Below, piece by piece: positions 1 to 64,000 of a stretch of 64,000 bases of DNA. The stretch covers positions 83,126 through 147,125 of the forward strand of contig CAYZWI010000003.1 of the NCBI GenBank assembly GCA_964482205.1, written 5' to 3'. Source of the stretch: an uncultured bacterium (lineage in GTDB: Bacteria > Eisenbacteria > RBG-16-71-46 > CAIMUX01 > WJJG01). Position numbers and translations under genes: made by a program. Every line of letters starts with the position of its first letter. Within the stretch, counting starts at the first letter, position 1. A model generated the notes under the pieces. That model did not search any database. It was not told where the DNA came from and saw only the letters and a program-made list of their open reading frames with translations.

Positions 1-211
1 GAGTATACAGGAACGAACGCTTCCCGCTCCAGGCCACCGGAAGGCTCGGCCGCGCAGGCGCGCCTCCTGGTTCTTTTCCACGCGAGACGCCGATTCGTCC
101 GATCTCTTGTGCTAAGATGCGCCCCTGCCGCGATCGGTTACGGCTGAGAAGCGGCGGCTCCTCGACGGGGCCGCGGCGCGTGGCCGTTCCCCATCCGGCA
201 GGCAGTCACGC

Positions 212-1981
212 ATGCTCATCGGCCTCGAGCGCACGGAGGACGCCATTCGCCGTCTGGCATTTCTGATCCCCTATCTGCGCCCCTATCGGAGTGCGCTGCT
301 CATCGGCGTCGGCGCGATGCTGCTGGCGACGGGGTTCTCGCGCCTGACGCCGTGGATCTTGAAGATCGCGATCGATGAGCTCGAAGCGGGCGCCACCGCC
401 GCGCGCATCGCCACCCTCGGCGGCGCGATGATCGCCGCGGCGGCGGTCGGCGCGCTCTTCCTCTATGTGCAGCGCTGGCTGCTGATCGGCACCTCGCGGC
501 GGGTCGAGTACGATTTGCGCCGCGATCTCTTCTCCCATCTCCAGGGCCTCGATGTCCCCTACTTCACCAGCCGTCACACCGGCGACTTGATGGCCCACTT
601 CACCAACGACTTGAGCGCGCTGCGCGATGTTGCGGGCCCCGGGATCATGTACATGGCGACGATGACTACCACCCTCGCCGTTTCCATTTCGCTGATGGCC
701 GCGATCGACCCGATGCTCACGCTGCTTTCGTTCGCCCCTTACCCGCTCGTCTCCATCGCCGCCTTCTTCTTCGGCCGCTCGATGTACCATCGCTCGCGCC
801 GCGTGCAGGATTTGTTCGGATCGATCTCTTCGCGCGCCCAGGAGGATCTCGCCGGGACGCGCATCATCCGCGCGTACGGGCAGGAGGAACCGCGCGCCCA
901 ACATTTCCATGCGCTCAATGTCGCCTATCAAGAGGCGAACCTCGCGGTCGCCCGCTTGCGCGGCTCCTTCTTCGCGGCGATGAGCCTCCTCGCGGGCAGC
1001 GGACTCGTGATCGCGCTCGTCGTGGGCGGCCGGCGGGTCATCGCGGGCACCTTGAGCCTCGGTTCGCTCGTCGCGCTGTCGGCGTATCTCGTCGAGCTCC
1101 TCTGGCCCGTGATGGCGATCGGTTGGGTGATTGCGATGATCCAGCGCGGGGCGAGCGCCGCCGCGCGCCTCGAAGCCGTTCGCAGCGCGCAGGCGACGAT
1201 CATCTCCGGGCCGCGCCGCGAGAAACCCGCTCCCCGCCTGGCGTTTGAGCGCGTGTCGCTGCGCTATCCCGGCGCGAGTCACGATGCGCTGAGCGATCTC
1301 TCCTTCGAGCTTCTCCCCGGGGGATCGTTGGGGATCGTGGGCCGCACGGGTTCCGGCAAGAGCACCATCCTGCGGCTCATTCTGCGCTTCTACGAACCGA
1401 CTTCCGGTCGCATTCTCATCGACGGCGCCGATCTGCGCGAACGCGATCTCGTCTCGCTGCGCGCTTCCATCGGCTATGCCCCGCAGGATGCGTTTCTCTT
1501 CTCGCGCACGATCGCCGAGAATCTCGCCTTCGGTTGTCCGGATGCGCCGCGCGAGTCCATCGAGCGCGTGAGCCGGCAAGTGGGCTTCGCGGAAGAATCC
1601 GCGACCTTCCCGCGCGGACTCGACACCATGGTCGGCGAACGCGGCATCACGCTTTCCGGAGGCCAGCGCCAGCGCGTCTCGCTGGGGCGCGCGCTGCTGG
1701 TCGAACCCGACCTCCTGCTCCTCGACGACACGCTCTCCCATGTGGACGCGGAGACGGAGACGCGCGTGCTGGCCGAACTCAGCGGCCTGATGCGGGGGCG
1801 CACCGCGATCATCGTCTCCCACCGCATCTCCGCCGTGCGCCACTGCGATCAGATCCTCGTCCTCGACGAAGGGCGCGTGATCGAGCGAGGCGCGCACGCG
1901 GAACTGGTCGCCTTGGGCGGGCTATACGCGCGCATTCTCGAGCGCCAGCAGATCACGGCGGAACTGGAGGAGCTCGCATGA
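212..1981 (+). CDS. ABC transporter, fused permease/ATP-binding subunit (type I exporter half-transporter, MsbA/multidrug-exporter-like)
   Basis: 589 aa with six N-terminal TM helices. The C-terminal NBD has a Walker A motif (GRTGSGKST), the ABC signature LSGGQRQRVSLGRAL and a Walker B motif (LLLLDD). The ATG at 212 is the first codon of the ORF. Confidence 0.85.
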   Translation: MLIGLERTEDAIRRLAFLIPYLRPYRSALLIGVGAMLLATGFSRLTPWILKIAIDELEAGATAARIATLGGAMIAAAAVGALFLYVQRWLLIGTSRRVEYDLRRDLFSHLQGLDVPYFTSRHTGDLMAHFTNDLSALRDVAGPGIMYMATMTTTLAVSISLMAAIDPMLTLLSFAPYPLVSIAAFFFGRSMYHRSRRVQDLFGSISSRAQEDLAGTRIIRAYGQEEPRAQHFHALNVAYQEANLAVARLRGSFFAAMSLLAGSGLVIALVVGGRRVIAGTLSLGSLVALSAYLVELLWPVMAIGWVIAMIQRGASAAARLEAVRSAQATIISGPRREKPAPRLAFERVSLRYPGASHDALSDLSFELLPGGSLGIVGRTGSGKSTILRLILRFYEPTSGRILIDGADLRERDLVSLRASIGYAPQDAFLFSRTIAENLAFGCPDAPRESIERVSRQVGFAEESATFPRGLDTMVGERGITLSGGQRQRVSLGRALLVEPDLLLLDDTLSHVDAETETRVLAELSGLMRGRTAIIVSHRISAVRHCDQILVLDEGRVIERGAHAELVALGGLYARILERQQITAELEELA

Positions 1982-3825
1982 GCGTGCCGGGCGGGCGCAT
2001 AGGCGGAATGGGCGGGCGCTTGAGCGGTAGCTCGGGCGCGGTGGAGAGCGAGCGCTCCCCAGGCGAGGATCGCGCGGGCCGCATCTACGATCACCGCCTG
2101 ATGAGGCGCCTGCTCGGCTATCTCCGCCCTTCGCTGCGCCTGATCCTCCTCTCGGCGGCGCTGCTCGTGCTCGGCTCGCTTGCCGCGCTGGCGGGCCCTT
2201 ACATCACGCGGATTGCCATCGACCATTACATCGCCCGCGGAGATTTCCCCGGGCTGCTGCGCATCTCGCTTCTCTGGCTCGGCCTGCTCATCGTCGCGGG
2301 TCTCCTGCAATACGCGCAGACGGTCGCCACGAATACGATCGGCCAGCAGTCGATGCGCCGGCTCCGCGACCAGCTCTACCGGCATCTGCAACGCCTGCCG
2401 CTCTCCTTCTACGACCGCAACCCGGTCGGGCGCCTGATGACCCGGGTGACGAACGATGTCGAAGTGTTGAATCAGCTCTTCAGCCAGGGAGTCGTGACCC
2501 TGATCGGCGATTCGGTCACGCTGATCGGCATCATGGCCGTCATGGTCGCGATGAACGCGCGCCTGGCGCTGGTCGCCTTCGCCGTCATGCCGCTGCTCTT
2601 CTGGTTCAGCGTTCGCTTTCGCAACGCGGTGCGCTCGTCGTTTCGGGACATCCGCCTGGCGGTGGCGCGCATCAATGCGTATCTGCAGGAGGCGTTGAGC
2701 GGCATCGCGATCATCAAGGCCTTTCGCCAGGAGAAGCGCGGCGAGCGCGAGTTCGACCGCCTCAATCGCGACCACACCGACGCCTACTTGCGATCGGTGC
2801 GCGCCTTTTCGCTCTACTTTCCCCTGGTGGAACTGACCCAAGCGGTCGCGATCGCGCTGATCCTCTGGTATGGCGGAGTGCGCTTCGTCGGCGACGGCCT
2901 GACCATCGGCGCGCTGGTCGCCTTCACCCAGTATGTGAGCCGCTTCTTCCGCCCGATCCGCGATCTCGCCGAGCAGTTCAATCTTCTCCAGGACACGATG
3001 GCCTCCTCCGAACGCATCTTCGCCCTGCTCGACCGTCCCGCGGAGGAGGAGCCGGTCCCCGAACTCGCGGCGGCGGCCGAGCGCGCGTTCGATCCGCGCG
3101 CGACCATTCGTTTTGAAGATGTGAGCTTCTCGTACGACGGGGCAACTCCGGTCTTGAACGAGCTCAGTTGCGAGATCCCGGCCGGGAAGACGACCGCGAT
3201 CGTGGGCGCGACCGGATCGGGCAAGACCACGCTCGTGCACCTGCTGATGCGCTTCTACGAATCGACCTCCGGGCGCATCTCGATCGGGAATGTGGACATT
3301 CGCTCTCTTCCGCGCCGCCGCTTGCGTGAACGCATGGCGATCGTCGAGCAGGATGTCTTCCTCTTCTCGGGAACGATTCGAGAGAACCTGCTGCTGGCGG
3401 AGCCCGAAGCGCAGCTCGCTTCGGCTCTCGCGGTGAGCCATGCGGACACATTCGTGCGCCGCTTGCCGGGCGGCTTGGATCACATCGTCACCGAGCGCGG
3501 GGGTAGCTTCTCGGGCGGCGAGCGCCAGTTGCTCGCCTTCGCGCGCGCGCTCGCCTTCGATCCCGACATCCTGATCCTGGACGAGGCGACGGCCAGCGTC
3601 GACAGCGAGACCGAACGCTTGATCCAGGACGCGCTGCGCTCGCTGCTGCGCGGACGGACGGCGATCGTGATCGCGCACCGTCTTTCGACCATCCAACGCG
3701 CGGATCAGATCCTCGTCATGCACCACGGACGCATCGCGGAACGCGGAACGCACGAAGAGCTGCTGGCCCGGGGAGAAATCTACGCCCGCCTGCATCACCT
3801 CCAGTTCGGTAGCGCGTCCGCCTGA
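1978..3825 (+). CDS. ABC transporter, fused permease/ATP-binding subunit (probable heterodimer partner of the upstream gene)
   Basis: The ATG at 1978 overlaps the stop of the upstream ABC gene as ATGA. The product has a TMD (ISLLWLGLLIVAGLLQY...), Walker A (GATGSGKTT), the signature FSGGERQLLAFARAL and Walker B (ILILDE). The listed ORF 1534-3825 has an Arg-rich 5' extension that I reject. Confidence 0.85.
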   Translation: MSVPGGRIGGMGGRLSGSSGAVESERSPGEDRAGRIYDHRLMRRLLGYLRPSLRLILLSAALLVLGSLAALAGPYITRIAIDHYIARGDFPGLLRISLLWLGLLIVAGLLQYAQTVATNTIGQQSMRRLRDQLYRHLQRLPLSFYDRNPVGRLMTRVTNDVEVLNQLFSQGVVTLIGDSVTLIGIMAVMVAMNARLALVAFAVMPLLFWFSVRFRNAVRSSFRDIRLAVARINAYLQEALSGIAIIKAFRQEKRGEREFDRLNRDHTDAYLRSVRAFSLYFPLVELTQAVAIALILWYGGVRFVGDGLTIGALVAFTQYVSRFFRPIRDLAEQFNLLQDTMASSERIFALLDRPAEEEPVPELAAAAERAFDPRATIRFEDVSFSYDGATPVLNELSCEIPAGKTTAIVGATGSGKTTLVHLLMRFYESTSGRISIGNVDIRSLPRRRLRERMAIVEQDVFLFSGTIRENLLLAEPEAQLASALAVSHADTFVRRLPGGLDHIVTERGGSFSGGERQLLAFARALAFDPDILILDEATASVDSETERLIQDALRSLLRGRTAIVIAHRLSTIQRADQILVMHHGRIAERGTHEELLARGEIYARLHHLQFGSASA

Positions 3826-3914
3826 GCGCGGGCGCTGCGCCTGCGGCCCTCCAAGGATCGGCAGCCCCCCAATGCCCTTGCCGCCCGCGGGGACGGCGCG
3901 CTACACTGCCGCGC

Positions 3915-5339
3915 ATGCGCAAAAAGAACAGCTCTTCTTCCGGCCGCCGGCTGATCGGGCTCGCGGTTCTCGCCGTGCCGATCGCGGCATTTCTCGTCTA
4001 TTGGCTGGCCTTTCATCATCCCAAGCAGCCGAACATCGTTCTCATCACGCTCGAATCGGTTCGCGCCGATCATCTCGGCTGCTATGGATACGACAAGCCG
4101 ACCAGCCCGGCGCTGGATGCCTTGGCGAAAGAAGGCGTGATCTACGAAAACGCGCAAGCGGTCACGAGTTGGACGCTGACCGCGCATGCCAGCATCTTCA
4201 CCGGGCTCTACCCGGACGCGCATCAGGTGACCGGCCCCTTCAGCCGACTGGACGACAAGTACACGACCATCACCGAGGCGCTCGCGAACGCCGGCTACTA
4301 CTGCGCGGGAGTGATCAGCGGCCCGTACCTCAGCCGGGCTCACAACGTGCCGCAGGGGTTCCAGCACTTCAACGAGAACCCCTCGGCGGAGAGCCAATCA
4401 CTGAGCCACTCCAAGGTGACCGGCCGGGAGATGGAGGCGGGCCTGCGGCATGTCATCAATGTGCTTCGCGATCGCAAGAAGCCGATGTTCCTCTTCGCCT
4501 ACTTCTGGGATCCGCACTACGACTACATTCCCCCGGCCCCGTATGACCGCATGTTCGTGACGCCCGACTGCCAGCCGATCGACGTCCGCAAGTACGAATC
4601 CTCCGGACGCATTCACCCCGGCATGGCGCCGGGCGAGCTGGCCTATGTGAAGTCGCAGTATGACGGCGAAATCCGTTGGACCGACGAGCATTTGGAGCGC
4701 GTGTTCGACGCCTTGAAAGCCCAGCACATGTGGGACAACACCGCGATCATCGTCCTGTCCGATCACGGAGAGGAGTTCTTCGAGCACGGGGAGAAGGGCC
4801 ACAAGAAAAATCTCTATACCGAGAGCGTGCAGATTCCTTTGATCATCAAGTATCCGAAGGGTGTGGGCGTGGGAAGAGACGCGCGGCTCGCGAGCCAGGT
4901 GGACATCTTCCCCACGATCCTCGAGCTCGCGCACGCGGAGAGCGACCAGCCCAACCAGGGCCTTTCTCTGCTCGGTCCCGTGCCGCCCGGTTCTCGGACC
5001 GCCTATATGGAGCTTCTGACGGCGAACTTCTTCCCCAAGCGTGGCGGAGGGTTCGAAGCTCGCGAGATCAAGAACTGGTACGGCACCCGCCAGGGCGATT
5101 ACCAGTTGATCGTTCAGGCGGAAGCAGAACGCCGCGAGCTCTACAACATGCGCGCCGATCCGGGCCAACGAACGAACATCTTCGGCCAGGAAGGCACGCC
5201 CAGCAACACGCTCATCTCGCTCCTCCAGCAAGCGACGGAACAGAACCTGGCGATCGCGAAGGTCTATGGGATTTCGACGGAGGCGAAGCTGGACGAGTCG
5301 GCGCTGGAGAACCTGCGGTCCTTGGGATACATCCAGTAG
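3915..5339 (+). CDS. Sulfatase-like hydrolase/transferase (alkaline-phosphatase superfamily), N-terminally membrane anchored
   Basis: An N-terminal TM anchor is followed by a sulfatase-fold N-terminus (IVLITLESVRADHLGCYGYD...TPALDALAKEGV). The C-X-P-X-R formylglycine motif is absent (TSWTLTAHASIFTG), so this resembles the Thr/Ser-nucleophile transferase subgroup (LtaS/EptA-like). Confidence 0.7.
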   Translation: MRKKNSSSSGRRLIGLAVLAVPIAAFLVYWLAFHHPKQPNIVLITLESVRADHLGCYGYDKPTSPALDALAKEGVIYENAQAVTSWTLTAHASIFTGLYPDAHQVTGPFSRLDDKYTTITEALANAGYYCAGVISGPYLSRAHNVPQGFQHFNENPSAESQSLSHSKVTGREMEAGLRHVINVLRDRKKPMFLFAYFWDPHYDYIPPAPYDRMFVTPDCQPIDVRKYESSGRIHPGMAPGELAYVKSQYDGEIRWTDEHLERVFDALKAQHMWDNTAIIVLSDHGEEFFEHGEKGHKKNLYTESVQIPLIIKYPKGVGVGRDARLASQVDIFPTILELAHAESDQPNQGLSLLGPVPPGSRTAYMELLTANFFPKRGGGFEAREIKNWYGTRQGDYQLIVQAEAERRELYNMRADPGQRTNIFGQEGTPSNTLISLLQQATEQNLAIAKVYGISTEAKLDESALENLRSLGYIQ

Positions 5340-5387
5340 GTTGTGGGTCGAAGACTCGGGCTGGCTGCCTCCACCAGCCAATACCCA

Positions 5388-6104
5388 TCAATCGAGCAAG
5401 TCGACCTTGCCGCAATCGAGTTCGTAGTAGGCGGCTTGGACGCGCAAGCTCCCTTGCGCCACTCGCTCCCGAATCACACGCGATTCGACCGGCAGCGCTT
5501 CGGCCGTCAAGCGCGCGTGCAACTGCGCGACTCGATTGTGGGCGACCCGTCGAGGCACTGATTCCGCGGGGTCGAGCGTTTCCTGCACGGCTTGTTCCGC
5601 GGCTCGTTGCGCCTTTTCTTCCCCCGTTCTCCTCGCCTCTTCCAGCACCCAGCCGATCGCGGGCGCGATCGCCCGAGCGAGATGGGAGAGATGGCCGGGC
5701 AGGACATCGGAGCGCTCCAGGGCCGCGTGCACCGCGCCGCACTCCGCATGTCCGAGGACGATGATGAGCGGGACGTGCAAGTGCAGGACGGCATACTCCA
5801 GGCTTGCGATCCCCTGCTCTCCAAGCACATGGCCCGCGGTCCGCACGACGAAGAGATCGCCCAAGCCGCGATCGAACAGGATCTCGGGCGAGACGCGGGA
5901 ATCGGAGCAGGATGCTACGGCCGCAAAGGGCCGCTGCGCCGCAAGAAGGCTTCTCCGCCAGCCGACGCTGGCATGCGGATGCTGCAGCGCGCCTTGGACG
6001 AAGCGCTCGTTGCCTTCCATCAAGAGCGCGAGCGCCCCCTCGGGATCCACGCGGTCCGTCTGCTCGACATTCGATTCTTCCATCGATCGCATCTCCTCGA
6101 TCAT
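5388..6104 (-). CDS. Beta-class carbonic anhydrase
   Basis: Beta-CA zinc-ligand motifs CSDSR and HxxCG (HAECGAV) are present. The length (238 aa) is typical for the family. Confidence 0.8.
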   Translation of the reverse strand: MIEEMRSMEESNVEQTDRVDPEGALALLMEGNERFVQGALQHPHASVGWRRSLLAAQRPFAAVASCSDSRVSPEILFDRGLGDLFVVRTAGHVLGEQGIASLEYAVLHLHVPLIIVLGHAECGAVHAALERSDVLPGHLSHLARAIAPAIGWVLEEARRTGEEKAQRAAEQAVQETLDPAESVPRRVAHNRVAQLHARLTAEALPVESRVIRERVAQGSLRVQAAYYELDCGKVDLLD

Positions 6105-6286
6105 TCATCGGCATTGCGCCCCGCAGGACGGCGCCGGGTCTGATCCGTCGTCTTCACCTGGATGGTACGATGCGGATTCGAAATCGTGAAGTCTTTTGGC
6201 GCACGCCCGCGCGCACTCTCCCGCATCGCTTGGCCGCGCGCCGCGCGCCTCTTTTCCCCCATCGCCTCGTGTGCCATCATGCAAGC

Positions 6287-7516
6287 ATGCATCGCGAGCC
6301 GCCCAGAGTCGTCTCCTGTGCGCAGCCTGCCCTCCCCTGGCAGCGCGCCATCGCGCATGTCGACATGGATGCCTTCTACGCCTCCATCGAAATCCGCGAC
6401 GATCCAAGCCTGGCGGGCAAGCCCGTCGTCGTGGGCGCGGCGACTTCCGAACGCGGCGTGGTGAGCGCGGCGTCCTACGAAGCGCGCAAGTACGGCATCC
6501 ATTCGGCCATGCCCATGGCGCAGGCCGAGCGCCGCTGCCCGCAGCTCGTGCGCTTGCCGGTCGATTTCGTGAAGTACCGCGGAGTGTCGCATCAGATCAT
6601 GGAAGTCATGCGCTCCTTTTCTCCGCTCGTGGAGCCGCTCTCCCTCGACGAGGCCTTCCTCGACCTGACGGGCACGGAGCGTTCGCTCGGCCCTCCGCCG
6701 GAACTGGGCCGGCGGATCAAAGACGGGATTCGCGAGGCGACGCGACTGACGGCCTCGGTTGGGATTGCGCCGGTGAAGTTCGTCGCCAAGATCGCCTCCG
6801 ACTTCCAGAAGCCCGACGGTCTCGTGATCGTGCGGCCCGGCGAGGTGGAGAGCTTCCTGCGGCCGCTTCCGCTCGGCCGTCTCTGGGGAGTGGGCCCGAA
6901 GACGCGGGCCGCCCTGGAGGAGATCGGCTTGCGCACCGTCGGCGATCTCGCCGCTTGCGATGCACAGCTGCTCAGCGCGCGCTTTGGCCAGCATGGCGAG
7001 CATCTGCACGAGCTCGCCAGAGGAATCGACGAGCGCGAGGTCGTCCCCGACTGGGATGCGAAATCGTACAGCCACGAGGAGACCTTCGCGCGCGATGTCA
7101 GCGATCCCGATCGTCTCGAGGAAGTGCTGCTCGATCAGGCGCATCGCGTGGCGCGGCGCTTGCGCCGGGACGGCGTCACGGCAAGAACCGTGCAGATCAA
7201 GGTTCGCTATCACGATTTCCGCACCATCACGCGCCAAGTCACCCTGCGGAGCTTGACCGCCGACGGCGGCGAGATCTACGAAGCCGCGCTCGCGCTCTTC
7301 CGGCGGGCGTGGAACCGCAAGGCGCTGCGGCTGCTCGGCGCCGGCGTGTCGGGGGTCGATCCCTGCGCGGCGGAAACGCTCGATCTCTTCGCGCCCGAGG
7401 AGGAATGCGCGCGACGCAAGCGCCTCGCGGAGACGATCGATCGCCTGGAGGATCGCTTCGGAGAAGGGAAGATCCGGCCCGCTCGACTCCTGCATCGCGA
7501 CCGGCGTGGGGACTGA
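6287..7516 (+). CDS. dinB: DNA polymerase IV (Y-family translesion polymerase)
   Basis: Y-family motifs are present: IAHVDMDAFYASIE, SYEARKYGIHSAMP, LSLDEAFLDLTG and GIAPVKFVAKIASD. The listed ORF begins at a TTG at 5804 with an Arg-rich extension that runs antisense through the carbonic anhydrase gene. The first ATG (MHREPP) is at 6287. Confidence 0.85.
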   Translation: MHREPPRVVSCAQPALPWQRAIAHVDMDAFYASIEIRDDPSLAGKPVVVGAATSERGVVSAASYEARKYGIHSAMPMAQAERRCPQLVRLPVDFVKYRGVSHQIMEVMRSFSPLVEPLSLDEAFLDLTGTERSLGPPPELGRRIKDGIREATRLTASVGIAPVKFVAKIASDFQKPDGLVIVRPGEVESFLRPLPLGRLWGVGPKTRAALEEIGLRTVGDLAACDAQLLSARFGQHGEHLHELARGIDEREVVPDWDAKSYSHEETFARDVSDPDRLEEVLLDQAHRVARRLRRDGVTARTVQIKVRYHDFRTITRQVTLRSLTADGGEIYEAALALFRRAWNRKALRLLGAGVSGVDPCAAETLDLFAPEEECARRKRLAETIDRLEDRFGEGKIRPARLLHRDRRGD

Positions 7517-7591
7517 CCGCGCGGCACCGTTCGTGCGCGCAAATGCGATCGCCCCTGCCGTGCGCATCACGCGTGCGCGCGAATGCCGGCG

Positions 7592-8602
7592 CTAACGCAT
7601 GCTCTCCGCGTAACGATGTCCGATCGCGTCGGCGTACCCGATCACACCGCTGACATAGGTGTCGATCGGGTTGTAGGCGTGAATGCCTTTCTTGCGCAGC
7701 TCGACGCTTTCCGCATACCCATGTTCGTGCAGGTAGCGCGCCACGCTCAAGATCGCATCCGGCCAGCTGTTCAGGTCAACCCGCCCGTCTCCATCTCCAT
7801 CCGCCGCGTAGACGAGCGAGCTCGGCAGAAACTGCGTGTATCCGATCGCGCCGCCCCAGGAGCCGACCTGCGTCAGCGGATCCGTCCCCTGTTGCTTGGC
7901 GTGGCGCAGGAGGGAGGCGAGGTTCTCGGCCGCGCGCCTGCGAATGCGGTCGAGCCGCTCCCGTTCCTTTCCCTGCGCCGCACCCGGCGGCTCCGTTCCC
8001 CGCGCGGTCTTGCGCACGGCCACATCGCGCGCGTGCTCGAGATAGAGAATCTGGCCCATGAAGATGTTGAAGACGAAGTAGTCGCCCGCCACATTTCCGA
8101 GCCCCGACTCCCACATCAGAATCGAGACGATGTCCTTGGGGGCGACTCCGTACTCGGCTTCCGCGCGATCGAGCAGCAGCTTCTGTTCGCGCAGGAACCG
8201 CACGCCCGCCTGCAAGGGCTCGTCGCGCATCAGCGCTTTCGCGTACTTGAACTGCTCTTTCTTCTGGAGCTCCACGCTGCTCGGCGTCGCGTACTTGATC
8301 AACTGCTGCACATACACGACCGGATCGCCGCGCCGGATGCATTCCTGCAATTCCTCGAGCGAAACGGGCGCGCCCGGGCCGTTCTCGCGTTGCAGCGCGA
8401 GGACCAGCTCTTCCACAAAGGCATTCGCGGGCGTCTGCTCGGGGAAAACCGTCTCGAGAGAGATGCGCCAGTCCTTCGTATCCAGGCTCTCCTGCGCGTG
8501 ACTGACTCCCGATCCGAAGAAGAGACCCAGGAGCAGGCCCGCAAGGACCCACCTGCCTGCGCAGGATCCTGCCCGCATGCCAGGCCGAATCCACTTGCGC
8601 AT
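7592..8602 (-). CDS. Lytic murein transglycosylase, MltB family (SLT_2)
   Basis: Signal peptide MRKWIRPGMRAGSCAGRWVLAGLLLGLFFGSGVSHA. The catalytic Glu context is LMWESGLG and the family motif is GAIGYTQFLPSS. The 598-aa listed ORF has a spurious Arg-rich N-terminal extension. I start the gene at the Met encoded at 8602-8600. Confidence 0.75.
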   Translation of the reverse strand: MRKWIRPGMRAGSCAGRWVLAGLLLGLFFGSGVSHAQESLDTKDWRISLETVFPEQTPANAFVEELVLALQRENGPGAPVSLEELQECIRRGDPVVYVQQLIKYATPSSVELQKKEQFKYAKALMRDEPLQAGVRFLREQKLLLDRAEAEYGVAPKDIVSILMWESGLGNVAGDYFVFNIFMGQILYLEHARDVAVRKTARGTEPPGAAQGKERERLDRIRRRAAENLASLLRHAKQQGTDPLTQVGSWGGAIGYTQFLPSSLVYAADGDGDGRVDLNSWPDAILSVARYLHEHGYAESVELRKKGIHAYNPIDTYVSGVIGYADAIGHRYAESMR

Positions 8603-8933
8603 GCTGTCTCGTCGTGGCGATGACTTCACACTTCCTCCACCCGCACCAGATTCGTTTTTCTCCATAGCGCGCCCGCGCTCACGCCCCCGAGACGAGGGCG
8701 CGGCGGGCACGCGCCGGGATGGTAGCTCCGCATACGAAGCGGGCCAACCCTTCTTGGCGGCCGCGCGTGGCAGCCGCGCGAATGCAGCTCGCGGACCGCG
8801 CGCCGGCAAGACTCGACGGACGCTTGAGAATCGACGAGGCAATCCGCACAATGGGTCCCACATTCGGGCACGGACGGCGCGCGACCGTGATCGCGCGATC
8901 ACGCAAGCGGGCGCGAACAGCCTCGGAGGAACC

Positions 8934-9782
8934 ATGGATCTCGGATTGAAGGATCGAGTCGTCTTCATCACGGGCGCGTCGGGCGGGCTCGGGCGCGCGC
9001 TCGCGGAAGCCTTTCTCGCCGAAGGAAGCCTGCTCGCTCTGCAAGCGCACCGGCATCTCGACGAACTGCGCGCCTTCGCCGCCGAACGCCTGCCCTCCGA
9101 TCGCACGCTGGTCTTGAGAGCCGATGTCTCGCAGCCCGAGCAGGTGCAGAGCGCATTCGCCGAGGCGGTGGGACATTTCGGACGGGTGGACATCTGCATC
9201 GTGAACGCGGGCATCTGGTGGGAAGAGTCATTGCGTCTCGACGAGATGACCATCGATCGCATCCGCCACACCGTGAATGTCGATCTGCTCGGCGCGATCT
9301 GGACCGTGCGCGCCTTTCTGCGGGCGCTCGCCTCAGGACCGCCGCGCGATCCGCGCGCGGGCGCGAGCGCGACCTTCATCGGGTCCACTGCCGGCCGCTT
9401 TGGCGAACGGGGCCACAGCGACTATTCGGCCAGCAAAGCGGCGCTCTACGGTCTGGTGCGCTCGTTGAAGAACGAGATCGTCAGCATCGATCCCTACGCG
9501 CGCGTGAACATGATCGAGCCGGGCTGGACACTCACGCCGATGACGCGCGAGACGCTGCGCGTGGCGAGCGCGGTGAAGCGCATCGTGCGCACCATGCCGC
9601 TGCAGCAGATCGCGCGCCCCGAGGACATCGCCCGCGCGGCGCTCTTCCTCTCCTCCCCGCTCGCCGCCCGGCATGTAAGCGGCGAGATCCTCACCATTGC
9701 GGGAGGCATGGAGGGGCGCATACAGTGGGAGCCGGATCAAATCGATGTCGACGCGATCGAACGCCGCATGCAGGCCGATTGA
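8934..9782 (+). CDS. Short-chain dehydrogenase/reductase (SDR) family oxidoreductase
   Basis: Rossmann motif TGASGGLGRALA. Catalytic Tyr/Lys in YSASKAALYGL. The ATG is at 8934, in frame within the 401-aa listed ORF. Confidence 0.8.
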   Translation: MDLGLKDRVVFITGASGGLGRALAEAFLAEGSLLALQAHRHLDELRAFAAERLPSDRTLVLRADVSQPEQVQSAFAEAVGHFGRVDICIVNAGIWWEESLRLDEMTIDRIRHTVNVDLLGAIWTVRAFLRALASGPPRDPRAGASATFIGSTAGRFGERGHSDYSASKAALYGLVRSLKNEIVSIDPYARVNMIEPGWTLTPMTRETLRVASAVKRIVRTMPLQQIARPEDIARAALFLSSPLAARHVSGEILTIAGGMEGRIQWEPDQIDVDAIERRMQAD

Positions 9783-9860
9783 GCGGAGTTGACCGCGCCT
9801 GCAGGGGCTCCCCCCACCGTTAGGGGCGGACGGTCGCGCATCTTGCCGAAGGAGACGGCC

Positions 9861-11570
9861 ATGAACCGCATTCCCTCCGTTTTCGCCTGCGCGCTCATTT
9901 TTGTATGTGTGCTGCTCGTCGCTTTGCCCGCTCGCGCGCAAACCTGCACTGCGACCGATCCCGCGACCGATGCGCCGCTCGCCAACGACGGCGGGCTCGT
10001 CCTGCGCACGCTGCCGCTGCCCACCGACACGCCCGGCGATCTCGCCTGGGACGGCGAAGCGCTGTGGGTCTCCGACTGGCAGCGCGGGCAACTGATCCGC
10101 TTCGATCCCGAACGCGGCAACACGCTTCAGCGCATCGACGCGCCTTGCTATCGCCCGCGCGGGCTCGAGTGGCGCGAGAACCTGCTGTATGTGGCCGACG
10201 ACTTCGAAGGCATGATCTATGTCTTCGATCCCGCGAGCAGACGGACGCTCACGCGCTACGCCACGCCGCACAAAGGCGGCCAGGGTCTCGCGTGGGACGG
10301 CGAAGGGCTGTGGCTCGCGGAAGCGGCCGACGGCAGCCTGCAACGCCTCATTCCGATGGACGGCACCGCGCTCACCTATTTCGCATCTCCGCAGCGCGAC
10401 CCGGGCGGTCTCGCCTTCGACGGGAAGTACTTGTGGGTGACGCAACGGATGCACGATCGCATCTACATGGTCGATCCCGTCTCCGGGCGGGCGATCACGA
10501 GCTTCGACGCGCCCGGGCCCTATCCCTGCGGGCTGGCCGCGCTGCCGAATGGACGGCTGTGGGTCGCCGACAACGAGACCGGCAATCTGACCCTCTGCGC
10601 GCCGCGCGAATGCCGCGCCTATCAGACGAGCGATTGGCGCGAGGCCGAGATCGAGATGATCTATCGCCTCGAGAACCAGGGGCCCGGCGAGATCGTCGAT
10701 GCGGCGGTGCACTTCGCGGTGCCCCAAGAAACGCTCGAGAACCAGACGATCCTGGATCCGCTCGTCTTCTCGCCGGGCGTTTCCGAACGCAGCGTCGATC
10801 AATGGGGCCAGTCGATCGCGACCTTCCGGCGCGACATCATCAAGCCCGGAGAGCGCTGCGAATTCTCCTATCGCACGCGGATCAAGCTGGCGAACCTCGC
10901 CTACATCGTGATTCCGGACAAGGTCGGAACGCTCAAGGATATTCCCGCCGACATCCGCAAGGCCTACACCGCCGACAGCGACCGCTATCGCATCACCACC
11001 CCGCTCGTGCGCGACACCGCGAAGCGCCTGGTCGGGAACGAGACGAATGTCTACTGGATGGTGCGCAACATCTACGACTGGATCATCGAGACGATGAGCT
11101 ACGAGATGGTCGGCGGCTGGGATGTGCCCGAGACCTTGATCAAGCGCAAGACGGGATCCTGCTCGGAGTACACCTTCCTCTTCATTGCGCTGTGCCGCTC
11201 GGCGGGAATTCCCGCGCGCTACGAAGCGGGCACCGTTCTGCGCGGCGACGATGCGAGCGTCGATGTCGCCTATCACCGCTGGACTGAGATCTATCTGCCG
11301 AATTACGGCTGGGTGCCCTTCGATCCGCAAGCCGGCGATCAACCCGCGCCGGGCAGCCAGGCCGATTGCATCGGCCGCCTCGGGAACCGCATCTTCGTCA
11401 CCACGCATGGGGGCGGCGGCTCCGATGCGCTCGGCTGGAGCTACAACTCGAACGCGATCTATTCCTTCGAAGGCCGCTGCGTCTTCAACGAAGACGCGTG
11501 GATCTCCTGGCGCCGGGCGAAGGAAGAAGGCAAAAGCATCGTGCCGAGTGGCGCCGTGCTGATGCCCTGA
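9861..11570 (+). CDS. Secreted protein: N-terminal beta-propeller-like repeats plus C-terminal transglutaminase-like cysteine protease domain
   Basis: Signal peptide MNRIPSVFACALIFVCVLLVALPARA. Five repeats of the LAWDGEALWVSD / LAFDGKYLWVTQ type are glutamine-cyclotransferase- or NHL-like. The transglutaminase core carries its catalytic triad in GSCSEYTFLFIALCRSAGIPARY ... YHRWTEIYLPNYGWVPFDP. Confidence 0.65.
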   Translation: MNRIPSVFACALIFVCVLLVALPARAQTCTATDPATDAPLANDGGLVLRTLPLPTDTPGDLAWDGEALWVSDWQRGQLIRFDPERGNTLQRIDAPCYRPRGLEWRENLLYVADDFEGMIYVFDPASRRTLTRYATPHKGGQGLAWDGEGLWLAEAADGSLQRLIPMDGTALTYFASPQRDPGGLAFDGKYLWVTQRMHDRIYMVDPVSGRAITSFDAPGPYPCGLAALPNGRLWVADNETGNLTLCAPRECRAYQTSDWREAEIEMIYRLENQGPGEIVDAAVHFAVPQETLENQTILDPLVFSPGVSERSVDQWGQSIATFRRDIIKPGERCEFSYRTRIKLANLAYIVIPDKVGTLKDIPADIRKAYTADSDRYRITTPLVRDTAKRLVGNETNVYWMVRNIYDWIIETMSYEMVGGWDVPETLIKRKTGSCSEYTFLFIALCRSAGIPARYEAGTVLRGDDASVDVAYHRWTEIYLPNYGWVPFDPQAGDQPAPGSQADCIGRLGNRIFVTTHGGGGSDALGWSYNSNAIYSFEGRCVFNEDAWISWRRAKEEGKSIVPSGAVLMP

Positions 11571-11574
11571 GGTG

Positions 11575-11622
11575 AAGGCGCGCGCCCCCTGCTCGAACTC
11601 TCTCTTGGCGCGCGCCGGTCCC
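11575..11622. repeat. REP-like palindromic extragenic element (copy 1; copy 2 at 37402-37449)
   Basis: aaGGCGCGCGCCccctgctcgaactctctcttGGCGCGCGCCggtccc. Two self-complementary GGCGCGCGCC arms flank an approximately 20-nt loop. It is about 90% identical to the copy at 37402-37449. Confidence 0.5.
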
Positions 11623-11658
11623 GCGCGGCCATCCGACCCCGCCGCCCCAAGAGAAGCA

Positions 11659-11690
11659 AACGGCGGCTCCGTGCTCCGGAAGCCGCCGTT
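11659..11690. terminator. Putative bidirectional stem-loop between convergent genes
   Basis: AACGGCGGC-tccgtgctccggaa-GCCGCCGTT forms a perfect 9-bp stem. It sits between the + gene ending at 11570 and the - gene ending at 11731. No clear U-tract follows. Confidence 0.3.
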
Positions 11691-11730
11691 CGCATGCGCG
11701 GGCAGAGGGGGCTCCACCCAGGACGAACGC

Positions 11731-12690
11731 CTAGTAGCGCTCTTCGATGATCCTTGCCGGCATCGCGTCGCGCGCGATGCGCTCCTGCCCGAAAGCGCGC
11801 AGATCGCCCATGCGAGCGCGCAGCACGAGACGGGTCACATCCTCTTCGTCATCGCCGACGCGCACTTCGTTCGGGAAGAACGCGGCGATCACCACCCATT
11901 CATCATCCGCCAGTCGCGTCAGCGTGTCGCCGTAGTCCATCAGGAGGTCCATCAATTCCTGCCGGCCCTTCTCGAGCCGTTCGGCTTTGCGTTCCGCCGC
12001 CTCCGCCTGCTTTTCCTTCCACTCCGCGCCCCATTCTCCGTCGAATAGAGGCGCGCGCATCATCCGGACCTCGACATTCTTCTCGACCTCGTCTTCATCA
12101 TCATCTTCATCGTCATCATCATCGTCATCGCCGACCTCGTCGCGGTCCCGCACGCGGTACTCGTACCTCCGTTTGCCCCCACGATCGTCGTCTTCGTCGT
12201 CGCTTTCGTCTCCATCTTCGTCTTCGTCATCGTCATGCGTCTCTTTTCGAATCACCGTCACCGTGCCATCGTCATTCGTCTCCACGTGAATGTTACGCAA
12301 GCGCGAGCCGATGTCCGGGACGTCGGGCATGTCGGGCAGGTCCTGAATGATCAGATTGTCTCCAAAGAAGCGCAGTCCGCCGGTGGCGGAAGCTTCGAAG
12401 CTGAAGATCGCTCCATATCCCGGGAGATAGAGGCCGCGCACCGGATGGAGGCCGGCGACCATGAAGTTGTCGCTTTTGACGAGCACCTTGTCGATGATCG
12501 TCTCCATGACATCGACCTGGCGCTTCAACTTTTCCGGCATGGCCCCGCCGCCCGCAGGTTGGGCCCAAGCGACCGACACCCATGCCAGCATCCCCATTGT
12601 CGCAATCGCCCAGACGGACATCCGCCCGGCCGTCTTCCATGCATTTCGAGTCATGTTGCCTCCTCGCATCCGCATTTCCATGCCCATCAC
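11731..12690 (-). CDS. Secreted poly-acidic protein of unknown function (last gene of the ECF sigma operon)
   Basis: Signal-like segment MSVWAIATMGMLAWVSVAWAQ. There are two very long Asp/Glu runs (HDDDEDEDGDESDDEDDD and DDDDDDDEDDDEDE). The gene overlaps the anti-sigma stop by 4 nt. The true start may be an internal Met (MTRNAWK). Confidence 0.5.
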   Translation of the reverse strand: MMGMEMRMRGGNMTRNAWKTAGRMSVWAIATMGMLAWVSVAWAQPAGGGAMPEKLKRQVDVMETIIDKVLVKSDNFMVAGLHPVRGLYLPGYGAIFSFEASATGGLRFFGDNLIIQDLPDMPDVPDIGSRLRNIHVETNDDGTVTVIRKETHDDDEDEDGDESDDEDDDRGGKRRYEYRVRDRDEVGDDDDDDDEDDDEDEVEKNVEVRMMRAPLFDGEWGAEWKEKQAEAAERKAERLEKGRQELMDLLMDYGDTLTRLADDEWVVIAAFFPNEVRVGDDEEDVTRLVLRARMGDLRAFGQERIARDAMPARIIEERY

Positions 12691-13709
12691 CTCGTGGTGT
12701 CATCGCTCTCCCGTGGAGACGGGCCGAGCGTGTTTTCCTGTTGCGTCGATGGTCTTGTCAACGGCCGTTCCATCCCGCCGCTTCCAGTTGCCTGGTAGGC
12801 AGCCAGCTTGAGCAAGGCGTCCGCGAACTGCGCATTCATCTCGTCCTGATGACGCTTCTGGCGCGAATCGAGATCGTCGTAGATGCCGTTCAGCACATAG
12901 GCGAGCTCCGCTTCGCGGCGGCGGTCGTATTCGGTCAAGCCTTGCGCGATGAGCTGCACGAACTGGTTCGAGTACTCGGCGAATTCAGCGCGCGTCAGAT
13001 ACGGCCGCACCACATCTTGACCGGCGCGCGGTCCGCCCGGCTCACCGGCCGGTACACCGCCGTCCGCGCGCAGAGCATCACCGGCCGGCTCTCCCCGGGC
13101 GTCCGCGGGGGTCCTGCTCGGCTCGAGCGGGATCCCCTGCGAGTCTTGCTTGGCGTCATTCGTCTCCTCGAGCGGAATGTCCGCCAGCGGGCCGCGCGAA
13201 CCAGCCGCCGGCTCATCCGCGCGCGCCGCCGTTTCGTTCGACGGCCCAGTCGAGTTCGCGATGGAATCGTTCGATTCCATCTGCGTCTCTCCGAACCGCA
13301 CCACGAGCGCCCCGTTCTCGCGATCGATCCGCAATCCGGCCAGCATCAGGACGAGCAGTGCGGCGGCGCCCAAGGCGAAGCTCGCGATCGGCAGGCGCAG
13401 GGCGGCCCAGGATCCTGCCCTTCGCGTTTCGAATCGCCGTTCCTCTTCGCGCACTGTCACCCCGTGTGACTGCAGAGCACGATCGCTCGAGGAGTCGACC
13501 GGCAACAGGAACGAAAACGCGGGCGCCTTCTCCTCCACGCGCGACTCCTGCAAGAAGCCCCGCGCGGCCGTGAGCTCTTCCCACTCGGCTCGCAGCCCGG
13601 CGTCCGTGGCGAGCGCTTCATGAAACGCGCGCTCCTCCTCGGCGGACAATTCGCCGTAGAGGGCCGCGATCATTCGATCGCGACGAGGATCCAATGCATC
13701 GGCGGTCAT
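12687..13709 (-). CDS. Putative anti-sigma factor (single-pass membrane protein)
   Basis: The ORF follows the ECF sigma gene with a 4-nt overlap. It has an N-terminal cytoplasmic anti-sigma-like segment (DRMIAALYGELSAEEERAFHEALATDAGL), one TM helix (LPIASFALGAAALLVLMLAGL) and a Pro/Ala/Gly-rich periplasmic C-terminal region. Confidence 0.55.
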   Translation of the reverse strand: MTADALDPRRDRMIAALYGELSAEEERAFHEALATDAGLRAEWEELTAARGFLQESRVEEKAPAFSFLLPVDSSSDRALQSHGVTVREEERRFETRRAGSWAALRLPIASFALGAAALLVLMLAGLRIDRENGALVVRFGETQMESNDSIANSTGPSNETAARADEPAAGSRGPLADIPLEETNDAKQDSQGIPLEPSRTPADARGEPAGDALRADGGVPAGEPGGPRAGQDVVRPYLTRAEFAEYSNQFVQLIAQGLTEYDRRREAELAYVLNGIYDDLDSRQKRHQDEMNAQFADALLKLAAYQATGSGGMERPLTRPSTQQENTLGPSPRESDDTTR

Positions 13710-14299
13710 GCCCGCTCACCTCCTTTCATCCCCTTTCGACGATCCGAAGGGGCATTCTGTTCAGCGAGCATCTGATGAATGGCGCGCAGGCCGTAAAAAA
13801 TCCGGGTGCGGACGGTCGCGGCCGGCACGCCGGTGATTTCGGCGATCTCGTCGGATGTGAAGCCCTGGTACTCGCGCAGCAAGATCGCGGTGCGTTGCTC
13901 GAGAGAGAGCCGCTCGAGCAAGGCCTGGGCCGTCTGCCAGCGGATCACTTCTTCCTGCGCGGGAACGAGCGACATCTCCGACAGGCGCGCGCCTTCCGCG
14001 CCCTCTTCAAGATCGAGCGACTGGAAATGAGGACGCGCTTGCGCAGCGCGATGCCAGTCGCGGCAGAGATTGAGCGCGATGTGATGCAGCCAGGCGCGAA
14101 ATTTCTCCGGCTCGCGCAAGCGACGGATGTTCAGATAGGCCTTGAGGAGCGCTTCCTGGCAGACATCCTGCGCGTCCTCGCTGGTTCCCAGCATGCGGCG
14201 CACGAAGGGAAAGAGCCCGGCATGGGCCTTGCCCGCCAGCTCATTGAACGCGCGCAGGTCTCCCTGCTGGGAAAGAACCACGAGCTCGGTATCGGTCAT
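13706..14299 (-). CDS. ECF-type RNA polymerase sigma factor (sigma-70 family)
   Basis: Region 2 (FNELAGKAHAGLFPFVRRMLG...AQDVCQEALLKAYLNIRRL) and a region-4 HTH (FTSDEIAEITGVPAATVRTRIFYGLRAI) are present. The 197-aa length fits an ECF sigma. Confidence 0.85.
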   Translation of the reverse strand: MTDTELVVLSQQGDLRAFNELAGKAHAGLFPFVRRMLGTSEDAQDVCQEALLKAYLNIRRLREPEKFRAWLHHIALNLCRDWHRAAQARPHFQSLDLEEGAEGARLSEMSLVPAQEEVIRWQTAQALLERLSLEQRTAILLREYQGFTSDEIAEITGVPAATVRTRIFYGLRAIHQMLAEQNAPSDRRKGMKGGERA

Positions 14300-14340
14300 G
14301 AATACGCGCCGCCTCCCCAGCTTTCCTCGCTTCCCGATAG

Positions 14341-14369
14341 TAGACGCATCCGGGCGCCCAAATGTTCAA
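14341..14369 (-). promoter_or_regulatory. Putative ECF-type autoregulatory promoter upstream of the sigma gene
   Basis: The minus-strand sequence reads TGAACA-N17-CGTCTA (-35 AAC, -10 CGT). It lies about 45 bp upstream of the sigma start. Confidence 0.35.
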
Positions 14370-14531
14370 ACCGGAATCCGGACCAGAATCTCCGGGCGGC
14401 CGCCGTCTGAGCCGCTCGTGGCCGAAATCGGGTCCCTGCGCCAGGAGTTGGGCGCGAGGGCGCGAGCATGCGGCCTATTGACAGCCTGCCCAGCATTTGG
14501 CATTAGCGAGTGACCACCTGGAGGGAGTCCG

Positions 14532-16745
14532 TTGTCGCGAGTCCAGACTCGTTCGCGCCCCGCCGCAAAGCCGGGGGCCGTTCCCGTTGCCGCGCGTCCG
14601 GCATCGTGGAGCCCTGCCTGGACGATCGCCCTCATCCTCATCGCCCTTGCGACGGCCGCGATCCACTACGCCGAGCCGGTGCGCGACGGCGACCTCTTCT
14701 TCCATCTCGCCTATGGGCGCTACTTCCTCGAGCATCACACGCTGATTCCCGATCACACCGCCTTCAGCTGGTCGCCGACCGACGGCAAGAACATCTACTG
14801 CGCGTGGATTCCCGAGATCTTCTTCTATCTCGCGCACCAGGCGGGCGGCTACGCCCCGCTCTTCGCCTTCACCTACCTCTGCCTGCTCGTCTTCGTCGCC
14901 GCGACGCTTTGGATGGCCCGGAGACTCGGCGTGCTTCGCCATCCGCTGGTCGGCGTGATCCTGCTGCTCGGATTGCTCATGTCCGATAGCGCAGCCTACA
15001 ACAAGCCCGAGATCTTCTCCTATGTCTTCCTGGTCGTCGCCGTGACCTTGTGGGCGCTCGTCAAGACCGCGGGAGAGCGCGCCTGGAAACTCGTCTACGG
15101 CTTCCCCGTCCTGATGCTGCTGTGGGTGAACAGTCACGGCGGATACATCTTCGGCGTCTTGTTCCTGGCGCTCATGTTCGCGGGCGAAACAGTCAATCGC
15201 CGCTTCGCCCCTTCCCAGGCGCTTCCCGCGAGGGTGTGGAAGCATCTCTCGTACGCGATGGCCTTGAGCGCTCTCGCGATCCTCGTCACTCCCTACGGCA
15301 TTCGCTACCCGCTGCACTTGTTGACGGTCTTCTCGAAGGATTCGCCCGAGGACTGGGGGATGGTGCGCGCCTATCTCTCGATCTTCGACTCGCGCGCGCA
15401 GCATCTGTTCTATGTGCCCTACTTCGCGATCGTGATCGGGTTGTTCGCGCTCGCCGCGTGGGGCAAGCCCAATTTGCGGCGCATCGACTGGGCGCTCCTC
15501 CTGCCCAATCTCGGCCTCGCGTTTGTCTACACGCGCTATCTGCGGTCGACCTACTACTGGGCGCCCGTCTTGGCGATCGGCCTGCTGCTCCTCTTGTCGC
15601 GCCGGCGCGGCCCACTCTGGGCGGCCCGCCCGCGCTGGGCGGCCTACGCCATCGGCGCGGTTTTCTTGATCGGCGCTCTCGCACTCTCGACGCGCGCGAC
15701 CTATCAGTCGATCTGCCGCCCGACGGGTACGCGCTGGTGCGGCTTCGGCGTCTCGTACCAGAATCCCGTCGACGAGGCCGAGTTCATTCGCACGCATTTC
15801 GCCGGCCGCCGCCTGGGCAACGATTACGGCGGCGGGGCCTACCTGTTGTGGAAGCTCTATCCAAAAACCAAGGTGATGGTCGATCCGCGCGGCTTCCCGT
15901 ACCGTTCGTGGATCTCGCGCTATCAAGCGCTCGCGGACGCGAAAGACATGCCGGGATTCCTGAAGGACTTTCCGGCCGAGGTCTGGTGCGTGAATCACTC
16001 GTACGAGCGCCTGACTGCCTGGTTCCTGCGTCAGCCCGATTGGAAGCTCGCCTACTATGGGCCGTCCAGCGCGGTCTTCGCCCGCAGCGACATCCCGATC
16101 CCGGAGATGGAGGATCGTTCCGCCGAAAGCATCGCGCGGATTTCGAACGCCAGCCAGGCGCTCTTCGTCTTCCGCTTCGCGATGGCGATCAGCGACTGGG
16201 ACACTTCCTCGCAGATTCTCGCGCGCATGCGCAGTCACTTTCCTTGCTCGCACACGCGCGCAATGACCGAGTCGATGGAGGATCTGTACGCGGGCACCCG
16301 CGCGTACTACGACGAGAACTATCCGGAAGCGATTCGCCGTCTGGAGAAATGCCGCGCGGGCGGCGCGATCTCCGACCCCAATCTCCTCGTGAACGCCTAC
16401 TATCGCGTGATCGCCTCTTCCTGGAGCAAGCACGACGAGCGCGCGGCGTATGCGTCGGCCCAGGCCGCGCTCGCCGTGCGTCCCGATGACCCGATCGCGC
16501 TCTACAACGCGGGGGTGATCGGCTGGTATGTGGAAGCGCAGGCGGGCCCGCAAGGCGGGCGCGCAGCAGGCGCGGACGCGACGGGCTTGTCGCTGGCGCC
16601 GGTCGCGGGCTCGTGGCGCGATCCGCTGCGCCGCTTCCTGAAGGTGACCGAGAACCAGCCGATCAATCCGACGCTCACATCCGTTGCTTCAAAAATGCTC
16701 CAGGGGGAGTATGCTGAAAGGCCAAGTTTGGTGATGCCGAGATAG
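14532..16745 (+). CDS. Large polytopic membrane protein with C-terminal soluble TPR-like region (GT-C-like, family unassigned)
   Basis: 737 aa with at least 10 predicted TM helices and a motif WVNSHGG in a loop. The C-terminal region of about 250 aa is soluble and helical. The only in-frame start is a TTG at 14532. There is no internal Met before the first TM segment. Confidence 0.5.
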   Translation: MSRVQTRSRPAAKPGAVPVAARPASWSPAWTIALILIALATAAIHYAEPVRDGDLFFHLAYGRYFLEHHTLIPDHTAFSWSPTDGKNIYCAWIPEIFFYLAHQAGGYAPLFAFTYLCLLVFVAATLWMARRLGVLRHPLVGVILLLGLLMSDSAAYNKPEIFSYVFLVVAVTLWALVKTAGERAWKLVYGFPVLMLLWVNSHGGYIFGVLFLALMFAGETVNRRFAPSQALPARVWKHLSYAMALSALAILVTPYGIRYPLHLLTVFSKDSPEDWGMVRAYLSIFDSRAQHLFYVPYFAIVIGLFALAAWGKPNLRRIDWALLLPNLGLAFVYTRYLRSTYYWAPVLAIGLLLLLSRRRGPLWAARPRWAAYAIGAVFLIGALALSTRATYQSICRPTGTRWCGFGVSYQNPVDEAEFIRTHFAGRRLGNDYGGGAYLLWKLYPKTKVMVDPRGFPYRSWISRYQALADAKDMPGFLKDFPAEVWCVNHSYERLTAWFLRQPDWKLAYYGPSSAVFARSDIPIPEMEDRSAESIARISNASQALFVFRFAMAISDWDTSSQILARMRSHFPCSHTRAMTESMEDLYAGTRAYYDENYPEAIRRLEKCRAGGAISDPNLLVNAYYRVIASSWSKHDERAAYASAQAALAVRPDDPIALYNAGVIGWYVEAQAGPQGGRAAGADATGLSLAPVAGSWRDPLRRFLKVTENQPINPTLTSVASKMLQGEYAERPSLVMPR

Positions 16746-16860
16746 CGACGCGGGGCCGCAAGATCGAGCGGCTTCCGTGCGTCCGATGGGTTGGGAGCCT
16801 GACCGTTTCTGGAATCCGACACGGCTTGCGGAATCCGACGCGGCTTCGTGGAGCGGAACC

Positions 16861-17715
16861 ATGCGCATGGCGATCGTGCAATCGTGCTACATCCCGTGGA
16901 AGGGCTACTTCAGCCTGATCGACCTTGTCGACCAATTCGTACTCTATGACGATGTGCAGTACACGCGCGACTGGCGCAATCGAAATCGCATTCGGACTTC
17001 CTCCGGCGCCCAGTGGATCTCGATTCCCATCGCCGTCAAGGGCCAGCGCTTTCAGCGCGTGCGCGACGCCCAGGTGAGCGAGCCGGGCTGGGCCGAGCGC
17101 CACTGGCGCACGCTCTGCCATCACTATCGTCAGGCTCCACACTTCTCCGAAATCGCGCCGGCCATCGAAGAGGCCTACGCGCGCGCCGGCGCAGAGACGC
17201 ACTTGAGCGACATCAACGGCTGCTTTCTGCGACTGCTGGCCGGGATGCTCAACATCACGACTCCGCTTCACTGGTCGATGGAATTCCCCCTCGTGGAGGG
17301 CCGCACCGCGCGGCTCGTCGATCTCTGCCGTCAACTCGGCGCGGACGAATATCTCACCGGGCCCGCCGCACGCAGCTATTTGGATGAATCACTGTTTGCG
17401 AAGGCCGGCATTCGAGTGATCTGGATGGATTATTCCGGCTACCCGGACTATTCCCAGGTGCACGGCTCTCCTTGTCTGCACGAGGTGACCGCGATCGACC
17501 TTCTGATGAACCTCGGCATCGAGCGCGCGGCCGCGTACATGGCCGATTTCCGCGCGCGCGCCGAAGCGCGGTTGCAGGTGCCTTCGACCGTCGCCGCATC
17601 CTCAATCGCCGCTTCCGCGAACGCCGCATCCTCGGCCGCCTCCTCCCCTGCCGGGCGCCCGCATCCCAGCGCGCCTCCGAAGCCCCCCACGTCGTGGCAG
17701 GGAGACGCCTTCTGA
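16861..17715 (+). CDS. WbqC-like family protein
   Basis: The N-terminus MRMAIVQSCYIPWKGYFSLIDLVDQFVLYDDVQY matches the WbqC-like (PF08889) signature MKxAIMQPYFFPYIGYFQLI. The ATG at 16861 lies in the frame of the listed ORF 16777-17715. The C-terminal tail is low-complexity and Ala/Ser-rich. Confidence 0.7.
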   Translation: MRMAIVQSCYIPWKGYFSLIDLVDQFVLYDDVQYTRDWRNRNRIRTSSGAQWISIPIAVKGQRFQRVRDAQVSEPGWAERHWRTLCHHYRQAPHFSEIAPAIEEAYARAGAETHLSDINGCFLRLLAGMLNITTPLHWSMEFPLVEGRTARLVDLCRQLGADEYLTGPAARSYLDESLFAKAGIRVIWMDYSGYPDYSQVHGSPCLHEVTAIDLLMNLGIERAAAYMADFRARAEARLQVPSTVAASSIAASANAASSAASSPAGRPHPSAPPKPPTSWQGDAF

Positions 17716-18626
17716 TGCCGCCCGGCTTCATCATCAACTTCACTCCGACCGGCATGATCCCCACCAAGGCGATGACTCCGGAAGTGCCCGTCCAGCCTGC
17801 GGAAATCGTCGCCCAGATCTGCGAAGCGGCCGCGCTGGGCGCGAACATGGTGCACATTCACGCGCGCGACCCGGAGACCGGGCAACCGAGCCATCGCAAG
17901 GAGATCTACGCGGAGATCATCCGGGCCGTGCGCAAGCAATGCCCCGGCCTCGTGATCAGCGTCTCGACGAGCGGGCGGCAAGTGGCCGAGTTCGAGAAGC
18001 GCTCCGAGGTGCTCGATCTGGAAGGCGACGCGAAGCCCGACTTCGCCAGCCTGACGCTGAGCTCGCTCAACTTCAACAAGCAGGCGAGCATCAACACGCC
18101 GCAGATGATCCAGAGCCTGGCCGCGAAGATGCGCGAGCGCGGCATTCGGCCCGAGCTCGAGGCCTTCGATCTCGGGATGATCAACTACGCGAAATACCTC
18201 GCGAAAAAAGACCTTCTCCGGCCGCCCTTCTACTTCAATCTCATTCTCGGCAACATCGCCTGCGCCCAAGCCACGCTCCTTTCGCTGGGCCTGATGATCA
18301 ACGAGCTGCCGCCCGAATCGATCTGGTCGGTCGGCGGCGTAGGCGATGCCCAAGCGTCGATGAACGCGATGGCGATCGTCGCGGGCGGCGGCGTGCGCGT
18401 CGGACTGGAGGACAACATCTGGTACGACGAGGAGCGCACGCGGCTCGCGACCAATCGCGACCTCGTCGAGCGTGTGCTCACGATCGGGCAGGCGATGGGA
18501 CGAAGGCCGTGCACCGCGAAAGAGGCGCGCGCGTGGCTGGGCCTCGACGAGCGGATGGCGGGAGTGCGGAGGCGAAGACGCACGCAGACCAGCGGCCATA
18601 GGCCCGGCGGACCCAGGGCCCAGTGA
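17715..18626 (+). CDS. Beta-keto acid cleavage enzyme (BKACE/DUF849; 3-keto-5-aminohexanoate cleavage enzyme-like)
   Basis: The N-terminus MPPGFIINFTPTGMIPTKAMTPEVPVQPAEIVAQICEAAALGANMVHIHARD is the BKACE TIM-barrel signature. The start overlaps the WbqC-like stop as ATGA. Confidence 0.75.
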   Translation: MPPGFIINFTPTGMIPTKAMTPEVPVQPAEIVAQICEAAALGANMVHIHARDPETGQPSHRKEIYAEIIRAVRKQCPGLVISVSTSGRQVAEFEKRSEVLDLEGDAKPDFASLTLSSLNFNKQASINTPQMIQSLAAKMRERGIRPELEAFDLGMINYAKYLAKKDLLRPPFYFNLILGNIACAQATLLSLGLMINELPPESIWSVGGVGDAQASMNAMAIVAGGGVRVGLEDNIWYDEERTRLATNRDLVERVLTIGQAMGRRPCTAKEARAWLGLDERMAGVRRRRRTQTSGHRPGGPRAQ

Positions 18627-18663
18627 TGCAGGTACGGCGGCCAGAAACGGCCAGCCGGTTGGG

Positions 18664-20082
18664 TCACAGCCGTACTCGCCTCACGACGAGACAGTGGACG
18701 AGAGAATCGTGCAGCGCCTGGCCCTTGTCAGTCATCGCCGCCATCAGATACCCGCCCCCTAGAAGAACCAGCGACAGCAGCTTCAGGAGGTTGCGCATGA
18801 AAGCGCGTCGGAAGTCGACACGTCTGCCAAGTTCGTCTGTAACATGGATATTCATGATGCGCTTGCCGGGTGTGCCCTGCCATGTGGAAATCTCAAAGAG
18901 CGCGTAGTACATCGTCAATGCCAGATACGAGCCAAGTCCAATAAGAACCAATGGTGGGACTCTTAGTCGCCAGAAAAGCAGCGCAGCCAGGAAGAAGACC
19001 GGCACAAGGATCACGCCGTCCAACAAGAGCGCGGAGCCTCTCAGCCAGAACCCGGCATGGGAGAGGGGCAACTCCCCCGGGACCGCGTTCGCCCCAAGGT
19101 CTCCGACAACCTGGGATCCGCGGAGAGCCGGAGGGTTGCCTTGCCCTTCCGGGCAGGGAAGCGGGAACAAGTTGCCGCGGTGCCTGTCTTTGTCCTCCTG
19201 CCAGGCCGCGATGGGAGGTGGCGGAGCTGCCGTGTGCCAACTCGTGGCGCGTTCCAGCGCATGCCGGAAAGCCCGGATCGAAGGGAAGCGATGCTCCGGC
19301 CGTTTGGCCATGGCCTTCCACACAAGAGACTCCAATCCGGGATCGATGTTCGAAAGCAGACCCGACAGTCGCGGAGGTGCTTCCTCCATGATCTTGCGCA
19401 TGAGCAGATCATCTGTATCCGCTTCGAAAGGTCTTACCCCCGTGATCATCTCGTACATCATCACTCCAAGTGCATAGATGTCCGAGCGAGCGTCGACTTC
19501 CCGGGGATTTTGAAGTTGCTCGGGCGACATGTACGCCAAGGTACCAGGTTTCATCGCCGTCGCCGCCTTCAGCTCCTCGGAGCCAAGGACCCTTGCGACT
19601 GCAAAGTCGGTCACCTTGGCCACTAGACCGGCATCCGATCTGGTGACGAGGATATTGCTGGGTTTCAGATCCCGGTGGACGAGCTCCAATCCGTGGGCCT
19701 TTTCGAGCGCGGAGAGCACCTGGAAGGTGATGGCCATGACCTGACCAAGGGGCAGGCCGCCTCCCTGGCGGACGATCAGCTGATCCACCGGCAGGCCGTC
19801 CACATATTCCATGACGATGCCTATCGCCTGCTCATCTTCGACGAAATCGAGGACCTTCACGACATGCGGATGGACCAATTGCGCTTGAATGCGGGCCTCG
19901 GCCCGAAAGCGATCAAGCACCGCGGCGTCCTGACGGAAATGGGAATGCAGACACTTGATGGCCACCATCCTGCCGCCGTCGGGGTCCTGAGCACGGTACA
20001 CAGTGCCCATCCCGCCCTTTCCCAGAACGCCGAGGACTTGGTAGCGCCCAATTCGATCCGGGTCTGTATGCATTCCGCTCAT
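18664..20082 (-). CDS. Ser/Thr protein kinase with C-terminal RDD-family membrane domain
   Basis: Hanks kinase motifs are present (GKGGMGTVY, VAIK, HRDLKPSNIL, DFAVA, MSPEQ). The C-terminal 150 aa form an RDD-like polytopic membrane domain. The start MSGMHTDPDRIGRYQV overlaps the upstream kinase stop as TGATG. Confidence 0.8.
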   Translation of the reverse strand: MSGMHTDPDRIGRYQVLGVLGKGGMGTVYRAQDPDGGRMVAIKCLHSHFRQDAAVLDRFRAEARIQAQLVHPHVVKVLDFVEDEQAIGIVMEYVDGLPVDQLIVRQGGGLPLGQVMAITFQVLSALEKAHGLELVHRDLKPSNILVTRSDAGLVAKVTDFAVARVLGSEELKAATAMKPGTLAYMSPEQLQNPREVDARSDIYALGVMMYEMITGVRPFEADTDDLLMRKIMEEAPPRLSGLLSNIDPGLESLVWKAMAKRPEHRFPSIRAFRHALERATSWHTAAPPPPIAAWQEDKDRHRGNLFPLPCPEGQGNPPALRGSQVVGDLGANAVPGELPLSHAGFWLRGSALLLDGVILVPVFFLAALLFWRLRVPPLVLIGLGSYLALTMYYALFEISTWQGTPGKRIMNIHVTDELGRRVDFRRAFMRNLLKLLSLVLLGGGYLMAAMTDKGQALHDSLVHCLVVRRVRL

Positions 20083-21761
20083 CAGGGGTCCCTGACCACA
20101 TCGCTTTCGGTTTCGGAAACGATTTTCCATCCCGCCGAAAACCGGCGGAACCAAAGCTGTTGTTTTTCGCTCGCACGGTATCGCTTGCCGTTTGCCTGCA
20201 AGATGTCCCAGGATTTGGCGAAGGTGACGAGGGCATGGTCCGCCCCCAGAAAGTCGATGGAGACCTCGCGCACATCGTACCGAAGAACCTCTTCGAAGCG
20301 CGCAAGGGCTTTCCGCTTGTCGTCGCGGATACGGGCATTGGAGGCGTTCGTCCACCCGAAGTACCGTTCCACCTGGTCCGCATAGCACCCCATATGGGTC
20401 TCGAGGTCCCGGTTCACGAGGGAGCGCCGCCAAGTTTCGACCACTCCCAGAATCGCCTGACGGTCCTGCTCATGGGACGACGAAACAGGGTTCTCGGTCG
20501 CCACCTGCCGGACCGGCGTAGAGGAGGCGGATTGCGTGCTAGCCCGTGGAACATCCTGGATGATTGCACGTTGGCTGGCCCCTCCGTCGGAGCCTCGGAT
20601 GACAAGCACAACCATGATGACAACGATGAGTAGACCCAGGCCCAGGAGCCACACGGGAAACGGCCGGGAAGCGGAGGGACGGGAACTCCCCTCCAAAGTG
20701 GAATGATTCGTCCAGCGCTGGAGCCTCCCCTCGACGGCAGGTGCTTCGGCATCGATCGCCGCTGACCGTGACCGGCTCTCAAGCGGGAATCCGGTCCCTT
20801 CTCTCGCCCCAGCGCTCGACCGGCTGGACTGAGCCAGACCGGGAGGAGGCTGCGTCCCCGCACTCACGGAGCGCACACCCCTCGGCTCCACTTTTCCTTC
20901 GGGCGCAGCGCGATCCGTGCCTACGACCGCACCCACCGCAAGCGCCTTCAGGGCCTGCAAAAACTCCTCCGCGCTCTGGAAACGCGCGTCCGGGTTCTTC
21001 GCCATCGCCTTCAGAATGACCGCCTCAAAACCCGGGAAGATTCCCCGATAGAATCTGCTGGGCGCAGGCGCTTCCTCCGAGATGATCGCTTGCATGATTG
21101 AGAAATCCGTATCCGCATCGAAGGGAACTCTGCCCGTGGCCATCTGATAGAGAGTGACTCCCAACGAATAGATGTCGGACCTGCGGTCCACGTCTCGAGC
21201 TGCGCGAATCTGTTCGGGAGGCATGTACCAGAGCGTTCCCATCTTGGCTCCTGTCGCCGTTCGCCCCTTGCCTCCTTCCAGGATCTTGGCCACTCCGAAG
21301 TCCATTACTCGAGCCAGCGTTTCTCCCTTTACCACACTCAGCATGATGTTCGACGGCTTCAGGTCCCGATGGACCACCCCCTGGTCGTGGGCGTATCCCA
21401 CGGCCCGGAGAACCTGATCCATGATTGCCATACACCGCTCGAAGGGAATCGGGCCCGTTTCCTCGGCGATCACCTTGTCCAACGGTCGACCGTCGACATA
21501 TTCCAGCATCAAGCAGAGGAGTTCCCCCTCCTCGATGAAGTCATAGACATGGACGATGTTGGGATGGCTCAGTCGCGCCTGGATCTGCGCTTCCGCACGA
21601 AACCGTTCCCGCACCTGACAATCCCGGGCGAAGAAGGAATGGAGGACTTTCACAGCAACCGGCCGATCGAAACGCAAATCGGTCCCCCGGAAAACGGTCC
21701 CCATGCCGCCGTCGCCAAGGAACGCATCGATCCGATACGGCCCGATCTGCTCTCCGATCAT
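20082..21761 (-). CDS. Receptor-type Ser/Thr protein kinase with extracytoplasmic NTF2/SnoaL-like domain
   Basis: The N-terminal kinase domain has GDGGMGTVF, VAVK, HRDLKPSNIM, DFGVA. A single TM helix (WLLGLGLLIVVIMVVLVI) follows. The C-terminal domain (ILGVVETWRRSLVNRDLETHMGCYADQ...WFRRFSAGWKIVSE) is NTF2-like. Confidence 0.8.
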   Translation of the reverse strand: MIGEQIGPYRIDAFLGDGGMGTVFRGTDLRFDRPVAVKVLHSFFARDCQVRERFRAEAQIQARLSHPNIVHVYDFIEEGELLCLMLEYVDGRPLDKVIAEETGPIPFERCMAIMDQVLRAVGYAHDQGVVHRDLKPSNIMLSVVKGETLARVMDFGVAKILEGGKGRTATGAKMGTLWYMPPEQIRAARDVDRRSDIYSLGVTLYQMATGRVPFDADTDFSIMQAIISEEAPAPSRFYRGIFPGFEAVILKAMAKNPDARFQSAEEFLQALKALAVGAVVGTDRAAPEGKVEPRGVRSVSAGTQPPPGLAQSSRSSAGAREGTGFPLESRSRSAAIDAEAPAVEGRLQRWTNHSTLEGSSRPSASRPFPVWLLGLGLLIVVIMVVLVIRGSDGGASQRAIIQDVPRASTQSASSTPVRQVATENPVSSSHEQDRQAILGVVETWRRSLVNRDLETHMGCYADQVERYFGWTNASNARIRDDKRKALARFEEVLRYDVREVSIDFLGADHALVTFAKSWDILQANGKRYRASEKQQLWFRRFSAGWKIVSETESDVVRDP

Positions 21762-21800
21762 CTGCTGGCTCTCTCCATCTCCCGGGTCACTCGTGGATCC

Positions 21801-22898
21801 CTATCTGTAGCGGCGCACTTCGAGAATTCTGCGATTGCCGATCAAGCTGGTGCTCCCCACGCCCACGCCCTCTTCCGGCGATGCGCGGAGAAAGGTCGTG
21901 CCACCGTCCAAGAGAATGACCGGCTGGGATCGCCCGGGATCGAGAGTCGAAAGAAAGGCGATATCTCCTACCTTCGCGGAATCGACTGACACGACATTGC
22001 CCCAATCGGCTAGCGCTTCGAGCGTCCGCGGCGCCCTGATTCCCGCCAGGCGAAAGAAAAGATGAACCAGCCCTTCGGCATCCATCGCCGCCATGCTGTT
22101 CGCCCCGGTCTGGTACCGCGTCCTACGGAACTTGCGAACCGCTTCGATGGCGTCAGGTATGGGCAATGGTTCTGATAGCGGCGCCACGTTCGCTCGATCG
22201 ACGCGCACACTTGGACCGCCCGGAACCGCCAACGTCACCGAGGAATCCGCGGCACTCTGCCCCCGAGGCCGGCCTACCCCGGTCGCCCGCAGGCGGGCCC
22301 CGCACGGCAGAAAGATCCCTTGATCGCACGGCACGCCGGGAGCGGCGACGACGGTGAACGAATCCCCGGAATCCTCCATCCCATGATCGCTCTGCTCCGG
22401 CGCCAGTGCGGTGACCGGCACCCAACCCGTCGGGTCACCTCGTTCCCCAAAGCGCACTTCCCTCCAGGCCCCTTGGCTGGCAAGCACCTCCACCCGGTCC
22501 CCGACCAAGAGCTGGGCCAGACGTGAGGAGGACTCCGACGGGCTCTCGAACACGTCACTCCAGGGTCGCTGCCTGTCCTGCAACCGCAGCACGGCCTTTC
22601 CCCGCCAGGGCGCGTCCGTCGCACGTTGGGCCGCGTCAGCGGATTGTGCCGGCCCGGTTCCGCCCGTATGCCCGGAGGAGTCGCCCGCCGATCGAGGCGG
22701 GGCACCTGTCGCGCGGCTTGCGTTGGAATCGAGACCGAGCGATTCGAGGCCCGGCCCCACAAGAAACCGCCCGATCCCCGTGCCGACCGCGAAGACCAGA
22801 ACCAGGGAGACGAAGGCTCCCAAGGCCGGGCGCCGCCCCCGGGTCTTCCCGAGACGTCTGTTGCGCTGCCCATGCCGCTTCATTGGGAGTAGATCCAC
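21801..22898 (-). CDS. NlpC/P60-like pseudo-peptidase with SH3b-like domain (catalytic Cys and His replaced)
   Basis: N-terminal TM/signal anchor. An SH3b-like segment (GDRVEVLASQGAWREVRFGERGDPTGWVP) precedes a C-terminal NlpC/P60 fold. In place of the FDCSGLV catalytic motif it reads MDAEGLV. In place of the His motif it reads SQPVILLDGG. Confidence 0.6.
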   Translation of the reverse strand: MDLLPMKRHGQRNRRLGKTRGRRPALGAFVSLVLVFAVGTGIGRFLVGPGLESLGLDSNASRATGAPPRSAGDSSGHTGGTGPAQSADAAQRATDAPWRGKAVLRLQDRQRPWSDVFESPSESSSRLAQLLVGDRVEVLASQGAWREVRFGERGDPTGWVPVTALAPEQSDHGMEDSGDSFTVVAAPGVPCDQGIFLPCGARLRATGVGRPRGQSAADSSVTLAVPGGPSVRVDRANVAPLSEPLPIPDAIEAVRKFRRTRYQTGANSMAAMDAEGLVHLFFRLAGIRAPRTLEALADWGNVVSVDSAKVGDIAFLSTLDPGRSQPVILLDGGTTFLRASPEEGVGVGSTSLIGNRRILEVRRYR

Positions 22899-25129
22899 TG
22901 GTAGTTCTTATAGTCTCCGAGCACTCGCTTGATGTAGTTCCTGGTCGCCTGAAATGGGATGTTCTCGATGAATTCGTCCACAGGCTGATCGGCCGGCTTG
23001 GCGTTCCACCACTTTTCAACCTGCTCGGGTCCGGCGTTGTAACTGCAGATAGCGGGGAACCAGTCGCCTCCAAACCGCTGGACCATCTTGGCCAGATAGT
23101 ACGTTCCGTACCGAATGTTCGTCTGGGGATTGACCAGGTCGGCTTTCCCCGGCACCGGAAGGCCCCTTTCCTTCGCAATCTGCTCGGCCGTTCCGGGCAT
23201 GAGCTGCATCAGGCCAATCGCACCCACACCGGACGTGACCACAGGGGAAAACTTGCTCTCGTTGCGAATCAACGCCGCCGTCAGGTGAGCGTCGATTCCG
23301 TTCTTGAGAATGCCCGTTTCCTCGATGGCTTGCCTGATCTCCTCCTTGTAGTTGTACGGATAGAGGATTTGCCAGAACTCGATAGGAACCAAGTCGCCGT
23401 TCCTGGATCCGGACAGCACGAAGTCCCGATAGCTGTCGACCAGCATGTCGATCGCTTCCCAACTCTGACCTGCTCGACTGTATAAGTAGGCCAAGGAGAG
23501 CCTCAGCTTCGGATCGGTCGCCGCGGAAGGAACGGAGGCCAGTTCCGCCGCGGCGAATTCGTACAGTCCGATCGCGCGCAGATTGACCGCCCGGGCATAC
23601 CCTCCCTCTCCAGGGGGGCCGGCCGCGGCATCCGTGAGCTTGTCGAAGGCGGGAAAGGGCTTGAGGTTTCCGAACTGTCTCGGTTGTTGGCCCAGAGCCA
23701 GCAGGTTCTCGACGGCCCGATGTCCGTAGTAGTCCTGGGGGTACTCGCGGACGAGCTGCTGGTACAGCTCGATCGCCCCCGCCCGATCGGAATCCGCGGT
23801 GAAGCGAGCAATCCAGTAGAGAGCCGCTTTCTTATAGCCGGTGTCTGAATGTTCAGCCAACAAGCGGCGCATGGTGGCCACCGCCGCTGCCGTGTTGCCT
23901 TGATTCCTCTGGAACCAGGCCAGCTTCCAGAGCGCGTCATGGGCCACGTCGCTCTCTCCCGCCATTCCGACCACCTGCTCGAGCACCGGCAGCGCCTGTT
24001 CGATGCTCACGTCGTTTCCCAGATGCACGCCGTAGGCGTACATCGCATCCGCGGCGCTGGAACTTCCCGGATATTGCCCCTTCAGGAATTCCGCCCATTG
24101 GCGGATGGCATCGGTGTTGCCCGAGGTCCGGCGGAGCGCCGCGATAGCCGAGAGCACGGCCGATGGAACGCAATTCGACGAGGGATACCGCGATCGCAAG
24201 TCCCGGACGGTCTGCACGCAAGCATCGTTTTCTCGAAGATCGTAGAGGCACTGCGCGCGCGTCAGAAGAACTTCGTCGGTTCGCGGGTCGCCCGGATGGG
24301 AGCCCAGGAAGGTCTCGATCTCTTGCTTCATGGCGCTCTTCAGACCTGCGGCCCCCAGGCTTGATATGAACTCAAACCGCCGCGCGGAAGACATTGTGCG
24401 AGGCGCGAGCCCCGCCGAGCGTTCGAGGTCGCGGGCGCGATCTCTGGCCTGCACGGCCCAGGGGCTGCGCGGAGTGTCGAACCATGTCGTTTCGTAAAGG
24501 CGGTGGGCTTCAGCCGCGTTCCCCGCCTGGCGCTCCGCCTCGGCGGTCAGCCAACGAGCCTCGTGGATTTCCCGGGCCTTCGGCCAGCGAGTGAGAAAGG
24601 TCAACCCGGCGGACGCCGCCTGGGGCCATCGCTGTTGGGCGCTTGCCAACTTGAGAAGCAGGAATTGCGCTTCCCTCTCCAGGACCGGGCTTCCGCCCGG
24701 TCCCGTTGCGCTCAAGATCTCCTGCAGGCGATCGAAGGCCAGGGTGTACTGGTCCTGCAGCCCACCTTCGATCACTGCGCGGGCGACGAGCACTTTTCCG
24801 TACTCGGGCCCCACCGTGCCCGCTGAAGCGCGCTCCAGATAAGGGAGAGCTTCCGAATAGCGGCGCATGCCGATCAACATGTTGCCCAGCACGAGAGCCG
24901 CACGGTCACCGACCGCGTCCTTTTCGTACGTCTCCACGACCCCCTGCAGCAGGTCGACGGCCTGAGATGTCTCCCCTCGGCTGAAGACATCCAAGGCCGT
25001 GTCGATGTCGGTTGGGCTGGACTTGCCCCTCGAGGCTTTCTCCTCCTCTTGGCAGGATGTCCCGGCAAGGATCAAGCAGACGGACAGGAAGATCAGCGTA
25101 GGCAGCGAACGCACGCCACGAGCGGACAT
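22880..25129 (-). CDS. Soluble lytic murein transglycosylase (Slt70-like)
   Basis: Signal peptide MSARGVRSLPTLIFLSVCLILAGTSC. A long alpha-superhelical N-terminal region precedes a C-terminal SLT domain (IRNESKFSPVVTSGVGAIGLMQLMPGTA, SYNAGP). The listed ORF is extended to 25195. I start the gene at the Met of MSARG. Confidence 0.8.
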   Translation of the reverse strand: MSARGVRSLPTLIFLSVCLILAGTSCQEEEKASRGKSSPTDIDTALDVFSRGETSQAVDLLQGVVETYEKDAVGDRAALVLGNMLIGMRRYSEALPYLERASAGTVGPEYGKVLVARAVIEGGLQDQYTLAFDRLQEILSATGPGGSPVLEREAQFLLLKLASAQQRWPQAASAGLTFLTRWPKAREIHEARWLTAEAERQAGNAAEAHRLYETTWFDTPRSPWAVQARDRARDLERSAGLAPRTMSSARRFEFISSLGAAGLKSAMKQEIETFLGSHPGDPRTDEVLLTRAQCLYDLRENDACVQTVRDLRSRYPSSNCVPSAVLSAIAALRRTSGNTDAIRQWAEFLKGQYPGSSSAADAMYAYGVHLGNDVSIEQALPVLEQVVGMAGESDVAHDALWKLAWFQRNQGNTAAAVATMRRLLAEHSDTGYKKAALYWIARFTADSDRAGAIELYQQLVREYPQDYYGHRAVENLLALGQQPRQFGNLKPFPAFDKLTDAAAGPPGEGGYARAVNLRAIGLYEFAAAELASVPSAATDPKLRLSLAYLYSRAGQSWEAIDMLVDSYRDFVLSGSRNGDLVPIEFWQILYPYNYKEEIRQAIEETGILKNGIDAHLTAALIRNESKFSPVVTSGVGAIGLMQLMPGTAEQIAKERGLPVPGKADLVNPQTNIRYGTYYLAKMVQRFGGDWFPAICSYNAGPEQVEKWWNAKPADQPVDEFIENIPFQATRNYIKRVLGDYKNYQWIYSQ

Positions 25130-25157
25130 AGCTCTTTCCTCCTTGCTTGCAGGACTG

Positions 25158-26561
25158 TCAGGGAAAGGAGACGGAGATCGTCTTCCCGGGTTCAATGCTC
25201 ACTTTCTTCTCTTGCTGGTGATGGCCCCACCAAACCTTGACCGTGTGTCCCGTGGCCGACAAGTTGAGAAATTCATGTTTCGTGGAGTTCTTCCCGCTGG
25301 AATAGAAATCGTCCACATAGGCACGACCGGCCGGTTGCATGTTCACAATCAGGGTTCCGGTGGTCGGCACCTGGCCTCCGCCTGTGTCTTCGATCGGGTC
25401 AGGGTCGTGTCCATTCGGGATCACCAAAATCGCCACGACTGCCGCCGCGATCAAGAGCACGATCGGAACCAGGTAGCGAAGTGGCGATTGGCCCTTTCTC
25501 GGCGCGAGGCCCTGCACCTTCTGCGCTGGTGCGTCTGGTGGCCTTGGCCGGAGGTCGTTTCCCGCTCCCTCGCCCGGCGCTCCCCGCCCACCTTCCGGAG
25601 TCGGGGCCGCCACCTGCCCGGTGGCAACCGAAACGCCTGGTGGGACCGCCATGCCTGGACCCGCCTGTTCCTTTGAAGCCGCGGCGGCGCTCCCCGGCGT
25701 CTCGGCCGGCGCCTCGGGCACCAGTGGCGGAAGTGTCCCCGCGTCCAGAAGCGCCTCGAGAAACTCCTCGCAGTTTGAAAAACGCTTGTCGGGGTCCTTG
25801 GCCATGGCGCGCAGAATCACCTGCTCGAACTTCTTGGAGATATGGGGATATCGCTCACTGGGCAACGGCGGATCCTGCGTAATGACCTTGGTCATCACCT
25901 CGTATTCGCTGTCGCCCTGGAATGGCAGGACGCCCGTCGCCATTTCATAGAGCGTGCAACCGAGCGAGTAGATGTCGGACCGCGCATCGACATCCTTCGG
26001 CGAGCGGATCTGCTCCGGGGAGCTGTAGAAGAAGGTCCCCAGCTTCGCGTCCGGATTCGTTCGCCTCTTTTCATCGCCGAGGATCTTTGCGATCCCGAAG
26101 TCCATGATCTTCGCATGCACGCGCTTGCCGAACCATTGAATCATGATGTTGGAGGGTTTGATGTCCCGGTGGATCAATCCCTTGGCGTGGGCGAAGCCGA
26201 GTGCGTTCAGGACCTGGGACATGATCTCGCAGCACATCGGGTAGGGCATCGGGCCGGTCACTTCGGCCAGAACCTCCGTCAGGCTCTTGCCGTCGACGTA
26301 CTCCATGACAATGGCGGCCACGTGCTCGTCAAGAAGGAAGTCGTGAACGGTGACGATGTTGGGATGCTGCAGGCGAGCCTGGATGACCGCCTCGCTCTTG
26401 AACCGCTCCAAGGTCGCCGGATCGCGCGCGAGGTGCTCATGAATGACTTTGATCGCGACCGGAGAGTCGAAGCGCGGGTCCCGTCCCTTGTAGACGGTTC
26501 CCATGCCTCCGTCACCGATCACGCCGGTAATCTCGTAGCGCCCGATCGACTCCATCTCCAC
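25158..26561 (-). CDS. Receptor-type Ser/Thr protein kinase with extracytoplasmic PEGA domain
   Basis: Kinase motifs GDGGMGTVYKG, VAIK, HRDIKPSNIM, DFGIA. A Pro-rich linker and a TM helix (YLVPIVLLIAAAVVAILVI) follow. The C-terminal PEGA-like beta domain is GTLIVNMQPAGRAYVDDFYSSG...HTVKV. Confidence 0.8.
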   Translation of the reverse strand: MEMESIGRYEITGVIGDGGMGTVYKGRDPRFDSPVAIKVIHEHLARDPATLERFKSEAVIQARLQHPNIVTVHDFLLDEHVAAIVMEYVDGKSLTEVLAEVTGPMPYPMCCEIMSQVLNALGFAHAKGLIHRDIKPSNIMIQWFGKRVHAKIMDFGIAKILGDEKRRTNPDAKLGTFFYSSPEQIRSPKDVDARSDIYSLGCTLYEMATGVLPFQGDSEYEVMTKVITQDPPLPSERYPHISKKFEQVILRAMAKDPDKRFSNCEEFLEALLDAGTLPPLVPEAPAETPGSAAAASKEQAGPGMAVPPGVSVATGQVAAPTPEGGRGAPGEGAGNDLRPRPPDAPAQKVQGLAPRKGQSPLRYLVPIVLLIAAAVVAILVIPNGHDPDPIEDTGGGQVPTTGTLIVNMQPAGRAYVDDFYSSGKNSTKHEFLNLSATGHTVKVWWGHHQQEKKVSIEPGKTISVSFP

Positions 26562-26591
26562 TCCGCAATTGACGTCCGCCTCGCCAGCCCT

Positions 26592-28427
26592 CTACTTGCC
26601 GCGCCTCGTCCGCGGGGCCGGCTTGGTCTGCCCGGTCGGCCGGGTCTGCCCAGCCGACCCGGTCTTCCTGATGTCCGCGGTGGCTGGTTTGCCCGCATCC
26701 GTTCTCTGGCCCGCTCGCAAGGCGGCGGGCTGCGCCTGAGCAGCCGCCGTCGGCTGAGCCGCCGGCTCTACCGCGCCTTGCTGCTGAACACGATCCGCTG
26801 GAGCCGATCGCGCACGAGGAGTGTTCGCGTCAACATCCGAATCGTCCGAGGCTCTCCGTGACAACCCTTGGATATCGTCAGGCAGGTGCTGCCGGAGCGT
26901 GTCGCTCTTTGCCCGTGCGATCCACTCGACTGGCTCGAGTCTCATCGAAGAGGCCACGGTCCGCGCCCAGACTCCGAACACCACCAAGCCGGTGCCGCTG
27001 GAGGCAATGGCTGCAATCCTCCCGTCCGGCAAGAGATCGACATGCACCGAGGCGCCCGTCGTCGGGAGAACATTCCCATCAAGACGAAGGGGCTCGGGCG
27101 CCTGGTCCATTGTGAGCTCGGATCCTAAAGACCGGACTCGGAGCAGAAGGTAGTGCGTTCCCGGTCCGAGAGCGCCTTGCGGCAAACCCGATGCCGACGA
27201 GGATGGATCGACATGCAATTGGCCGCACTGAGAAAGAAGACTGATCAGGTCCCCCTTCTCTTCTCCGACGTACCGGCGCATACGCAGAAGACACGCGCTG
27301 GCGGTGTCGGACGGATCGGGCAGGTAGAAACCACAGAGCGCCACCAGATCGGTTTGGGGAGAAGCCGGAGCGAACCGAATGCTCATGTACGGAGCTCCCG
27401 CCGCCTGGTCCTGCAGAATCAGCCGGAGCTCGCCGCCGAAGTCATCTCCCGTGTCGGCCGGCCCTCGAATCACGTCATTCAGCGTCTGGAATGCGCCAGT
27501 CGACCAGGCCGCTGAGGGAGGCCTGTGGGCCGAATACAGGTAGTACGCCGAGCCCACGATGATACCCAGCAAGAGAGCCGCCGCAGCGGGAATCCAGTGC
27601 CACGTGAGTTTCCGGCGCCCGGCGGGTCCGAAATCCGGAACCGGCGCTTGGCTGCGCATGCGCGACCACGTGCCTCGCGGTCGTCCGCGATGGATTATCT
27701 GCACGGTGGCGTTGTCGTGACCACCGCGCTGATTCGCCAAGTCAACGAGGCGCTTGCATGCTCTCTGGGGTCCGTATTGCCGGCTCATCCAGGCCATTTC
27801 CTTGGGTGAGACGGCGTCATACAGCCCGTCCGTGCACATGATGAGGCTGTCGCCTTCCTCCAATCGGATTGGCATCGTGCAGATGTCTGGATCGATGTCG
27901 GAGGCCGGTCCGATCACGCGCTCGAGGACGTGTCGCTTGGGATGCTCACGCGCCTGTTCCACCGTGATCAGGCCGTCGTCGATCATTCTTTGCACGAGGG
28001 TATGATCCCGGGTGACTTGGGTGGCTTCGTCTTCGTGCAAATGGTAGATGCGGCCGTCTCCGATGTGACCCCACCAGGCACGATTCTCCTCCACCACGAC
28101 CACATCGAGGGTGGCGCCCATGTTGGCGAGCTCCGGCCTTTCTTCCTTGACGCTCTGGCAGGCAAAATTCGCTTCCCGCATGGCCCGGGCAATCAGCCTG
28201 CGGGGAGTCTGCCCCAAGCCTTTCTGGAACACCGCGTGCACCGCCTGCACGACAGTGCGGCTCGCTTCTCGCCCGCCCGACGCCCCACCCATTCCATCGG
28301 CGACCACGAACAGTCGCTGGGAGCCGATTTGGCAATAGAGATGGTAGTCCTCATTCGTCTCTCGAACTCTGCCGACATCACTGTGGTTGCTGACAAGCAG
28401 CGGGATCTGGCGCCGGAACAGGCTCAT
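26592..28427 (-). CDS. PP2C-family Ser/Thr protein phosphatase, membrane-anchored with extracytoplasmic C-terminal domain
   Basis: PP2C motifs are present (SDVGRVRETNEDY, FVVADGMGG, MCTDGL, GGHDNATV). A TM helix (WIPAAAALLLGIIVGSAYYLY) is followed by a periplasmic region of about 300 aa. Confidence 0.85.
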   Translation of the reverse strand: MSLFRRQIPLLVSNHSDVGRVRETNEDYHLYCQIGSQRLFVVADGMGGASGGREASRTVVQAVHAVFQKGLGQTPRRLIARAMREANFACQSVKEERPELANMGATLDVVVVEENRAWWGHIGDGRIYHLHEDEATQVTRDHTLVQRMIDDGLITVEQAREHPKRHVLERVIGPASDIDPDICTMPIRLEEGDSLIMCTDGLYDAVSPKEMAWMSRQYGPQRACKRLVDLANQRGGHDNATVQIIHRGRPRGTWSRMRSQAPVPDFGPAGRRKLTWHWIPAAAALLLGIIVGSAYYLYSAHRPPSAAWSTGAFQTLNDVIRGPADTGDDFGGELRLILQDQAAGAPYMSIRFAPASPQTDLVALCGFYLPDPSDTASACLLRMRRYVGEEKGDLISLLSQCGQLHVDPSSSASGLPQGALGPGTHYLLLRVRSLGSELTMDQAPEPLRLDGNVLPTTGASVHVDLLPDGRIAAIASSGTGLVVFGVWARTVASSMRLEPVEWIARAKSDTLRQHLPDDIQGLSRRASDDSDVDANTPRARSAPADRVQQQGAVEPAAQPTAAAQAQPAALRAGQRTDAGKPATADIRKTGSAGQTRPTGQTKPAPRTRRGK

Positions 28428-29959
28428 CAGACCTCCCCACGGAACTGAAGCACGACGCCGCCAATACGAAACCGCTGCCCGGACGTCAAGAGCGTGGGTT
28501 GATCGATCCGCTCGCCCCCGGCGAGGTACGTGCCATTCGTGCTTTGCAGGTCCTCCAGCCAGAACTGATGGTCGCGGAATTCGATGACCGCGTGGTGGGA
28601 GGAAACGCGCTCTTCATCCAAGACGATGTTGTTGTCCAGGGCCCGGCCCAACGACGTGCGCGCCGGCAGCAAGGGCAGATTCGATCCGGCCAGCGGGCCG
28701 CTTTCCACGTGCAGCGAGCCGGCGCGATAGGCCTGCAGGACCGATGTCCCGGGATCGTACATGGTCCGTTGCTTGGGCCGCGCAGCCGGCGGGGCGGCGG
28801 GGCGAGCATCCGAGCCGGACTGGACGACTCGCTGTTCCATCTCCTTGATGCTGGCCGTCGCCTGCGCAAGCTGGCCTTCCAGCTTCTGAAACGCGTCGGC
28901 CTGCTGCCTCTTTTCCTCTTCCACGCGATGCATCTCGCCCTGATACGCGAGGTGACGGGCGCGCGATCTGAACCAGAGCAACGCCGAGCACGCCGCAACG
29001 CCCACGAGGGCGATTCCGACGTAGAGCAGCCAAGGCGTCTTTTGGGGAGGGATCGCATGAAGGGGCACGCGGAAGGAGAAACTCCGCCGGACCTGGGTGG
29101 TCGGCATCTTCACCTCGAGCACGGCCGCATGTTCGGAACCGTCCGCCGGCAAGCTCGAAGTCCAGACGAACTCCCAGCGCGATTCCAGGTTGGTCCGCAT
29201 GGCCGCAAGCTTGTCCTTCCACCGCTGCCCGCTCTCGAAAGGCAGGAAGACTCCTCCCGTTTCGGTGGACAGCCGCTGAACGTTGCGCCAGTCCGTCTGG
29301 CTGCCGGACTTGATGCCGATCCCCATGATGCTGGCCCCCACCTTGGCGGCCATTTCCCGGCAGGATTCCAGGGTGTAGGCCCCCCCCTCGTTCTTCCCGT
29401 CCGAGATCAGCACGAGCACCTTGCGTTCGGGCAACCCTTCCTGCTGGAGCAACTCGAGCCCGCGCACGACGCCGTAGAACAGCTCCGTGCGCTTTCCGGG
29501 CGTCTCCATTTCACGCATCGCGGCAACCAAGGCCGAGCGGTCAACCGCGAAATCGATGAGTTGCTGCTGATCATCGTGAAAGGCCACGAGGGCACAGCGG
29601 TCGCCGTCCTCCAACCGCCCCACGAAATCGACCAAGGCAGTTCTCACCTCCGGCATCACTTCCTTCATCGAACCGGAGACGTCGACTGCAAACACGAACC
29701 CAATGCCGTTGACCAGACCGATCTTGCGCAATTCGCCCTTCACCGGCTGGTCCTTCTCCAGCACCGTCACATCCTCGACGTTCAGGCTGCTGACCAGCTC
29801 GCTGTGCTCGGACATGACTTCGAACCGAATGGCCATGCGGGGATATCCGGTCGTGTCGATGCCGGCATTCTGCAGCTCGCACACTGCGGCGTGGACGCCC
29901 GGCACAACAGAGAGCGCTACGCAGGCGGCAATCGACAGGCGGAGACAAGGCATCATCAC
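28427..29959 (-). CDS. vWA-domain / FHA-domain transmembrane protein
   Basis: Signal peptide MMMPCLRLSIAACVALSVVPGVHA. The vWA MIDAS motif is FVFAVDVSGSMKE...LISDG. A TM helix (WLLYVGIALVGVAACSALLWF) and a coiled coil follow. The C-terminal FHA domain is VSSHHAVIEF...STNGTYL. The stop overlaps the PP2C start. Confidence 0.8.
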   Translation of the reverse strand: MMMPCLRLSIAACVALSVVPGVHAAVCELQNAGIDTTGYPRMAIRFEVMSEHSELVSSLNVEDVTVLEKDQPVKGELRKIGLVNGIGFVFAVDVSGSMKEVMPEVRTALVDFVGRLEDGDRCALVAFHDDQQQLIDFAVDRSALVAAMREMETPGKRTELFYGVVRGLELLQQEGLPERKVLVLISDGKNEGGAYTLESCREMAAKVGASIMGIGIKSGSQTDWRNVQRLSTETGGVFLPFESGQRWKDKLAAMRTNLESRWEFVWTSSLPADGSEHAAVLEVKMPTTQVRRSFSFRVPLHAIPPQKTPWLLYVGIALVGVAACSALLWFRSRARHLAYQGEMHRVEEEKRQQADAFQKLEGQLAQATASIKEMEQRVVQSGSDARPAAPPAARPKQRTMYDPGTSVLQAYRAGSLHVESGPLAGSNLPLLPARTSLGRALDNNIVLDEERVSSHHAVIEFRDHQFWLEDLQSTNGTYLAGGERIDQPTLLTSGQRFRIGGVVLQFRGEV

Positions 29960-30175
29960 TTCTGCCCTCCCTGGTCAAGGACCCGAACAGTGCCTCGGGC
30001 GTGAGCAATCGGTCCCTGGGATGCGCGACGGCCACCCGACTGGCCAGGAAACAGGCCATGCCGGATCTCGACGAGGACGTTCTGGCTCGTGGGTCGACGG
30101 GAGGATTCCGGGCATGTCGCAGGCGCGAAACGGATCCTCCCGACCTGGCAGACGCGCATCTGTCAACCGCCCCGG

Positions 30176-30925
30176 TTAGATCATGTAGATCGTGAAGACC
30201 GAGCGCTTCCCGAGTTCGATCGAATCCCGGTTCTGCAAGAGAACGGCCCCCTCCGCAAACAGATCCTGCTGATTGACCTTGGTGCCGTTCATGGAATCAC
30301 AGTCCTTGATGTAGAACTGACCGTCCTGAAACCGAATGACCGCATGCCGTCCCGAAATCGTGGGATCCCAGTCGACGCAGATCTCACACTCTCTTTCGGA
30401 TCCGATGAGATTCCGGCCCTCCCGCAGTCGAAAATCTCGACCCGTCGGCCCTTGGGAGAAAGTCACCAACCAACCCACCAGCTTGCGCTCGGAAGAAGAA
30501 GCCCGGCCTGCCGGGAGACCCGGTTGCTCCGGTGCCGCCTGGACTCCCGGATCGTAGACCGTCTTCCCCTTGTCGCTCCGACCTCCGCCACCCCCTTCCA
30601 TGACCGTGCGAGGCTTCGGAGAGGATCCTCGGGCCTGGTCGCCGCGATCTCCGGTCGACGGCTGCTCCAGGATCGTGGCCCCTTTGGTGAACGCCCCTGG
30701 AGGCCCAACGGGAGGATTGGCGGAAGTGCCCGGGCTTTGGTTTCGATGGCGCGCGGTTGGCGGACAGTATTGGCACTCCGTCCAGGTCGGGTCCATGATA
30801 TGCCCGTTTGGGCAGAGCCTGGCATTCAGCTGGATTCCGCACCGTTCGCAGTAGCCATTGATTGGTTTCACTTCTGCCCGGCAGTTGGCACAGTACATGG
30901 TGCCCCTCCATTTCACTTGCCTCAC
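30176..30925 (-). CDS. FHA-domain protein with N-terminal zinc-ribbon
   Basis: Cys4-type zinc ribbons are present (CANCRAEV...CERCG and CPNGH...CQYC). A Pro/Gly-rich linker leads to a C-terminal FHA domain (GRHAVIRFQDGQFYIKDCDSMNGTKVN). This is the first gene of the minus-strand operon. The true start may be MYCANC at 30898. Confidence 0.7.
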   Translation of the reverse strand: MRQVKWRGTMYCANCRAEVKPINGYCERCGIQLNARLCPNGHIMDPTWTECQYCPPTARHRNQSPGTSANPPVGPPGAFTKGATILEQPSTGDRGDQARGSSPKPRTVMEGGGGGRSDKGKTVYDPGVQAAPEQPGLPAGRASSSERKLVGWLVTFSQGPTGRDFRLREGRNLIGSERECEICVDWDPTISGRHAVIRFQDGQFYIKDCDSMNGTKVNQQDLFAEGAVLLQNRDSIELGKRSVFTIYMI

Positions 30926-31376
30926 GGTATAGAGAACTGAGCAAGTTCCATACTAGGTAATAGTGACGCAAGGCGCAACCATGCGAAACTTGCCCGGTGG
31001 TGGCCCCCGATCGCCATTTCGACGGCCTGCCCCTGCCGGCACGAACCTCCCCCTGGGTTTCAGAAGCTTTTCCGATGTCGCAGGCGACGCAGCTGCGTCA
31101 CTTGCGCCTTCCCGGCAGAAGCTATTCCCTTCATTTGGAATTCCTTGTCGGCGTATCTTCGCGAAGACTCTGCATCCTGGCCACGCCAGCGGCGGTCGGT
31201 TGCCGCATGCGGCTCGTTATCCGCATCTGCGCAAAAAGATTGACTCTCCTCACGGTTGCGTTCCACTATCAGAGACGATCAGGACATGGCTGACATCGAG
31301 TGTTGCGATTCCGTAGCATTTGCGGTCTTCGGTCGTTCGTGTCGCTTCACAACCGTTCAACGCGAGGGTCCCCTCT

Positions 31377-32624
31377 ATGGAAGGCGGCAGCATCAATCCG
31401 GCCTTGATTGCGCTCTTGGTCTTTGTGATCGCCCTCGTCATCTACCTCATCGCCGGCTTTCGCAGGATTCCACTGGGTGCTGTGGGACTCGTCGTCACGA
31501 TGGGGAGGCGGACGGGCGATGTGCGCTCGGAGGGAAACACCTGGCTAGCTCGTTTCTTCCAGAGCGTCGTTGTCCTCTTCATTCGTGAACGCCAAGTCGA
31601 CATTCCCACGGCGCAGTACTACACATCCGACCGCGTTCGAATCGCTTTCAAGACTACGATCCGGGTTTCCGTCGCCGATGCAGCCGCATTGTTCAGCCAG
31701 GGACCTGGCACCTACGGTCCGTTTACCAGAGAAGGCTATGGAAACACCGAAAGTGGCTCGGAAGAGGCGAACATCGCTTTACGGAATTTGGTCCAAAACT
31801 CGATTCGCGAGACAATCCAGGCGATGCGCATCGATGAAGTGATGTTTGGGGGATCGTCTCAAAACTCCGTGCGGGAACTAATCCGCCAGGCACTCGCCCG
31901 AACGGCCAAGCGATGGGGCCTGGAAGTGCTCGAGGTTTGGCTGACGGATGTAGATGCGGATAATGCCGAGGTGAAAAAGGCCGTTCAGGCAGAAGTCCAA
32001 GCCACCATGGAGGGGCGCGGGCAACTGGCCAAATTCGAAGTGAAGGTTGCCCAGGGAGGGCTCTTCCAGAAGGTGGCCATGGATGTGGCCAATCTCATCT
32101 ACGACCGGACGGGAAACCGGGTGAGCCCCGACCAAGTGATGAATTTCCTGATTGGCTTCTATCGGAACGAACGCGCGCTAGATGTCGCCATGGCCGCGAG
32201 CAAGGGGACCAATGATATTCTGCAGGCGTTCTACATGCATCATGTGGGCATGCCTCTTCCCGATGCCCCGCCAGTCTTGCCGGGTTTGCAGAACGCTCCT
32301 GGAGCGGGTTTGTTTCTTGGCGGTAGTCCCGGCATCCCCTTCCTGCAAGGCTCCTGGATCATTGGCCGTGAAGGCACGATTGAAATTGACAGCCCAGGTG
32401 TGTCTCGAAGGCATGCGCGTTTGGACGGAAACGGTAGTCAGTACACGCTCACCGACCTCGGATCTTCGAATGGGACTTTTGTCAACAACGCCATGCTGAC
32501 GCCCAACTCCCCGATCCTGGTGCAACCAAGTGATTCGGTCCGGTTCGGACAGCGAGTATCGACGACAGTCGCCAGTCTCGTCCAGGCGGTCGGACGAGGA
32601 CGCTTGGATGTCCAGCCAGGATAG
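31377..32624 (+). CDS. SPFH (band-7/stomatin-like) domain protein fused to a C-terminal FHA domain
   Basis: An N-terminal TM helix (ALIALLVFVIALVIYLIAGF) is followed by an SPFH core (IPLGAVGLVVTMGRR...YYTSDRVRIAFKTTIRVSV) and a coiled coil. The C-terminal FHA domain is GSWIIGREGTIEIDSPGVSRRHARLD...LTDLGSSNGTFVNN. The ATG at 31377 lies in frame within the listed ORF. The gene is divergent from the kinase operon. Confidence 0.7.
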   Translation: MEGGSINPALIALLVFVIALVIYLIAGFRRIPLGAVGLVVTMGRRTGDVRSEGNTWLARFFQSVVVLFIRERQVDIPTAQYYTSDRVRIAFKTTIRVSVADAAALFSQGPGTYGPFTREGYGNTESGSEEANIALRNLVQNSIRETIQAMRIDEVMFGGSSQNSVRELIRQALARTAKRWGLEVLEVWLTDVDADNAEVKKAVQAEVQATMEGRGQLAKFEVKVAQGGLFQKVAMDVANLIYDRTGNRVSPDQVMNFLIGFYRNERALDVAMAASKGTNDILQAFYMHHVGMPLPDAPPVLPGLQNAPGAGLFLGGSPGIPFLQGSWIIGREGTIEIDSPGVSRRHARLDGNGSQYTLTDLGSSNGTFVNNAMLTPNSPILVQPSDSVRFGQRVSTTVASLVQAVGRGRLDVQPG

Positions 32625-32657
32625 CGGACGGGGTTCTGGCCGCGGCGCGAAATAGAG

Positions 32658-33446
32658 CTAGCCGATCCTGGTCGACTGCTCGGAGTCCGGACTGAAAGCG
32701 CGCTCGGGCACTCGTCTTCCTGTGGCGTCATTCAATGCATCCAGCAACGGCAACACTTCCCGCAAGTCTCGCAGCTCGTGATCGGCCGACTCGTCGCGAT
32801 CGAAGATGTACCCGTCCGGCTGCCCGTTGTCGAGAAGCGCGGTCACCATCCCCGCGCGCGCCGCTCCCGCCATCTCACGCCCGTGTCCGTCGCCCACATA
32901 CAGGCACGCGGCCGGCTCCACCTGCAAGCGGGCGATCATCTGCGCGTAGATGCGCGCGTCCGGCTTGGCCGCTCCCACCTCCGACGAAAACAGCGCCACT
33001 TGAAAGTGCCGCGCGAGCGGACCGGCGCGAAAGACCGCGGGCACATCCGGGTTGCAGTTCGAGATCAGGCCGAGAGGATATCCGCGTGTTGCGATCTCAC
33101 GCAGAACTTCTTCGCTTTCAGGCTTGGGCCGAAGCGTCGCGCGCAAGAGCTCACGAAAGGGAACGAGGCCGCGGGTGATCTCGTCGTCTTCTGTGCGCAC
33201 CTGCAAGCGCGCGCAGATCACGCGGACGTTGTCTTCGAGCGTCGCCAGGCGCCCGTCGTTGCGTTCGCGATAGGTGGCGTCCCATTCGGCGCGGAAGGCC
33301 GCTTCCGGGATCCCGAGCGCGGCGGAGAGCGAGGCCAGCGTTCCGTAGTAATCGGTCAAACGCGACACGGGGACGAGCGTGCCGAAGAGATCGAACACGC
33401 AAGCGCGGATGGCGGTCGCCCGGCGCGGCTCATCGAGTGGATGCAT
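32658..33446 (-). CDS. HAD-superfamily hydrolase
   Basis: HAD motif I reads VFDLFGTLV and motif IV reads YVGDGH. The product is 262 aa. Confidence 0.7.
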   Translation of the reverse strand: MHPLDEPRRATAIRACVFDLFGTLVPVSRLTDYYGTLASLSAALGIPEAAFRAEWDATYRERNDGRLATLEDNVRVICARLQVRTEDDEITRGLVPFRELLRATLRPKPESEEVLREIATRGYPLGLISNCNPDVPAVFRAGPLARHFQVALFSSEVGAAKPDARIYAQMIARLQVEPAACLYVGDGHGREMAGAARAGMVTALLDNGQPDGYIFDRDESADHELRDLREVLPLLDALNDATGRRVPERAFSPDSEQSTRIG

Positions 33447-33575
33447 CCTTGCGCTGCCCTTCCCCGCATGGCCCTGATGCGCGTTGCCTTCTGCAAGCGC
33501 CCTCTGCGCGCGCCTGCAGCGAGCGGCTCTTCTACTCGCAGCTCGCGCGATCCTTGCGCGCGCAGCCCTTACCGA

Positions 33576-35231
33576 TCAGCTCTTCTCCCATCCCGGCCGC
33601 GCTCCCGACTCGTGCACCCACACATCCTTGTTCTCGCCGTAGTCGATCGGGCAATCGATGAGCACCGGCCGGTTCTGTTGAAACGCCTCTTCCAGGGCAG
33701 GTCGTAGCTGATCCTCCGCGGTGATGCAATAGCCGATCGTGCCGTAGGCCTCCGCGTACTTGCAGAAGACGGGGTTGTGCAAATCCAGGCCGAAGTCGGG
33801 GAATCCGTGGCTCTGCTGTTCCCACTTGATGAACCCGTAGGCGTTGTCGTTCAGGATGAGGACCACGACGGCGATTCCCAAACGCACCGCGGTCTCGAGC
33901 TCCTGGGAGTTCATCAGGAATCCGCCGTCTCCCACGACGGCGAGCACGCGGCGATCGGGACGCACGAGCTTCGCCGCCATCGCGAGCGGCATGCCGGCCC
34001 CCATCGTCGCGAGGCTGTTGTCGAGAATGAAGGTGCCGATGTCGTAGACCGGGTAATGGCGCGAGAACCACAGCTTGTAGATCCCGTTGTCGAGGCAGAG
34101 CACATCTTCCCGCCCCAACGCGCGCCGGCATTCGGCCACGATCCTTCGCGGGCGCAGCGGGAAGGCGGTGTCATCGGCGCCTTCGACGTGCAGGCGCCGC
34201 TCGAACTCCCGGCGCAAGCGCGCGAGCGTGTCGCCCGCGTAGCGGTAATTCGCCAGCCGTTCGCCCAAGCGGTCGAGGGTGGTCGCGATGTCGCCGATCA
34301 GCTCGATGCGTGGGTTGTAATGCGCCTGGGTCTTCCCCACGCTGAAGTCGATGCGCAGAATCGGCTTGTCCATGCGCGGGTTCCACAAGCGCGGCGGATA
34401 CTCGTTCGTCGAATAGCCCACGGTGATGATCAGATCGACGCCTTCCACGATCGCGCTCAGATGATCGTGCCGGTGGACGCCGAAGGAGAAGAGCGAGTTG
34501 GGATGGTCGTCTCCCAGCGCGCCTTTCCCGAGTTGCGTGTGAATGACGAAGACGTTCGTCGCATCGCAGAAGCGCCGCAGGCTCTCGTGCACGCGCCGCC
34601 GCTGTCCGCGGCTCGAGACGATCAGGATCGGATCGCGAGCGCGGCGGATCATCTCCGCCGCAGCGTCGATCGCGCTCGCCTCCGCCACCGGGCGGCGAAT
34701 CCATCCGGGATCGAGCGGCCGGAACTCCGCCGGAACCGATTCGTTGGCGATGTCCTCGGGCAGCTCGATGTGGCAGGCGCCCAGGCGCTCGGTGGTCGCG
34801 ACCTTGAAGGCTTCGCGCACTTCGGTCGGGATCATCTTTGGATCCTGGATCTGGATCGTGCGCTTCGTGATCGGACGCATGAGGCTCACGATGTCGAGCA
34901 ATTGGAAATCGGCCTGCCAGTTCTCGCGAATCCCCTTCTGGCCGGTGATTGCGAGCAGCGGAACGCCGGAGAGCTGCGCGTGCGCGATCCCCGTCACGAG
35001 ATTCGTCGCGCCGGGGCCGAGCGTGGCCAGGCACACGCCCGTCTTTCCGGTCATGCGCGCGTACCCTGCGGCCATGAACGCCGCCGCCTGCTCATGGCGA
35101 TTCACGATCAAGCGGATCGACGAGGTGCGCAGGCTTTCGAGCAGATCCAGGTTCTCTTCACCGGGAACGCAGAAGACATACTCGGTCCCTTCCCGTTCGA
35201 GGCAACGAACAAACAGATCGGATGCCTTCAT
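33576..35231 (-). CDS. Thiamine-pyrophosphate-dependent enzyme (acetolactate synthase large-subunit-like)
   Basis: The N-terminus MKASDLFVRCLEREGTEYVFCVPGEENL matches the family. The TPP-binding motif is GDGGFLMNSQELETA. The listed 648-aa ORF carries an Arg-rich extension. The start is the Met encoded at 35231-35229. Confidence 0.8.
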   Translation of the reverse strand: MKASDLFVRCLEREGTEYVFCVPGEENLDLLESLRTSSIRLIVNRHEQAAAFMAAGYARMTGKTGVCLATLGPGATNLVTGIAHAQLSGVPLLAITGQKGIRENWQADFQLLDIVSLMRPITKRTIQIQDPKMIPTEVREAFKVATTERLGACHIELPEDIANESVPAEFRPLDPGWIRRPVAEASAIDAAAEMIRRARDPILIVSSRGQRRRVHESLRRFCDATNVFVIHTQLGKGALGDDHPNSLFSFGVHRHDHLSAIVEGVDLIITVGYSTNEYPPRLWNPRMDKPILRIDFSVGKTQAHYNPRIELIGDIATTLDRLGERLANYRYAGDTLARLRREFERRLHVEGADDTAFPLRPRRIVAECRRALGREDVLCLDNGIYKLWFSRHYPVYDIGTFILDNSLATMGAGMPLAMAAKLVRPDRRVLAVVGDGGFLMNSQELETAVRLGIAVVVLILNDNAYGFIKWEQQSHGFPDFGLDLHNPVFCKYAEAYGTIGYCITAEDQLRPALEEAFQQNRPVLIDCPIDYGENKDVWVHESGARPGWEKS

Positions 35232-35241
35232 CCCTCCCCCG

Positions 35242-36888
35242 TCATTTCCGCGCGCGCGAGACGCCCGCCCCGCGGCCGCCGCGCTGAGACCTGGTTTTCT
35301 TGCTGGGCGCTTTCTTGCCGACGGTCCTCTTGGCCGGCGTTCTTGTGGGGCTTGGTTTACCCTTGCTTGACCGCTTCGCGATCGATGTCGTCGTGCGCTT
35401 CGTAGGTGCCTTCGATGCACGCTTCGCGGGCGCTTTCGTCGCGGGCGGCACAGCGCGCTTCCCCGTTCCCGTCGCCGCACGCTTCCTGGCCGCTCTCGTG
35501 GCCGGCACGTGCTGTTCCCCATGCGCGTGAATGCTGATGCCCTTCACATTCACGAATTCGCGCAATCCGAAATGCGAGAGCTCTCGCCCGAAGCCGCTTT
35601 GCTTCACGCCGCCAAAGGGCATGCGCGGGTCGGACTTGACGACGCTGTTCACGAAGGTCGTGCCCGCCTCGAGCCTGCGCAGCAGGCGTTCGCCGCGGCG
35701 AAGATCCGGCGTCCAGACGCTGGCACCCAATCCGAAGGGGCTCGCGTTCGCGATTCGCACGGCATCGTCGTCATCTCTCGCGGCGATCACCGGAGCGATT
35801 GGGCCGAAGACCTCTTCGAGCACGACCGGCATTTGCGCATTCGCATTCGCGACGACCGTGGGCGCGAAGTAGAATCCCGGCCGCTCGAGCCGCTGCCCTC
35901 CGGTGACGACGCGCGCGCCCATGCTCACGGATTGCTCCATTTGCCGGGTGAGTTGAGCGACCGCATCTTCATCGACGAGCGGCCCCACTTCCGTGCTTTC
36001 CTCTTGCGGATCTCCGACGACGAGCGCTTCCATCCCCGCCGCAAATCGTTCGGTGAAGGCTTCGACGAGCGGTTCAGCCACGATGAAGCGCTTGGCGGCG
36101 ATGCAGCTCTGCCCCGTGTTGATCATCCTTCCCGCGACCGCCTGACGCGCCGCGAATTCCACATCGGCGTCGTCGAGCACGATGAAGGCGTCCGATCCGC
36201 CCAGTTCGAGCACGACCTTCTTCAACGCCCGGCCCGCGGTCTCGGCAATGCGCGCACCCGCTTCGGTGCTGCCGGTCAGGGAGACGCCCTGGATCCATTC
36301 GCCTTCGAACAACCCGCTCACCGTCTTGTGATCGGTGAAGATCGCTCGAAAGATGTTGGGAGGAAACCCCGCCTCGCGAAACGCGCGCTCGATGGCGAGC
36401 GCGCATTGAGGCACATTGCGCGCGTGCTTGAGGAGGCTCGCGTTGCCGGCGAGCACCGCGGGAACACCAAAGCGCAACGCCTGCCAAAAGGGAAAATTCC
36501 AGGGCATGATCGAGAGGATCACGCCCAACGGCTCGAAGACCACGCGGTTCTCGATCCCGCCCGCATCCACCGTTTCCTCGGCGAGCCAATCGGGACCGTA
36601 TTCCGCGTAGATCTCGGCCAGCCACGCGCACTTCTCGATTTCCGCACGCGATTGCGCGATCGGTTTTCCCATCTCGGTGGTGATGTGGCGGGCATTCGTC
36701 TCGAGACTGTCGCGCAACACCGCCGCGAGGCGGAAGAAGAGCCCGGCGCGCTCGGTCACATCGACATCGCGCCATTCGGTATAGGCCTCACGCGCCTGCC
36801 GGGCGATGGCGCGCACATCCTCGCGGCAGGAAGTCTCATATCCGCCGGCCGCTTCGCCGGTGGCCGGATTGACGAGCTCGATTCTCAT
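35242..36888 (-). CDS. NAD(P)+ aldehyde dehydrogenase (succinate-semialdehyde-DH-like) with about 90-aa Lys/Ala/Pro-rich histone-H1-like C-terminal tail
   Basis: ALDH motifs VVLELGGSDAF, catalytic Cys in GQSCIAAKR, and EEVFGPIAP. The tail is in frame with no intervening stop: KRAATGTGKRAVPPATKAPAKRASKAPTKRTTTSIAKRSSKGKPSPTRTPAKRTVGKKAPSKKTRSQRGG. The start MRIELVNP lies inside the listed ORF. Confidence 0.8.
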   Translation of the reverse strand: MRIELVNPATGEAAGGYETSCREDVRAIARQAREAYTEWRDVDVTERAGLFFRLAAVLRDSLETNARHITTEMGKPIAQSRAEIEKCAWLAEIYAEYGPDWLAEETVDAGGIENRVVFEPLGVILSIMPWNFPFWQALRFGVPAVLAGNASLLKHARNVPQCALAIERAFREAGFPPNIFRAIFTDHKTVSGLFEGEWIQGVSLTGSTEAGARIAETAGRALKKVVLELGGSDAFIVLDDADVEFAARQAVAGRMINTGQSCIAAKRFIVAEPLVEAFTERFAAGMEALVVGDPQEESTEVGPLVDEDAVAQLTRQMEQSVSMGARVVTGGQRLERPGFYFAPTVVANANAQMPVVLEEVFGPIAPVIAARDDDDAVRIANASPFGLGASVWTPDLRRGERLLRRLEAGTTFVNSVVKSDPRMPFGGVKQSGFGRELSHFGLREFVNVKGISIHAHGEQHVPATRAARKRAATGTGKRAVPPATKAPAKRASKAPTKRTTTSIAKRSSKGKPSPTRTPAKRTVGKKAPSKKTRSQRGGRGAGVSRARK

Positions 36889-37166
36889 CGTTCCTCCAAT
36901 GGTGATGCCTCCTGATCGTCCCGGCTCGAACGGCGGGGTTCCAACCGGCGGCCGCAGGAATGCAGAGATCACTGTCGCGACGATGCCAAGGTCAATCGCG
37001 CTTCTCGCGGCGACCGGATGGTGGGGAGAACGGCAAGAGGCCGTTCATCCGGCTGCCCCGACATGGGAAGCGAGAACCGCGCTCGCGCGCCTCTCGCCGC
37101 CCTGGAGAATACCCGAGCGACGCGCCCGCAGCAAGGTCGCGTCCTGCCGCCAGGATCGCGTCACGA

Positions 37167-37295
37167 GCGTGCTATAGCAGACCGCATGCCCAGCTCCCCG
37201 GCGCACGGTGCCTGCTATAGCAAACGCAAGGCCCAGCTTTCGCGTGCCTATGGCCTGCTATAGCAGGCCGCATGCCCAGCATTCGCTCTGCACCG
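37167..37295. repeat. Three tandem 43-bp direct repeats, each containing the perfect palindrome TGCTATAGCA
   Basis: The palindrome sits at 37170-37179, 37213-37222 and 37256-37265, exactly 43 bp apart. Each is followed by the conserved string [AG][AG][AC]CGCA[TA]G[CG]CCAGC. The array lies in the 680-bp divergent intergenic region between the ALDH gene (-) and the DUF2029 gene (+). Confidence 0.6.
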
Positions 37296-37401
37296 CCCTG
37301 CAACCGCGCCGCGGCGGCCCGCATGGTGTCATAGGGATGTAAGCGAAGCGCGGCCGCGGAAGTCTCCAGGCCTCTCTTGGCCCTGACGGCGCTGAGCGTA
37401 C

Positions 37402-37449
37402 AAGGCGCGCGCCCCCTGCGTGAACTCTCTCTGAGCGCGCGCCGGTCCC
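37402..37449. repeat. REP-like palindromic extragenic element (copy 2)
   Basis: aaGGCGCGCGCCccctgcgtgaactctctctgaGCGCGCGCCggtccc is about 90% identical to 11575-11622. Confidence 0.5.
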
Positions 37450-37571
37450 GAGACACCATGCGGGCCACGCGGCGCGAGGTTCCACAGGCCTCGCAGGGCT
37501 ATGCAAGCGTTGGGGCGGGATGCTGCGACAAAGCGCTTGCGAACCGGAGTCGCTCGCGTAGGCTGCACGGC

Positions 37572-39152
37572 ATGTCGCCCTTCGATGCGGACAAGCGCGC
37601 GCAGTTCGCGTTCATCGCGGCCCTGGCGCTCCATGCGCTCTTTCTCGTCTCGCTCGCGACGGGATTTCTGAATCCGCTGTTCGTGGAGGCGAGCCAAGGG
37701 TACGGGCAGGCGTCGGACTTCCACGGCATCTATCAGGCGGGCGCGAATCTCGCTCACGGCTACAGCATCTACGACTCGCCCGATTATCTTCACGAGGCGC
37801 CGCAGGTCGTGCCCTCGTACTATTTCTATCGCTATCTTCCGCCGACCGCGTACGGTTCGGCGCTGCTTTCGCTCGCCCTTCCGCCTCGTCCCGCATACTG
37901 GGCCTGGGTGCTCATCAACGAAGCGCTGGTCGCCCTCGTGGTCGTCTCGCTTCTTCGGGACACGCGCTGGCAAGCGTGGAGGCGCTACCTCGTCGCCGCA
38001 TTGTGGGTCGGGTTCTTTCCCCTGTATGTCGAGCAGTTCATGGGCCAGTTCTCGCTCACCATGGCCGTGCTGCTCTGGTTTCTTTGGCGCGCGGAGGCCA
38101 ACCATCCCGCGCACGGTTCCACTCGCCAAGCTCGCGCCGATTCTTGCATCCCTGACCTCCCGGAAGCGGGCCGTGACTCCACGGATGCAACGCGCGCGCG
38201 CATGACTGTCGGTCCCGCACGCCGGCCATGGAGCGAAGTCTGGCAGGCGCTGTGGATGCGCTGGTCGAGTTATCGCTGGCGCGCGGATACCGTGCGGCCG
38301 TGGCGCATTCCGATCGCCTGGGCGGCCAGCATCACGCTGAAGAGCTTCTCCGCGCTCCTTGCCATTCCCTATCTTCGCGATGGGCGCTGGAAGCGCATAC
38401 TCGCGGGCGCGGCGCTCACCATCGCCGCGAGCCTTCCCTACTTTCTCGCGCGGCCCAAGGACCTGGGCGAATTCGTGCGCTTGAATCTGACTCCGTTCAC
38501 GCGCGGGATCTACAAAGGCTCCTTCGGACTTCAGACCTTCCTGCGCGACTTGCTCACGCATCTTCCGAACGATTGGGAAGCGGTCAGGATCGTGATTGGA
38601 GGAGGCGATATTCGCGTGGGAAGCGCGATCCTGCTCTTCGTCTCGATCGTCATCGTGCTGCTCGCGCTGCTCGCTTCCCTTCGCATGGCGACGCCGCCCG
38701 GATACGCACATTCCGCGAGATCTGCGTCGCTTTCCACGAATGGGCCCGACGCGGCCGACGATCGCAAAGGCCGCCGCGCAGGCAACGGCTCGAGCGCAAT
38801 GCGCTCGGCCATCGACCTCGCCCTCTGGGTGACGGTGTTCTTTCTCGTCTTCAAGACCGTCTGGGAATACCACTACCTGATGATGCTGCCGGTCCTGAGC
38901 GCGCTCATTCTCCTCACCGGTTCGCGCACGCTCATCGTCCTGGCCGTTCTCATCGGCATGCCGACGATCTTCGTCCTCGGTCCGGTTATCACGGGAGCCG
39001 CGCGAGATGCGTCCATCGGCGCCTGGCCGGGGTGGTTTCGCGCCTGGCATTTCAGCGTGAAGTGCGTGCCGGCAGTGGTGTTCTTCGGTTGGTGCCTGCG
39101 CGCGGCGTGGCGATACGGAGATGCTGCCAGGTTGAGTCGCGTCAGCGATTGA
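37572..39152 (+). CDS. DUF2029 / GT87-family polytopic membrane glycosyltransferase-like protein
   Basis: The family N-terminal motif is SDFHGIYQAGANLAHGYSIYD (D-F..Y..A.....G.nPY). About 10 TM helices. The start MSPFDADKRAQF at 37572 avoids translating the upstream REP-like element that the listed ORF (37377) includes. Confidence 0.65.
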   Translation: MSPFDADKRAQFAFIAALALHALFLVSLATGFLNPLFVEASQGYGQASDFHGIYQAGANLAHGYSIYDSPDYLHEAPQVVPSYYFYRYLPPTAYGSALLSLALPPRPAYWAWVLINEALVALVVVSLLRDTRWQAWRRYLVAALWVGFFPLYVEQFMGQFSLTMAVLLWFLWRAEANHPAHGSTRQARADSCIPDLPEAGRDSTDATRARMTVGPARRPWSEVWQALWMRWSSYRWRADTVRPWRIPIAWAASITLKSFSALLAIPYLRDGRWKRILAGAALTIAASLPYFLARPKDLGEFVRLNLTPFTRGIYKGSFGLQTFLRDLLTHLPNDWEAVRIVIGGGDIRVGSAILLFVSIVIVLLALLASLRMATPPGYAHSARSASLSTNGPDAADDRKGRRAGNGSSAMRSAIDLALWVTVFFLVFKTVWEYHYLMMLPVLSALILLTGSRTLIVLAVLIGMPTIFVLGPVITGAARDASIGAWPGWFRAWHFSVKCVPAVVFFGWCLRAAWRYGDAARLSRVSD

Positions 39153-39222
39153 TGGCAGGCGGATCGTCACCGCGAATCGGTCCGCGATCGCAGGCCGGCT
39201 CGATGGCCAGCGGTCGCCGAGC

Positions 39223-40125
39223 CTACCGCCCGCTCTCTTCCCGCGCCCAATCGACCGCTCTCCGAATCGCGCGAATGTGTTCGGGGGTCGTGCCGCAGCA
39301 GCCGCCGATGATCTGCGCTCCCGCCGCGATCAACTCGGGAACGCGCGCGGCCATGAATTCCGGCGTCTCGGAATAGACGGGCCGTCCCTCTTCCAACGAG
39401 GGCAGCCCCGCGTTCGATTGAATCACGATCGGCCGCTCGCTCGCCGCGCGGAAGGCGCGCGCGATGGCGACCATCTGCTCGATCCCGTTGCCGCAGTTCG
39501 AGCCGATCACATCTGCGCCCGCCGGCGCGAGCCCGGCCGCCGCCTGCTCGATGCTGTTGCCCATGATCGTGAAGAAACCGCGCGGTGTGGGATCGAAGGT
39601 CATCGACGCGATCACGGGGAGGCCGGGCGCTGCTTCCCGGGCCGCCTCCACCAGCAGCTTCGCCTCCGCGAGATCGGTCATCGTCTCGATGATGATCGCA
39701 TCGGCCCCCGCTTGCGTGAGCACGCGAATCTGACGCGCGAATCCATCTTTGAGCTCCGCCGGCTCGGCATCGCCATACGGCTTCAGCATGCGGCCGCTCG
39801 GCCCGCAGCAAGCCGCCACGCACGCGCGAACGCCCGCCACTTCGCGCACAGCTTCCACGGCAATGCGATTGATCTCTTCCATGCGGCTATCGAGGCCGTA
39901 GAAGGCGAGCTTCGCGGGAGAGCCGCCGAAGGTGTTCGTCTCGAGGATCTGTGCGCCGGCATCGAGGTAGAGTTGGGCGATCTCTTTCAGAATCTCCGGA
40001 CGCTCGAGGTTCACCGACTCGGGCGGCGAGCCCGGCGGAAGACCGCGCGCGATGAGGAGCGTTCCCATGGCGCCGTCGCAGACGAGGACTTCTCCGCTTC
40101 GCAACCGCTCGAGAAGCGTTGGCAT
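39223..40125 (-). CDS. Homocysteine-binding S-methyltransferase domain protein (MetH N-terminal-module-like, PF02574)
   Basis: N-terminus LLERLRSGEVLVCDGAMGTLL. The zinc-ligand cysteines are conserved: IGSNCGNG and GGCCGTTPEHIRAI. Confidence 0.8.
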   Translation of the reverse strand: MPTLLERLRSGEVLVCDGAMGTLLIARGLPPGSPPESVNLERPEILKEIAQLYLDAGAQILETNTFGGSPAKLAFYGLDSRMEEINRIAVEAVREVAGVRACVAACCGPSGRMLKPYGDAEPAELKDGFARQIRVLTQAGADAIIIETMTDLAEAKLLVEAAREAAPGLPVIASMTFDPTPRGFFTIMGNSIEQAAAGLAPAGADVIGSNCGNGIEQMVAIARAFRAASERPIVIQSNAGLPSLEEGRPVYSETPEFMAARVPELIAAGAQIIGGCCGTTPEHIRAIRRAVDWAREESGR

Positions 40126-40180
40126 GCGATCCTCCGATTGCGCGACTTCCCGGAAGTCCTCGAAGGGCGGAGCCTGATCC

Positions 40181-40813
40181 CTACGCGAGCAGCGCCCTCA
40201 CGCGCTCGACCGCGTTCGCTCCATCGAAGGCGTAGTCATCCGCCCCGATCTTGCGCGCGTACTCCGCCGACACGGGCGCGCCGCCGATGATCGTGCGCAC
40301 TTGGCCCGTCAGGCCGCGCTCGCGGATGAGTGCCGTCACGCGCTCCATCGTCGGCATCGTCGTCGTCAGCAGCGCTGACATGCCGATCACGCGCGCGCCC
40401 GATTCCTGCGCGGCCGCGAGGAATCGTTCGGGCGCGACATCGTGACCGAGATCGATCACTTCGAACCCCGCCCCGCGCAGCATCACCGCCACCAGGTTCT
40501 TGCCGATGTCGTGGAGATCGCCCTGCACGGTGCCGAGCACGACCTTGCCGACCGTCGGAATCCCTTCCTTGACCAGCAACGGCTTCAACTCATCCATGCC
40601 CGCGTACATCGCCTTGGCCGCCATCAGCACATCGGGCAGGAAGATCTCGTGGACGCGAAACTTCTCGCCGATCACATTCATCCCGGCGATCAGGCCGCGG
40701 TCGAGGATCTCTTTCGGAGCGATTCCCTGGGTGATCGCTTCGCGCGTGAGCGCCTGCACCCGTTCGTCGTCGCCCCGCTGCAATTCCTCGGCAATGCGTT
40801 CCAGGATGTCCAT
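40181..40813 (-). CDS. Corrinoid (cobalamin)-binding protein, MtmC/MtbC/MetH-B12-module-like
   Basis: B12-binding cap helix bundle MDILERIAEELQRGDDERVQAL. The DxHxxG His-on motif is GDLHDIGKNLV, in a Rossmann-like B12 domain. The start Met is inside the listed 303-aa ORF. Confidence 0.8.
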   Translation of the reverse strand: MDILERIAEELQRGDDERVQALTREAITQGIAPKEILDRGLIAGMNVIGEKFRVHEIFLPDVLMAAKAMYAGMDELKPLLVKEGIPTVGKVVLGTVQGDLHDIGKNLVAVMLRGAGFEVIDLGHDVAPERFLAAAQESGARVIGMSALLTTTMPTMERVTALIRERGLTGQVRTIIGGAPVSAEYARKIGADDYAFDGANAVERVRALLA

Positions 40814-40827
40814 CAATCTTCCTTTCC

Positions 40828-41619
40828 TCAACCTGCGCTCTTGGCCGCTGCCTTGCGCCCGCGATCGACGCACTCGCGCGAACGGCACGACCCGCAGAAC
40901 GGAAACTCGGCCGCGAAGGAGTGGATTTCGGGCCTCCCGAGCACGATCGCGCCCGAAATCGACTTGAGCGGACTCATGAGACAACTCTCTCCGAGTCGAA
41001 TGCCGATCGCTTCGGGCCCCAATTCGGCGAAGAGCGCCCGCTGGCCGGTCACATCCCAGCCGCAATAGCCGGGACTGTATCGCATCGCGCACAAACGCCC
41101 CGCCGATTCATCGGCGCGCGATCCGTCGCGCTTCTCGCACGGTGCAAGAAACCGCGCTTCCCACCGCTCTTCCAGAGTTTCCGCCGCACGCTCGGCCGCT
41201 TCCGACGCGGCCGCATCGAGAACCGCAGCAAGGGCGAATTCGCGCGCTTGAAATAACTCTGCGATCTTCCGCTCGACCTCCGCCCCAATCGTGACGGCGA
41301 AGATCGCGAGCCGTTCGGCCTTCGGGAAGATGCCGGCTAAGGGGCCTTCCGGCGCATTCTTCCCTTCGCCCTGATAGATGAACGCGAACCGTTCGGGGCT
41401 CACATCCTTCCACACGCCCACCGGCTCTGCACACTCCCGTACAACATCGAGCGCGCGAGAGAGCAGTTCCGATGTCCGCGCGCCCTGGTGGGCACCCGAG
41501 TCCGCCTCCGCGGCTCCCGGCAACCCGAGCGCGCAGCGCACGCGCTCGACATCGGGCACGATCTCTTCCGCGGACATGCGCACGATCTCGCCCATCGCGA
41601 TTGGCCTCACGCTTCGCAT
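40828..41619 (-). CDS. Methionine-synthase activation (AdoMet-dependent reactivation) domain-like protein
   Basis: MRYSPGYCGWDVTGQRALFAELGPEAIGIRLGESCLMSPLKSISGAIV matches the Met_synt_B12 pattern (R.SPGY...LTES..M.P.aSvSG). The C-terminal segment is FPFCGSCRSRECVD. Confidence 0.6.
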   Translation of the reverse strand: MRSVRPIAMGEIVRMSAEEIVPDVERVRCALGLPGAAEADSGAHQGARTSELLSRALDVVRECAEPVGVWKDVSPERFAFIYQGEGKNAPEGPLAGIFPKAERLAIFAVTIGAEVERKIAELFQAREFALAAVLDAAASEAAERAAETLEERWEARFLAPCEKRDGSRADESAGRLCAMRYSPGYCGWDVTGQRALFAELGPEAIGIRLGESCLMSPLKSISGAIVLGRPEIHSFAAEFPFCGSCRSRECVDRGRKAAAKSAG

Positions 41620-41674
41620 CCGCTCTGCGGCATCGCGACTCCGCTTCGAATCCGTTCCGTGGCCGCGACTGCCC

Positions 41675-43141
41675 TCACGCTTCCAATCCGCTCTTGGGCA
41701 GCGCGTCCATCCCGAATTTGCGCGCCTCCTTTTGCATGAGCCGCGTGAGCTCGGTCTTCGCCTCCTTGGACAATCTCGAAGGCTGCGCCGCCGCCACCAA
41801 CCGCTCGACTTCGCGATGCGCGCGCTCTCCCAAAGTGAGGCCGCCCTCTTCCATCCAGCGGGCGCGATTGGCGCGATCGATCGCGGGGCCGGGGATGTAG
41901 TGCTCGTCGCGCAAGTGACGCCGCGTGTGCTTGGAGATGAGCAAGTGGCCTTCGCGCAGCAATTCCTCGAAGCGCTCCAGCGAAGGGAAATCCTCGCGTG
42001 GCGCGATGCCTTCCGCCAACCGGCCGGCGAGGCCGCAGATCTCGTTGTCGACCACGAGCTTTTCGAGACTCTGGCAGCTCTCGAAGTCGAGCATGCCCGG
42101 CCCCGAGACGCTGTTCACCCCCGAGAGCATCGCAAGCGTCGCGCCCATCGAAGTCTCGAGCCCCGCCTGCGCGTCGAGCTGCTTGGCGTCGCTCAGTCCG
42201 ATGTAGGCCTGCGTCGGCATCCCGAGATGCTTGCCGATCTCGCTGTAGGCGCAATCGATCATCTGCGTCTCGACCGCGCCCATCGGAGTCGTCTCGTAGC
42301 GCACATCGAAGATCGCGGGCGATCCGCCGTAGAGCACCGGAGCGCCCGGGCGGGCGAGCTGGGTGAGGACCACTCCGCTCAGCGTCTCGGCGGTGTGCTG
42401 AATGAGCGAGCCCACCAAGGTGACCGGCCCCATGAAGCCGGCCAGCGGCATCGAGACATATTCCACCGGCACGCCGTCGCGCGCGCAGTCGAGCAGGTTC
42501 TGCGAAGTCACTTCGCTCCACTTGAGCGGCGCGGTGGGACAGACGGAGAAGATCGTGAGCGGTTTCGCGCGCAGCTCCTCGGCCGATCCGCGCACCGCGA
42601 TCTGCAGGTCGCGCATGAGCTCGTACGAAGGAATCGTGAAGGCCCCGGTCACGACCGGCTTCTCGCCGTGCAGCAGGCTCAAGTACAGCCGGTAGCTGTC
42701 CTGGATGCCGGCCGGAACATCGGCCGCGATCATCGCCGTGCTCTGCGAAGCGATGTGCTTCAACCCCGCGACGAGCTTCGTGTAGCGCACATAATCGGCG
42801 GTTTCGGGCCGGCGCATCGCGCCCGAGGGATAGTCGAGGATGTGAATGGCCGCCGAGCCGGGAGTGAAATAGACACGGTCGTCGATGAAGTCGTGGGTCT
42901 CGTTTCCCAGAACATCGTAGAGCTTGAACGACCGGGGCACCCGTCGCAGCGCCTCGTCGATCATCGCCTGCGTCAAACGCACGCGGCCGTCGGCGTGGCC
43001 GACTTGCGCGCCGTTGTCGGCGAGCAGCCGGACGGCGCGATCGTTGTGGACCTCGAGGCCCAGCCGGCAGAGGAGATCCCGCCCTTCGGTCACGATGCGT
43101 TCCAGCAACGGGTCGTCGAGGAATCTGAGCCGTGGTCTCAC
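41675..43141 (-). CDS. MttB-superfamily methyltransferase (non-pyrrolysine trimethylamine-methyltransferase homolog; quaternary-amine:corrinoid methyltransferase-like)
   Basis: 488 aa. The N-terminus LDDPLLERIVTEGRDLLCRLGLEVHNDRAVRLLADNGAQV fits the MttB TIM-barrel family pattern. There is no in-frame stop, which is consistent with non-Pyl members. Confidence 0.7.
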   Translation of the reverse strand: MRPRLRFLDDPLLERIVTEGRDLLCRLGLEVHNDRAVRLLADNGAQVGHADGRVRLTQAMIDEALRRVPRSFKLYDVLGNETHDFIDDRVYFTPGSAAIHILDYPSGAMRRPETADYVRYTKLVAGLKHIASQSTAMIAADVPAGIQDSYRLYLSLLHGEKPVVTGAFTIPSYELMRDLQIAVRGSAEELRAKPLTIFSVCPTAPLKWSEVTSQNLLDCARDGVPVEYVSMPLAGFMGPVTLVGSLIQHTAETLSGVVLTQLARPGAPVLYGGSPAIFDVRYETTPMGAVETQMIDCAYSEIGKHLGMPTQAYIGLSDAKQLDAQAGLETSMGATLAMLSGVNSVSGPGMLDFESCQSLEKLVVDNEICGLAGRLAEGIAPREDFPSLERFEELLREGHLLISKHTRRHLRDEHYIPGPAIDRANRARWMEEGGLTLGERAHREVERLVAAAQPSRLSKEAKTELTRLMQKEARKFGMDALPKSGLEA

Positions 43142-43332
43142 GAAACGCTCCTTCCCTTGCGCGTCGAAGAAGATGCGGCAACGAAACGAGCGTAAGGGAG
43201 GATCGCGAAGGGAAGCAAGAACGGAGCGCGTCCGTTCAGGGAGCCGGCGTGCGCTTGTTCATGGATCGTCCACGAACAAACGACGACGCTCCGCGCCCCG
43301 GGCGCTCGCGCATGCGGCCATGCGGACCGGAA

Positions 43333-44190
43333 TCATCTGGCCTGATAGTACTGCCTCGCTTCGGGAAGCCACTTTTCCAGATTCCGGATGCGCGTCTCAT
43401 CCGTCGGGTGCGTGCTCAAGAATTCGATAGGAGCGCCTCCCGATTTGCTCGCGCTCATCCTCTCCCAGAAGTCGATCGTCGCCGCCGGGTCATAACCGGC
43501 CATCGCCATGAAGATCATGCCCAGACGGTCGGCCTCCGACTCGTGCAGGCGGCTGAAGGGCAATAGCACTCCCACCTGCGCGCCCACGCCAAAGGCGGTC
43601 ATGAAGAGGCTGCGCGTCTCAGCGGGCTTTTCCTTCAAGGCTTGCTCGAGCGCCATGCCTCCCAACTGCGCGAGCAGCGTCTGGCTCATCCGCTCGTTGC
43701 CGTGCCGCGCGACGGCGTGCGCGATCTCGTGGCCGAGCACGGTCGCGAGACCGGCGTCGTTCTGCGCGACCGGCAACAGTCCCGTGTAGACGACGACCTT
43801 GCCGCCCGGCATCGCCCAGGCGTTCACCTGATCGTCTTCCACGACATTGAAATCCCACTTGTATCCTTCGAGCGCGTCCGACTGGCCCTGCTGCGCGTAG
43901 AAGCGTTCGACCGCCCCCGCGATGCGCTCGCCCACGCGGCGCACCATGTCGTTGTCGCGCGCATCGTTGCTCACGGCGTGAGTCGCGAGAAATTCGCTGT
44001 ACTCATCGCCGGCGAGGCTGTTGATCGTTTCCGCGGGAATGAGATTCAATTGCTGACGCCCGGTGATGGGCACCTTCGAACAGGTCACGATGAAGGCGGC
44101 GAGGAGCAGCAGTCCGACCGTCCGGACAGCCAGGCGCGGAGCGCGCCCTCTCGGGAGCAGATTATGTTGGGCCATCACATTCCTCCGTGT
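43333..44190 (-). CDS. M48-family zinc metallopeptidase (BepA/LoiP/YcaL-like), probable lipoprotein
   Basis: HEXXH motif VLGHEIAHAV plus a downstream Glu. Signal/lipobox-like segment LLLLAAFIVTCSK. The listed ORF (401 aa) has an Arg-rich 5' extension. Confidence 0.75.
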   Translation of the reverse strand, partial: TRRNVMAQHNLLPRGRAPRLAVRTVGLLLLAAFIVTCSKVPITGRQQLNLIPAETINSLAGDEYSEFLATHAVSNDARDNDMVRRVGERIAGAVERFYAQQGQSDALEGYKWDFNVVEDDQVNAWAMPGGKVVVYTGLLPVAQNDAGLATVLGHEIAHAVARHGNERMSQTLLAQLGGMALEQALKEKPAETRSLFMTAFGVGAQVGVLLPFSRLHESEADRLGMIFMAMAGYDPAATIDFWERMSASKSGGAPIEFLSTHPTDETRIRNLEKWLPEARQYYQAR

Positions 44191-44398
44191 CATAGGTTCG
44201 TTCACGGTTTTCCTGACGAGCCGCATGATAGCAGACACCCACGCGGAGAGCGAGATCCCTGTGAGCCGTCGATGGGAAGATGGAGCGCACCCGGCCCGGA
44301 TACTGCCGAGGGCGCTCCTCGGGATCGATCCCACATGCATCCTGGAACGCATTCCCGCGTGACTGCACCCCGCGCGGATCGCGGGCGGACGGATGCCG

Positions 44399-45292
44399 TC
44401 ACTTCCCCGGGGACGCGGTCGACGAGCCCGCCTTTTCCGTTTCGCCCGCAGGCGCGCTTTCGGCGGGCGCCGCGGATTTTGCCAGCAACGCCTGAATGGG
44501 CTCCGGCAGACGGAAGACGCTGTCGGGAATCGCGACATTGCAGGCGATGGAATCCGTCGTGAAGACCATCTCCTGCATTTTCATGACCACCTGCCGGCTG
44601 CGGTGAGGGATCAACATGCCTTCCACCCAGCGGTAATCGTTCGCGAACGACTCCATCGGGATTCTGCCCATCGGGCTCTCGACTTCCATTTCCTGCTTCA
44701 CGACCAGATAGGTTTCCATGTCGTAGTAGCGCGTGTCGACCGGGCCCTCGGTGGGAATCATCACCACTTTGTAGCACGGCCGCCCGTCGACGGTGTCGAT
44801 GCCGGCCACCGAGACATCGGGGAAGGTTTCACGCCAGTGCAGATCCGAATCCAAGGCGGAACGCTTGGCCAGCGCCTTCTCTTCCCCTTCCTTGATCCGC
44901 GGCCCCGTCATCTGGGTCATCTCCCAATACACGCCACCGCTCGCTCCCTCTTCGATCTTGCCCATTTCGGGACTCTCGATGACCGAGTAGCTCGAATGCG
45001 GAAGCGCCGCGTAGTGCGTCATCGAGGCCTTGATGCCCATGGCAGGCAATTCCATCGTGCTCTTGGTCACCATCGTGCGCACATTCTCGATCGCGGCCCG
45101 GCCTCCCGTCGCCTCGATTCCCTTTTCGATGATCGTTTCCGCGGACGGCAGATCCTTGCCAGCGTCCTGCGCGCCAACCGCGAAACCCACCAGGGCCAAC
45201 ATCGACGCAATCGCCAACGCGCCGGCCCAACGGTGAAGCGGGCTGCGCGTGATGATTCCCGCGTTCCTGCGCAACATCCAACCGAATCTCAT
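44399..45292 (-). CDS. Periplasmic hypothetical protein (LolA-like/DUF4412-like beta-sandwich suspected)
   Basis: The signal peptide lies within MLRRNAGIITRSPLHRWAGALAIASMLALVGFAVGAQ. No catalytic motifs were found. The C-terminus is Ala/Pro/Glu-rich. Confidence 0.45.
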   Translation of the reverse strand: MRFGWMLRRNAGIITRSPLHRWAGALAIASMLALVGFAVGAQDAGKDLPSAETIIEKGIEATGGRAAIENVRTMVTKSTMELPAMGIKASMTHYAALPHSSYSVIESPEMGKIEEGASGGVYWEMTQMTGPRIKEGEEKALAKRSALDSDLHWRETFPDVSVAGIDTVDGRPCYKVVMIPTEGPVDTRYYDMETYLVVKQEMEVESPMGRIPMESFANDYRWVEGMLIPHRSRQVVMKMQEMVFTTDSIACNVAIPDSVFRLPEPIQALLAKSAAPAESAPAGETEKAGSSTASPGK

Positions 45293-45373
45293 TCGTCCGC
45301 CTCCCTTCGATTCAAGTCCAAGCGCGATTCGAGCTCACGCGACTCCCGTGCGAACGCCTTGCAGACGCTCGCC

Positions 45374-46726
45374 TCACCTTCCGCGTTGCTCCCCGCGAAT
45401 CCACGCCTGCGCCGCCTGCAAGGGCGCATCGATTCCCTGAAGGAGATCCGATTGAACGACGGGAATCGCGATGTCCGGTTCGATCCCTTCTCCCTCCAGC
45501 ACTGCGCCGCTGTACGAAAGATAGTTGGCGAAGGCGTATTGGAAGCCGTCCCCATTCGGCAAGCGCGAAACCATCGAGGGCAACGCCGCGCCCGCCGTGC
45601 GCGCGCCGAAGATGCGCGCGCGCCCGAGATCCTTCATTCCACCGGCGAAAATCTCCGAGGTCGAGGCCGACAATCCGTCGACGAGCACGGCCACCGGCCC
45701 TCGATAGGTCTGGGGGCGAGGCAGGACCGCGAATTTCAGTTCGGTCATGCGCGTGTGCATGGTGCCCAGCTGCCGGCCCTGCTCTTCGATGAGCCATCCG
45801 GCCATGCCCATCGCCATTCCTCCGAGGCCGCCGGGATTGCCGCGCAGATCGATGATCACTCCGGGAGCATCGAGGAACGATTCCATGGCCGCGTCGAATT
45901 GCGGCATCATCTCCGCCGGGTCGAGAAACATGTTGAAGGCGATGTATCCCGCGCCGTCTTCGAGCCGCCGGCTTTTGAACCACACATGCTGCGCCGGCAG
46001 ATTGCCCATCCCGATCTTGTGGCCGCGCGCTTGGGCGAGCGGAATCGCGAGCTCCACGCGCTTGCCCGCGCCATCCAGGAGTCGAACCTTCACCGTTTCC
46101 CCAACCGGCCCGCTGAGACGCGAGATCACCGAGCGCGCTTCGATGAACGGCAGTATGGTCTTGCCCGCAAATTGTTCCCCGACCGCCTTCAAGCGCTTGG
46201 GAATGTCCTCCTCGCCCACGCGCACGACTTCCCATCCCATCCGCACACCGAGCGAATCGGCGGGCGAGCCGGCTTCGACGCGCGTGACCAGCGCCTGGCC
46301 TTCGACGACGCGTACATCGATGCCCGTCGTTCCATCGCCGGAAGCCCCTCCGCTGGCCTGATCGACATCGGCGTAGATCTCTTGCGGAATGATGCCGAAG
46401 TGCGACTGGCCCAGCCGTTCGATCATGGCTTCCATGACGCCGCGCGCTTCGGGCATCGTGCGCGCGCGCTCCGCTTGCGGAAGAAGCTCGTCGTGCACCG
46501 CCTGCCAGTCGAGCCCGCCCAAGGTCGGGTCCCAGTGCTTGTCGCGGATCGTGGTCCAGACCTCCTCAAAGGATTGCAGGTTCTTCGCGTGTTGATCGGC
46601 CGTGAGGCTGGGCGCTCCGCCGCCCGGGCGGCATCCCGACACGATCAGGATCAGCGTGAGCAGCAGACCAGCTGCGTTTGCCAAGCCGGAGGAAAGGTTC
46701 GCGTTGCCCGCGCTCGCATGAAACAT
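45374..46726 (-). CDS. S41-family C-terminal processing peptidase (Prc/CtpA-like), lipoprotein
   Basis: The catalytic Ser context is VIIDLRGNPGG...S. A PDZ-like segment is present. Lipobox LTLILIVSGC. The listed ORF extends to 46915. I place the start at the Met of MFHASAGN. Confidence 0.75.
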   Translation of the reverse strand: MFHASAGNANLSSGLANAAGLLLTLILIVSGCRPGGGAPSLTADQHAKNLQSFEEVWTTIRDKHWDPTLGGLDWQAVHDELLPQAERARTMPEARGVMEAMIERLGQSHFGIIPQEIYADVDQASGGASGDGTTGIDVRVVEGQALVTRVEAGSPADSLGVRMGWEVVRVGEEDIPKRLKAVGEQFAGKTILPFIEARSVISRLSGPVGETVKVRLLDGAGKRVELAIPLAQARGHKIGMGNLPAQHVWFKSRRLEDGAGYIAFNMFLDPAEMMPQFDAAMESFLDAPGVIIDLRGNPGGLGGMAMGMAGWLIEEQGRQLGTMHTRMTELKFAVLPRPQTYRGPVAVLVDGLSASTSEIFAGGMKDLGRARIFGARTAGAALPSMVSRLPNGDGFQYAFANYLSYSGAVLEGEGIEPDIAIPVVQSDLLQGIDAPLQAAQAWIRGEQRGR

Positions 46727-47015
46727 GCGACGCACGCTCTCGATCGACGACCATCGCATAGGAATCCTCTTCGTGTCTTCCGGTGGATCCGCCGCGTTCA
46801 CGGCATTCGGCGGCTTCGGCGGCTTCGGCAGGTCGCGCAAAGAGGACGACCGTCGCATCTTCGGCAAGCGCGAAATCCCACACCGAGCCCGTTGCCGGAT
46901 GACGAACGCCCGCATCCTTCCTCAAATCGGAGGCGAACGCAAGCCGAAGCCGCAGGCCGGGTAAGATCAACGCAGCCTCGAGACTGTGCGGACTGCTTGC
47001 CGGCTTCGCGGGGCG

Positions 47016-50012
47016 CTATTTCGCCAGCACCACCCGGCGCGTGAACGCTTGCCCGCGCGCATCCAGGCGCACGAAGTAGATCCCGCTTCCGAGATCGTCT
47101 CCGCGATCGTCGCGGCCGTCCCAAGCCAGTTCGGTGACGCCCGCATCCACGCGGCCGCTCGCCAGCGTGCGCACGCGCCGGCCGGCGGCGTCGAACACCG
47201 CCACATCCACTTCCTCGCTCCCAGGCAGCGCGAGCGCGATGCGCGTCGAGCCGGCGAAGGGATTCGGTCCGCGGGTGAAGAGGGCGATGGCAAGATCGCC
47301 TTCGCGCGGACCGACTCCAGAGAAGGCGTCGCCGGTGTCGAAGGCGATGTCGTCGATCCAGAAGCCGGGGCCGTTCACTCCTTGGTCGGAGCCGAACAGC
47401 ACGCGGAAGGAAAGATGCGACGAAATGTACGGCGTGAGATCGAAGACCGTTCCCACCCAACCGCCGGTCGATCCCGACCATCCGTCGCGATAGTCCAATC
47501 CGCCCAACGTCGCCGAGCCGTATCCCGGCAGCGGAACGATCGGCACCCAAGCAGAAGTGCTCGCATCCCACACATCCACGGCCGCGCCGTCGTAGTCCGC
47601 TTCGGTCTCGCACCAGTAGTGAAAGCTGAGCTTCAACTCCTGCACGCCTGAGAAATCGTAGGAAGGGCTGGTCAAGTAGCCGCTCACATCGTCGTCGTAG
47701 TCGCCGTTCATGCCCACGCCCCAGCAACGCGCGCCGCTGAAGCCCCCGGTCGGCCCATCCGCTCCCACGGGCGTACCGCGCGACCAGATCGGATCGCCGG
47801 TGAATCCGTTCGCCCCGGATTCGAAATCCGCCGTCACCGCCGGCAACTGCAGGAAAATGCCGTAGTCGAAGCGCGCGGGACGCTCGACTGCGACGCTGGC
47901 GAATTCCGCGCCGTGGCCGGGCCGGCCGTCGAAGAGAAACGCGTAGGTGTGTCCCATCGGAAAGCCGTCGATCGCCCAATCGCCCTGCAGATCGGTCGAG
48001 GTCGCACCGATGGGAACGCCTTGCGGAGCGACGCGTACGCCGGGCAGAGGCGTGACGCCGTCGTCGCTGATCACGCTCCCGCCGATTTCCACCGTCGGGC
48101 GCAGCGCGAGGGCGGCGTCCTGCGTCGTCGTCTGCCCGCCCGCGATCTCGATCGGCAAGCTCATCTCTTCGTACAAGAACGAATCGAATTCGAGGGTGTA
48201 GCTGTCCGCGCGCAGGGGAATGGCGTAGTCGCCATTGGAGGCCGTGACGGCGTACGCTCCCGTCTCGGGAATGCGCACATCGATTCCCGCGAGCGGCTGC
48301 CCCGTTCCTTGCGCCGTCACCGTGCCGGCGACTCTGCCGATGCCCGACTGCGCTTCCGCCCAGGCCGCGGTCAAGTGCGGCCGCGGTCCGATGTGGGCCG
48401 TTCCCGTTTGCGGTGTGCCGGTCTCAACCAAGATCTCGCGCGCCAGATGCGCGTCCAGCGGAATGCCGAAAGCGGCTTTGACCATGCCCTGCAGCGAAGC
48501 CACCGATCCGGCGACGATCGGAGTCGCGCTGGAAGTGCCGGAAAAGGTGTCGGTGTACCATTCCGTTTCGTCGCCGTCTTGCAGATTGCCGTATCCGCAA
48601 GTCACGACATTGTATCCCCATCCGTGCAGATCCACGCGCGCGCCGTAGTTCGTGAAGCCCGCCGGCTCGAGGCTCGAGCCGTCGCTCGCTCCGCAGAGAA
48701 TCGCGCCCGAATCGCGCGCCTCGCGGTCGAACAGGCTTCCGTACACCGGATCGTCATAGTTCTGCGAACCGTTGCCCGCCGCTTCGCAGCAGATCCTTCC
48801 ATTGGCCGTGGCGATCTGGATCGCTTCGAAATTGTCCAGCCAGAATTCCATGCAGACATACCCGAACTGCCCTTCGCCGGTCGCATTGGGACCGGGCGCG
48901 TGCAGCTCGATCACGAAGATGTCGCCGGGGGCGAGCTGCGCCGAAGCGGTGTTGATCGCGTCGGCCACCGAAAGCTCGGCGATCGACACGCCACCGATTT
49001 GCGCGAGATTCGCGATGCCGCTCACGCCGTACGAATTGCTCGTGCCTCGAATCTCGCCCATGACCGCCGTGCCGTGGTTGCGCCAGCTCGCATCCGTCAT
49101 CTCGCCGCCCGCCGTGAAGAAGGGCGTCACGAGGTCTTCGTGGTCCCACAGCCAAGCCCCTTCGATGTCGATCAACTTCACCGTCTGACCGCGTCCGCCC
49201 GCGATCGTCCACACGCCTTCCGCGTCGACGCCGAGGGGCGCGGGATCGAGATAGCCCTGCTGATCGACGAAACTGGGAGTGGGCAGCAACGCGCCCGCCG
49301 GGATGGCGGCCTCGCGGCCAAGCGTCCGCACGCGCGCATCCAGCGAAGGGGCCTGCACGATCGCGTGCGCGCGCATTTCCTCTGCGGCCGCATGAGGATC
49401 GTACCGGCCGGTGAAGGCATCGAAGCCGAGCGCCGCGGGAACGGCGACCGGCTCGAGAAAGGCCGCTTCCACAGCCGGATCGGCCGAGAGCTCGGCGACC
49501 ATGTCGAGGAGCTCCGCGCGCGAGAGCGAACGCGAAGGAACGATCTGCGCGTAACGATTCAGATCGGGAAGCGCGCGCCCCGAGCGACGCTCCGCTTCTT
49601 GCCGCTCGGCGTCGAGATCGTCCGCCGAACGCGAGAAGTGACGCTGCAGGCGCACATCGCCGTGCGCGGCCCGCAAGCGGTCGAGCAATCCACGCACGCG
49701 CTCCAGTTGGGGCGCCGCGGCTTCCGGACCCTCCTCCTTCATGCGCACGCCCGTCGATGCGGCGAACTTGACGACGATCCGTCCCGAAGGAGCGGGCGTT
49801 TGGAGCGCAAGGTGGCGATCGATGGAGAGCTTCGAGGCGCGGCCCGGATTCGGGCTGTGCGGACGAGCGGTCGGGCTGTTCGAACGGGCGGCGCGCGATT
49901 CGAGCGCAGGAGTAAGCTCAGGGGAATGGGCCAGGGCCGACAGCATCGGCACGCAGGCGAGAAGCGCGATGAGGGGCAGGAAGAACGCCACGATGCGGCG
50001 CAAGTCCTTCAT
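47016..50012 (-). CDS. Secreted S8 subtilisin-family peptidase with carboxypeptidase-regulatory-like domains and a T9SS/FlgD-Ig-like C-terminal sorting domain
   Basis: Signal peptide MKDLRRIVAFFLPLIALLACVPMLSALA. Subtilase His (NHGTAVMG) and Ser (GTSSATPIVAG) motifs. CarboxypepD_reg-like segments are present. The C-terminal 85 aa (PNPFAGSTRIALALP...GIYFVRLDARGQAFTRRVVLAK) match the Por-secretion-tail/FlgD-Ig pattern. Confidence 0.8.
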   Translation of the reverse strand: MKDLRRIVAFFLPLIALLACVPMLSALAHSPELTPALESRAARSNSPTARPHSPNPGRASKLSIDRHLALQTPAPSGRIVVKFAASTGVRMKEEGPEAAAPQLERVRGLLDRLRAAHGDVRLQRHFSRSADDLDAERQEAERRSGRALPDLNRYAQIVPSRSLSRAELLDMVAELSADPAVEAAFLEPVAVPAALGFDAFTGRYDPHAAAEEMRAHAIVQAPSLDARVRTLGREAAIPAGALLPTPSFVDQQGYLDPAPLGVDAEGVWTIAGGRGQTVKLIDIEGAWLWDHEDLVTPFFTAGGEMTDASWRNHGTAVMGEIRGTSNSYGVSGIANLAQIGGVSIAELSVADAINTASAQLAPGDIFVIELHAPGPNATGEGQFGYVCMEFWLDNFEAIQIATANGRICCEAAGNGSQNYDDPVYGSLFDREARDSGAILCGASDGSSLEPAGFTNYGARVDLHGWGYNVVTCGYGNLQDGDETEWYTDTFSGTSSATPIVAGSVASLQGMVKAAFGIPLDAHLAREILVETGTPQTGTAHIGPRPHLTAAWAEAQSGIGRVAGTVTAQGTGQPLAGIDVRIPETGAYAVTASNGDYAIPLRADSYTLEFDSFLYEEMSLPIEIAGGQTTTQDAALALRPTVEIGGSVISDDGVTPLPGVRVAPQGVPIGATSTDLQGDWAIDGFPMGHTYAFLFDGRPGHGAEFASVAVERPARFDYGIFLQLPAVTADFESGANGFTGDPIWSRGTPVGADGPTGGFSGARCWGVGMNGDYDDDVSGYLTSPSYDFSGVQELKLSFHYWCETEADYDGAAVDVWDASTSAWVPIVPLPGYGSATLGGLDYRDGWSGSTGGWVGTVFDLTPYISSHLSFRVLFGSDQGVNGPGFWIDDIAFDTGDAFSGVGPREGDLAIALFTRGPNPFAGSTRIALALPGSEEVDVAVFDAAGRRVRTLASGRVDAGVTELAWDGRDDRGDDLGSGIYFVRLDARGQAFTRRVVLAK

Positions 50013-50489
50013 GGAGAATCCTCCGGAGTTGTCGGACCTCGAGAAGCGAAGCAACGAGGGGGCATACACCAGCCCGGCGACCTCGATTCCATTGTAGCAG
50101 AAGCGGGTGACTGCCCGCGCCGGCTCCGTCGCCCCTGTGTTCGGCCGGTCACAGAATGCCCGGAAATCGGGCCGAAAGCTGCCATTTCCAGGCGCCGGCG
50201 AGCCTCGGTCCCAACTCACGCCCCCATCGTGAAAGATCCTTCCGCTCAGCCAATCCAAGTGCAACGGCAGGAGCGGCGCAGGAGCCGGGTATTCCGGCTC
50301 CGCGATCGAGAAGAATTCTTCTTGTCGCCGATGTTCCCCTCTCCCGCTCCTTGCGATAGAATCTCCCGTTCGTGACATCCATGTTCACTCGAAATCGGGG
50401 GGACCTCCATGCATTGTAGATTCTCCGGCCGCTGCTCGCGCTTCTCGTCCTGGTTTCGTGCGTCTCGATGGTCGCGATCGAGCCTGGCG

Positions 50490-52286
50490 ATGTCCGCCCT
50501 CATCCTGTTGACGGGAATCGTTCTGGTCGCTTTCCTGCATCCCATGGGGAACGCGGGCGCCGCGTCGACCCGCCCGAATCCCTTGCAGGAGCGCGCCGAT
50601 CGCTTTCTCGCCCTCGTGAACAGCGGCTATCAGGCTCTGCGCACCCTGGAGCACGAAACCACCTGGACCGCGGAGACGGATGTGACTCCGGAGCATGACG
50701 CCGCCGCCGCCGCCGCGAGCAAGGCCTTGGCCGCCTTCAATGGAAATCCCGAGATCATCACCGAAGCGCGCGAGCTCCTGGCGCACGAACGCGAGCTCGA
50801 CCCGGTGACCGTGCGCCAGTTGCGCCAGGCGCTCCTCAATGCGGCCGAGGGGCCGATGACCAACCCCGAACTCGTCGCTGCCCGCATCGATGCCGAGACG
50901 GCGCAGACTTCCACCTTGAACAGTTTTCCCTTCGTGCTTCAAGGACAGCCGGTTTCCACGAATCAAATCGACGATCGCTTGATCGAGTCCACCGACCTGG
51001 CCGAGCGGCTCGCCGTTTGGGAGGCGTCGAAGATGTCGGGCCCCGCGCTCAAGCCGGGTCTCGTGAAGCTGCAGCCGCTGCGCAACGGAGTCGCCCGCGA
51101 ACTGGGCTATCACGATTACCTCGCGCTTCAGGCGGCCCGTCACGATCTCACGGTCGCGGAGTTGCTCGCGCTCGAGGAAGAGTTCCTCGAGGTGCTCCAG
51201 CCGCTCTACCTGCAGATCCACACCTGGGCCAAACACGAATTGGCGCGCCGCTACGGGCAGCCGGCGCCCGAGAAGATCCCCGCCCACTGGATCACCAATC
51301 GATGGGCGCAGGAATGGAACGGCATGCTGCCGACGCCTGGAATGAGCAAGGCCTTCGAGAATCGTTCGCCCGAATGGGTCGTGCAAACGGCCGAGCGCTT
51401 CTATACGAGCATGGGGCTTCCGTCGCTGCCCGCGTCGTTTTGGGAGAAGTCGGACCTCTATCCGGTGCCGCCCGGCGACGCGCGCAAGAAGAATACGCAC
51501 GCCTCCTGCTGGAGCATCGATCTCGGCCTGGACATCCGGTCGTTGATGAGCGTGGAGGCTGACGAGTACTGGTTGGCGACCGCGCATCACGAGCTCGGTC
51601 ACGCCTACTACGACATGGCCTATTCGAAGCCGCCGATTCCCTTCCTGCTTCGCACCGGCGCGAGCCCGGCGATGCACGAGGCATTCGCGGGTCTGGGCGA
51701 GATGGGGGGCAGGCAGGTTCCCTATTTGAAATCGCTCGGGCTTCTGGCGGAGGGCCCCGACGACGAAATCGCCTTCCTGCTTCGCGATGCGCTCAACAAC
51801 ATCCCCTTCATGTTCTTCGCCTCGGGGACGATGACCCACTGGGAAGCCGATCTCTATGCGAACGAGTTGCCGCCCGATCAGTGGAACGCGCGCTGGTGGG
51901 AATATGTCGAGCGCTTCCAAGGCGTCGAGCCGCCCGCGCCGCGCGGCGAGGAATTCTGCGACGCGGCCACCAAGACGCACATCAACACGAATCCCGGCTA
52001 CTATTTCTCCTACACGATCGCGACAGTGATGAGCTACCAGCTGCACGATCACATCGCCCGCAAGGTTCTCCACGAAGATCCGCGCCATTGCATGTACGCG
52101 GGACGAACGGAAGTGGGCGAGTTCCTGCTGAGCATGCAACGCTGGGGCGCGACGCGCGACTGGCGCGCGCTGCTGCGCGAGGCGACGGGCGAGGATCTCT
52201 CCACACGCGCGATGCTCGAATACTACCAGCCGCTCATGACCTGGCTGGAGGAGCAGAACAAGGGACGGAAGATCGGGTGGGATTGA
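50490..52286 (+). CDS. M2-family peptidyl-dipeptidase (angiotensin-converting-enzyme homolog)
   Basis: Signal anchor MSALILLTGIVLVAFL. ACE-like N-terminus ADRFLALVNSGYQALRTLEHETTWTAETDVT. Zinc motif HHELGHAYYDMAY with downstream HEAFAGLGE. Confidence 0.75.
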   Translation: MSALILLTGIVLVAFLHPMGNAGAASTRPNPLQERADRFLALVNSGYQALRTLEHETTWTAETDVTPEHDAAAAAASKALAAFNGNPEIITEARELLAHERELDPVTVRQLRQALLNAAEGPMTNPELVAARIDAETAQTSTLNSFPFVLQGQPVSTNQIDDRLIESTDLAERLAVWEASKMSGPALKPGLVKLQPLRNGVARELGYHDYLALQAARHDLTVAELLALEEEFLEVLQPLYLQIHTWAKHELARRYGQPAPEKIPAHWITNRWAQEWNGMLPTPGMSKAFENRSPEWVVQTAERFYTSMGLPSLPASFWEKSDLYPVPPGDARKKNTHASCWSIDLGLDIRSLMSVEADEYWLATAHHELGHAYYDMAYSKPPIPFLLRTGASPAMHEAFAGLGEMGGRQVPYLKSLGLLAEGPDDEIAFLLRDALNNIPFMFFASGTMTHWEADLYANELPPDQWNARWWEYVERFQGVEPPAPRGEEFCDAATKTHINTNPGYYFSYTIATVMSYQLHDHIARKVLHEDPRHCMYAGRTEVGEFLLSMQRWGATRDWRALLREATGEDLSTRAMLEYYQPLMTWLEEQNKGRKIGWD

Positions 52287-52425
52287 GCCTCACGCGCATG
52301 GATGGCGCTGGTCAGCCATATCTGATATTTCATAACTAATTGCATGGTTTGAAGTTATTCCTTCGATCCTGCTTCTGGAGCCGAGCGCGCCGTCTGATGC
52401 CTGACATGCAGATAGAGGTTTTTCC

Positions 52426-52454
52426 TGGATTTTCTCTCAAAAGCCCGGTAGAAT
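52426..52454 (+). promoter_or_regulatory. Putative sigma70-like promoter for secreted paralog A
   Basis: TGGATT-N17-TAGAAT. It follows the only AT-rich island in the window (52322-52372) and precedes the conserved approximately 45-bp leader shared with paralog B. Confidence 0.25.
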
Positions 52455-52527
52455 CTTGATGTGCGGCCCAATCAAGGGCCCGTGCTGCAGCCGGTCCAAG
52501 CACCTTTAGCTAGTGGAGGGAAGAGAC

Positions 52528-53202
52528 ATGAAGAAACTGCTACTGCTGACTGCGATGGCCCTGCTCGCGGCCTCCCCCGCGTTTGCGGAGACCGCGTCCA
52601 AGGACGGCACGCCCATCGAGGTGAATCCGGGAACACCGAATGAGGCGAGCCTGACCCGCGCGCTCTTCGAGTACAACACCGGTGGAGCCATTGATGTCGT
52701 TCCGACCATGGGCGGTTCCGCGACGGGTTGGTCCGAGTGGGCGATCGCCTTCGTTGCGAATGGGACAGGCGACGATCTGCTCCTCACGGAGATCTCCTGG
52801 CCGTGCGGCGGCCCTGCCAGCGGTCCGTATGGATGGATCATCTGGACTGGAACGGGCGGAGTCCTTCCGGGTGCCGCTTCCACGGCGGACTACTTCGGAC
52901 CTTACACGCCGGACAATCCCGACGGCACGACCTATCCGCCTCTCGATTACACCTATGTGGACATTTCCGCTGCGGCCGTGCCCTTCCTGGCCGGTGACAT
53001 GATCTGCTTCGGCATGGACAACACCGGCATCATGGGCCAGGTCAGCTACAATGGCGTGGAGACCTGGGGCTGGTATAGCGGGATGTGGGACAGTGATGCC
53101 CCCTATAGCCGTACCACAGTCCTTCAGATCAAGGCTGATCTCGAAGGCCCGGTGCCTGCGGATGTCAACAGCTGGGGCCAGGTGAAGGAGCTCTTCCAGT
53201 AG
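52528..53202 (+). CDS. Small secreted Thr/Gly/Pro-rich protein, paralog A (unknown function)
   Basis: Good RBS (GGAGGGAAGAGAC-ATG). Signal peptide MKKLLLLTAMALLAASPAFA. It is about 75% identical to the product of 57314-57985. Confidence 0.7.
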   Translation: MKKLLLLTAMALLAASPAFAETASKDGTPIEVNPGTPNEASLTRALFEYNTGGAIDVVPTMGGSATGWSEWAIAFVANGTGDDLLLTEISWPCGGPASGPYGWIIWTGTGGVLPGAASTADYFGPYTPDNPDGTTYPPLDYTYVDISAAAVPFLAGDMICFGMDNTGIMGQVSYNGVETWGWYSGMWDSDAPYSRTTVLQIKADLEGPVPADVNSWGQVKELFQ

Positions 53203-53227
53203 TCGATCCTCACAGGGTCTGAGATTC

Positions 53228-53265
53228 GGGATGCCCGGCTTGCGGGCATCCCGTTCTCTTTGTGG
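53228..53265 (+). terminator. Rho-independent terminator downstream of paralog A
   Basis: Perfect hairpin GGGATGCCCG-gcttg-CGGGCATCCC followed by a T-rich tract (gttctctttgt). Confidence 0.6.
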
Positions 53266-53432
53266 CTCATGGTCGCAGCTCTTGCATCCGCTTCTCGTTG
53301 GCCTCGAGCCGCCGCGGCCCGGCACTCTGAACGCCGCAAGCATCGTCTGCATCCTGCGCTTCTCCTTGGCCGGAATCGCGGCGGCAACAAATGCATTCCG
53401 GTTCCTTCCACCACGATCCATAATTCTCGGAC

Positions 53433-55406
53433 ATGCCGACCCATCCCACAGCCGCCCGGACCCTGGTCCGCTCCGAGGGCCGCCTGACGAACTCTCCCTC
53501 GACGCGTGCGAGCGCTCTGTTGGCTGCCTCCTGCACGATCGCTGCCGCCGGCCTGTATGCCTGCACGGCCGCGCGGACCATCTTCGTCGGGGACAGCGCC
53601 GAACTGGCCGGTGCCGCCGCGTGCTTCGGCGTTCCACATCCTCCTGGATATCCGCTCTACACGCTGACGACCGGCCTCTGGACGCATTTCTTCCCCACTT
53701 CTTTGCGCGACTTCGCCGCGAACCTCGCTTCGGGATTGCACGCGGCTCTTGCGGCCGGCCTTGTCGCGCTGCTGCTCGCCCGCGCGGCCTTCTCGACGAG
53801 CGCGGTCCTGGCCGCCGCCGCGATCCTGGCCTTGGGACGATCCACCTGGGCCCAGGCCGTTGCCGCGGAGGTGTACGCGTTCGACATCCTTCTGCTGGCT
53901 GTCTCCATCGTCGCCATCGTGCATGCTCGGAAGAGCGACCGCGCGACCGACGAGATGATGGCGGGGCTGGCCCTCGGCCTCTGGCTCGGACATCGCCCGC
54001 TGAATTTCCTCTATCTTCCCGCGATCTGGCTCCTCGCTCAGGGATTGGCCGCGTCGAGCACGCACCATGCCGCACGCGGCTTCGAGAACGGCCGCAGTCT
54101 TCGCCATATCTGGCGGCGCACCCGCTCGTACTTGCTGGGTGTGTTCGGATCCTCGCTCGTGTACTTGTACTTGCCGATCGCGAGCCGCGCGAACCCGCCG
54201 ATCGACATCGGCGATCCGGAATCGTTCGGTCGCTTTCTGGAGGTCGTTCGGGGGGCGCCGTATGTCCGCCATGTGGACGCGTTCCCTCTCTCCGCCGCAG
54301 CCACGCGGATGATCCATCATGTATGTGCGCTCCCGTTCGAAGCGGGCTTCGGCCTGATCCTCGCCGTCGTCGGACTCCTTTCGCTTCGATCGTCGGACAC
54401 CGGCAGACGGCGTCTCTCGCAGGGCGCTGCGTTGCTCTTGATCTTGAATCTGCTGCTCGTCTCGGCGTATCGAGTGCTCGATGTCGCGAGCTTCCGGCTG
54501 CCTGGCGCGCTTGCGATCGCGATCCTCGGCGCGCTCGGCGCCGAACGGCTGCTGGCCTTCCTCGGCCGAGCGCGGGCAACAGATCGATCGATGGCGAAGT
54601 CCGCATGGAATCCGGCAGGCGCGGCCATCGTTCTGCTGTGCGCGCTCAGCTTGCCGCTCAATTTCCGCACCAATGATCTGCACCGGGACGACGCGGCGCG
54701 CGTGTACGGCGAACAACTCCTGCGCGGCGTCCCGCACTCGGCGCTGCTTCTCACCCAGGGCGACACGGTCACGCATGTGCTTTGGTATCTGCAGGGCATC
54801 GAAGGCCAACGCACCGATCTTCTGCTGGTTTCCACGGGGCATGCGTCCGAATGGTACTTCGATCAACTCGCTCGCCGTTCCGCGGTCGGTTTTCCGCGCC
54901 TCCCTTCCGGGCAGCATCCCGAAGACGCCTACCGGGCGCTTCTCGAAAGCCAGGGAGCGACGCGGCCGGTCGCGTTCACCTTCAGCCCGGCCCTCTTTGC
55001 GGAACGGACGATGGGGCCTTGGTGGCAGGACCGCACGGTCGTGCCTTCCGGATTGGCGCTCACCGCGCCGAGAAGCGCGTCGCTGGACCGCGACTCCCTG
55101 GCCGCCGCGAATGTGACCTTGTGGAATGATCTTCGTTCATCGCTGCCGGGCGTGCGTGAAGCCGCCGACCTGGAGACGCAGGCCATCGGTTTGGCGTATG
55201 CTGTCGCCATGCAGCGGACCGCCGAGTTTCTCGAGCGCAGAGGAAGAGGCGCAGAGGCGCGCGATCTCTATCGATCGATCCTCGCCTTGCGGCCGGACCG
55301 TTGGGCGAGCGCCATCGCGCGCGCGAATGCGCGCATCGGGCGGCCGTTCGAAGCGCTCGATCTGGAACGTCGCGCCCGCCTCGCAGGGCAGTCGTCAAAT
55401 CCTTAG
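53433..55406 (+). CDS. DUF2723-family (TMEM260-like, GT-C fold) polytopic membrane protein with C-terminal TPR-like domain
   Basis: DUF2723 N-terminal signature LYACTAARTIFVGDSAELAGAAACFGVPHPPGYPLYTL. More than 10 TM helices. The C-terminal region is soluble and helical. Confidence 0.7.
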   Translation: MPTHPTAARTLVRSEGRLTNSPSTRASALLAASCTIAAAGLYACTAARTIFVGDSAELAGAAACFGVPHPPGYPLYTLTTGLWTHFFPTSLRDFAANLASGLHAALAAGLVALLLARAAFSTSAVLAAAAILALGRSTWAQAVAAEVYAFDILLLAVSIVAIVHARKSDRATDEMMAGLALGLWLGHRPLNFLYLPAIWLLAQGLAASSTHHAARGFENGRSLRHIWRRTRSYLLGVFGSSLVYLYLPIASRANPPIDIGDPESFGRFLEVVRGAPYVRHVDAFPLSAAATRMIHHVCALPFEAGFGLILAVVGLLSLRSSDTGRRRLSQGAALLLILNLLLVSAYRVLDVASFRLPGALAIAILGALGAERLLAFLGRARATDRSMAKSAWNPAGAAIVLLCALSLPLNFRTNDLHRDDAARVYGEQLLRGVPHSALLLTQGDTVTHVLWYLQGIEGQRTDLLLVSTGHASEWYFDQLARRSAVGFPRLPSGQHPEDAYRALLESQGATRPVAFTFSPALFAERTMGPWWQDRTVVPSGLALTAPRSASLDRDSLAAANVTLWNDLRSSLPGVREAADLETQAIGLAYAVAMQRTAEFLERRGRGAEARDLYRSILALRPDRWASAIARANARIGRPFEALDLERRARLAGQSSNP

Positions 55407-55424
55407 CCGACAAGGCGGGACGCG

Positions 55425-57212
55425 ATGCGAACTCGGCTCGATCCGCGGGGAAGGAGAATGGGTTTGAGGATCGTCTTCTTTTCGACCATGGGATTGCTGG
55501 CCGTTCTCCTCTTCTTCCCGCCGTCAGGGGCGGCCGAGGATGCGGCCGTCTCGCTGCGCGGGTGGAGCATGACCGCCGCGGAGATCGCCAGCGAATGCGA
55601 TCGCGTGCGCGGGGCAGGCGCGTTCGATTCCCTGGACGTCGCCGCGCGGGTGGCGTTCGCTCGCACGCTCGCCGACCGCGAGATCCTCTTCCGCCTCGCC
55701 AAGAGCGAACAAGTGGCCATCGCAGGCCGCGCGCAGCGGGGATATCGAGCCGAGCACGAGAAACTGCTCATCCGCGAATTGCTGCGCGATCTTCGCGATC
55801 GCTTCCATCCCGATTCCCTGCAGGAGGCGCGCGAGTTTCCGCGCCTGCTTCGCGCCGCTCGCACGGAGCAGTTTCTCGTGATCGACAACGGCCGGGCCGT
55901 GCAAGCGGAGAACGCCTTGCGCGAAGGGCGCGACTTCGCCGAGGCGGCCAAGGAATTCTGCGATGTCCATTCCCCCGGCGGGGCGCCGGCGGCGCCGGTT
56001 CAATCGAAGGTCGTGCGCATCGACGACCGCCAGGCTCCCGTGCCGCTCTTGAAGGAATGTCTGCTGCGCGATCTGCAGCCGGGATCCGTGGGCGAGCCGG
56101 TGCGCATGCCCGAAGGCACGGTGTTCGTTCGCGTCCTCGGGTACGAGCCGCTGTCCGAGGCTTCCGATTCCTCGTGGCTCTCTCAGGCGCGACGCGCCTT
56201 CACGAATCTCCTCTGGATCGACCGCTCGCGCGAGTGGTCGGACAGCTTGAAGCAGGCGGCCGGACTGGCCACCCATCCGGAAACCTATGCGCTCATCGTG
56301 GAGCGCTTCGCTGCGATGTGGGATTCCCTGCAAGCGGCTCGCGCCGAAGGATTCCCATTCGACATCCTGTCTGTCCGCCCGCCCGCGTGGCGATTCTCTC
56401 GCGACGAGCTCGCCCTGCCCGTGTACGAGCTCCGGGGACGGGCTTTTGATGTCGCCGATTATCTCGCGGGTCTCGAGGAGATCGATGTCGAGTACTGGCC
56501 GGGAATGGTCTCGGGAACCAAGGCTCTTGAGCACTTCGAGGCGCGCGTGGAGCGCATTCTACTCGCCGAAGAAGCCAACCGCCGTGGAATCCCTTCCAGC
56601 CTTCCATTTCGTGAAGCGTTGCAGATGCTCGTAGACAAGTGGCTGCTCGAAGCCTATTTTGGATACGTGACAGCGTCGATTCCCGATCCGAGCCCCGATT
56701 CCCTCGCGGCCGCGTATCAACGCTACCGCTCGTTGCTCGCCTTCCCGGAAGCCGTCTCCTTCAGTTTGCTCAGCTATCCTCCTTCGGAAGAAGCGCGCGC
56801 GCGTGAAATCCTGCAACGATTGCGCGCGGCATCGCCCGACTCGCTGGCGGCCATCGGCCCGCGCGAAGCGCAGCAGCGTGGGGCCTGGTTCGTCGCGCGC
56901 ACGCAGCTGCGCAATGTCGCGCTCGGGCCCTTCCGTCCGGAGTTGGCCGACTACTGGCCCGTGGCGCTCGAGCTCGAAGAGAAGCAGTACTCGGACGTCT
57001 TCCGCACCTCCGCGGGAGGCTGGGCCTTCGTGCGGGTGGAGGAGCGCCGCCCTGCGCGCGACCGCACGATGGCGGAGGCGCGGCCCTACTTGCTCGTGAA
57101 GACCAAAGGGGTCGAGCAGAACCGCGCCATCGAGCGCATCCTCGAGCGCGAGCGCCTGAACATGGAGTTGCTCATTCGGCAGGAACCGCTGCGCGATTGG
57201 AGGAGGAACTGA
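55425..57212 (+). CDS. Periplasmic PpiC/parvulin-type peptidyl-prolyl isomerase chaperone (SurA/PpiD-like)
   Basis: Signal peptide MRTRLDPRGRRMGLRIVFFSTMGLLAVLLFF. Chaperone-like helical regions flank a parvulin domain (ENALREGRDFAEAAKEFCDVHSPGGAPAAPVQ...PGSVGEPVRMPEGTVFVRVLGYEP). The start follows the DUF2723 gene by 18 nt. Confidence 0.6.
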   Translation: MRTRLDPRGRRMGLRIVFFSTMGLLAVLLFFPPSGAAEDAAVSLRGWSMTAAEIASECDRVRGAGAFDSLDVAARVAFARTLADREILFRLAKSEQVAIAGRAQRGYRAEHEKLLIRELLRDLRDRFHPDSLQEAREFPRLLRAARTEQFLVIDNGRAVQAENALREGRDFAEAAKEFCDVHSPGGAPAAPVQSKVVRIDDRQAPVPLLKECLLRDLQPGSVGEPVRMPEGTVFVRVLGYEPLSEASDSSWLSQARRAFTNLLWIDRSREWSDSLKQAAGLATHPETYALIVERFAAMWDSLQAARAEGFPFDILSVRPPAWRFSRDELALPVYELRGRAFDVADYLAGLEEIDVEYWPGMVSGTKALEHFEARVERILLAEEANRRGIPSSLPFREALQMLVDKWLLEAYFGYVTASIPDPSPDSLAAAYQRYRSLLAFPEAVSFSLLSYPPSEEARAREILQRLRAASPDSLAAIGPREAQQRGAWFVARTQLRNVALGPFRPELADYWPVALELEEKQYSDVFRTSAGGWAFVRVEERRPARDRTMAEARPYLLVKTKGVEQNRAIERILERERLNMELLIRQEPLRDWRRN

Positions 57213-57313
57213 TCCGCCGCGTCACGAAGCGAAGCGGCGAGCAGACGGGAAGATGAATCCATGGCCCGGGCCGCAGCCGGTCCAAGTGCTCTCAGCTAGT
57301 GGAGGAAAGAGAC

Positions 57314-57985
57314 ATGAGAAAACTGCTGCTGCTGATTGTGATCGCCCTGCTGGCGGCCTCCCCCGCATTCGCGGACACCGCGTCCAGGGACGGCACGCCT
57401 GTCGTGGTGAATCCGGGAACGCCGAATGTGGCGAGCCCGACCCGCGCGTTCTTCGAGTACAACACCGGTGGAGCCATCGATTACCCTCCGAGCACGGGCG
57501 GTTCCGCGACGGGTTGGTCCGAGTGGGCAATCGCCTTCGTTGCGAATTCCACCTACAACGACCTGGGCCTCACGGAGATCTCCTGGCCGTGCAGCGGTCC
57601 TGCCAGCGGTCCGTATGGATGGATCGTTTGGACCGGCACAGGGGAAACCCTTCCGGGTCCCGCTGAGACGGCGGAGTACTTCGGACCTTACACGCCTGAC
57701 GATCCCGACCCCTCGACCTTCCCGCCTGATGACTACACCTATGTAGACATCTCCGCATCGAACATTCTCTTCCCGGCCGGTGACACGATCTGCTTCGGCA
57801 TGGACAACACCGGCATGATGGGCATGACCAGCTACAATGGCGTGGAGACCTACGGTTGGTATGGCGGGGTTTGGGATAGCGACAGCGCGTATGGCCGCAC
57901 CACGATCCTTCAGATCAAGGCTGATCTCCTGCTGGTGCCTGCGGATGTCAACAGCTGGGGCCAGGTGAAGGAGCTCTTCCAGTAG
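57314..57985 (+). CDS. Small secreted Thr/Gly/Pro-rich protein, paralog B
   Basis: RBS GGAGGAAAGAGAC-ATG. Signal peptide MRKLLLLIVIALLAASPAFA. It is a paralog of 52528-53202 with the same conserved leader and terminator. Confidence 0.7.
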   Translation: MRKLLLLIVIALLAASPAFADTASRDGTPVVVNPGTPNVASPTRAFFEYNTGGAIDYPPSTGGSATGWSEWAIAFVANSTYNDLGLTEISWPCSGPASGPYGWIVWTGTGETLPGPAETAEYFGPYTPDDPDPSTFPPDDYTYVDISASNILFPAGDTICFGMDNTGMMGMTSYNGVETYGWYGGVWDSDSAYGRTTILQIKADLLLVPADVNSWGQVKELFQ

Positions 57986-58010
57986 TCGATTCTTGCAGGG
58001 TCCAACATTC

Positions 58011-58035
58011 GGGATGCCCGGCTTGCGGGCATCCC
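58011..58035. terminator. Hairpin terminator (identical stem to 53228-53252), placed between convergent genes
   Basis: GGGATGCCCG-gcttg-CGGGCATCCC. It lies downstream of paralog B (+) and of the DUF853 gene (-). Confidence 0.5.
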
Positions 58036-58050
58036 GAGCGCCTGCTCCTA

Positions 58051-59589
58051 TCACCGGCGCGTTCCTCCGAGGATTCCTCCCAGCATGCCGCGCAGAATCT
58101 GGCGCCCGATCTGGCTGCCGACCGTGCGCGCCGCCTGCTTGGCCATCGTCTCCACCATGCCCTGGCGGCGCTTCGTTCCCCACAACATGTCGCCCACCGG
58201 TCCGCGGCTCTCGGACTTGCGCTCGGCCGGCTCGCTCTCGCGAGGCGCGCGCCGACGCGAGGAACCGCCGCGCGACCGTCCTTCGCCTTCACCTTGCGGC
58301 GCATTCCCGCCCGCCTGTTCGGCTCTCGCGCTCAGGATCTCGTAGGCCGACTCGCGATTCACGGGCGCGTCGTACTTGCTCCCCACCGGGCTTCGTGAGC
58401 GCACCGCCGCGCGTTCTTCGGGCGTGATGGCGCCCATGCGGCAGCGCGGCGGGCAAATCAGCGTGCGCTCGACCGGCATGGGAATGCCCTTCTCCTGAAG
58501 CAACGAAACGAGCGCCTCTCCCACCTGAAGCTGCGAGATCGTCTGGGCCACATCGACGCCAGGGTTGGGGACGAAGGTCTCGGCCGCGGTGCGCACGGCC
58601 TTCTGGTCGCGCGGCGTGTACGCGCGCAGCGCATGTTGGATGCGATTGCCGAGCTGTCCGAGGATTTCGTCGGGCACATCGTCGGGGAATTGCGAGCAGA
58701 AGTACACGCCGACGCCTTTCGAACGAATGATCCGCACCACCTGCTCGACTTTCTGGCGCAGCGCGGGCGGCGCATCGTCGAAGAGCAGGTGCGCTTCATC
58801 GAACAGGAAGACGAGCTTGGGCTTTTCCAGATCGCCCACTTCGGGCAGGTTCTCGAAGAACTCCGAGAGCAGCCAGAGGAGCAGGCTCGAATACATGCGC
58901 GGCTTCAGGATCAAACGATCAGCCGCGAGAATGCTGATCACCCCCCGGCCGTTCAAATCCGTGCGCATGAGATCGCCGAGCTCGAGGGCCGGCTCGCCGA
59001 AGAGCTCGGTCCCGCCCTCACGCTCGAGGGTGAGCAGCCCGCGCTGAATGGCGGCGATCGAGGGCGCGCTCACGAGGCCGTACTCGCTCGAGATCTCCTT
59101 GCGATGGTCCGCAACATAGGTGAGCAGCGCGCGCAAGTCGTCGAGGTCGAGAAGCAGCAGCCCTTGCTCGTCGGCCAGCTTGAAGGCGACCTCCAGGGTT
59201 CCCGCCTGCACATCGTTCAACTCGAGAATACGCGCGAGCAGGCTGGGGCCGATCTCGCTCACCGTCGTGCGCACCGGATGGCCCGCGTCTCCGAACACAT
59301 CCCAGAAGAGCACGGGGCTGCCCTCGGGCGCGTAGTCCGTGATCCCGATTTGCGCCGCGCGGGCCTGGATCTTTTCATTGGGGATCGCAGGCATCGCGAG
59401 CCCGGCCATGTCGCCTTTCACATCGGCGAGAAACACGGGAACGCCCAAACGCGAAAACCCTTCGGCGAGCACCATCAGCGAGACGCTCTTCCCGGTGCCC
59501 GTCGCTCCGGCGACGAGACCGTGACGATTTCCATACGGAGCGAGCAGGCGAATCTGCTGCTCTCCTTTTCCGACCAGAATCGTGTTCAC
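58051..59589 (-). CDS. DUF853-family P-loop NTPase (HerA/YjgR-like)
   Basis: A GTG start is preceded by the RBS GGAGGAAGAGG. The N-terminus reads MNTILVGKGEQQIRLLAPYGNRHGLVAGATGTGKS, which is the Walker A motif. The Walker B motif is LVFLFDEAH. The listed 752-aa ORF has an Arg-rich antisense extension. Confidence 0.7.
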   Translation of the reverse strand: MNTILVGKGEQQIRLLAPYGNRHGLVAGATGTGKSVSLMVLAEGFSRLGVPVFLADVKGDMAGLAMPAIPNEKIQARAAQIGITDYAPEGSPVLFWDVFGDAGHPVRTTVSEIGPSLLARILELNDVQAGTLEVAFKLADEQGLLLLDLDDLRALLTYVADHRKEISSEYGLVSAPSIAAIQRGLLTLEREGGTELFGEPALELGDLMRTDLNGRGVISILAADRLILKPRMYSSLLLWLLSEFFENLPEVGDLEKPKLVFLFDEAHLLFDDAPPALRQKVEQVVRIIRSKGVGVYFCSQFPDDVPDEILGQLGNRIQHALRAYTPRDQKAVRTAAETFVPNPGVDVAQTISQLQVGEALVSLLQEKGIPMPVERTLICPPRCRMGAITPEERAAVRSRSPVGSKYDAPVNRESAYEILSARAEQAGGNAPQGEGEGRSRGGSSRRRAPRESEPAERKSESRGPVGDMLWGTKRRQGMVETMAKQAARTVGSQIGRQILRGMLGGILGGTRR

Positions 59590-60152
59590 CCTCTTCCTCC
59601 CAGCAGACGAAGACCTCGTCGCAAGGCGAAAGCGCCGAGCAGGACGAGCGCCAGCAACGCCACCAGCGGAATCACGATCGCGAGAATCGAAACGACGATC
59701 GCCGATCCCGACTCCGCGGACGCGAAGGCGGGGTTCCCCGCGCCGCCCGTCATCATCGTCGATCCGAGACGCGTCATGCCGGTGAGACCCTGGAACAGGC
59801 CGGCGACTCCCCCTCCCGCGAGCACGGCGAGCGCCCAGCGGACGAAGGGACTCACCTGATCCATCGAAGCGGCCATGACGATCACGCCGGCCGCAACGGC
59901 GAGCGGCGCGCCGGCCACATCGAGCAGGTGATCGAGCCAGGGCACATGATAGGAAACGATCTCGACCACGGTGGCCGCGGCAAGCGCGATCAATGCGCCC
60001 CACGATCCGAGCCAGGCGAATCCCGGCGAAAGCGCGAAGTGGCCGAAGTGCGCGGCGGCGCTCAAGGCCAGCAAGGGGACGAAGATGCGCAACCCGCAGG
60101 CCGCGGCGAGCGCGATGCCGACGAGGAGGCTGAGAAGGATCTCCGGAATCAT
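59586..60152 (-). CDS. DUF4126-family small polytopic membrane protein
   Basis: 188 aa with 5-6 TM helices. Family-like pattern GLRIFVPLLALSAAAHFGHFAL...VPWLDHLLDVAGAP. Its stop overlaps the DUF853 start by 2 nt. Confidence 0.55.
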   Translation of the reverse strand: MIPEILLSLLVGIALAAACGLRIFVPLLALSAAAHFGHFALSPGFAWLGSWGALIALAAATVVEIVSYHVPWLDHLLDVAGAPLAVAAGVIVMAASMDQVSPFVRWALAVLAGGGVAGLFQGLTGMTRLGSTMMTGGAGNPAFASAESGSAIVVSILAIVIPLVALLALVLLGAFALRRGLRLLGGRG

Positions 60153-60385
60153 CGCAGAACCTTTCTAAGACGAACCGACCTTGTGCGACCGGATGGAAGC
60201 GCCCTGCTCCCCTGCCGCCGGAAACGGGAAGCGCCCTCGGCCGACTGCCGATCGTCACATCTTCAGCGGGATTGTAGGGCAATGCCGCCCGGCAGGCCAT
60301 AGCCAGCACCTGGGGGTTTCAAAAAGCCTTCAGACCGGGTATGGTCGGGCTTCGTTAGGGCATATCACAGGAAAGGAGCAAGACG

Positions 60386-60976
60386 ATGTCAGCAGTCATG
60401 CAGATTCTTCAGCAGCAATTGAGCGGCGAGGCGATGAACCAGATCAGCCGCCGGCTCAATGCGGATCCGGCCACCACCCAAAACGCCATCGCCGCCGCCC
60501 TGCCGCTTCTGGTCGGCGCCCTCGCCCGGAATTCCTCGAATCCATCGGGCGCCGAATCCCTTCATGGAGCGTTGGAGAGAGATCACGACGGCAGCATTCT
60601 CGATGGGCTTGGCTCGATGCTCGGGAATCTCGATCTCGGGCAAGGGGCCGCGATTCTCGGACATGTCCTCGGCGCGGGCCAGGACCGCGTCCAACGCGGA
60701 CTCGGGCAGACGACCGGTCTGAACGCAGGGCAGATCGGGACGCTGCTCACGATGCTCGCCCCGATCGTGCTCGGCGCCCTCGGCAAGATGCAACGCCAGC
60801 AGAATCTCGACTCCAGCGGTCTGGGCTCGATGCTGAACCGGGAGCGGCAATCGATCGAGCAACGTGCGCCGAGAGAGATGGGACTCCTGGAGAGCCTTCT
60901 CGACGCGGATGGCGATGGCGATGTGGATTTGAGCGACCTGGCCCGCAAGGGACTCGGGAAACTCTTCGGCCAGTAG
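60386..60976 (+). CDS. DUF937-family protein
   Basis: MSAVMQILQQQLSGEAMNQISRRLNADPATTQNAIAAALPLLVGALARN matches the DUF937 N-terminus. The protein has repetitive G/L-rich segments. Confidence 0.6.
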   Translation: MSAVMQILQQQLSGEAMNQISRRLNADPATTQNAIAAALPLLVGALARNSSNPSGAESLHGALERDHDGSILDGLGSMLGNLDLGQGAAILGHVLGAGQDRVQRGLGQTTGLNAGQIGTLLTMLAPIVLGALGKMQRQQNLDSSGLGSMLNRERQSIEQRAPREMGLLESLLDADGDGDVDLSDLARKGLGKLFGQ

Positions 60977-61150
60977 CTCTCCGAAGCGCACCGACCAAGC
61001 GCGTGGTGATCGCAGGCGCTGCGTTCTCGCCGTGCGCCAAAAGCGTGGCATTTCACCGACGGCGTGATGCTATCGACGGCCCGATACCGTCCGGCGCGCC
61101 GTCGGTTTTTGCATATTCTCAATCTTCACGAAAGCTGGAGAGGTTCGATC

Positions 61151-62044
61151 ATGCGGTCCATCGTGATGGGTTGCTCGAAGATCATGTTCGTGAGCCTGCT
61201 CCTCTCGTGGGCGGCCGGGACAGCCGCTCCCGCATGGGCGGACGGCGACAGCCGCGCCGCGACCGCGGCCGAACGCGACTTCTCCCTGCGCATGCTGACC
61301 GCCATGGCGCGCGCAGTGGCCCATCCCCTTCCCGGATTCGAGCGCGCCGACACGACCGAGCTGCGGGGATTCGAATCGCTCTCTCCGGGTTGCGAGCAGT
61401 CGCCGCTCGGCGTCGATTACGAAGTCGATTGGGTGAATCCTCAGCTCGAAGAACAGGAACAGCTGCAGGAAGCGGCGGCGGTCGAGCGCGCCGCCGCCCG
61501 CCTGCAATCCGGCGACACGCAGATTCGCATGACGCAATTGATGGACAAGCAGCAGAAGCTGGCCGAAGAGCTCGCCGCAGCCATGCAGGCGCAGAACATG
61601 GCGCGAGTCGAGGAAATCCAGGCGCAAATGGAGGCGCTCGGTAAGGAGATGGAGAAGGCCGCAGATGAGCAGAACGCCGTCCTCGACGGCGAGATGAGCA
61701 CGCTCGCTCACAAGAGCCGCGTCGTCATCGACATGTCGGTCAACAGTCTCTACGCCTCCCTCCCCGCCAACCGCGTCGTCGACTGGAAGCCTCCGTTCGG
61801 ACAGATGGGATATATCGAGCACGATCCGGAAGGCGTGTACGAAGACCGCCTCGTCGTTCTCATCGGCCCTTGGACGAGGAGCACCGAGAACGAGCAGACG
61901 ATGTATCAAGCGCGACCCAACTCCGCGCTGCCGCACACCACTGCCCAGACGGTATTCCTCGCCATTCGAGGCGATCGCGAGCTCGCCATGCGCGCTTTGA
62001 GCGCGATCGATTCCAAAGCCCTCCTCGCGTTGATCGCCTCGTAG
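61151..62044 (+). CDS. Secreted hypothetical protein with coiled-coil segment
   Basis: Signal peptide MRSIVMGCSKIMFVSLLLSWAAGTAAPAWA. A Gln/Glu/Ala-rich coiled-coil lies in the middle. I found no recognisable catalytic motif. Confidence 0.45.
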   Translation: MRSIVMGCSKIMFVSLLLSWAAGTAAPAWADGDSRAATAAERDFSLRMLTAMARAVAHPLPGFERADTTELRGFESLSPGCEQSPLGVDYEVDWVNPQLEEQEQLQEAAAVERAAARLQSGDTQIRMTQLMDKQQKLAEELAAAMQAQNMARVEEIQAQMEALGKEMEKAADEQNAVLDGEMSTLAHKSRVVIDMSVNSLYASLPANRVVDWKPPFGQMGYIEHDPEGVYEDRLVVLIGPWTRSTENEQTMYQARPNSALPHTTAQTVFLAIRGDRELAMRALSAIDSKALLALIAS

Positions 62045-62282
62045 AGATCCGCACTTCCGATCACCTCCTCGGGATGGTATCATTCCTCCCGTGACAGCCC
62101 GGTCGTTCGCGTTTCTCTCCTTCATGCAACGGCGAGCGGCTGCATGCGATGTCGCATCCCGGAGTCGCGCATGTGCTTTCCTACCCATCGTTCACGTATG
62201 CGGGACATCGACCTCTCCGGACCTCTCGCCATTCGTCCCATGCCTGCCTTAGCCCTTGGGCGTCTCTCTTCGGAGGTGAACC

Positions 62283-64000
62283 ATGTCTCGAGTCCTGAAC
62301 ATCGTTTGCGATCGACGCGCTCTGATTGCATGCGCGAGCATACTCGCTGCAAGCGCCCTTCTCGTTTCGGGAAGCATTCTGTCTGATCCTGATTCGCTTC
62401 CTCGCGCCGTCGCAAAGAACCCCGACGATGCATGGAACATGGACAGCCGCGCGAATGGCGGCCTCGCACGGGAGCCGCATCAAGGGGATTGGTGGAAGCA
62501 GGTCTCGGTCGTCGTCGAGGAGATGGAGTACCGGCCGTCGCGCGCGGACTTCGGCCTGCAGGCTCCCAACCGGGCGAACGGATTTCGCGCGCAGTTTCAT
62601 GCGGACGGCGTGGAGCTCGTCCCCAGAACGGCGGCGCAGACCGAATGGAAGTGGAGTTGGACCACTCGTTCCTTCGGTCGCGAGACAGGCACGGTCGCGC
62701 TCGCGCCATCGGATCCCATCCAGACGATGAGCCGCGTCGAATACCGGCGCGCGGGATTCGACGAGTGGTACGAGAACGGACCATCGGGACTCGAGCAAGG
62801 CTTCACGATCGCGCAAACGCCGGCCGGCGAGGGGCGCATCTGCATCGAGGCGACGATCGGCGGCAGTCTGCGCGCGATGGCGACGCGCGCGGCAAGTGCG
62901 CCGGCGGCAGCGGGCCCTGCAGCGGACGATCGGGCAGCAGGCGCCCAAACCTCAGGCGTCACCTTCCGCGGCCCCGACAGTCGGGCGACGCTGCACTACG
63001 GCGGACTTCTGGCCATGGATGCCAGCGGACGCGAACTGCCGGGAGAGATCGCCTTCGATCAGGATCGCCTTCGCATTCTCGTCGATGACAGAGGCGCGGA
63101 GTATCCCGTCATCATTGATCCTCTGATTGCGGCTCCCGCGTGGGACTTTCTTGGCGATCAGGTGCGCGTGGTGGCGGGCCGGGCCTTGTCGACCGCCGGC
63201 GACGTGAACGGAGATGGCTTCAGCGACGTTCTCCTCGGGTTGGGCAGCTACGACAACGGACCGAACTTGAATCAAGGCCGCGTGCTCCTCTTCTACGGAG
63301 GCCCGACTGGCCCTTCGACAACCCCCGAATGGATGGCAGAGGGAGAAAGCCCGTCCAGCTACTTCGGCTTTTCCGTGTCGACCGCCGGCGACGTGAACGG
63401 AGACGGGTACGACGATGTGATTGTGGGAGCCCCCATGCAACTCCACGAAGACGGATCGCAGGGAAGCGTGTTCCTTTATTGCGGCTCGCCGTCGGGCCCC
63501 ACCGGTCCGCACTGGAGCGCGCGCACCTTCGCTCCCGATACCACGCACACCTTCGCCGGCCACTTGTCCTACGCGGGCGATGTGAACGGAGACGGTTTCG
63601 ACGATGTGGCCGTCTCCGACTTTGGGCACGACGGCGCAATACCGAAAGCCGGCGCGGTCTGGGTCTATCATGGATGCTCCGACGGCCTGGAAGATACCCC
63701 GGCCTGGTTCAAGGAAGGCACCGAGGAGGAATCCTACTACGGCGGCGGTGTGAGTTCCGCCGGCGATGTGAACGCGGATGGATATGACGACCTGGTGATC
63801 GGCGCTTCCCGTTTCAGCGACGATGTCGGCCGCGCCTATCTCTACTGCGGCTCCGCGGGCGGGCTCTCACCCGCTCCGTGCTGGACCAAGGATGGATTCG
63901 CGGCCAGCTGGCGCTTCGGCACGGCCGTTTCCCTCGCGGGCGATGTGAACGGCGATGGCTATGGAGATGTGCTCGTCGGTTCGCTCGGTTGCGCGCACCT
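62283..64000 (+). CDS. Secreted FG-GAP-repeat (integrin-alpha-like beta-propeller) protein, 3' partial at window edge
   Basis: This frame-0 ORF is not in the supplied track because it has no stop before the window end. RBS GGAGGTGAACC-ATG. Signal peptide MSRVLNIVCDRRALIACASILAASALLVSG. From 63160 onward there are at least five FG-GAP repeats with GDVNGDG[FY][DS]D calcium-binding loops. Confidence 0.65.
   Translation, partial: MSRVLNIVCDRRALIACASILAASALLVSGSILSDPDSLPRAVAKNPDDAWNMDSRANGGLAREPHQGDWWKQVSVVVEEMEYRPSRADFGLQAPNRANGFRAQFHADGVELVPRTAAQTEWKWSWTTRSFGRETGTVALAPSDPIQTMSRVEYRRAGFDEWYENGPSGLEQGFTIAQTPAGEGRICIEATIGGSLRAMATRAASAPAAAGPAADDRAAGAQTSGVTFRGPDSRATLHYGGLLAMDASGRELPGEIAFDQDRLRILVDDRGAEYPVIIDPLIAAPAWDFLGDQVRVVAGRALSTAGDVNGDGFSDVLLGLGSYDNGPNLNQGRVLLFYGGPTGPSTTPEWMAEGESPSSYFGFSVSTAGDVNGDGYDDVIVGAPMQLHEDGSQGSVFLYCGSPSGPTGPHWSARTFAPDTTHTFAGHLSYAGDVNGDGFDDVAVSDFGHDGAIPKAGAVWVYHGCSDGLEDTPAWFKEGTEEESYYGGGVSSAGDVNADGYDDLVIGASRFSDDVGRAYLYCGSAGGLSPAPCWTKDGFAASWRFGTAVSLAGDVNGDGYGDVLVGSLGCAH

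Follow-up and report, generated by a model that had tools for sequence, protein, structure and literature searches.

A putative envelope Ser/Thr phospho-signalling operon with an embedded murein-cleaving gene pair

The window analysed here is a 64-kb stretch of DNA from an uncultured bacterium, and all coordinates are given as positions within the whole of it. Its segment 18664-30925 is filled, as the original prediction had it, by eight co-directional open reading frames of the minus strand (g1-g8 in order of transcription), while a further gene, g0, transcribed divergently from g1, lies outside this segment and was absent from that prediction:

31320..32624, plus strand: g0, SPFH/Band7 protein with C-terminal FHA domain (Pfam Band_7 6e-21, FHA 6e-16)
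30899..31319, no strand: divergent g1-g0 intergenic region, read from the sequence, presumed promoter region for both genes
30176..30898, minus strand: g1, double zinc ribbon, Pro-rich linker and FHA domain (Pfam DZR, FHA)
29957..30175, no strand: g1/g2 gap of 219 nt, read from the sequence
28427..29956, minus strand: g2, vWA-TM-FHA protein of 509 aa (Pfam VWA residues 89-235, FHA 435-500)
26592..28427, minus strand: g3, PP2C phosphatase with transmembrane (TM) segment and tail (Pfam PP2C_2)
25158..26555, minus strand: g4, Hanks-type Ser/Thr kinase (Pfam Pkinase 5e-55)
22880..25129, minus strand: g5, exported TPR-superhelix and SLT lytic transglycosylase (Pfam SLT 3e-29, TPRs)
21801..22883, minus strand: g6, SH3b and NlpC/P60 protein (Pfam SH3_3; NLPC_P60 weak, 32.7 bits)
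20082..21761, minus strand: g7, Ser/Thr kinase with TM and NTF2-like ectodomain (Pfam, hydropathy)
18664..20082, minus strand: g8, Ser/Thr kinase with RDD domain (Pfam Pkinase, RDD 6.5e-21)

Three gene pairs overlap at their starts and stops, as had been claimed (g2/g3 by 1 nt, g5/g6 by 4 nt and g7/g8 by 1 nt), and three other junctions are gaps of 28-39 nt, so the proposed spacing below 60 bp holds everywhere except between g1 and g2, separated by 216-219 nt. A Shine-Dalgarno-like GGAGG precedes most of the starts, and terminator- or promoter-like sites across the operon do not exceed chance expectation. Judged by these overlaps, short distances and the lack of excess sites, g1-g8 look like one transcription unit, with the 219-nt gap offering room where an internal promoter could reside. 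This gap has no unusual RNA structure (z = -0.33); in five relatives its position is taken by an FHA-FHA gene of roughly 390-520 aa, of which no remnant is detectable here. Codon usage of g5 and g6 is the same as that of the remaining operon genes, so that nothing indicates the recent insertion of lytic genes considered in the original prediction. The locus is bordered by ordinary metabolic genes, with a convergent BKACE gene ending 37 nt from g8; composition is normal and no mobile elements were found in the flanks. Within 30899..31319 repeats are short and at chance level only, an Rfam search gave no match, and the sole sigma-70-like match, on the plus strand (31290-31319), occurs in a region where the count of such matches is at chance level. 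Hydropathy places an N-terminal TM segment of g0 at residues 29-47, counted from TTG at 31320; the NCBI call of 415 aa corresponds to a start near 31377. The gene is called in locus L006 and was not seen beside the core described below in other core loci.

Nearly all domains attributed to g1-g8 by the original prediction are recovered by Pfam, the exception being PEGA on g4, and the membrane topologies it proposed are supported by hydropathy (TM segments in g2, g3, g4 and g7, three in g8, a signal peptide in g5 and an anchor in g6). The product of g1 (240 aa from ATG 30898 after GGAGGGG, with a 240-aa product on record) has no TM segment by hydropathy and is cytoplasmic. Its linker carries K-G-K-T113-V-Y-D-P-G together with further K-G-x-T-x-x-E motifs, and K-x-K-T-x-[FY]-D-P-G is present in 4/4 orthologues (39-52% identical in L001, L098 and L100). 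A similar motif, K-Q-R-T398-M-Y-D-P-G, is conserved in g2, which also has a coiled coil and for which hydropathy gives a signal peptide, an extracytoplasmic vWA domain, a TM segment at 309-327 and a cytoplasmic FHA domain; among 22 family members collected by exhaustive search Thr398 is found in 22/22. The MIDAS of g2 is intact, with D92, S94 and D186 invariant in the same family, S96 being S or T, and T157 being T in 21/22; at each of these last two positions there is a single conservative S/T exchange. In g3 a cytoplasmic Stp1-like PP2C (residues 1-250; NCBIfam Stp1 220 bits, cutoff 230) is followed by a TM segment at 279-297. The extracytoplasmic tail beyond it, some 310 aa long, is variable, partly of low complexity and unconserved among orthologues, and its AF2 model is unusable (pLDDT 34). 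For FHA domains pT+3 specificity has been stated (bioRxiv preprint 10.64898/2026.01.23.701218). The FHA domain of g1 has G-S in place of canonical G-R and thus lacks the canonical Arg. To our knowledge, a basic context such as surrounds the Thr motif here is atypical of characterised bacterial Hanks-kinase sites, and both peculiarities weigh against the interpretation favoured below.

All catalytic motifs are present in g4 (VAIK, HRDIKPSN, DFG, SPE), which has a TM segment at 361-379; its ectodomain of 86 aa is rich in beta structure. The PEGA domain assigned to this ectodomain was not borne out: no match appeared in Pfam even at E<=1, an ectodomain that does match PEGA resembles it weakly (28% identity along 64 aa, E 0.01), and the single-sequence AF2 model, all-beta, is of low confidence (pLDDT 54). 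Neither Pfam nor AF2 models revealed a recognisable murein-binding fold in the g3 or g4 ectodomains. The kinase domain of g7 is 51% identical to that of g4, and beyond its TM segment (370-388) the ectodomain matches CaMKII_AD/DUF4440/SnoaL_3; g8 has three TM segments within its RDD domain. The catalytic motifs of the kinases are complete, with DFA instead of DFG in g8. Every signalling protein had been supposed to possess a distinct extracytoplasmic sensor; this agrees with g2, g3, g4 and g7 but not with the wholly cytoplasmic g1, nor with g8, which has a membrane domain and no ectodomain.

The 749-aa product of g5 (from ATG at 25129), for which hydropathy indicates a signal peptide, belongs to the Slt-like family 1; its best PDB matches are Slt of P. 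aeruginosa and, ranked lower, Slt70 of E. coli, and its orthologues are P0142-P0145. The catalytic Glu-Ser is kept (RNES over RQES in the alignment with P. aeruginosa Slt), and g5 is predicted to be an active lytic transglycosylase. The ATG of g6 overlaps the g5 stop in ATGA, and the two genes are probably translationally coupled. By its N-terminal anchor g6 would be membrane-anchored or exported. Aligned to MepS/Spr, it has lost all three catalytic residues (Cys to Ala, the first His to Ser/Gln, the second to Arg), which upholds the suggestion of a dead NlpC/P60; weak NCBIfam matches include RipC and inactive RipD. Since the same positions are likewise non-catalytic in orthologues of about 31% identity (L012, L013), the loss points to long-term selection for a putative non-catalytic role. 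SdpA and SdpB were reportedly stimulated by DipM in the study of that protein. As precedents, DipM, a dead LytM, binds these soluble lytic transglycosylases (PMC10336132), and the NlpC/P60 protein RipA partners RpfB (PMC3585148).

Genes g1-g4 constitute a core (Zn-ribbon-FHA, vWA-TM-FHA, PP2C and g4-like kinase) recurring at 37-47% identity in six other metagenomic loci: L001, the P0025 contigs, L097, L098/L099, L100 and a JGI 131-kb contig. Kinases adjoining the core in L097 and L098 are 54% and 52% identical to g4, and in L001 the identity is 75% over 40 aa before the contig ends. The SLT and dead NlpC pair, with genes overlapping, recurs in three loci (the JGI contig, L012 and L013). The joint arrangement, in the same order, is confined to the window and the JGI contig, the contigs of two further relatives ending before the position where the lytic pair would stand. 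In the JGI contig the order is DZR-FHA, vWA-FHA, PP2C, STK, TPR-SLT, SH3-NlpC/P60 and STK, with proteins 47-54% identical, so the synteny is conserved. Such occurrence in two lineages only counts against the favoured interpretation as well. The core stands without the pair in at least three lineages (P0025 contigs, L098/L099 and L100), and the pair stands without kinases or core in L012 and L013, so the two modules need not go together and their coupling could be fortuitous.

It is accordingly conceivable, if rather unlikely, that the locus is a general multi-input Ser/Thr/FHA island whose targets, such as transcription factors or division proteins, lie elsewhere, and that the pair is a housekeeping murein-turnover unit which in a single lineage came to lie between kinase genes, co-transcribed but neither regulated by the kinases nor feeding into them. 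Besides the separability of the modules, this would fit the FHA-sigma54 activator (enhancer-binding protein) adjoining the core in L100, a more obvious cytoplasmic output; the inability of cytoplasmic phosphorylation to modify periplasmic enzymes directly; and the local paralogy of the operon kinases (45-51% identity), typical of expanding kinase islands, with at least four kinases on the JGI contig. A neutral passenger, however, is not expected to persist in place, whereas the order STK, SLT, NlpC, STK is kept between loci whose proteins are about 50% identical, the genes lying some 30 nt apart, and four signalling proteins expose domains in the compartment of the pair. Moreover, among 80 distant Slt loci, 77 lack kinase, PP2C and FHA homologues within 10 kb (a kinase or PP2C is nearby in 3/80), in line with the opinion that a lytic transglycosylase embedded among kinases is unusual.

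The original prediction also compared the locus with "vWA/FHA/PP2C/STK ternary conflict systems", but no systems of that description exist; those called ternary by Kaur et al. 2020 are MoxR-vWA-VMAP, and no MoxR was found at the locus or across the window. The real analogues are the TerY-P triad, Arn, the T6SS threonine phosphorylation pathway and the actinobacterial PknB locus, the last agreeing with the proposed likeness to the FhaA/PstP/PknB module. TerY-P shares the combination of vWA, PP2C and STK, but TerY is cytoplasmic, whereas the vWA domain here is extracytoplasmic and the zinc ribbon belongs to the FHA protein, not to the kinase. Since an association of this triad with defence is known (PMC11090510), one could imagine that it senses infection or envelope attack and triggers murein lysis through the transglycosylase as abortive infection; a reverse transcriptase and HRDC gene beside the core in one relative, and the fast-evolving g3 ectodomain, might be read likewise. 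We regard this as very improbable given the differences from TerY-P, the unremarkable flanks and composition, and the dead partner peptidase g6, which is no toxic effector. PADLOC returned no specific match: the kinases hit generic kinase-domain models only, PP2C gave a weak PDC-M21C match, and the vWA, FHA, SLT and NlpC proteins were unmatched.

The T6SS pathway employs a kinase with vWA ectodomain, a PP2C and an FHA protein, PpkA signalling via Fha1 and PppA (PMC3224232), and is a precedent for the scheme favoured below too. By this likeness g5-g6 might open murein for a machine that spans the envelope, such as a pilus, a secretion system or a flagellum-like structure, encoded elsewhere and triggered by the kinase/PP2C/FHA proteins. 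The best NCBIfam match of g5 is the Borrelia flagellar-assembly transglycosylase BB0259, the FHA domains hit the Pfam model of the YscD cytoplasmic domain, vWA-FHA proteins from a different subfamily are encoded next to Tad pilus genes, and a membrane-associated block of six genes, including an HSP70/actin-like ATPase and a ZnR-TM-PEGA protein, precedes the pair in L012 and L013. The BB0259 score (196 bits, cutoff 234) and that of TagH are nevertheless under the curated NCBIfam cutoffs; pilus, secretion and flagellar genes are absent throughout the window, and machine genes are absent from the readable flanks of the six other core loci, making this explanation improbable.

We favour, at a probability of roughly one half, a chromosomal, vertically inherited envelope Ser/Thr phospho-switch operon that captured a murein-cleaving pair, the locus thus joining two older modules, g1-g4 and g5-g6. 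In it g1 would serve as Zn-ribbon-FHA adaptor, g2 as bitopic receptor with metal-binding vWA outside and FHA inside, g3 as membrane PP2C eraser and g4 as membrane Hanks kinase, with the further paralogous receptor kinases g7 and g8 and divergent g0 completing the locus. We infer that the kinases, gated by differing extracytoplasmic or membrane modules, would phosphorylate the Thr-x-x-Asp/Glu linker motifs of g1 (T113) and g2 (T398) and probably each other. The pThr marks, read by three FHA domains, would build a multivalent membrane-bound assembly dissolved by PP2C. This assembly may position or gate g5-g6 through the ectodomains of g2, g3, g4 and g7, with g6 as murein-binding regulator or targeting subunit of g5; alternatively, the ectodomains may sense muropeptides released by the pair. 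The core also adjoins other candidate outputs, such as the activator in L100, an observation unfavourable to this scheme. As a further precedent, PstP is located within a cell-wall locus (PMC6554272). The "dedicated relay" for murein remodelling put forward originally is not supported, because the modules are separable, and would at most be a lineage-specific use of a general one. Among bacterial signalling clusters the locus represents a known kind in a rare variant, and its organisation suggests that wall cutting may be wired to phospho-signalling.

Eight long head-to-tail ORFs on the minus strand (18664-30925) bear out the operon proposed in the original prediction, and public gene calls coincide with our own for g1 (240 aa), g2 (509 aa), g3 (611 aa) and g4 (465 aa). 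Spacings at the junctions were computed from the most plausible starts, each having a GGAGG-like site in front.

The operon, its divergent neighbour and the spacing of its junctions
31320-32624, plus strand: g0, SPFH/Band7 gene with a C-terminal FHA domain, divergent from g1
18664-30925, minus strand: operon of g1 (double zinc ribbon and FHA), g2 (vWA-TM-FHA), g3 (PP2C), g4 (kinase), g5 (Slt-type lytic transglycosylase), g6 (SH3b and dead NlpC/P60), g7 and g8 (kinases)
g1/g2 junction: +219 nt
g2/g3 junction: -1 nt
g3/g4 junction: +36 nt
g4/g5 junction: +28 nt
g5/g6 junction: -4 nt (ATGA)
g6/g7 junction: +39 nt
g7/g8 junction: -1 nt

Starts and stops thus overlap in three gene pairs (g2/g3, g5/g6 and g7/g8), exactly as had been claimed, while the accompanying statement that all other gaps are shorter than 60 bp holds for every junction except g1/g2. 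The cluster is limited downstream by a convergent BKACE gene and upstream by g0, which the original prediction did not include. The rest of the 64 kb encodes metabolic enzymes of ordinary kinds, transporters, proteases and DNA repair functions, and no MoxR, secretion or pilus machinery or mobile elements were found among the scanned ORFs of this window. Scanning the locus for promoters and terminators gave counts at chance level and is therefore of no help in deciding on internal promoters; the Rfam search returned no match, and repeats in the divergent intergenic region were at chance level as well. A second lytic transglycosylase (SLT_2, MltB-like) is encoded at 7592-9388 on the minus strand, about 9 kb past the 3′ end of the operon, so that g5 is not the only enzyme of this kind nearby. 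The segment 11731-14299 contains a gene for an ECF sigma factor (13706-14299, minus strand). The two ORFs that come after it in the same direction (12687-13709 and 11731-12690) gave no match in Pfam and may encode an anti-sigma factor and a partner. A minus-strand cluster of MttB-like methyltransferase, B12-binding protein and homocysteine S-methyltransferase genes (39223-43141) suggests demethylation of methylated amines or glycine betaine, while a 1120-aa subtilase with CarboxypepD_reg, MAM-like and C-terminal FlgD_ig domains (47016-50378, minus strand) together with a SurA-like PPIase (55425-57212) points tentatively to a diderm envelope, the C-terminal domain being perhaps of a sorting type.

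Domains assigned earlier to the signalling proteins were mostly recovered by Pfam: double zinc ribbon and FHA in g1, VWA and FHA in g2, PP2C in g3, Pkinase in g4, Pkinase and NTF2-like in g7, Pkinase and RDD in g8. According to the hydropathy scan combined with the positive-inside rule, g2 is predicted to have a cleavable-looking signal peptide, an external vWA domain, one transmembrane (TM) segment, a coiled coil and a cytoplasmic FHA domain; g3, g4 and g7 would expose their tails outside, keeping the catalytic domain in the cytoplasm on the other side of a single TM segment; g8 has three predicted TM segments at its end, and g1 has none. The PEGA domain proposed for g4 gave no Pfam match at E ≤ 1; a single-sequence AF2 model of this ectodomain contains six strands at low confidence (pLDDT 54), and its similarity to the PEGA-scoring ectodomain from the metagenomic contig L012 is weak (28% over 64 aa, E 0.01). 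All three kinases carry the glycine loop, VAIK, HRDxKPSN and SPE/PPE (Pfam Pkinase E 1e-49 to 1e-55). The motif set of an active Hanks-type kinase (Gly-rich loop, VAIK Lys, HRD, DFG, APE/SPE) is complete in g4 and g7, DFA replacing DFG in g8. Pairwise identity of 45-51% between the kinase domains marks these proteins as local paralogues. The phosphatase g3 is Stp1-like (220 bits against a cutoff of 230); its ectodomain is unconserved even in close orthologues, ends with a low-complexity basic tail and yielded an unusable AF2 model.

The vWA domain of g2 has a complete MIDAS site (DVSGS...T157...D186, formed by D92, S94, S96, T157 and D186). Across 22 family members D92, S94 and D186 are invariant, the position of S96 is occupied by S in 20 and by T in 2, and that of T157 by T in 21 and by S in one. 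The FHA motifs G-R, S-x-x-H and N-G are all present in g2 and g0. In g1 the latter two are kept and G-S (G-T in the related locus L001) replaces the canonical G-R, making phosphothreonine (pThr) binding by this domain uncertain. The linker between the TM segment and the FHA domain of g2 contains the motif K-Q-R-T398-M-Y-D-P-G, and each of the 22 relatives in the alignment, the most distant being 25% identical, has Thr at the T398 column, preceded by basic and followed by hydrophobic and aromatic residues. A similar motif, K-x-K-T-x-[FY]-D-P-G, lies about 30-40 residues ahead of the start of the FHA match in four of four g1 orthologues, which also have repeated K-G-x-T-x-x-E motifs. As FHA binding depends on the pT+3 residue (bioRxiv preprint 10.64898/2026.01.23.701218), the Thr-x-x-Asp/Glu arrangement fits this dependence, and the motifs around T113 of g1 and T398 of g2 may be read as candidate phospho-acceptor and FHA-docking sites.

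For the two remaining genes, Pfam confirmed TPR and SLT in g5 and SH3b and NlpC/P60 in g6. Hydropathy revealed a signal peptide in g5 and an N-terminal anchor in g6, so both products are predicted to act outside the membrane. The designation of g5 as Slt70-like proved appropriate: besides TPR it has the SLT domain (Pfam 3e-29), its best PDB relatives are Pseudomonas aeruginosa Slt and Escherichia coli Slt70 (E 2e-24 to 3e-22), RNES of g5 aligns with RQES at the catalytic Glu of P. aeruginosa Slt, and GLMQ and YNAG motifs are readable in the translation. An SLT domain with the E-S pair, preceded by an alpha-superhelical domain, places g5 in family 1 (Slt70-type) of lytic transglycosylases, as a family member and not as an Slt70 orthologue, given 107 bits against the equivalog cutoff of 536. 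The SLT domain at the C-terminus after the N-terminal alpha-superhelix and the aligned Glu-Ser are common to E. coli Slt70 and P. aeruginosa Slt, although only the catalytic domain aligns, the N-terminal region of g5 being longer and of TPR type. The catalytic death attributed to g6 was equally justified, all three catalytic residues being replaced as compared to MepS/Spr: the nucleophile Cys by Ala (MDAEG versus IDCSG), the first His by Ser/Gln and the second His by Arg (FLRAS versus FVHAS). By its sequence g6 thus belongs to the NlpC/P60 fold family but is a pseudoenzyme. Its orthologues from L012 and L013, two metagenomic relatives having the lytic pair, are only about 31% identical to g6 and carry Gly, Pro and Glu at the catalytic positions, implying that the loss is old and that a non-catalytic role has been maintained.

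Relatives were collected in several ways. Pattern scans with g2 and P0002 over genome and metagenome contig collections found nothing, and the word-index search missed most relatives of g2; the family was exposed by an exhaustive HMMER search, giving 53 cluster representatives at E ≤ 1e-30, and the plan of signal peptide, MIDAS-containing vWA, TM segment and FHA within 430-620 aa was observed in at least 80 of the best 150 matches. Synteny was read from the contigs of g2, g3 and g5 orthologues. A core of five to six genes (DZR-FHA, FHA-FHA, vWA-TM-FHA, TM-PP2C and FHA(-TM)) is present at 37-47% identity in six further loci: L001, the P0025 contigs, L097, L098/L099, L100 and a 131-kb JGI contig. 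Four of these loci have a g4-like kinase directly after or before the core, 52-75% identical in the kinase domain where measurable. The window has neither the FHA-FHA nor the FHA-TM gene, and the 219-nt g1/g2 gap occupies the usual FHA-FHA position; neither tblastn nor blastn detected a remnant of the FHA-FHA gene in this gap, and its RNA folds no better than shuffled sequence. Just upstream of the core in L100, where the lytic pair is absent from the flanks read, there is an FHA-sigma54 activator; through this enhancer-binding protein (4230-6086, 1.5 kb from the core), which combines FHA, sigma54-interaction AAA+ and HTH_8 domains, the signalling module may act on transcription. In the P0025 contigs (ENA ERZ1426824) an RVT_1 reverse transcriptase, an HRDC protein and a kinase-FGE-sulfatase fusion are encoded on the opposite strand immediately past the core (6612-10396). 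Two further families turned out to have unrelated contexts: the next-nearest PP2C (P0026) belongs to an ECF sigma locus, while the family with vWA, Big_7 and FHA domains (P0005) is found at a Tad pilus locus. The latter, a distinct family of 674 aa, is conserved in L002-L005 (10001-12025) beside the Tad pilus assembly genes TadE, RcpC, CpaF-like T2SSE and TadB/C.

The lytic pair, with overlapping genes, was found at 41-54% identity in the JGI contig, L012 and L013, the dead state of NlpC/P60 in relatives being read in the last two. The conservation of synteny expected by the original prediction is observed in one of these loci: only in the JGI contig are core and pair both present and arranged as in the window, the genes there being DZR-FHA, FHA-FHA, vWA-FHA, PP2C, STK, TPR-SLT and SH3-NlpC/P60, followed by two small ORFs, an STK and then further FHA and STK genes. 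Since gene order is kept in a clearly divergent relative, the juxtaposition is not due to chance. The contigs of L001 and L097 end at or just after the g4-like kinase and are uninformative regarding the pair, which is absent from the flanks read of the P0025 contigs, L098 and L100. In L012 and L013 the pair is preceded by six unrelated genes, including those for an HSP70/actin-like ATPase and a ZnR-TM-PEGA protein. The GTDB collection, in which the window's lineage is absent, yielded only distant Slt homologues from other phyla (≤33% identity over alignments extending beyond the SLT domain, 36-45% for the domain only); a kinase or PP2C lies within 10 kb in only 3 of 80 loci from other phyla. 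Slt homologues more distant than those of L012 and L013 have no NlpC partner. The operon combines, in a lineage-specific manner, two modules that are each conserved on their own.

Such modularity bears on two alternative readings. The lytic pair may be a passenger having no coupling to the kinases; it does travel without the core in L012 and L013, and the core without it in L100, while the shared order in the JGI contig makes this unlikely. Base composition and codon usage show no sign that the lytic genes are foreign to the operon. The pair may also open murein, as a specialised space-maker, for a machine whose genes lie elsewhere; its company of six unrelated genes in L012 and L013 would be compatible with such service, yet this reading is improbable, no pilus, secretion or flagellar gene having been found among the scanned ORFs of the window. 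The six genes form a conserved block ahead of the pair (L012 957-9961, L013 437-9506) and encode a lipoprotein with a DxSxS motif, a 4-TM protein, a 756-aa protein with a GVGGTGAA start, an 818-aa HSP70/actin-like ATPase (weak matches), a TM protein and the ZnR-TM-PEGA protein. Assignment of the 756-aa protein of L012 as tubulin/FtsZ-like by its GVGGTGAA signature found no PDB or Pfam support. The block is reminiscent of the tubulin/HSP70/vWA membrane systems described by Kaur et al. (2020), although a GTPase was not observed in it.

Comparison with described systems places the locus among Hanks kinase/PP2C/FHA envelope-signalling operons. The best functional analogue, by virtue of FHA proteins, TM-PP2C, paralogous kinases and embedded murein enzymes, is the actinobacterial cell-wall/division locus fhaA-fhaB-pstP-rodA-pbpA-pknA-pknB, with which the operon shares FHA adaptors, a membrane PP2C, paralogous receptor kinases and embedded peptidoglycan enzymes (PMC6554272); here g3 (PP2C and TM) and the FHA proteins g1 and g2 are co-operonic with the kinases. 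The resemblance to FhaA/PstP/PknB noticed earlier is therefore valid for gene types and does not extend to PASTA, RodA/PbpA or any equivalog cutoff. Pfam gave no PASTA match in the kinases, which reach 285-329 bits with the NCBIfam model PknB_PASTA_kin (cutoff 450), the match covering mainly the kinase part (to position 273-274 in g4 and g8, 379 of 563 in g7). No SEDS (RodA) or PBP domain was detected in the scanned ORFs of the window, and neither the FhaA nor the FhaB equivalog cutoff was reached, FhaB/FipA being the best NCBIfam match of the g2 FHA region (88 bits versus 125). The embedded enzymes are lytic here (Slt-type and dead NlpC/P60) and synthetic in the actinobacterial locus (RodA, PbpA), and the vWA ectodomain receptor and the zinc-ribbon FHA protein further distinguish the operon from it.

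Three more systems come close: the threonine phosphorylation pathway of T6SS, the Arn module of archaea and the DRA0331-0334 operon of Deinococcus. In P. aeruginosa H1-T6SS, PpkA senses via its vWA ectodomain and acts via Fha1 and PppA, Fha1 being an FHA protein that nucleates an assembly once phosphorylated (PMC3224232). Common to both systems are an extracytoplasmic vWA on a bitopic signalling protein, a Hanks kinase, an antagonistic PP2C and FHA proteins; vWA is fused to FHA here and to the kinase in PpkA, no T6SS genes were found among the scanned ORFs of the 64-kb window, and TIGR03354 VI_FHA (TagH/Fha) gave 34-39 bits versus a cutoff of 120.

The Arn module of Sulfolobus comprises ArnA (zinc ribbon-FHA), ArnB (vWA), kinases ArnC/ArnD and phosphatase PP2A, and the Deinococcus operon encodes vWA, STK, FHA and PP2C, multi-pThr-dependent FHA complexes being an established mechanism (bioRxiv preprints 10.64898/2026.08.11.744115 and 10.64898/2026.01.23.701218). 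The ArnA-ArnB complex requires multiple pThr for its formation (bioRxiv preprint 10.64898/2026.08.11.744115), and DRA0333 is an orthologue of FraH (bioRxiv preprint 10.64898/2026.01.23.701218). The operon shares with Arn the ArnA architecture (g1) and the co-encoded vWA partner, kinases and phosphatase. The Arn vWA is cytoplasmic and contacts the zinc ribbon, whereas that of g2 is predicted outside the membrane, which makes a contact of this type impossible. The output of Arn is surface filaments or transcription, and neither the Arn nor the Deinococcus loci contain murein enzymes. Zinc ribbon followed by FHA is also the architecture of cyanobacterial FraH.

Likeness to "vWA/FHA/PP2C/STK ternary conflict systems", invoked in the original prediction, is mistaken: what Kaur et al. 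(2020) described as ternary systems are made of MoxR-vWA with VMAP, iSTAND or FtsH (PMC7159879), and all these defining parts are absent. Neither the eight genes nor other scanned ORFs of the window contain an AAA+/MoxR domain, no STAND or FtsH-like gene adjoins the operon, and the vWA of g2 is extracytoplasmic and fused only to FHA, unlike the cytoplasmic vWA with C-terminal effector domains in ternary systems. The actual triad with vWA, PP2C and STK domains is TerY-P. TerY-like vWA proteins are cytoplasmic, whereas here vWA is secreted and membrane-anchored, and three FHA domains are present. Both systems co-encode vWA, PP2C and kinase families and a zinc ribbon, the last being located in TerY-P on the kinase, as a C-terminal zinc ribbon/OB fold (PMC11090510), and here on the FHA protein g1, the kinases having instead a TM segment with an ectodomain or RDD. 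In spite of this common domain set, a TerY-P-like defence module is a highly improbable reading of the operon: PADLOC returned only generic kinase matches and none for the vWA protein (g2, E ≤ 1e-3) or the FHA proteins, and tellurite-resistance, restriction or nuclease neighbours were not found.

The lytic pair has parallels of its own. DipM reportedly stimulates the lytic transglycosylases SdpA and SdpB. It is an inactive LytM protein binding these soluble enzymes (PMC10336132). In both cases a dead member of an endopeptidase family accompanies a soluble lytic transglycosylase, the dead domain being NlpC/P60 with SH3b in g6 and LytM in DipM. RipA similarly exemplifies an NlpC/P60 protein partnered with a glycosidase, RpfB (PMC3585148), and g6 weakly matches the NCBIfam model of inactive RipD. 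None of the DipM, RipA-RpfB and RipD systems is embedded in a kinase operon, and the g5-g6 pairing is a genomic one (4-nt overlap).

Taken together, the analysis bears out most of the original observation, including the existence of the operon. It encodes writers (three receptor kinases), an eraser (membrane PP2C) and three FHA readers, one of them being a receptor with an external MIDAS site (g2), along with a predicted periplasmic pair of a lytic transglycosylase with catalytic Glu-Ser and a conserved pseudo-endopeptidase with murein-type SH3b. The reading we favour, at a probability of about one half, is that of an envelope phospho-signalling assembly linked to the murein-cleaving pair g5-g6. 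The kinases would phosphorylate the conserved Thr motifs and one another, FHA-pThr contacts would form a multivalent membrane assembly to be reset by PP2C, and ectodomains on the outer face may connect this assembly to g5-g6, either positioning or gating cleavage or sensing muropeptide products. A more far-reaching proposal, which we regard as distinctly unlikely, is that vWA-TM-FHA proteins of about 500 aa couple the two sides of the membrane in both directions, much as integrins do, binding a ligand at the external MIDAS site and reading pThr in the cytoplasm. In the lineage of the window, such proteins would hold the Slt-type enzyme and dead NlpC/P60, as its regulator, on a multivalent FHA-pThr scaffold under the control of kinases and PP2C, and Hanks-type phosphorylation would switch murein cleavage on and off, or position it, in a probable diderm.

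Among operons of this class the locus is distinguished by the fusion of vWA outside to FHA inside, by the number of FHA readers and by the embedded lytic transglycosylase with dead NlpC/P60. To our knowledge, the ways in which bacteria restrain lytic transglycosylases are largely obscure, and the Hanks-kinase control of the wall that we are aware of (PknB, StkP, PrkC) concerns synthesis in Gram-positive or actinobacterial cells. A conserved operon placing an Slt-type enzyme and a pseudo-endopeptidase amid kinases, PP2C and g2 is a testable candidate for phospho-control of murein cleavage. Proteins with a signal peptide, vWA, TM segment and FHA make up at least 80 clusters at 50% identity, and we know of no characterised member. 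Through the locus, the function of this sizeable family, in which the Thr motif is invariant, becomes approachable for the first time. The strongest points of the finding are this candidate receptor family and the possible connection of phospho-signalling to the cleavage of murein. Should the coupling be incidental, the locus would simply add one more kinase/FHA island; if the integrin-like coupler reading is true, it would represent the lytic counterpart of PknB control over wall synthesis.

Follow-up and report, generated by a model that had tools for sequence, protein, structure and literature searches.

A non-catalytic SH3b-NlpC/P60 protein encoded in a conserved overlapping gene pair with a Slt70-type lytic transglycosylase

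Much less is known about how lytic transglycosylases are restrained and directed than about the control of amidases. The literature searched yielded a single case of a dedicated protein activator for an SLT enzyme, DipM-SdpA of Caulobacter: the SLT-type SdpA is docked by the dead LytM groove of DipM and thereby stimulated, and DipM interacts with several autolysins (PMC10336132). Within the NlpC/P60 fold, RipD (Rv1566c) of Mycobacterium tuberculosis is a non-catalytic peptidoglycan-binding protein with an Ala-Ser-Glu 'triad' and C-terminal pentapeptide repeats, which has no conserved hydrolase partner gene, and the P60 domain of RipA is reported to bind the catalytic domain of the RpfB glycosidase (PMC12067865). 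The roles of the active-site residues of YkfC are known from its crystal structure. YkfC binds free stem peptides; Asp237 and Arg255 form the hydrogen-bond core of its groove, while Tyr118 (from SH3b1) and Asp256 bind the free N-terminal L-Ala amine of the substrate (PMC2954226). Here we describe a degenerate NlpC/P60 protein (dead-P60) encoded directly behind a Slt70-type transglycosylase gene in the window, which is the whole 64,000-nucleotide stretch of DNA that was analyzed.

Domain structure and loss of the catalytic triad

The features of the locus are summarized in Table 1, and the ORF positions agree with those of the preliminary description (21801–22898 or 22883 for the P60-like protein and 22880–25129 for Slt, both on the minus strand). 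Dead-P60 contains an N-terminal membrane helix, a linker, two SH3b domains and an NlpC/P60 domain. The helix, which the model shows, would be a membrane anchor or an export signal. Pfam recognizes NLPC_P60 (PF00877, MEROPS C40) with an E-value of 8e-8 and 32.7 bits (cut-off 23), together with SH3_3/SH3_16. The AlphaFold model has a pLDDT of 83 overall and above 90 across residues ~95–360, and its P60 domain resembles MepS, LytE, SagA and others in Foldseek with TM scores of 0.7–0.84. The NlpC/P60 fold that had been read from the sequence is thus recognizable in both domain and structure searches. The best structural matches of the whole model are the three-domain DPP VI/YkfC proteins (3npf, 4r0k, 3pvq and 3h41; TM 0.66–0.68 over ~297 columns), so the modeling gives a YkfC/DPP VI-like three-domain fold, and neither Pfam nor Foldseek matches an M23 domain in the protein.

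Table 1. Positions of the gene pair, its domains and the surrounding operon in the window.
Feature	Position	Strand	Basis or remark
Operon around the pair	18664..30898	-	Pfam and gene calls on the same DNA
FHA + zinc ribbon	30176-30898	-	Pfam
VWA-FHA	28427-29956	-	Pfam
PP2C phosphatase	26592-28427	-	Pfam
Ser/Thr kinase 1	25158-26555	-	Pfam; followed by Slt, then dead-P60
Slt70-type lytic transglycosylase, TPR/superhelical, 749 aa	22880..25129	-	Pfam SLT and TPR families
Probable lipoprotein signal of Slt (Cys26)	25052-25129	-	N-terminal sequence
Catalytic Glu624-Ser625 of Slt, intact	23255-23260	-	Alignment to Slt/Slt70
SLT catalytic domain, aa ~608-745	22895-23308	-	Pfam SLT (PF01464)
ATGA junction	22880..22883	-	Slt stop TGA (22880-22882) overlaps dead-P60 ATG (22881-22883)
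Non-catalytic SH3b-SH3b-NlpC/P60 gene (dead-P60), 360 aa	21801..22883	-	ORF list; stop 21801-21803, ATG 22881-22883
N-terminal hydrophobic helix, aa 20-41	22761..22826	-	After a short basic tail; AlphaFold
First SH3b domain, aa ~95-165	22389..22601	-	Pfam SH3_3/SH3_16; beta strands in model; aligns with SH3b1 of YkfC and DPP VI
Second SH3b-like beta domain, aa ~172-236	22176..22370	-	Strands 175-235 in model; full-length structural match to YkfC/DPP VI
Degenerate NlpC/P60 domain, aa ~240-360	21804..22166	-	Pfam; alignments to MepS and YkfC
Ser/Thr kinase 2, NTF2-like C-terminus	20082-21761	-	Pfam; next after dead-P60
Ser/Thr kinase 3 fused to RDD	18664-20082	-	Pfam

The preliminary description had claimed that the nucleophile Cys and the catalytic His are replaced, and the alignments to MepS/Spr and YkfC confirm that the Cys-His-His triad is absent. 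In the HMMER alignment to E. coli MepS/Spr, Ala269 (MDAEG; nt 22077–22079) stands opposite the nucleophile Cys (GIDCSG), Ser316 (GRSQPV) opposite the catalytic His and Arg333 (FLRAS) opposite the third His. MAFFT places Gln317 at the second position, which leaves no His either way, and the alignment of YkfC (3h41) to the family profile yields the same triad assignment as MepS. Because the triad reads Ala-Ser/Gln-Arg, the protein should be unable to cut.

The old active site has not been erased entirely: Tyr257, Asp268 and Arg286 of the groove core are retained. Like YkfC and DPP VI, dead-P60 has the SH3b1-SH3b2-NlpC/P60 layout (AlphaFold model, structure matches and profile), and YkfC Tyr226, Asp237 and Arg255 have retained equivalents in the family, with Asp268 and Arg286, which correspond to Asp237 and Arg255, among the invariant residues. 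Unlike YkfC, it lacks the Cys238-His291-His303 triad. Tyr118 and Asp256 of YkfC are replaced by Pro151 and Thr287 in the window protein, and both columns are variable across the family; the S1/S2 ligand residues as a set (Trp228, Ser239, Asp256, Ser257 and Tyr118) are unconserved. By alignment, dead-P60 has lost the residues that give YkfC its substrate specificity, so it is doubtful that it binds stem peptides in the way of its ancestor.

An exhaustive HMMER search collected about 37 (at least 37) sequence-cluster representatives of the family at 27–43% identity. The column of the nucleophile contains Ala in 15 members, Gly in 15, Ser in four, Asp in three and Cys in none, and the catalytic His is present in 8 of the 37. 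The third triad position, which in the superfamily is a polar residue (His, Glu, Asp or Gln), is Glu in 22 of 37, giving an Ala/Gly-x-Glu consensus. Among the remaining 106, more distant matches of the search, Cys is found in 90 and His in 93. The alignments indicate that triad loss is family-wide, under selection and clade-defining rather than private to the window gene. The family profile matches YkfC/DPP VI structures with E-values of 8e-23 (3h41) to 1e-19 in an alignment that spans SH3b1 to P60, and by both sequence profile and predicted fold the clade belongs beside YkfC/dipeptidyl-peptidase VI. Nearly all members have hydrophobic N-termini, some of them with lipoboxes (LIAC, SAGC, LLGC). 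Every family member found comes from metagenomes or a metagenome-assembled genome.

Could the protein still be an enzyme, with a non-canonical nucleophile acting on peptidoglycan or another substrate? Four members carry Ser where the nucleophile should stand, and in P0024 a Cys is displaced by one position and accompanied by His and Glu. However, the nucleophile position is Ala or Gly in 30 of the 37, the His is missing in 29, and a conserved substitute nucleophile sought among the family-invariant residues was not found. A decaying pseudogene is excluded because the ORFs are intact, the copies in independent assemblies are identical and the family is conserved. We regard both explanations, taken together, as extremely improbable. 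The possibility of a mis-framed ORF raised earlier fails on similar grounds, since the dead-P60 frame is intact and identical across independent assemblies and its features are kept in homologs of 27–43% identity.

Pairing with the Slt gene

The partner, a lytic transglycosylase of the Slt70 type (family 1A), looks active, as judged from its intact Glu-Ser motif. It contains an SLT domain (PF01464; E-value 3e-29, 101 bits) and TPR repeats by Pfam, and in the PDB it comes closest to P. aeruginosa Slt and E. coli Slt70, with alignments that run through the E-S, GLMQLMP and YNAGP motifs. Glu624 and Ser625 are unchanged across nine Slt orthologs. Two narrower assignments were rejected: the equivalog of E. 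coli Slt (NF008631), with 107.5 bits against a cut-off of 536, and the flagellar transglycosylase BB0259 (NF047373), with 195.6 bits against 234, flagellar genes being absent beside Slt.

The two genes overlap by 4 nt in an ATGA stop/start junction, a sequence signature of translational coupling. The 19-nt overlap given in the preliminary description needs a GTG start at 22898; the same 360-aa protein is called from the ATG at 22883 on 11 public contigs, and this ATG is most likely the true start. ATGA, GTGA or TTGA junctions are found at eight further loci (L001, L010, L012, L017, L018, L022, L023 and L024). At all 14 family loci with upstream DNA, the gene immediately upstream encodes an orthologous TPR-Slt of ~750 aa (32–67% identity), usually with an overlap of the ATGA type, so the linkage that had been noticed in one genome is a conserved coupled pair and no coincidence. 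Behind Slt relatives of less than 38% identity, a P60 gene was found at none of the 62 loci whose downstream DNA extends for at least 1 kb, and two active relatives of dead-P60, taken as controls, have no Slt neighbor. YkfC differs in the same respect: it is a recycling enzyme without an obligatory Slt neighbor, whereas the dead-P60 family is predicted to be membrane-anchored and always stands behind Slt.

Since the triad is lost and the gene is always coupled behind Slt, dead-P60 is likely a non-enzymatic partner that targets or regulates Slt in a two-part periplasmic peptidoglycan-cleaving module, a reading to which we assign a probability of roughly 0.6. Adjacency and coupling would likewise be expected of two proteins that share only a pathway, which counts against this reading. 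In that case dead-P60 might resemble RipD and only bind the wall, where it would mark, protect or anchor peptidoglycan without ever contacting Slt, the genes being neighbors through a shared role. The RipD triad (Ala-Ser-Glu) is comparable to the family consensus (Ala/Gly-x-Glu) and to the window protein (Ala-Ser/Gln-Arg), RipD is itself a non-catalytic peptidoglycan binder (PMC12067865), 4jxb, the RipD structure, is among the matches of the dead-P60 model (rank 50 in the Foldseek list), and SH3b domains are common wall-binding modules. On the other hand, pairing in 14 of 14 loci at 27–43% identity with a 4-nt overlap is tighter than usual pathway linkage, ripD has no such conserved neighbor (PMC12067865), and the residues with which YkfC holds stem peptides are unconserved in the family. 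We therefore consider a mere wall binder rather unlikely. RipD is actinobacterial and belongs to a separate family; the chain in its crystal structure 4jxb (134 residues) consists of a lone NlpC/P60 domain, in contrast to the three domains of dead-P60. Membership of the RipD family (NCBIfam NF033743, NlpC_inact_RipD) was rejected, the score being 20.5 bits where the cut-off is 215.

Any regulation could be that of an activator, a tether or an inhibitor. In a rival to the partner reading, dead-P60 would be a stoichiometric inhibitor that keeps Slt inactive at the membrane and lets it go, for instance, on a kinase-dependent signal. Unregulated lytic transglycosylases are dangerous, translational coupling would supply the matched amounts typical of enzyme-inhibitor pairs, and a signaling operon surrounds the pair at many loci. 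The precedents DipM-SdpA and RipA-RpfB, however, are stimulatory or synergistic (PMC10336132, PMC12067865), and the sequence holds no features that separate inhibition from activation; inhibition appears distinctly unlikely to us.

Compared with these precedents, the pair most likely works, by analogy, like DipM-SdpA, and the resemblance would be functional only. LytM factors (EnvC, NlpD and DipM) are likewise hydrolase homologs with a degenerate active site that act as regulators, but they have the M23/LytM metallopeptidase fold and dead-P60 the papain-like NlpC/P60 fold; DipM serves several autolysins, whereas one dedicated enzyme is proposed for dead-P60. RipA-RpfB is similar in that an NlpC/P60 protein is partnered with a glycan-cleaving enzyme. 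RipA differs in being catalytically active and synergistic with RpfB, the genes do not form an overlapping pair, and Rpf is not of the Slt70 type. No description of a dead-P60/Slt pair turned up in the literature search, and in this respect the combination stands as undescribed. Each of its parts has known precedents (RipD, RipA-RpfB and DipM-SdpA), and the concept is less novel than the preliminary description suggested.

The kinase/FHA/PP2C operon

The genes of the operon are spaced by 40 nt or less or overlap, save for a gap of ~220 nt behind the FHA + zinc ribbon gene. An FHA/VWA/PP2C/Ser-Thr-kinase operon houses the pair in about half of the loci, the window included. The gene order is identical in L001 and in the P0004 contig, and L010, L014 and L018 likewise have kinases beside the pair. 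The kinase context is missing at L017, L021 and L022–24 and is therefore inessential to the pair. In the actinobacterial fhaA-fhaB-pstP-rodA-pbpA-pknA-pknB cluster, FHA proteins, a PP2C phosphatase and Hanks-type kinases are encoded together with the wall synthases RodA and PbpA. The window operon is analogous in that FHA, PP2C and Hanks-type kinases accompany two periplasmic or extracytoplasmic peptidoglycan proteins. In the actinobacterial cluster these are synthases; here one is a cleaving enzyme and the other a dead peptidase, and a VWA-FHA gene is present in addition.

The operon raises the idea that dead-P60 is a muropeptide sensor, whose degenerate YkfC-type pocket would bind fragments released by Slt and signal to the neighboring transmembrane Ser/Thr kinases or PP2C. 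In the window, L001, L010, L018 and the P0004 contig, kinase genes stand on both sides of the pair, and YkfC, the presumed ancestor, binds free stem peptides (PMC2954226). Against a sensor stand the five loci without kinases, the cytoplasmic tail of just a few residues in most family members and the unconserved ancestral ligand contacts, which leave it very unlikely.

A proposed transglycosylase module

Under the partner reading, the upstream gene would produce an active Slt70-type transglycosylase that begins with a long TPR/superhelical region and is probably anchored as a lipoprotein, and the downstream gene would be translated in step with it through the ATGA overlap. The membrane-tethered dead-P60, which probably descends from γ-D-Glu-diamino-acid endopeptidases of the YkfC/DPP VI type, would bind Slt and/or the cell wall beside the membrane as a non-enzymatic subunit. 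It may thereby position or tune the cleavage of glycan strands, much as degenerate LytM grooves dock and control amidases and SLTs. Where the FHA/VWA/PP2C/kinase operon is present, the module is probably connected with transmembrane Ser/Thr phospho-signaling. In this scheme, contact between the two proteins, the sign of the regulation and the kinase link are what we infer.

A broader proposal can be made tentatively, and we hold it to be possible but doubtful: dead YkfC-type NlpC/P60 proteins, or 'P60 factors', may constitute an unrecognized class of dedicated lytic-transglycosylase regulators, a papain-fold counterpart of the LytM factors that forms an obligate complex with TPR-Slt and acts in many lineages as an output or input device of a transmembrane Hanks-kinase/FHA/PP2C pathway controlling peptidoglycan cleavage. 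The practical value is limited for now, as the members are known only from metagenomes or a metagenome-assembled genome. If the two proteins are a real regulator pair, they would represent a second, structurally unrelated solution beside DipM-SdpA and would extend the idea of the dead hydrolase as regulator from LytM to the NlpC/P60 fold. The position of the pair in the kinase/FHA/PP2C operon offers a concrete place to test eukaryote-like phospho-signaling over wall cleavage outside Actinobacteria, and the P60-factor system, if true, would mirror, on the side of the hydrolases, the PknB-FhaA-PstP-RodA-PbpA system of Actinobacteria.

Boundaries and active sites of the two gene products

The protein under study (dead P60; 360 aa) carries two SH3b domains and an NlpC/P60 domain and lies directly downstream of the gene for a 749-aa TPR/SLT lytic transglycosylase (Slt). 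The upstream product contains an SLT domain (Pfam PF01464, E 3e-29), and the downstream product matches NLPC_P60 (Pfam E 8e-8; 32.7 bits, cut-off 23) as well as SH3_3/SH3_16. The junction DNA reads ...TACTCCCAATGAAGCGG..., in which the TGA stop codon of Slt (22880-22882) overlaps an ATG (22881-22883). Gene callers start the identical 360-aa dead P60 at this ATG on 11 public contigs, where the 749-aa Slt is called from an ATG at 25129. The preliminary description had proposed an overlap of 19 nt, which corresponds to a GTG start at 22898; the ATG at 22883 is preferred to it, given the ATGA junction, the public calls and the orthologous loci. The 19-nt overlap is probably an ORF extension produced by the first in-frame GTG, and the overlap with biological meaning is the 4-nt ATGA. 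A stop/start junction of ATGA, GTGA or TTGA recurs in the window and in homologous loci on other contigs (L001 with its start corrected, L010, L012, L017, L018, L022, L023 and L024). In L001, the homologue P0002 is publicly called as 259 aa from a GTG; starting instead at an in-frame ATG in ATGA overlap with the Slt stop lengthens the product by 86 residues, among them a canonical lipoprotein signal (…LALIAC), and the public call is probably too short.

Features of the window and selected homologous genes on other contigs
Feature	Positions	Strand	Content or basis
Second lytic transglycosylase gene	7592-9388	-	SLT_2/MltB-like, PF13406, E 4e-37; unrelated to Slt, ~12 kb from the pair
Long ORF	9333-11717	-	no Pfam match
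Long ORF	11731-13709	-	no Pfam match
ECF-type sigma factor gene	13706-14299	-	
Long ORF	14532-16745	+	no Pfam match
Eight-gene operon	18664-30898	-	Pfam, gene calls
Three kinases	18664-26555		within the operon
Dead-P60 ORF	21801-22898	-	ORF listing; SH3_3/SH3_16 and NLPC_P60
Slt ORF	22880-25195	-	ORF listing; SLT domain behind a long TPR-type repeat run
SPFH/Band7-FHA gene	31377-32624	+	divergent, upstream of the operon
Long ORF	37329-39170	-	no Pfam match
Methyltransferase cluster	39223-43141	-	MttB-family methyltransferase, B12-binding protein, homocysteine S-methyltransferase
S8 subtilase gene	47016-50378	-	1120 aa; CarboxypepD_reg, MAM-like, C-terminal FlgD_ig
P0002 gene	L001:9743-10780		dead-P60 homologue, corrected start
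P0003 gene	L012:673-2610		tandem module, 645 aa
Dead-P60 homologue	L023:2252-3394		extra C-terminal helix
Dead-P60 homologue	L024:960-2081		extra C-terminal helix

To characterize the active site, dead P60 was aligned with the active enzyme MepS/Spr of E. coli. The HMMER alignment pairs the nucleophile Cys of MepS (GIDCSGFV) with Ala269 of dead P60 (AMDAEGLV), the catalytic His (GRHVGI) with Ser316 (GRSQPV) and the third His (FVHAS) with Arg333 (FLRAS). MAFFT places the middle position one residue over, at Gln317, and the His is absent under both alignments, which bears out the earlier claim that the catalytic Cys and His are replaced. Two observations had been named as refuting, a frame error and a Cys/His pair at another place; both were looked for and neither is present. 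The two Cys that dead P60 does contain (VPCDQGIFLPCG, in the second SH3b-like domain) are not conserved among homologues. The Glu-Ser, GLMQLMP and YNAGP motifs of the window Slt line up with those of P. aeruginosa Slt and E. coli Slt70. Across nine orthologues Glu624 and Ser625 do not vary, and the enzyme looks active from these motifs. A lipoprotein signal fits the N-termini of the window Slt (…LILAGTSC) and of the L018 and L021 orthologues.

A family of degenerate P60 proteins and its fold

A word-indexed protein search returned two to three hits, one of them a relative of dead P60, and seven hits for Slt. Searched exhaustively with HMMER, 1.84 billion cluster representatives yielded 724 hits, including 21 with E < 1e-30; all family members found are metagenomic or belong to the source MAG, given as GCA_016294925.1 (contig JAEAME010000018.1). 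For a triad census, MepS was aligned with the P60 domains of 143 hits. Among the top ~37 representatives, which are 27–43% identical to the window protein, the nucleophile column holds Ala in 15, Gly in 15, Ser in 4, Asp in 3 and Cys in none, so that triad loss is more than an oddity of a single gene. Of these representatives, 8 keep the His and 22 have Glu at the third position; the remaining 106 hits have Cys in 90, His in 93 and the second His in 77. Members share one plan: the N-terminus is hydrophobic (TM anchor or, in several members, lipobox) and leads through a low-complexity linker that varies to one SH3b domain, another beta domain and the degenerate P60 domain, whose signature is Y-Q-x-G-G-N-T-x-x-A-M-D-[AG]-x-G-L-[VI] ... 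P-R ... G-D-V-x-F ... P-x-P-V-x-L-L-D ... F-L-E-A-S-P ... V-R-R-Y. Asp268 and Arg286 are among the residues invariant across the family alignment.

Several members show individual features. P0024 has the sequence MDACGLV, in which a Cys directly follows the nucleophile column, and it keeps His and Glu at the other triad positions; judged from these residues, it may be an exceptional member that is active or has been re-activated. P0003, encoded in a metagenomic locus, carries two tandem copies of the dead SH3b-P60 module within one protein; its gene sits after Slt and is followed by a gene for a large kinase/TPR protein. An extra hydrophobic helix past the P60 domain, present in the L023 and L024 proteins and in P0028, P0030 and P0031, may anchor this subgroup at both ends.

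The AlphaFold model from the family alignment has a mean pLDDT of 83, which exceeds 90 over residues ~95–360, and a helix at residues 20–41. A Foldseek search of the PDB ranked the three-domain dipeptidyl-peptidase VI (DPP VI)/YkfC proteins 3npf, 4r0k, 3pvq and 3h41 at the top (TM 0.66–0.68 over ~297 columns), followed by single-domain P60 enzymes and, lower, by the non-catalytic RipD. The family profile matches 3h41 (E 8e-23) and 3npf (E 1e-20) in an alignment that runs from SH3b1 into the P60 domain. By sequence as by predicted structure, the closest PDB matches are the YkfC/DPP VI proteins. Residues were mapped against the YkfC structure paper (PMC2954226), in which Asp237 and Arg255 form the hydrogen-bond core of the groove. 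The equivalents of Tyr226, Asp237 and Arg255 are common to YkfC and dead P60, whereas Trp228, Cys238, Ser239, Asp256, Ser257, His291, His303 and the SH3b1 Tyr118 are lost or variable in the family, which indicates that the scaffold and groove core of YkfC persist.

Pairing with Slt and the kinase/FHA operon

A TPR-SLT gene lies immediately 5´ of the dead-P60 gene in 14 of 14 family loci that reach upstream of it, three of which (L022, L023 and L024, from a metagenome scan) were picked by Slt alignment and the others by dead-P60 homologues: the window locus (P0001; DNA identical to L002), L001 (P0002), the P0004 contig, L010 (P0029), L012 (P0003), L013 (P0030), L014 (P0016), L017 (P0032), L018 (P0020), L020 (P0008) and L021 (P0041). 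The upstream Slt is 32–67% identical to the window Slt in 13 loci (tblastn); on the P0004 contig the basis is the gene call, a 749-aa TPR-SLT gene. Two active relatives served as controls: P0039 is preceded by a response regulator gene, and the YkfC-like gene of Plantactinospora (GIDCSG), the sole return of a genome scan with a two-sequence family alignment, has no Slt within 10 kb. None of 62 Slt relatives below 38% identity, each followed by 1 kb or more of sequence, has a P60 gene in its flanks. An apparent Slt-P60 fusion in L024 was rejected; the open frame is out of register with Slt.

The tightly packed operon around the pair encodes, in order, an FHA plus zinc ribbon protein, a VWA-FHA protein, PP2C, kinase 1, Slt, dead P60, kinase 2 (with an NTF2-like C-terminus) and kinase 3 (fused to RDD); all three kinases are Hanks-type Ser/Thr kinases. 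A PEGA-like periplasmic domain guessed on kinase 1 is unsupported by Pfam, and a promoter/terminator scan of the operon scored no better than shuffled sequence. The order is the same in L001 and on the P0004 contig (proteins 40–54% identical), and in L010, L012, L014 and L018 the pair likewise has kinase or FHA genes beside it. Such genes are absent around the pair in L017, L021 and L022–24; the constant core is thus the Slt/dead-P60 pair, which often sits in a kinase cluster but can do without one. The layout resembles the actinobacterial fhaA-fhaB-pstP-rodA-pbpA-pknA-pknB cluster, which has wall-building genes, whereas the window operon has wall-cleaving genes.

A defence system was also considered. 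PADLOC 'PD-T4-6' models match the three kinases (E 1e-80 to 1e-91) and PP2C matches PDC-M21C weakly (E 1.5e-12); Slt and dead P60 have no PADLOC match. The PD-T4-6 matches look like generic Hanks-kinase-domain similarity rather than a sign of defence, the architectures in the vWA 'ternary system' paper differ in being built on MoxR or STAND components, and this reading was dropped for want of evidence.

Elsewhere in the window, the methyltransferase cluster looks like a pathway for the corrinoid-dependent demethylation of quaternary amines or methylamines. The long ORFs that lack a Pfam match encode 319–794 aa, and two of them lie directly downstream of the sigma factor gene. C-terminal Ig-like tails like that of the subtilase are common in the FCB group and related uncultivated phyla, a weak pointer to the lineage of the source. 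No rRNA or tRNA was found in the 64 kb.

Proposed role of dead P60

The single ingredients of this arrangement are already known, namely P60 domains that are dead, complexes of P60 proteins with glycosidases, and the regulation of SLTs by dead hydrolases. A description of the Slt/dead-P60 pair was not found in the literature on NlpC/P60, inactivity, lytic transglycosylases, pseudoenzymes and FHA/PP2C operons, and no dedicated Pfam or NCBIfam model covers the family (the best NCBIfam scores are far under the cut-offs).

The predicted product is a secreted, membrane-tethered, non-catalytic YkfC-type protein, translationally coupled to an active-looking Slt. Three precedents make the role of a non-enzymatic subunit reasonable. 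The dead LytM protein DipM binds the SLT SdpA in its degenerate groove and stimulates it (PMC10336132); RipA contacts the RpfB glycosidase through its P60 domain, which binds the catalytic domain of RpfB (PMC12067865); and RipD, whose Ala-Ser-Glu triad is much like that of the dead-P60 family, binds peptidoglycan without cutting it and is a proposed recruiter of other hydrolases (PMC12067865). The effect on Slt could be activation, tethering or inhibition. We assign a probability of 0.6 to dead P60 being a direct partner or regulator of Slt. The rest is divided among binding to the wall alone, inhibition, a role as sensor for the kinases and enzymatic activity that has survived. As a partner of Slt, dead P60 would act as a non-enzymatic subunit that binds Slt, the wall or both, and this binding would position or tune glycan cleavage.

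Follow-up and report, generated by a model that had tools for sequence, protein, structure and literature searches.

The open reading frame at positions 31377-32624 (+) of the window, the 64,000-nucleotide stretch of DNA that was analysed, is a genuine gene that encodes an SPFH/stomatin-type membrane-anchored protein with a built-in FHA domain. Judging from gene order at the loci compared, this protein (SPFH-FHA) is inherited together with a cluster encoding membrane-bound Ser/Thr kinases, a PP2C phosphatase and multiple FHA proteins. The reading favoured here, to which a probability of roughly 0.6 can be given, is that SPFH-FHA forms a cytoplasm-facing oligomer that docks onto a local phosphothreonine network.

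The gene begins with an ATG preceded by GAGGG and specifies 415 amino acids plus a stop codon. An identical 415-amino-acid protein (P0001) is called on contig JAEAME010000018.1 of assembly GCA_016294925.1. A sequence-only reading of the window had assigned the N-terminal part of the product to the SPFH family, and both profile and fold comparisons bear this out. The SPFH/Band_7 domain occupies aa 30-225 (31464-32051, +), with Band_7 (PF01145) scoring 75.8 bits against a cutoff of 23.6 (E 5.7e-21), and Foldseek matches the SPFH part with probability 1.0 to stomatin (9z7u/9oh9), prohibitin (8rrh), HflK/C (7vhq), QmcA (8z5g), erlin and flotillin over SPFH alignments of 260-325 columns. The membrane anchor suggested by the same reading is a hydrophobic helix at aa 10-28 (LIALLVFVIALVIYLIAGF; 31404-31460, +), which is the only one in the protein, corresponds to helix 8-26 of the AF2 model (mean pLDDT 81 for the whole protein) and is conserved across the family alignment. 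The helix is followed by RR, and a basic residue after the transmembrane segment is conserved family-wide. Based on the positive-inside rule, the protein is predicted to adopt an N-out/C-in orientation that would place the SPFH and FHA domains in the cytoplasm.

Downstream of the SPFH fold is a helical extension at aa 197-290 (31965-32246, +), delimited by AF2 secondary structure and the Foldseek alignment, with helices at 197-225, 228-245, 251-261, 265-274 and 280-290. The Foldseek alignment to whole stomatin chains covers 298 columns, and the extension, which doubles back in the monomer model, is a putative oligomerisation or wall region. It is followed by a disordered Pro/Gly-rich tether at aa 297-318 (32265-32330, +; pLDDT <50), the position at which homologues P0026/28/29/32/35 and P0122 carry a Zn ribbon. 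The C-terminal FHA domain spans aa 323-397 (32343-32567, +), as delimited by Pfam, invariant columns, alignment to solved FHA domains and Foldseek, and the FHA profile (PF00498) scores 59.2 bits against a cutoff of 20.7 (E 5.4e-16) at aa 327-391. A profile search with SPFH-FHA matches many FHA domains in the PDB, its motifs align with the IGR, SRxHA and GSxN motifs of solved domains that include 1uht and 6hc1, and Foldseek superposes the FHA part of the AF2 model on the CEP170 FHA domain with an rmsd of 1.4. The Arg, Ser, His and Asn residues expected of a canonical FHA domain are invariant in a 31-member alignment, where they lie within G330-R331, S343-R344-x-H346 and S363-x-N365-G366. These alignments show every phosphothreonine-binding residue to be kept, and the domain is predicted to be of the phosphothreonine-binding type. 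SPFH-FHA is a single-pass membrane protein, with the FHA domain on the same face of the membrane as the SPFH domain and helical extension; that face is predicted to be cytoplasmic.

The family to which SPFH-FHA belongs is small and distinct. An exhaustive profile search that covered 1.84 billion representatives returned 12 clusters at E<=1e-30, nine of them full-length, and all nine full-length clusters carry an FHA domain (seven by Pfam scan and two from an earlier homologue set). Beyond the family, scores drop from 303 bits to roughly 80 bits, the level of generic SPFH proteins, and a query with the SPFH part only gave 31 matches, 31 of which also have an FHA domain. The longer SPFH proteins among the remote matches (P0137, P0175 and others) lack FHA. 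These comparisons indicate that the FHA fusion is fixed throughout the clade. Family members come only from Thermoanaerobaculia/Acidobacteria metagenomes, with no cultured source, and no relatives were found in a scan of viral contigs. The homologues also suggest an Acidobacteriota origin for the window. NCBIfam holds no family for the protein and returns sub-threshold matches only. No description of a fusion between SPFH (or stomatin or Band 7) and FHA (or phosphothreonine) was found in the searchable literature; FHA goes unmentioned in a 2009 survey of the SPFH subfamilies of prokaryotes, and the two terms co-occur in a PNAS flotillin paper only through its reference list. In the papers that could be searched, the combination of SPFH and FHA, with or without a Zn ribbon, beside a kinase/phosphatase cluster is undescribed.

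Opposite SPFH-FHA are eight co-directional minus-strand genes at 18664-30925 (Pfam), the same set that the sequence-only reading had described as a divergent eight-gene kinase operon. In order of transcription they encode a Zn-ribbon-FHA protein, a VWA-FHA protein, a PP2C phosphatase, a kinase, a TPR-SLT protein, an SH3-NlpC/P60 protein, a second kinase and a kinase-RDD fusion, and a convergent BKACE gene bounds the operon. The Zn-ribbon-FHA partner (30176-30898, -; Pfam DZR and FHA) has 240 amino acids as called and consists of a Zn ribbon (1-45), a linker (about 50-135) that is disordered in the AF2 model, and an FHA domain (140-240). VWA-FHA (28427-29959, -) is predicted from Pfam and a transmembrane scan to have a signal or anchor, an extracytoplasmic VWA domain, a transmembrane segment at 310-328, a coiled region and a cytoplasmic FHA domain. 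The phosphatase (26592-28427, -; PP2C_2 E 1.7e-20) has a transmembrane segment at 279-297 followed by some 310 extracytoplasmic residues. The first kinase is of the Hanks type (25158-26561, -; Pkinase E 4.8e-55; transmembrane segment 363-381), the second (20082-21761, -; transmembrane segment 370-388) carries an extracytoplasmic CaMKII_AD/NTF2-like domain, and the third (18664-20433, -; Pkinase and RDD, three transmembrane segments) is fused to an RDD membrane domain and probably has its true start near 20082. Between the kinases lie genes for an exported lytic transglycosylase with TPR and SLT domains (22880-25195, -; SLT E 3.4e-29; N-terminal anchor) and an exported SH3-NlpC/P60 peptidoglycan endopeptidase (21801-22898, -; Pfam and transmembrane scan). 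Open reading frames at 17448-18599 and 16675-17334 (-) were rejected as additional operon genes, being antisense to BKACE and WbqC. The kinase and PP2C catalytic domains are N-terminal to their own transmembrane segments, and the FHA domain of VWA-FHA follows segment 310-328 and a basic stretch. Based on these positions and the flanking basic residues, all of the FHA, kinase and PP2C domains are predicted to lie on the same side of the membrane.

The divergent intergenic region (30926-31376), which the sequence-only reading had put at 450 bp, is 451 bp long if the partner gene is taken to start at 30925, as in the longest open reading frame, and 478 bp long with the start called in the database (30898). 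A promoter scan of this region gave a single sigma-70-like match (31290-31319), too weak to serve as evidence, and Rfam gave no match anywhere in the window, and hence no sign of an RNA element in the long gap between the two genes. Co-regulation of SPFH-FHA and the kinase operon through a shared divergent promoter is plausible from gene order, since at eight loci (L004, L005, L008-L010, L012-L014) SPFH-FHA closes the kinase operon as its final cistron. SPFH-FHA is divergent at four loci (the window, L006, L007 and L015).

The sequence-only reading had anticipated that the fusion would adjoin kinase and phosphatase genes elsewhere, and the homologous loci agree with this. Another FHA gene adjoins SPFH-FHA at all 14 loci examined, a Ser/Thr kinase is encoded within 10 kb at 12 of the 14 (the two kinase-less loci are short contigs), PP2C is present at 10, and a homologue of the Zn-ribbon-FHA partner is found at 11. 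The operons most similar to that of the window (on the P0268 and P0278 contigs) retain the same core without SPFH-FHA, which therefore is not obligatory for the module. Type-B operons encode an FHA-trypsin and a Gly-zipper protein where the window has the SLT and NlpC/P60 enzymes. Outputs thus vary by locus, and the link to cell-wall hydrolases may be locus-specific. The window holds no homologue of the type-B Gly-zipper proteins, nor of the proteins encoded downstream of SPFH-FHA at L006, L007 and L016. The operon family appears to draw on several FHA-tagged membrane proteins that can substitute for one another, SPFH-FHA among them.

Candidate ligands for the FHA domain are found within the operon itself. 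FHA specificity is set mainly by the residue at pT+3, as in the pTxxD preference of Rad53 FHA1. The linker of the Zn-ribbon-FHA partner contains three motifs of the form T-phi-phi-[D/E] (phi, hydrophobic), identified by alignment and motif enrichment: T75-I-L-E (GATILE; 30665-30676, -), T98-V-M-E (30596-30607, -) and T113-V-Y-D (KGKTVYDPG; 30551-30562, -). All 18 homologues aligned keep T113, in the context K-x-[KR]-T-V-[FY]-D-P-G, and this residue is a candidate phospho-acceptor and FHA ligand whose phosphorylation we infer. The 18 partner linkers together contain 57 T-x-phi-[D/E] motifs versus 2.9 expected (maximum of 11 in 2000 shuffles), and more distant partners at SPFH-FHA loci contain 18 versus 0.7 expected. 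The VWA-FHA sequence has the same type of motif just upstream of its FHA domain (T399-M-Y-D in KQRTMYDPG; 28754-28765, -). It is plausible that the T-phi-phi-[D/E] motifs of the partner linker and VWA-FHA are ligands, and they are the candidates best supported by sequence. Few threonine motifs occur in the kinases' own juxtamembrane linkers, and the case for the kinases as direct FHA ligands is therefore weak. The T-phi-phi-[D/E] motif might also have another role.

SPFH proteins assemble into cages of 16 to 44 subunits, one of which has been described structurally (PMC11260169). In the mechanism proposed here, the SPFH part and helical extension of SPFH-FHA would assemble into a membrane-attached ring or cage, as in stomatin, QmcA, flotillin and HflK/C, that displays many FHA domains on flexible tethers of about 25 residues. 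The operon kinases would phosphorylate threonines in the T-phi-phi-[D/E] motifs, namely the repeats of the Zn-ribbon-FHA linker and the one copy in VWA-FHA, and the tethered FHA domains would bind the resulting phosphothreonines. Kinase activity could in this way gather the partners into an SPFH-delimited membrane patch, along with the kinases, phosphatase and envelope-facing VWA protein that the partners would draw in, and PP2C would dissolve the patch. The likely output of the window operon would be control of cell-envelope remodelling via the SLT transglycosylase and NlpC/P60 endopeptidase. A more tentative extension, possible though doubtful at present, is that SPFH-FHA, VWA-FHA, FHA-trypsin, FHA-RDD, FHA-Yip1, FHA-TM2 and TIR-FHA are interchangeable FHA-tagged membrane modules that dock on the Zn-ribbon-FHA protein as a hub, its linker bearing three to six kinase-targeted T-phi-phi-[D/E] motifs. 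The oligomeric SPFH ring would then supply tens of FHA domains, and the kinase would nucleate a switchable microdomain or condensate that PP2C dissolves.

Other roles for the protein can be envisaged. The SPFH cage could enclose or regulate a membrane protease, as in the pairings HflK/C-FtsH, QmcA-FtsH and stomatin-NfeD, with the FHA domain only making that regulation kinase-responsive. There is weak NCBIfam similarity to HflC, homologues are named 'regulator of protease activity HflC', every type-B operon encodes an FHA-trypsin protease, and an M48 peptidase and a CHAT protein are encoded nearby at L004. This role is nevertheless unlikely, given that the clusters of the window and the other divergent-type loci lack genes for trypsin, FtsH, HtpX and NfeD, that the HflC match is far under its cutoff and comes from one gene rather than a K/C pair, and that the FHA domain needs a cytoplasmic location whereas HflK/C is periplasmic. 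Rated lower is the idea that the kinase/PP2C/VWA/FHA module is a TerY-P-like sensor in a conflict or anti-phage system, with SPFH-FHA as its membrane-perturbing effector or scaffold. The combination of VWA, PP2C and kinase resembles the TerY-P triad (PMC11090510), Band7-like and FHA domains occupy the effector position in vWA conflict systems (PMC7159879), a TIR(CAP12-PCTIR)-FHA gene lies directly downstream at the locus of the closest relative, CHAT proteins flank two type-B operons, and Abi genes or an integrase occur within 6-10 kb at L012 and L005. Such a function seems improbable, however, because PADLOC has no match for SPFH-FHA, Zn-ribbon-FHA or VWA-FHA, the cluster lacks a MoxR ATPase, the viral contigs scanned contain no family member, the flanking genes of the window are housekeeping and metabolic, and the peptidoglycan hydrolases of the cluster are typical of envelope physiology.

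It is also conceivable, though slightly less probable again, that the ligand of the FHA domain is a phosphothreonine of SPFH-FHA, bound in cis or from another subunit. Phosphorylation would then govern assembly of the cage and not the recruitment of clients. GarA and OdhI provide a precedent for switches in which an FHA domain binds phosphothreonine in cis, and the SPFH part contains the invariant threonines T46 (GRRTG), T112 (QGPGTYxPF), T176 and T190 (WLTDVDA). In the AF2 model, however, these residues are in structured, high-pLDDT elements rather than disordered loops, no conserved threonine occurs in the disordered linker at 297-318 or the loop at 117-127, and the partner proteins hold much better motif candidates. 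Least probable of all, and very much so, is a phospho-independent FHA domain with a purely structural or oligomerising role, like the FHA-like domains of the YscD or EssC type. Pfam does give a weak match to Yop-YscD_cpl (31.7 bits, under the 33.2-bit cutoff), but loss of the phosphothreonine-contacting residues is typical of FHA-like domains without phosphate binding, and G-R, S-R-x-H and N-G are invariant here in 31 sequences with an overall identity of just 40-53%. Docking of an SPFH-FHA oligomer onto phosphothreonines of its partners remains the preferred reading.

The family is small and confined to uncultured Acidobacteriota, and SPFH and FHA domains are each ordinary alone. What decides the clients of SPFH scaffolds such as stomatin, flotillin, prohibitin and HflK/C is largely unclear despite recent cage structures, and here an SPFH domain is joined naturally to a well-understood phosphopeptide reader, beside likely kinases, a phosphatase and a ligand-bearing partner, which makes recruitment directly testable. 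A conserved array of short T-phi-phi-[D/E] motifs in Acidobacteria Ser/Thr signalling also emerges from the analysis, and the proposed mechanism would extend FHA/phosphothreonine membrane clustering of the Rv1747 type to a much more multivalent platform. Should the hub arrangement prove true, SPFH-FHA would be the first SPFH scaffold with client selection encoded by an explicit reader domain, and Ser/Thr signalling would be coupled to local control of peptidoglycan hydrolases.

Among known systems, stomatin/QmcA-type scaffolds share with SPFH-FHA the N-terminal anchor, the SPFH fold and the helical C-terminal extension. Human stomatin (9z7u/9oh9, E 7e-14) gives the top Foldseek matches, which include E. 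coli QmcA (8z5g), and stomatin and QmcA are also the profile-to-PDB matches for the SPFH part. Identity to these proteins is only 17-20%, however, the family stands more than 200 bits apart from all other SPFH proteins, and SPFH-FHA differs in carrying FHA at its C-terminus, to which a Zn ribbon is added in some family members. Pfam annotation of the window's gene neighbourhood and those of 10 homologous loci turned up no gene for NfeD, the criterion for the stomatin/paraslipin (SPFH1) group. Assignment to HflK/HflC was rejected on the hflC score (21 bits against a cutoff of 134.4), the single gene and the predicted C-in orientation, and assignment to the flotillins was rejected since Pfam finds only Band_7, Band_7_1 and FHA-type domains, with no Flotillin C-terminal domain, and the helical region has only about 95 residues. 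The bacterial flotillins FloA and FloT are platforms for signalling kinases, and the concept of an SPFH scaffold that concentrates signalling proteins in a membrane microdomain is shared with them. Flotillins have no dedicated reader domain for client selection, whereas SPFH-FHA has a phospho-reader built in.

The actinobacterial fhaA-fhaB-pstP-rodA-pbpA-pknA-pknB cluster and the Fha-PpkA-PppA pathway of the T6SS likewise combine FHA proteins, PP2C and membrane Hanks kinases in an envelope-linked operon, and the VWA domain of PpkA faces the periplasm. Those systems are associated with synthases or T6SS genes, whereas the window encodes the SLT and NlpC/P60 hydrolases, and neither has an SPFH component. 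VWA, PP2C and kinase are also encoded together in the TerY-P triad (PMC11090510), but the VWA protein of the window is a transmembrane FHA fusion and its kinases lack a C-terminal Zn ribbon or OB fold. The TerY-P assignment was rejected, there being no TerY-P model among the best 25 PADLOC matches and no match for VWA-FHA. The PP2C protein matches PDC-M21C only and the kinases match generic models (PD-T4-6, mad6 and similar), and on this basis the cluster was not classed as a defence system. A vWA-MoxR (VMAP) conflict system was rejected because the cluster has no AAA/MoxR gene.

GarA and OdhI resemble the Zn-ribbon-FHA partner in being small FHA proteins with a threonine motif in a disordered N-terminal segment. 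They have one ETTS motif, however, in place of a Zn ribbon and three to six T-phi-phi-[D/E] repeats, and no metabolic enzyme targets are evident for the partner. NCBIfam equivalogs were also rejected for the FHA domain of SPFH-FHA itself (FhaB/FipA 37.6 bits against 125, OdhI 30.2 against 200, TagH 23.4 against 120). In Rv1747 of M. tuberculosis, multivalent FHA-phosphothreonine binding drives clustering at the membrane, which PknF promotes and PstP reverses (PMC9312465), and the regulatory module consists of FHA-1, a disordered linker with phosphothreonines and FHA-2 (PMC9312465; PMC8339232). The likeness, putative here, lies in a membrane protein with FHA, a disordered linker whose threonines are kinase targets, and a PP2C that undoes the assembly. 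The systems differ in that the FHA domains and threonine-motif linker are split here over several proteins, and in that multivalency, which in Rv1747 comes from a tandem-FHA ABC transporter, would be provided here by the SPFH oligomer.

The ORF at 31377..32624 (+) comprises 415 codons with an ATG start preceded by a GAGGG Shine-Dalgarno-like sequence, and the identical protein is called in the public MAG GCA_016294925.1 (contig JAEAME010000018.1) and in 14 other metagenome contigs. The sequence-only reading described its product as a membrane-anchored SPFH domain fused to a canonical FHA domain. Pfam matches are SPFH/Band_7 over aa 30-225 (75.8 bits, cutoff 23.6, E 5.7e-21) and FHA over aa 327-391 (59.2 bits, cutoff 20.7, E 5.4e-16), and hydropathy predicts a single hydrophobic helix at aa 10-28, N-terminal to the SPFH domain. 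Across 31 aligned full-length homologues (40-53% identity to the window protein), G330-R331, S343-R344-x-H346 and S363-x-N365-G366 are invariant; these match the IGR, SRxHA and GSxN of solved FHA domains and are the phosphothreonine-contacting positions. Since Band_7 scores above its cutoff and the FHA residues are invariant, the earlier description holds, and by sequence the protein is a genuine member of the SPFH superfamily as well as a genuine, canonical FHA protein.

An AF2 model on the family alignment (mean pLDDT 81) contains a TM helix (aa 8-26), the SPFH domain (aa 28-194), five helices between aa 197 and 290, a disordered Pro/Gly segment (aa 297-318), the FHA sandwich (aa 323-397) and a short C-terminal helix after it. 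Foldseek searches of the PDB return whole-chain matches to human stomatin (9z7u and 9oh9, E ~1e-13), as well as to prohibitin, HflK/C, QmcA, erlin and flotillin, and the C-terminal part separately matches FHA domains (CEP170, rmsd 1.4). The low TM-scores reflect helices that fold back in the monomer model, as against the extended form of the cage subunits in the solved chains. Basic residues follow the TM helix (RR in the window, K/R kept in the family) and are not found before it, so the positive-inside rule predicts an N-out/C-in orientation, the only one which lets the FHA domain meet phosphothreonine.

About 35 full-length relatives came from a word-indexed search of 5.8 billion proteins, all of them with Band_7 and FHA, and all 31 proteins returned with the SPFH part alone as query (aa 1-295) carry FHA. 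An exhaustive HMMER search of 1.84 billion 50%-identity representatives with an SPFH-only profile gave 12 matches at E<=1e-30, and FHA is present in nine of the nine full-length members (402-453 aa), seven by Pfam scan and two from the earlier word-indexed search. Scores descend from 303 bits through fragments to the FHA-less metagenome protein P0125 (192 bits) and then to generic SPFH proteins at ~80 bits. Given this drop and the FHA domain in all full-length members, the fusion defines a small, sharply separated SPFH clade. Its named sources are Thermoanaerobaculia and Acidobacteria MAGs, and only four GTDB species representatives carry it. One MAG labelled 'uncultured Enterobacterales' (CAZSAT010000020.1) carries the gene, elsewhere of Acidobacteria type, in GC-rich surroundings beside an FHA-FHA-VWA ORF and OmpA-like, cytochrome-like and MopE-motif genes; its taxonomic label looks doubtful. 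Two very long proteins, P0131 (5975 aa) and P0132 (4180 aa), contain 15-20 tandem stretches matching SPFH profile positions ~146-196, as if a sub-fragment were used as a repeat.

In six members of the clade, a Zn ribbon (CPxCG...FCDxCG) separates SPFH from FHA. P0125 (331 aa), the nearest FHA-less relative, has a C-terminal ribbon (FYCSFCG...FCENCG) and stops right after it, and could be either an ancestral domain layout or a truncated gene call. The ribbon inserted between SPFH and FHA is similar to the one at the N-terminus of Zn-ribbon-FHA, a small FHA protein of the neighboring operon (CPSCGTLNP... versus CPSCRTLNP...), and ribbon-bearing members fall on either side of the root of a midpoint-rooted NJ tree. 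It is suggestive, though not proof, that the family arose by fusion of an SPFH gene to a Zn-ribbon-FHA paralogue, with later loss of the ribbon in several branches, including that of the window.

Divergently upstream of SPFH-FHA, the minus strand carries eight co-directional genes whose stop and start codons overlap or are separated by short gaps: Zn-ribbon-FHA (30176-30898), VWA-FHA (28427-29959), PP2C (26592-28427), STK1 (25158-26561), a TPR-SLT lytic transglycosylase (22880-25195), SH3-NlpC/P60 (21801-22898), STK2 (20082-21761) and STK3-RDD (18664-20433). A convergent BKACE gene (17472-18626, +) bounds the operon end, and a convergent HAD hydrolase gene lies downstream of SPFH-FHA, near which the window has no NfeD gene. 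SPFH-FHA, Zn-ribbon-FHA and VWA-FHA are the only FHA proteins in the 64 kb, and STK1-3 the only kinases. By hydropathy, nearly all operon products are membrane proteins of coherent topology: the catalytic domains of the kinases and PP2C precede their TM segments, VWA-FHA has its VWA domain between a signal anchor and a TM helix at 310-328 with FHA after the latter, and each peptidoglycan hydrolase has an export anchor at its N-terminus. Zn-ribbon-FHA, by contrast, is soluble. A scan of the divergent intergenic region gave one weak sigma-70-like promoter match, and an Rfam scan found no element there. GC content dips to 0.595 at 30001-32000, versus 0.61-0.68 elsewhere, centred on this long region and the 5' end of the SPFH-FHA gene.

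Several details of the surroundings were also recorded. After its TM helix, STK2 has an extracytoplasmic segment (aa 434-550) matching the CaMKII association domain (NTF2-like) barely over the Pfam cutoff (23.0 versus 22.1 bits), which may be a sensor domain. The longest STK3-RDD ORF (TTG at 20433) overlaps STK2 by ~350 bp (20082-20433, -); its kinase domain begins at aa 131, and Met118, which coincides with the STK2 stop, is probably the true start, which would imply translational coupling. Minus-strand ORFs at 17448-18599 and 16675-17334 were rejected as Arg-rich antisense artefacts of plus-strand genes, BKACE and a WbqC-like gene (16777-17715, +). Genes at ~39223-42600 (-), mapped from locus L001, encode an S-methyltransferase, a B12-binding corrinoid protein, a Met_synt_B12 cap domain and an MttB-family methyltransferase, which looks like a corrinoid-dependent methyl-transfer pathway.

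Across 14 loci (the window and L004-L016), at least one further FHA gene always adjoins SPFH-FHA. Linkage to STK and PP2C genes holds up: a Hanks kinase lies within 10 kb in 12 loci, the other two being contigs of 5 and 8.5 kb, and a PP2C gene occurs in ten. Four loci (window, L006, L007 and L015) have SPFH-FHA transcribed away from an FHA/kinase operon, with 69-478 bp between the two, and in eight (L004, L005, L008-L010 and L012-L014) it is the last cistron, 17-53 bp from the preceding gene, in the order PP2C, Zn-ribbon-FHA, FHA-trypsin, STK, unknown, STK, Gly-zipper, SPFH-FHA. Retention of the neighborhood despite rearrangement is good evidence that SPFH-FHA is functionally coupled to the FHA/kinase genes, and makes co-expression with the kinase operon likely. 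In L004, L005, L012, L013 and L014, a conserved exported Gly-zipper protein (240-347 aa) is encoded directly upstream of SPFH-FHA and a conserved 386-454-aa protein with no Pfam match between two kinases; the window has a homologue of neither. Homologous membrane and helical proteins of 264 and 279 aa (L007:7092-7886 and L016:5525-6364; 24.5% identity, E 6e-15, no Pfam match) are encoded 3' of ribbon-bearing SPFH-FHA genes, and these too have no homologue in the window.

The two operons most like that of the window, found through Zn-ribbon-FHA (52% and 40% identity; contigs of P0268 and P0278, JGI 3300075153), have the same core and no SPFH-FHA. One keeps the order Zn-ribbon-FHA, VWA-FHA, PP2C, STK, TPR-SLT, NlpC-P60, with one additional FHA gene after Zn-ribbon-FHA. 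In place of SPFH-FHA the two operons encode FHA-FHA-RDD, GYF-RDD, FHA-Yip1 and FHA-TM2 membrane proteins. Directly 3' of the SPFH-FHA gene closest to that of the window is a gene (L015:3120-4877, +) for a 585-aa protein in which a CAP12/PCTIR-type TIR domain is fused to FHA. Because such FHA-tagged proteins occupy the closest operons and follow the closest relative, SPFH-FHA is best regarded as a non-obligatory member of a set of FHA-tagged membrane modules on a shared kinase/PP2C/Zn-ribbon-FHA core, which suggests a family of interchangeable modules.

Possible ligands of the FHA domain are found in its partners. A short motif is shared right upstream of FHA in Zn-ribbon-FHA (KGKTVYDPG) and VWA-FHA (KQRTMYDPG, 28754-28765, -), and the former belongs to an array of T-hydrophobic-hydrophobic-[D/E] motifs (30551-30676, -). 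T113 within KGKTVYDPG is invariant in 18 homologues whose linkers otherwise vary. The 12 closer homologues have 3-6 copies per linker and the six distant ones 0-1, examples being GATLLE, GRTVVE and KxKTVFDPG. T-x-phi-[D/E] occurs 57 times in the 18 linkers versus 2.9 expected from shuffles (maximum 11 in 2000 shuffles), and 18 times versus 0.7 in more distant partners from SPFH-FHA loci, which have TRLE repeats. The Zn-ribbon-FHA linker is predicted to be disordered (pLDDT <50 over aa 50-135, AF2), and the pT+3 residue dominates FHA specificity, as with pTxxD for Rad53 FHA1. Being conserved and Thr-centred, with an acidic residue at pT+3, and lying in a disordered part of a protein encoded among kinase and FHA genes, the motifs look like candidate FHA ligands whose threonines would be phosphorylated and bound. 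The literature searched holds no description of the array.

The mechanism proposed here is built on domain content, an intact phosphothreonine pocket, the one-sided topology prediction, the fixed fusion, conserved linkage and the partner motif array, from which we infer each functional step beyond the sequence. The SPFH part would oligomerize on the cytoplasmic face, as to our knowledge all structurally characterized SPFH proteins do, and display, at its membrane-distal end, many FHA domains on flexible ~25-residue tethers. Operon kinases would phosphorylate the T-phi-phi-[D/E] motifs, and multivalent FHA-pThr contacts would draw Zn-ribbon-FHA and VWA-FHA, along with the kinases and PP2C, into a patch bounded by SPFH, whose assembly PP2C would undo. 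For the window, the SLT and NlpC/P60 proteins encoded in the operon suggest that the output is envelope remodelling; at other loci an FHA-trypsin protease and a Gly-zipper protein take their place, so the output is probably locus-specific.

Two other accounts of the FHA domain are disfavored. Autoregulation in cis by phosphothreonine of SPFH-FHA itself would place the ligand within the protein, but its conserved threonines sit in structured elements, and alignment finds no such motif in its disordered parts. A phospho-independent FHA domain is at odds with the invariant pocket residues. Database names and the FHA-trypsin gene of the type-B operons, in which SPFH-FHA is the last cistron, would fit an HflK/C-like protease modulator, a role that lacks support in the window, where there is no protease partner; the hflC model scores 21 bits versus a 134-bit cutoff, and the topology is wrong for HflK/C. 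A conflict-system component is hinted at by the TIR-FHA protein, whose TIR type makes such a connection possible, together with CHAT and a TerY-P-like composition. PADLOC gives nothing specific, however, MoxR is missing, a viral contig scan found no SPFH-FHA relative, and the window context is housekeeping.

Membership of SPFH-FHA in the stomatin-NfeD, HflK/C, flotillin, FhaB/FipA, GarA/OdhI, TagH or TerY-P families was excluded by Pfam, NCBIfam and PADLOC tests. Public annotation names the homologues 'SPFH domain-containing protein' or 'HflC', the literature searched contains no description of the fusion, and FHA goes unmentioned in a 2009 census of prokaryotic SPFH subfamilies. The protein joins two ordinary domains in an undescribed but evolutionarily fixed combination. 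The family is small and confined to uncultured Acidobacteriota; it offers a clean handle on client selection by an SPFH scaffold, with a clear and testable mechanistic implication. The nearest mechanistic precedent for membrane clustering through FHA-pThr contacts is Rv1747, which clusters in the mycobacterial membrane by means of its FHA domains and its phosphorylated disordered linker, a process stimulated by PknF and reversible by PstP (PMC9312465; PMC8339232).
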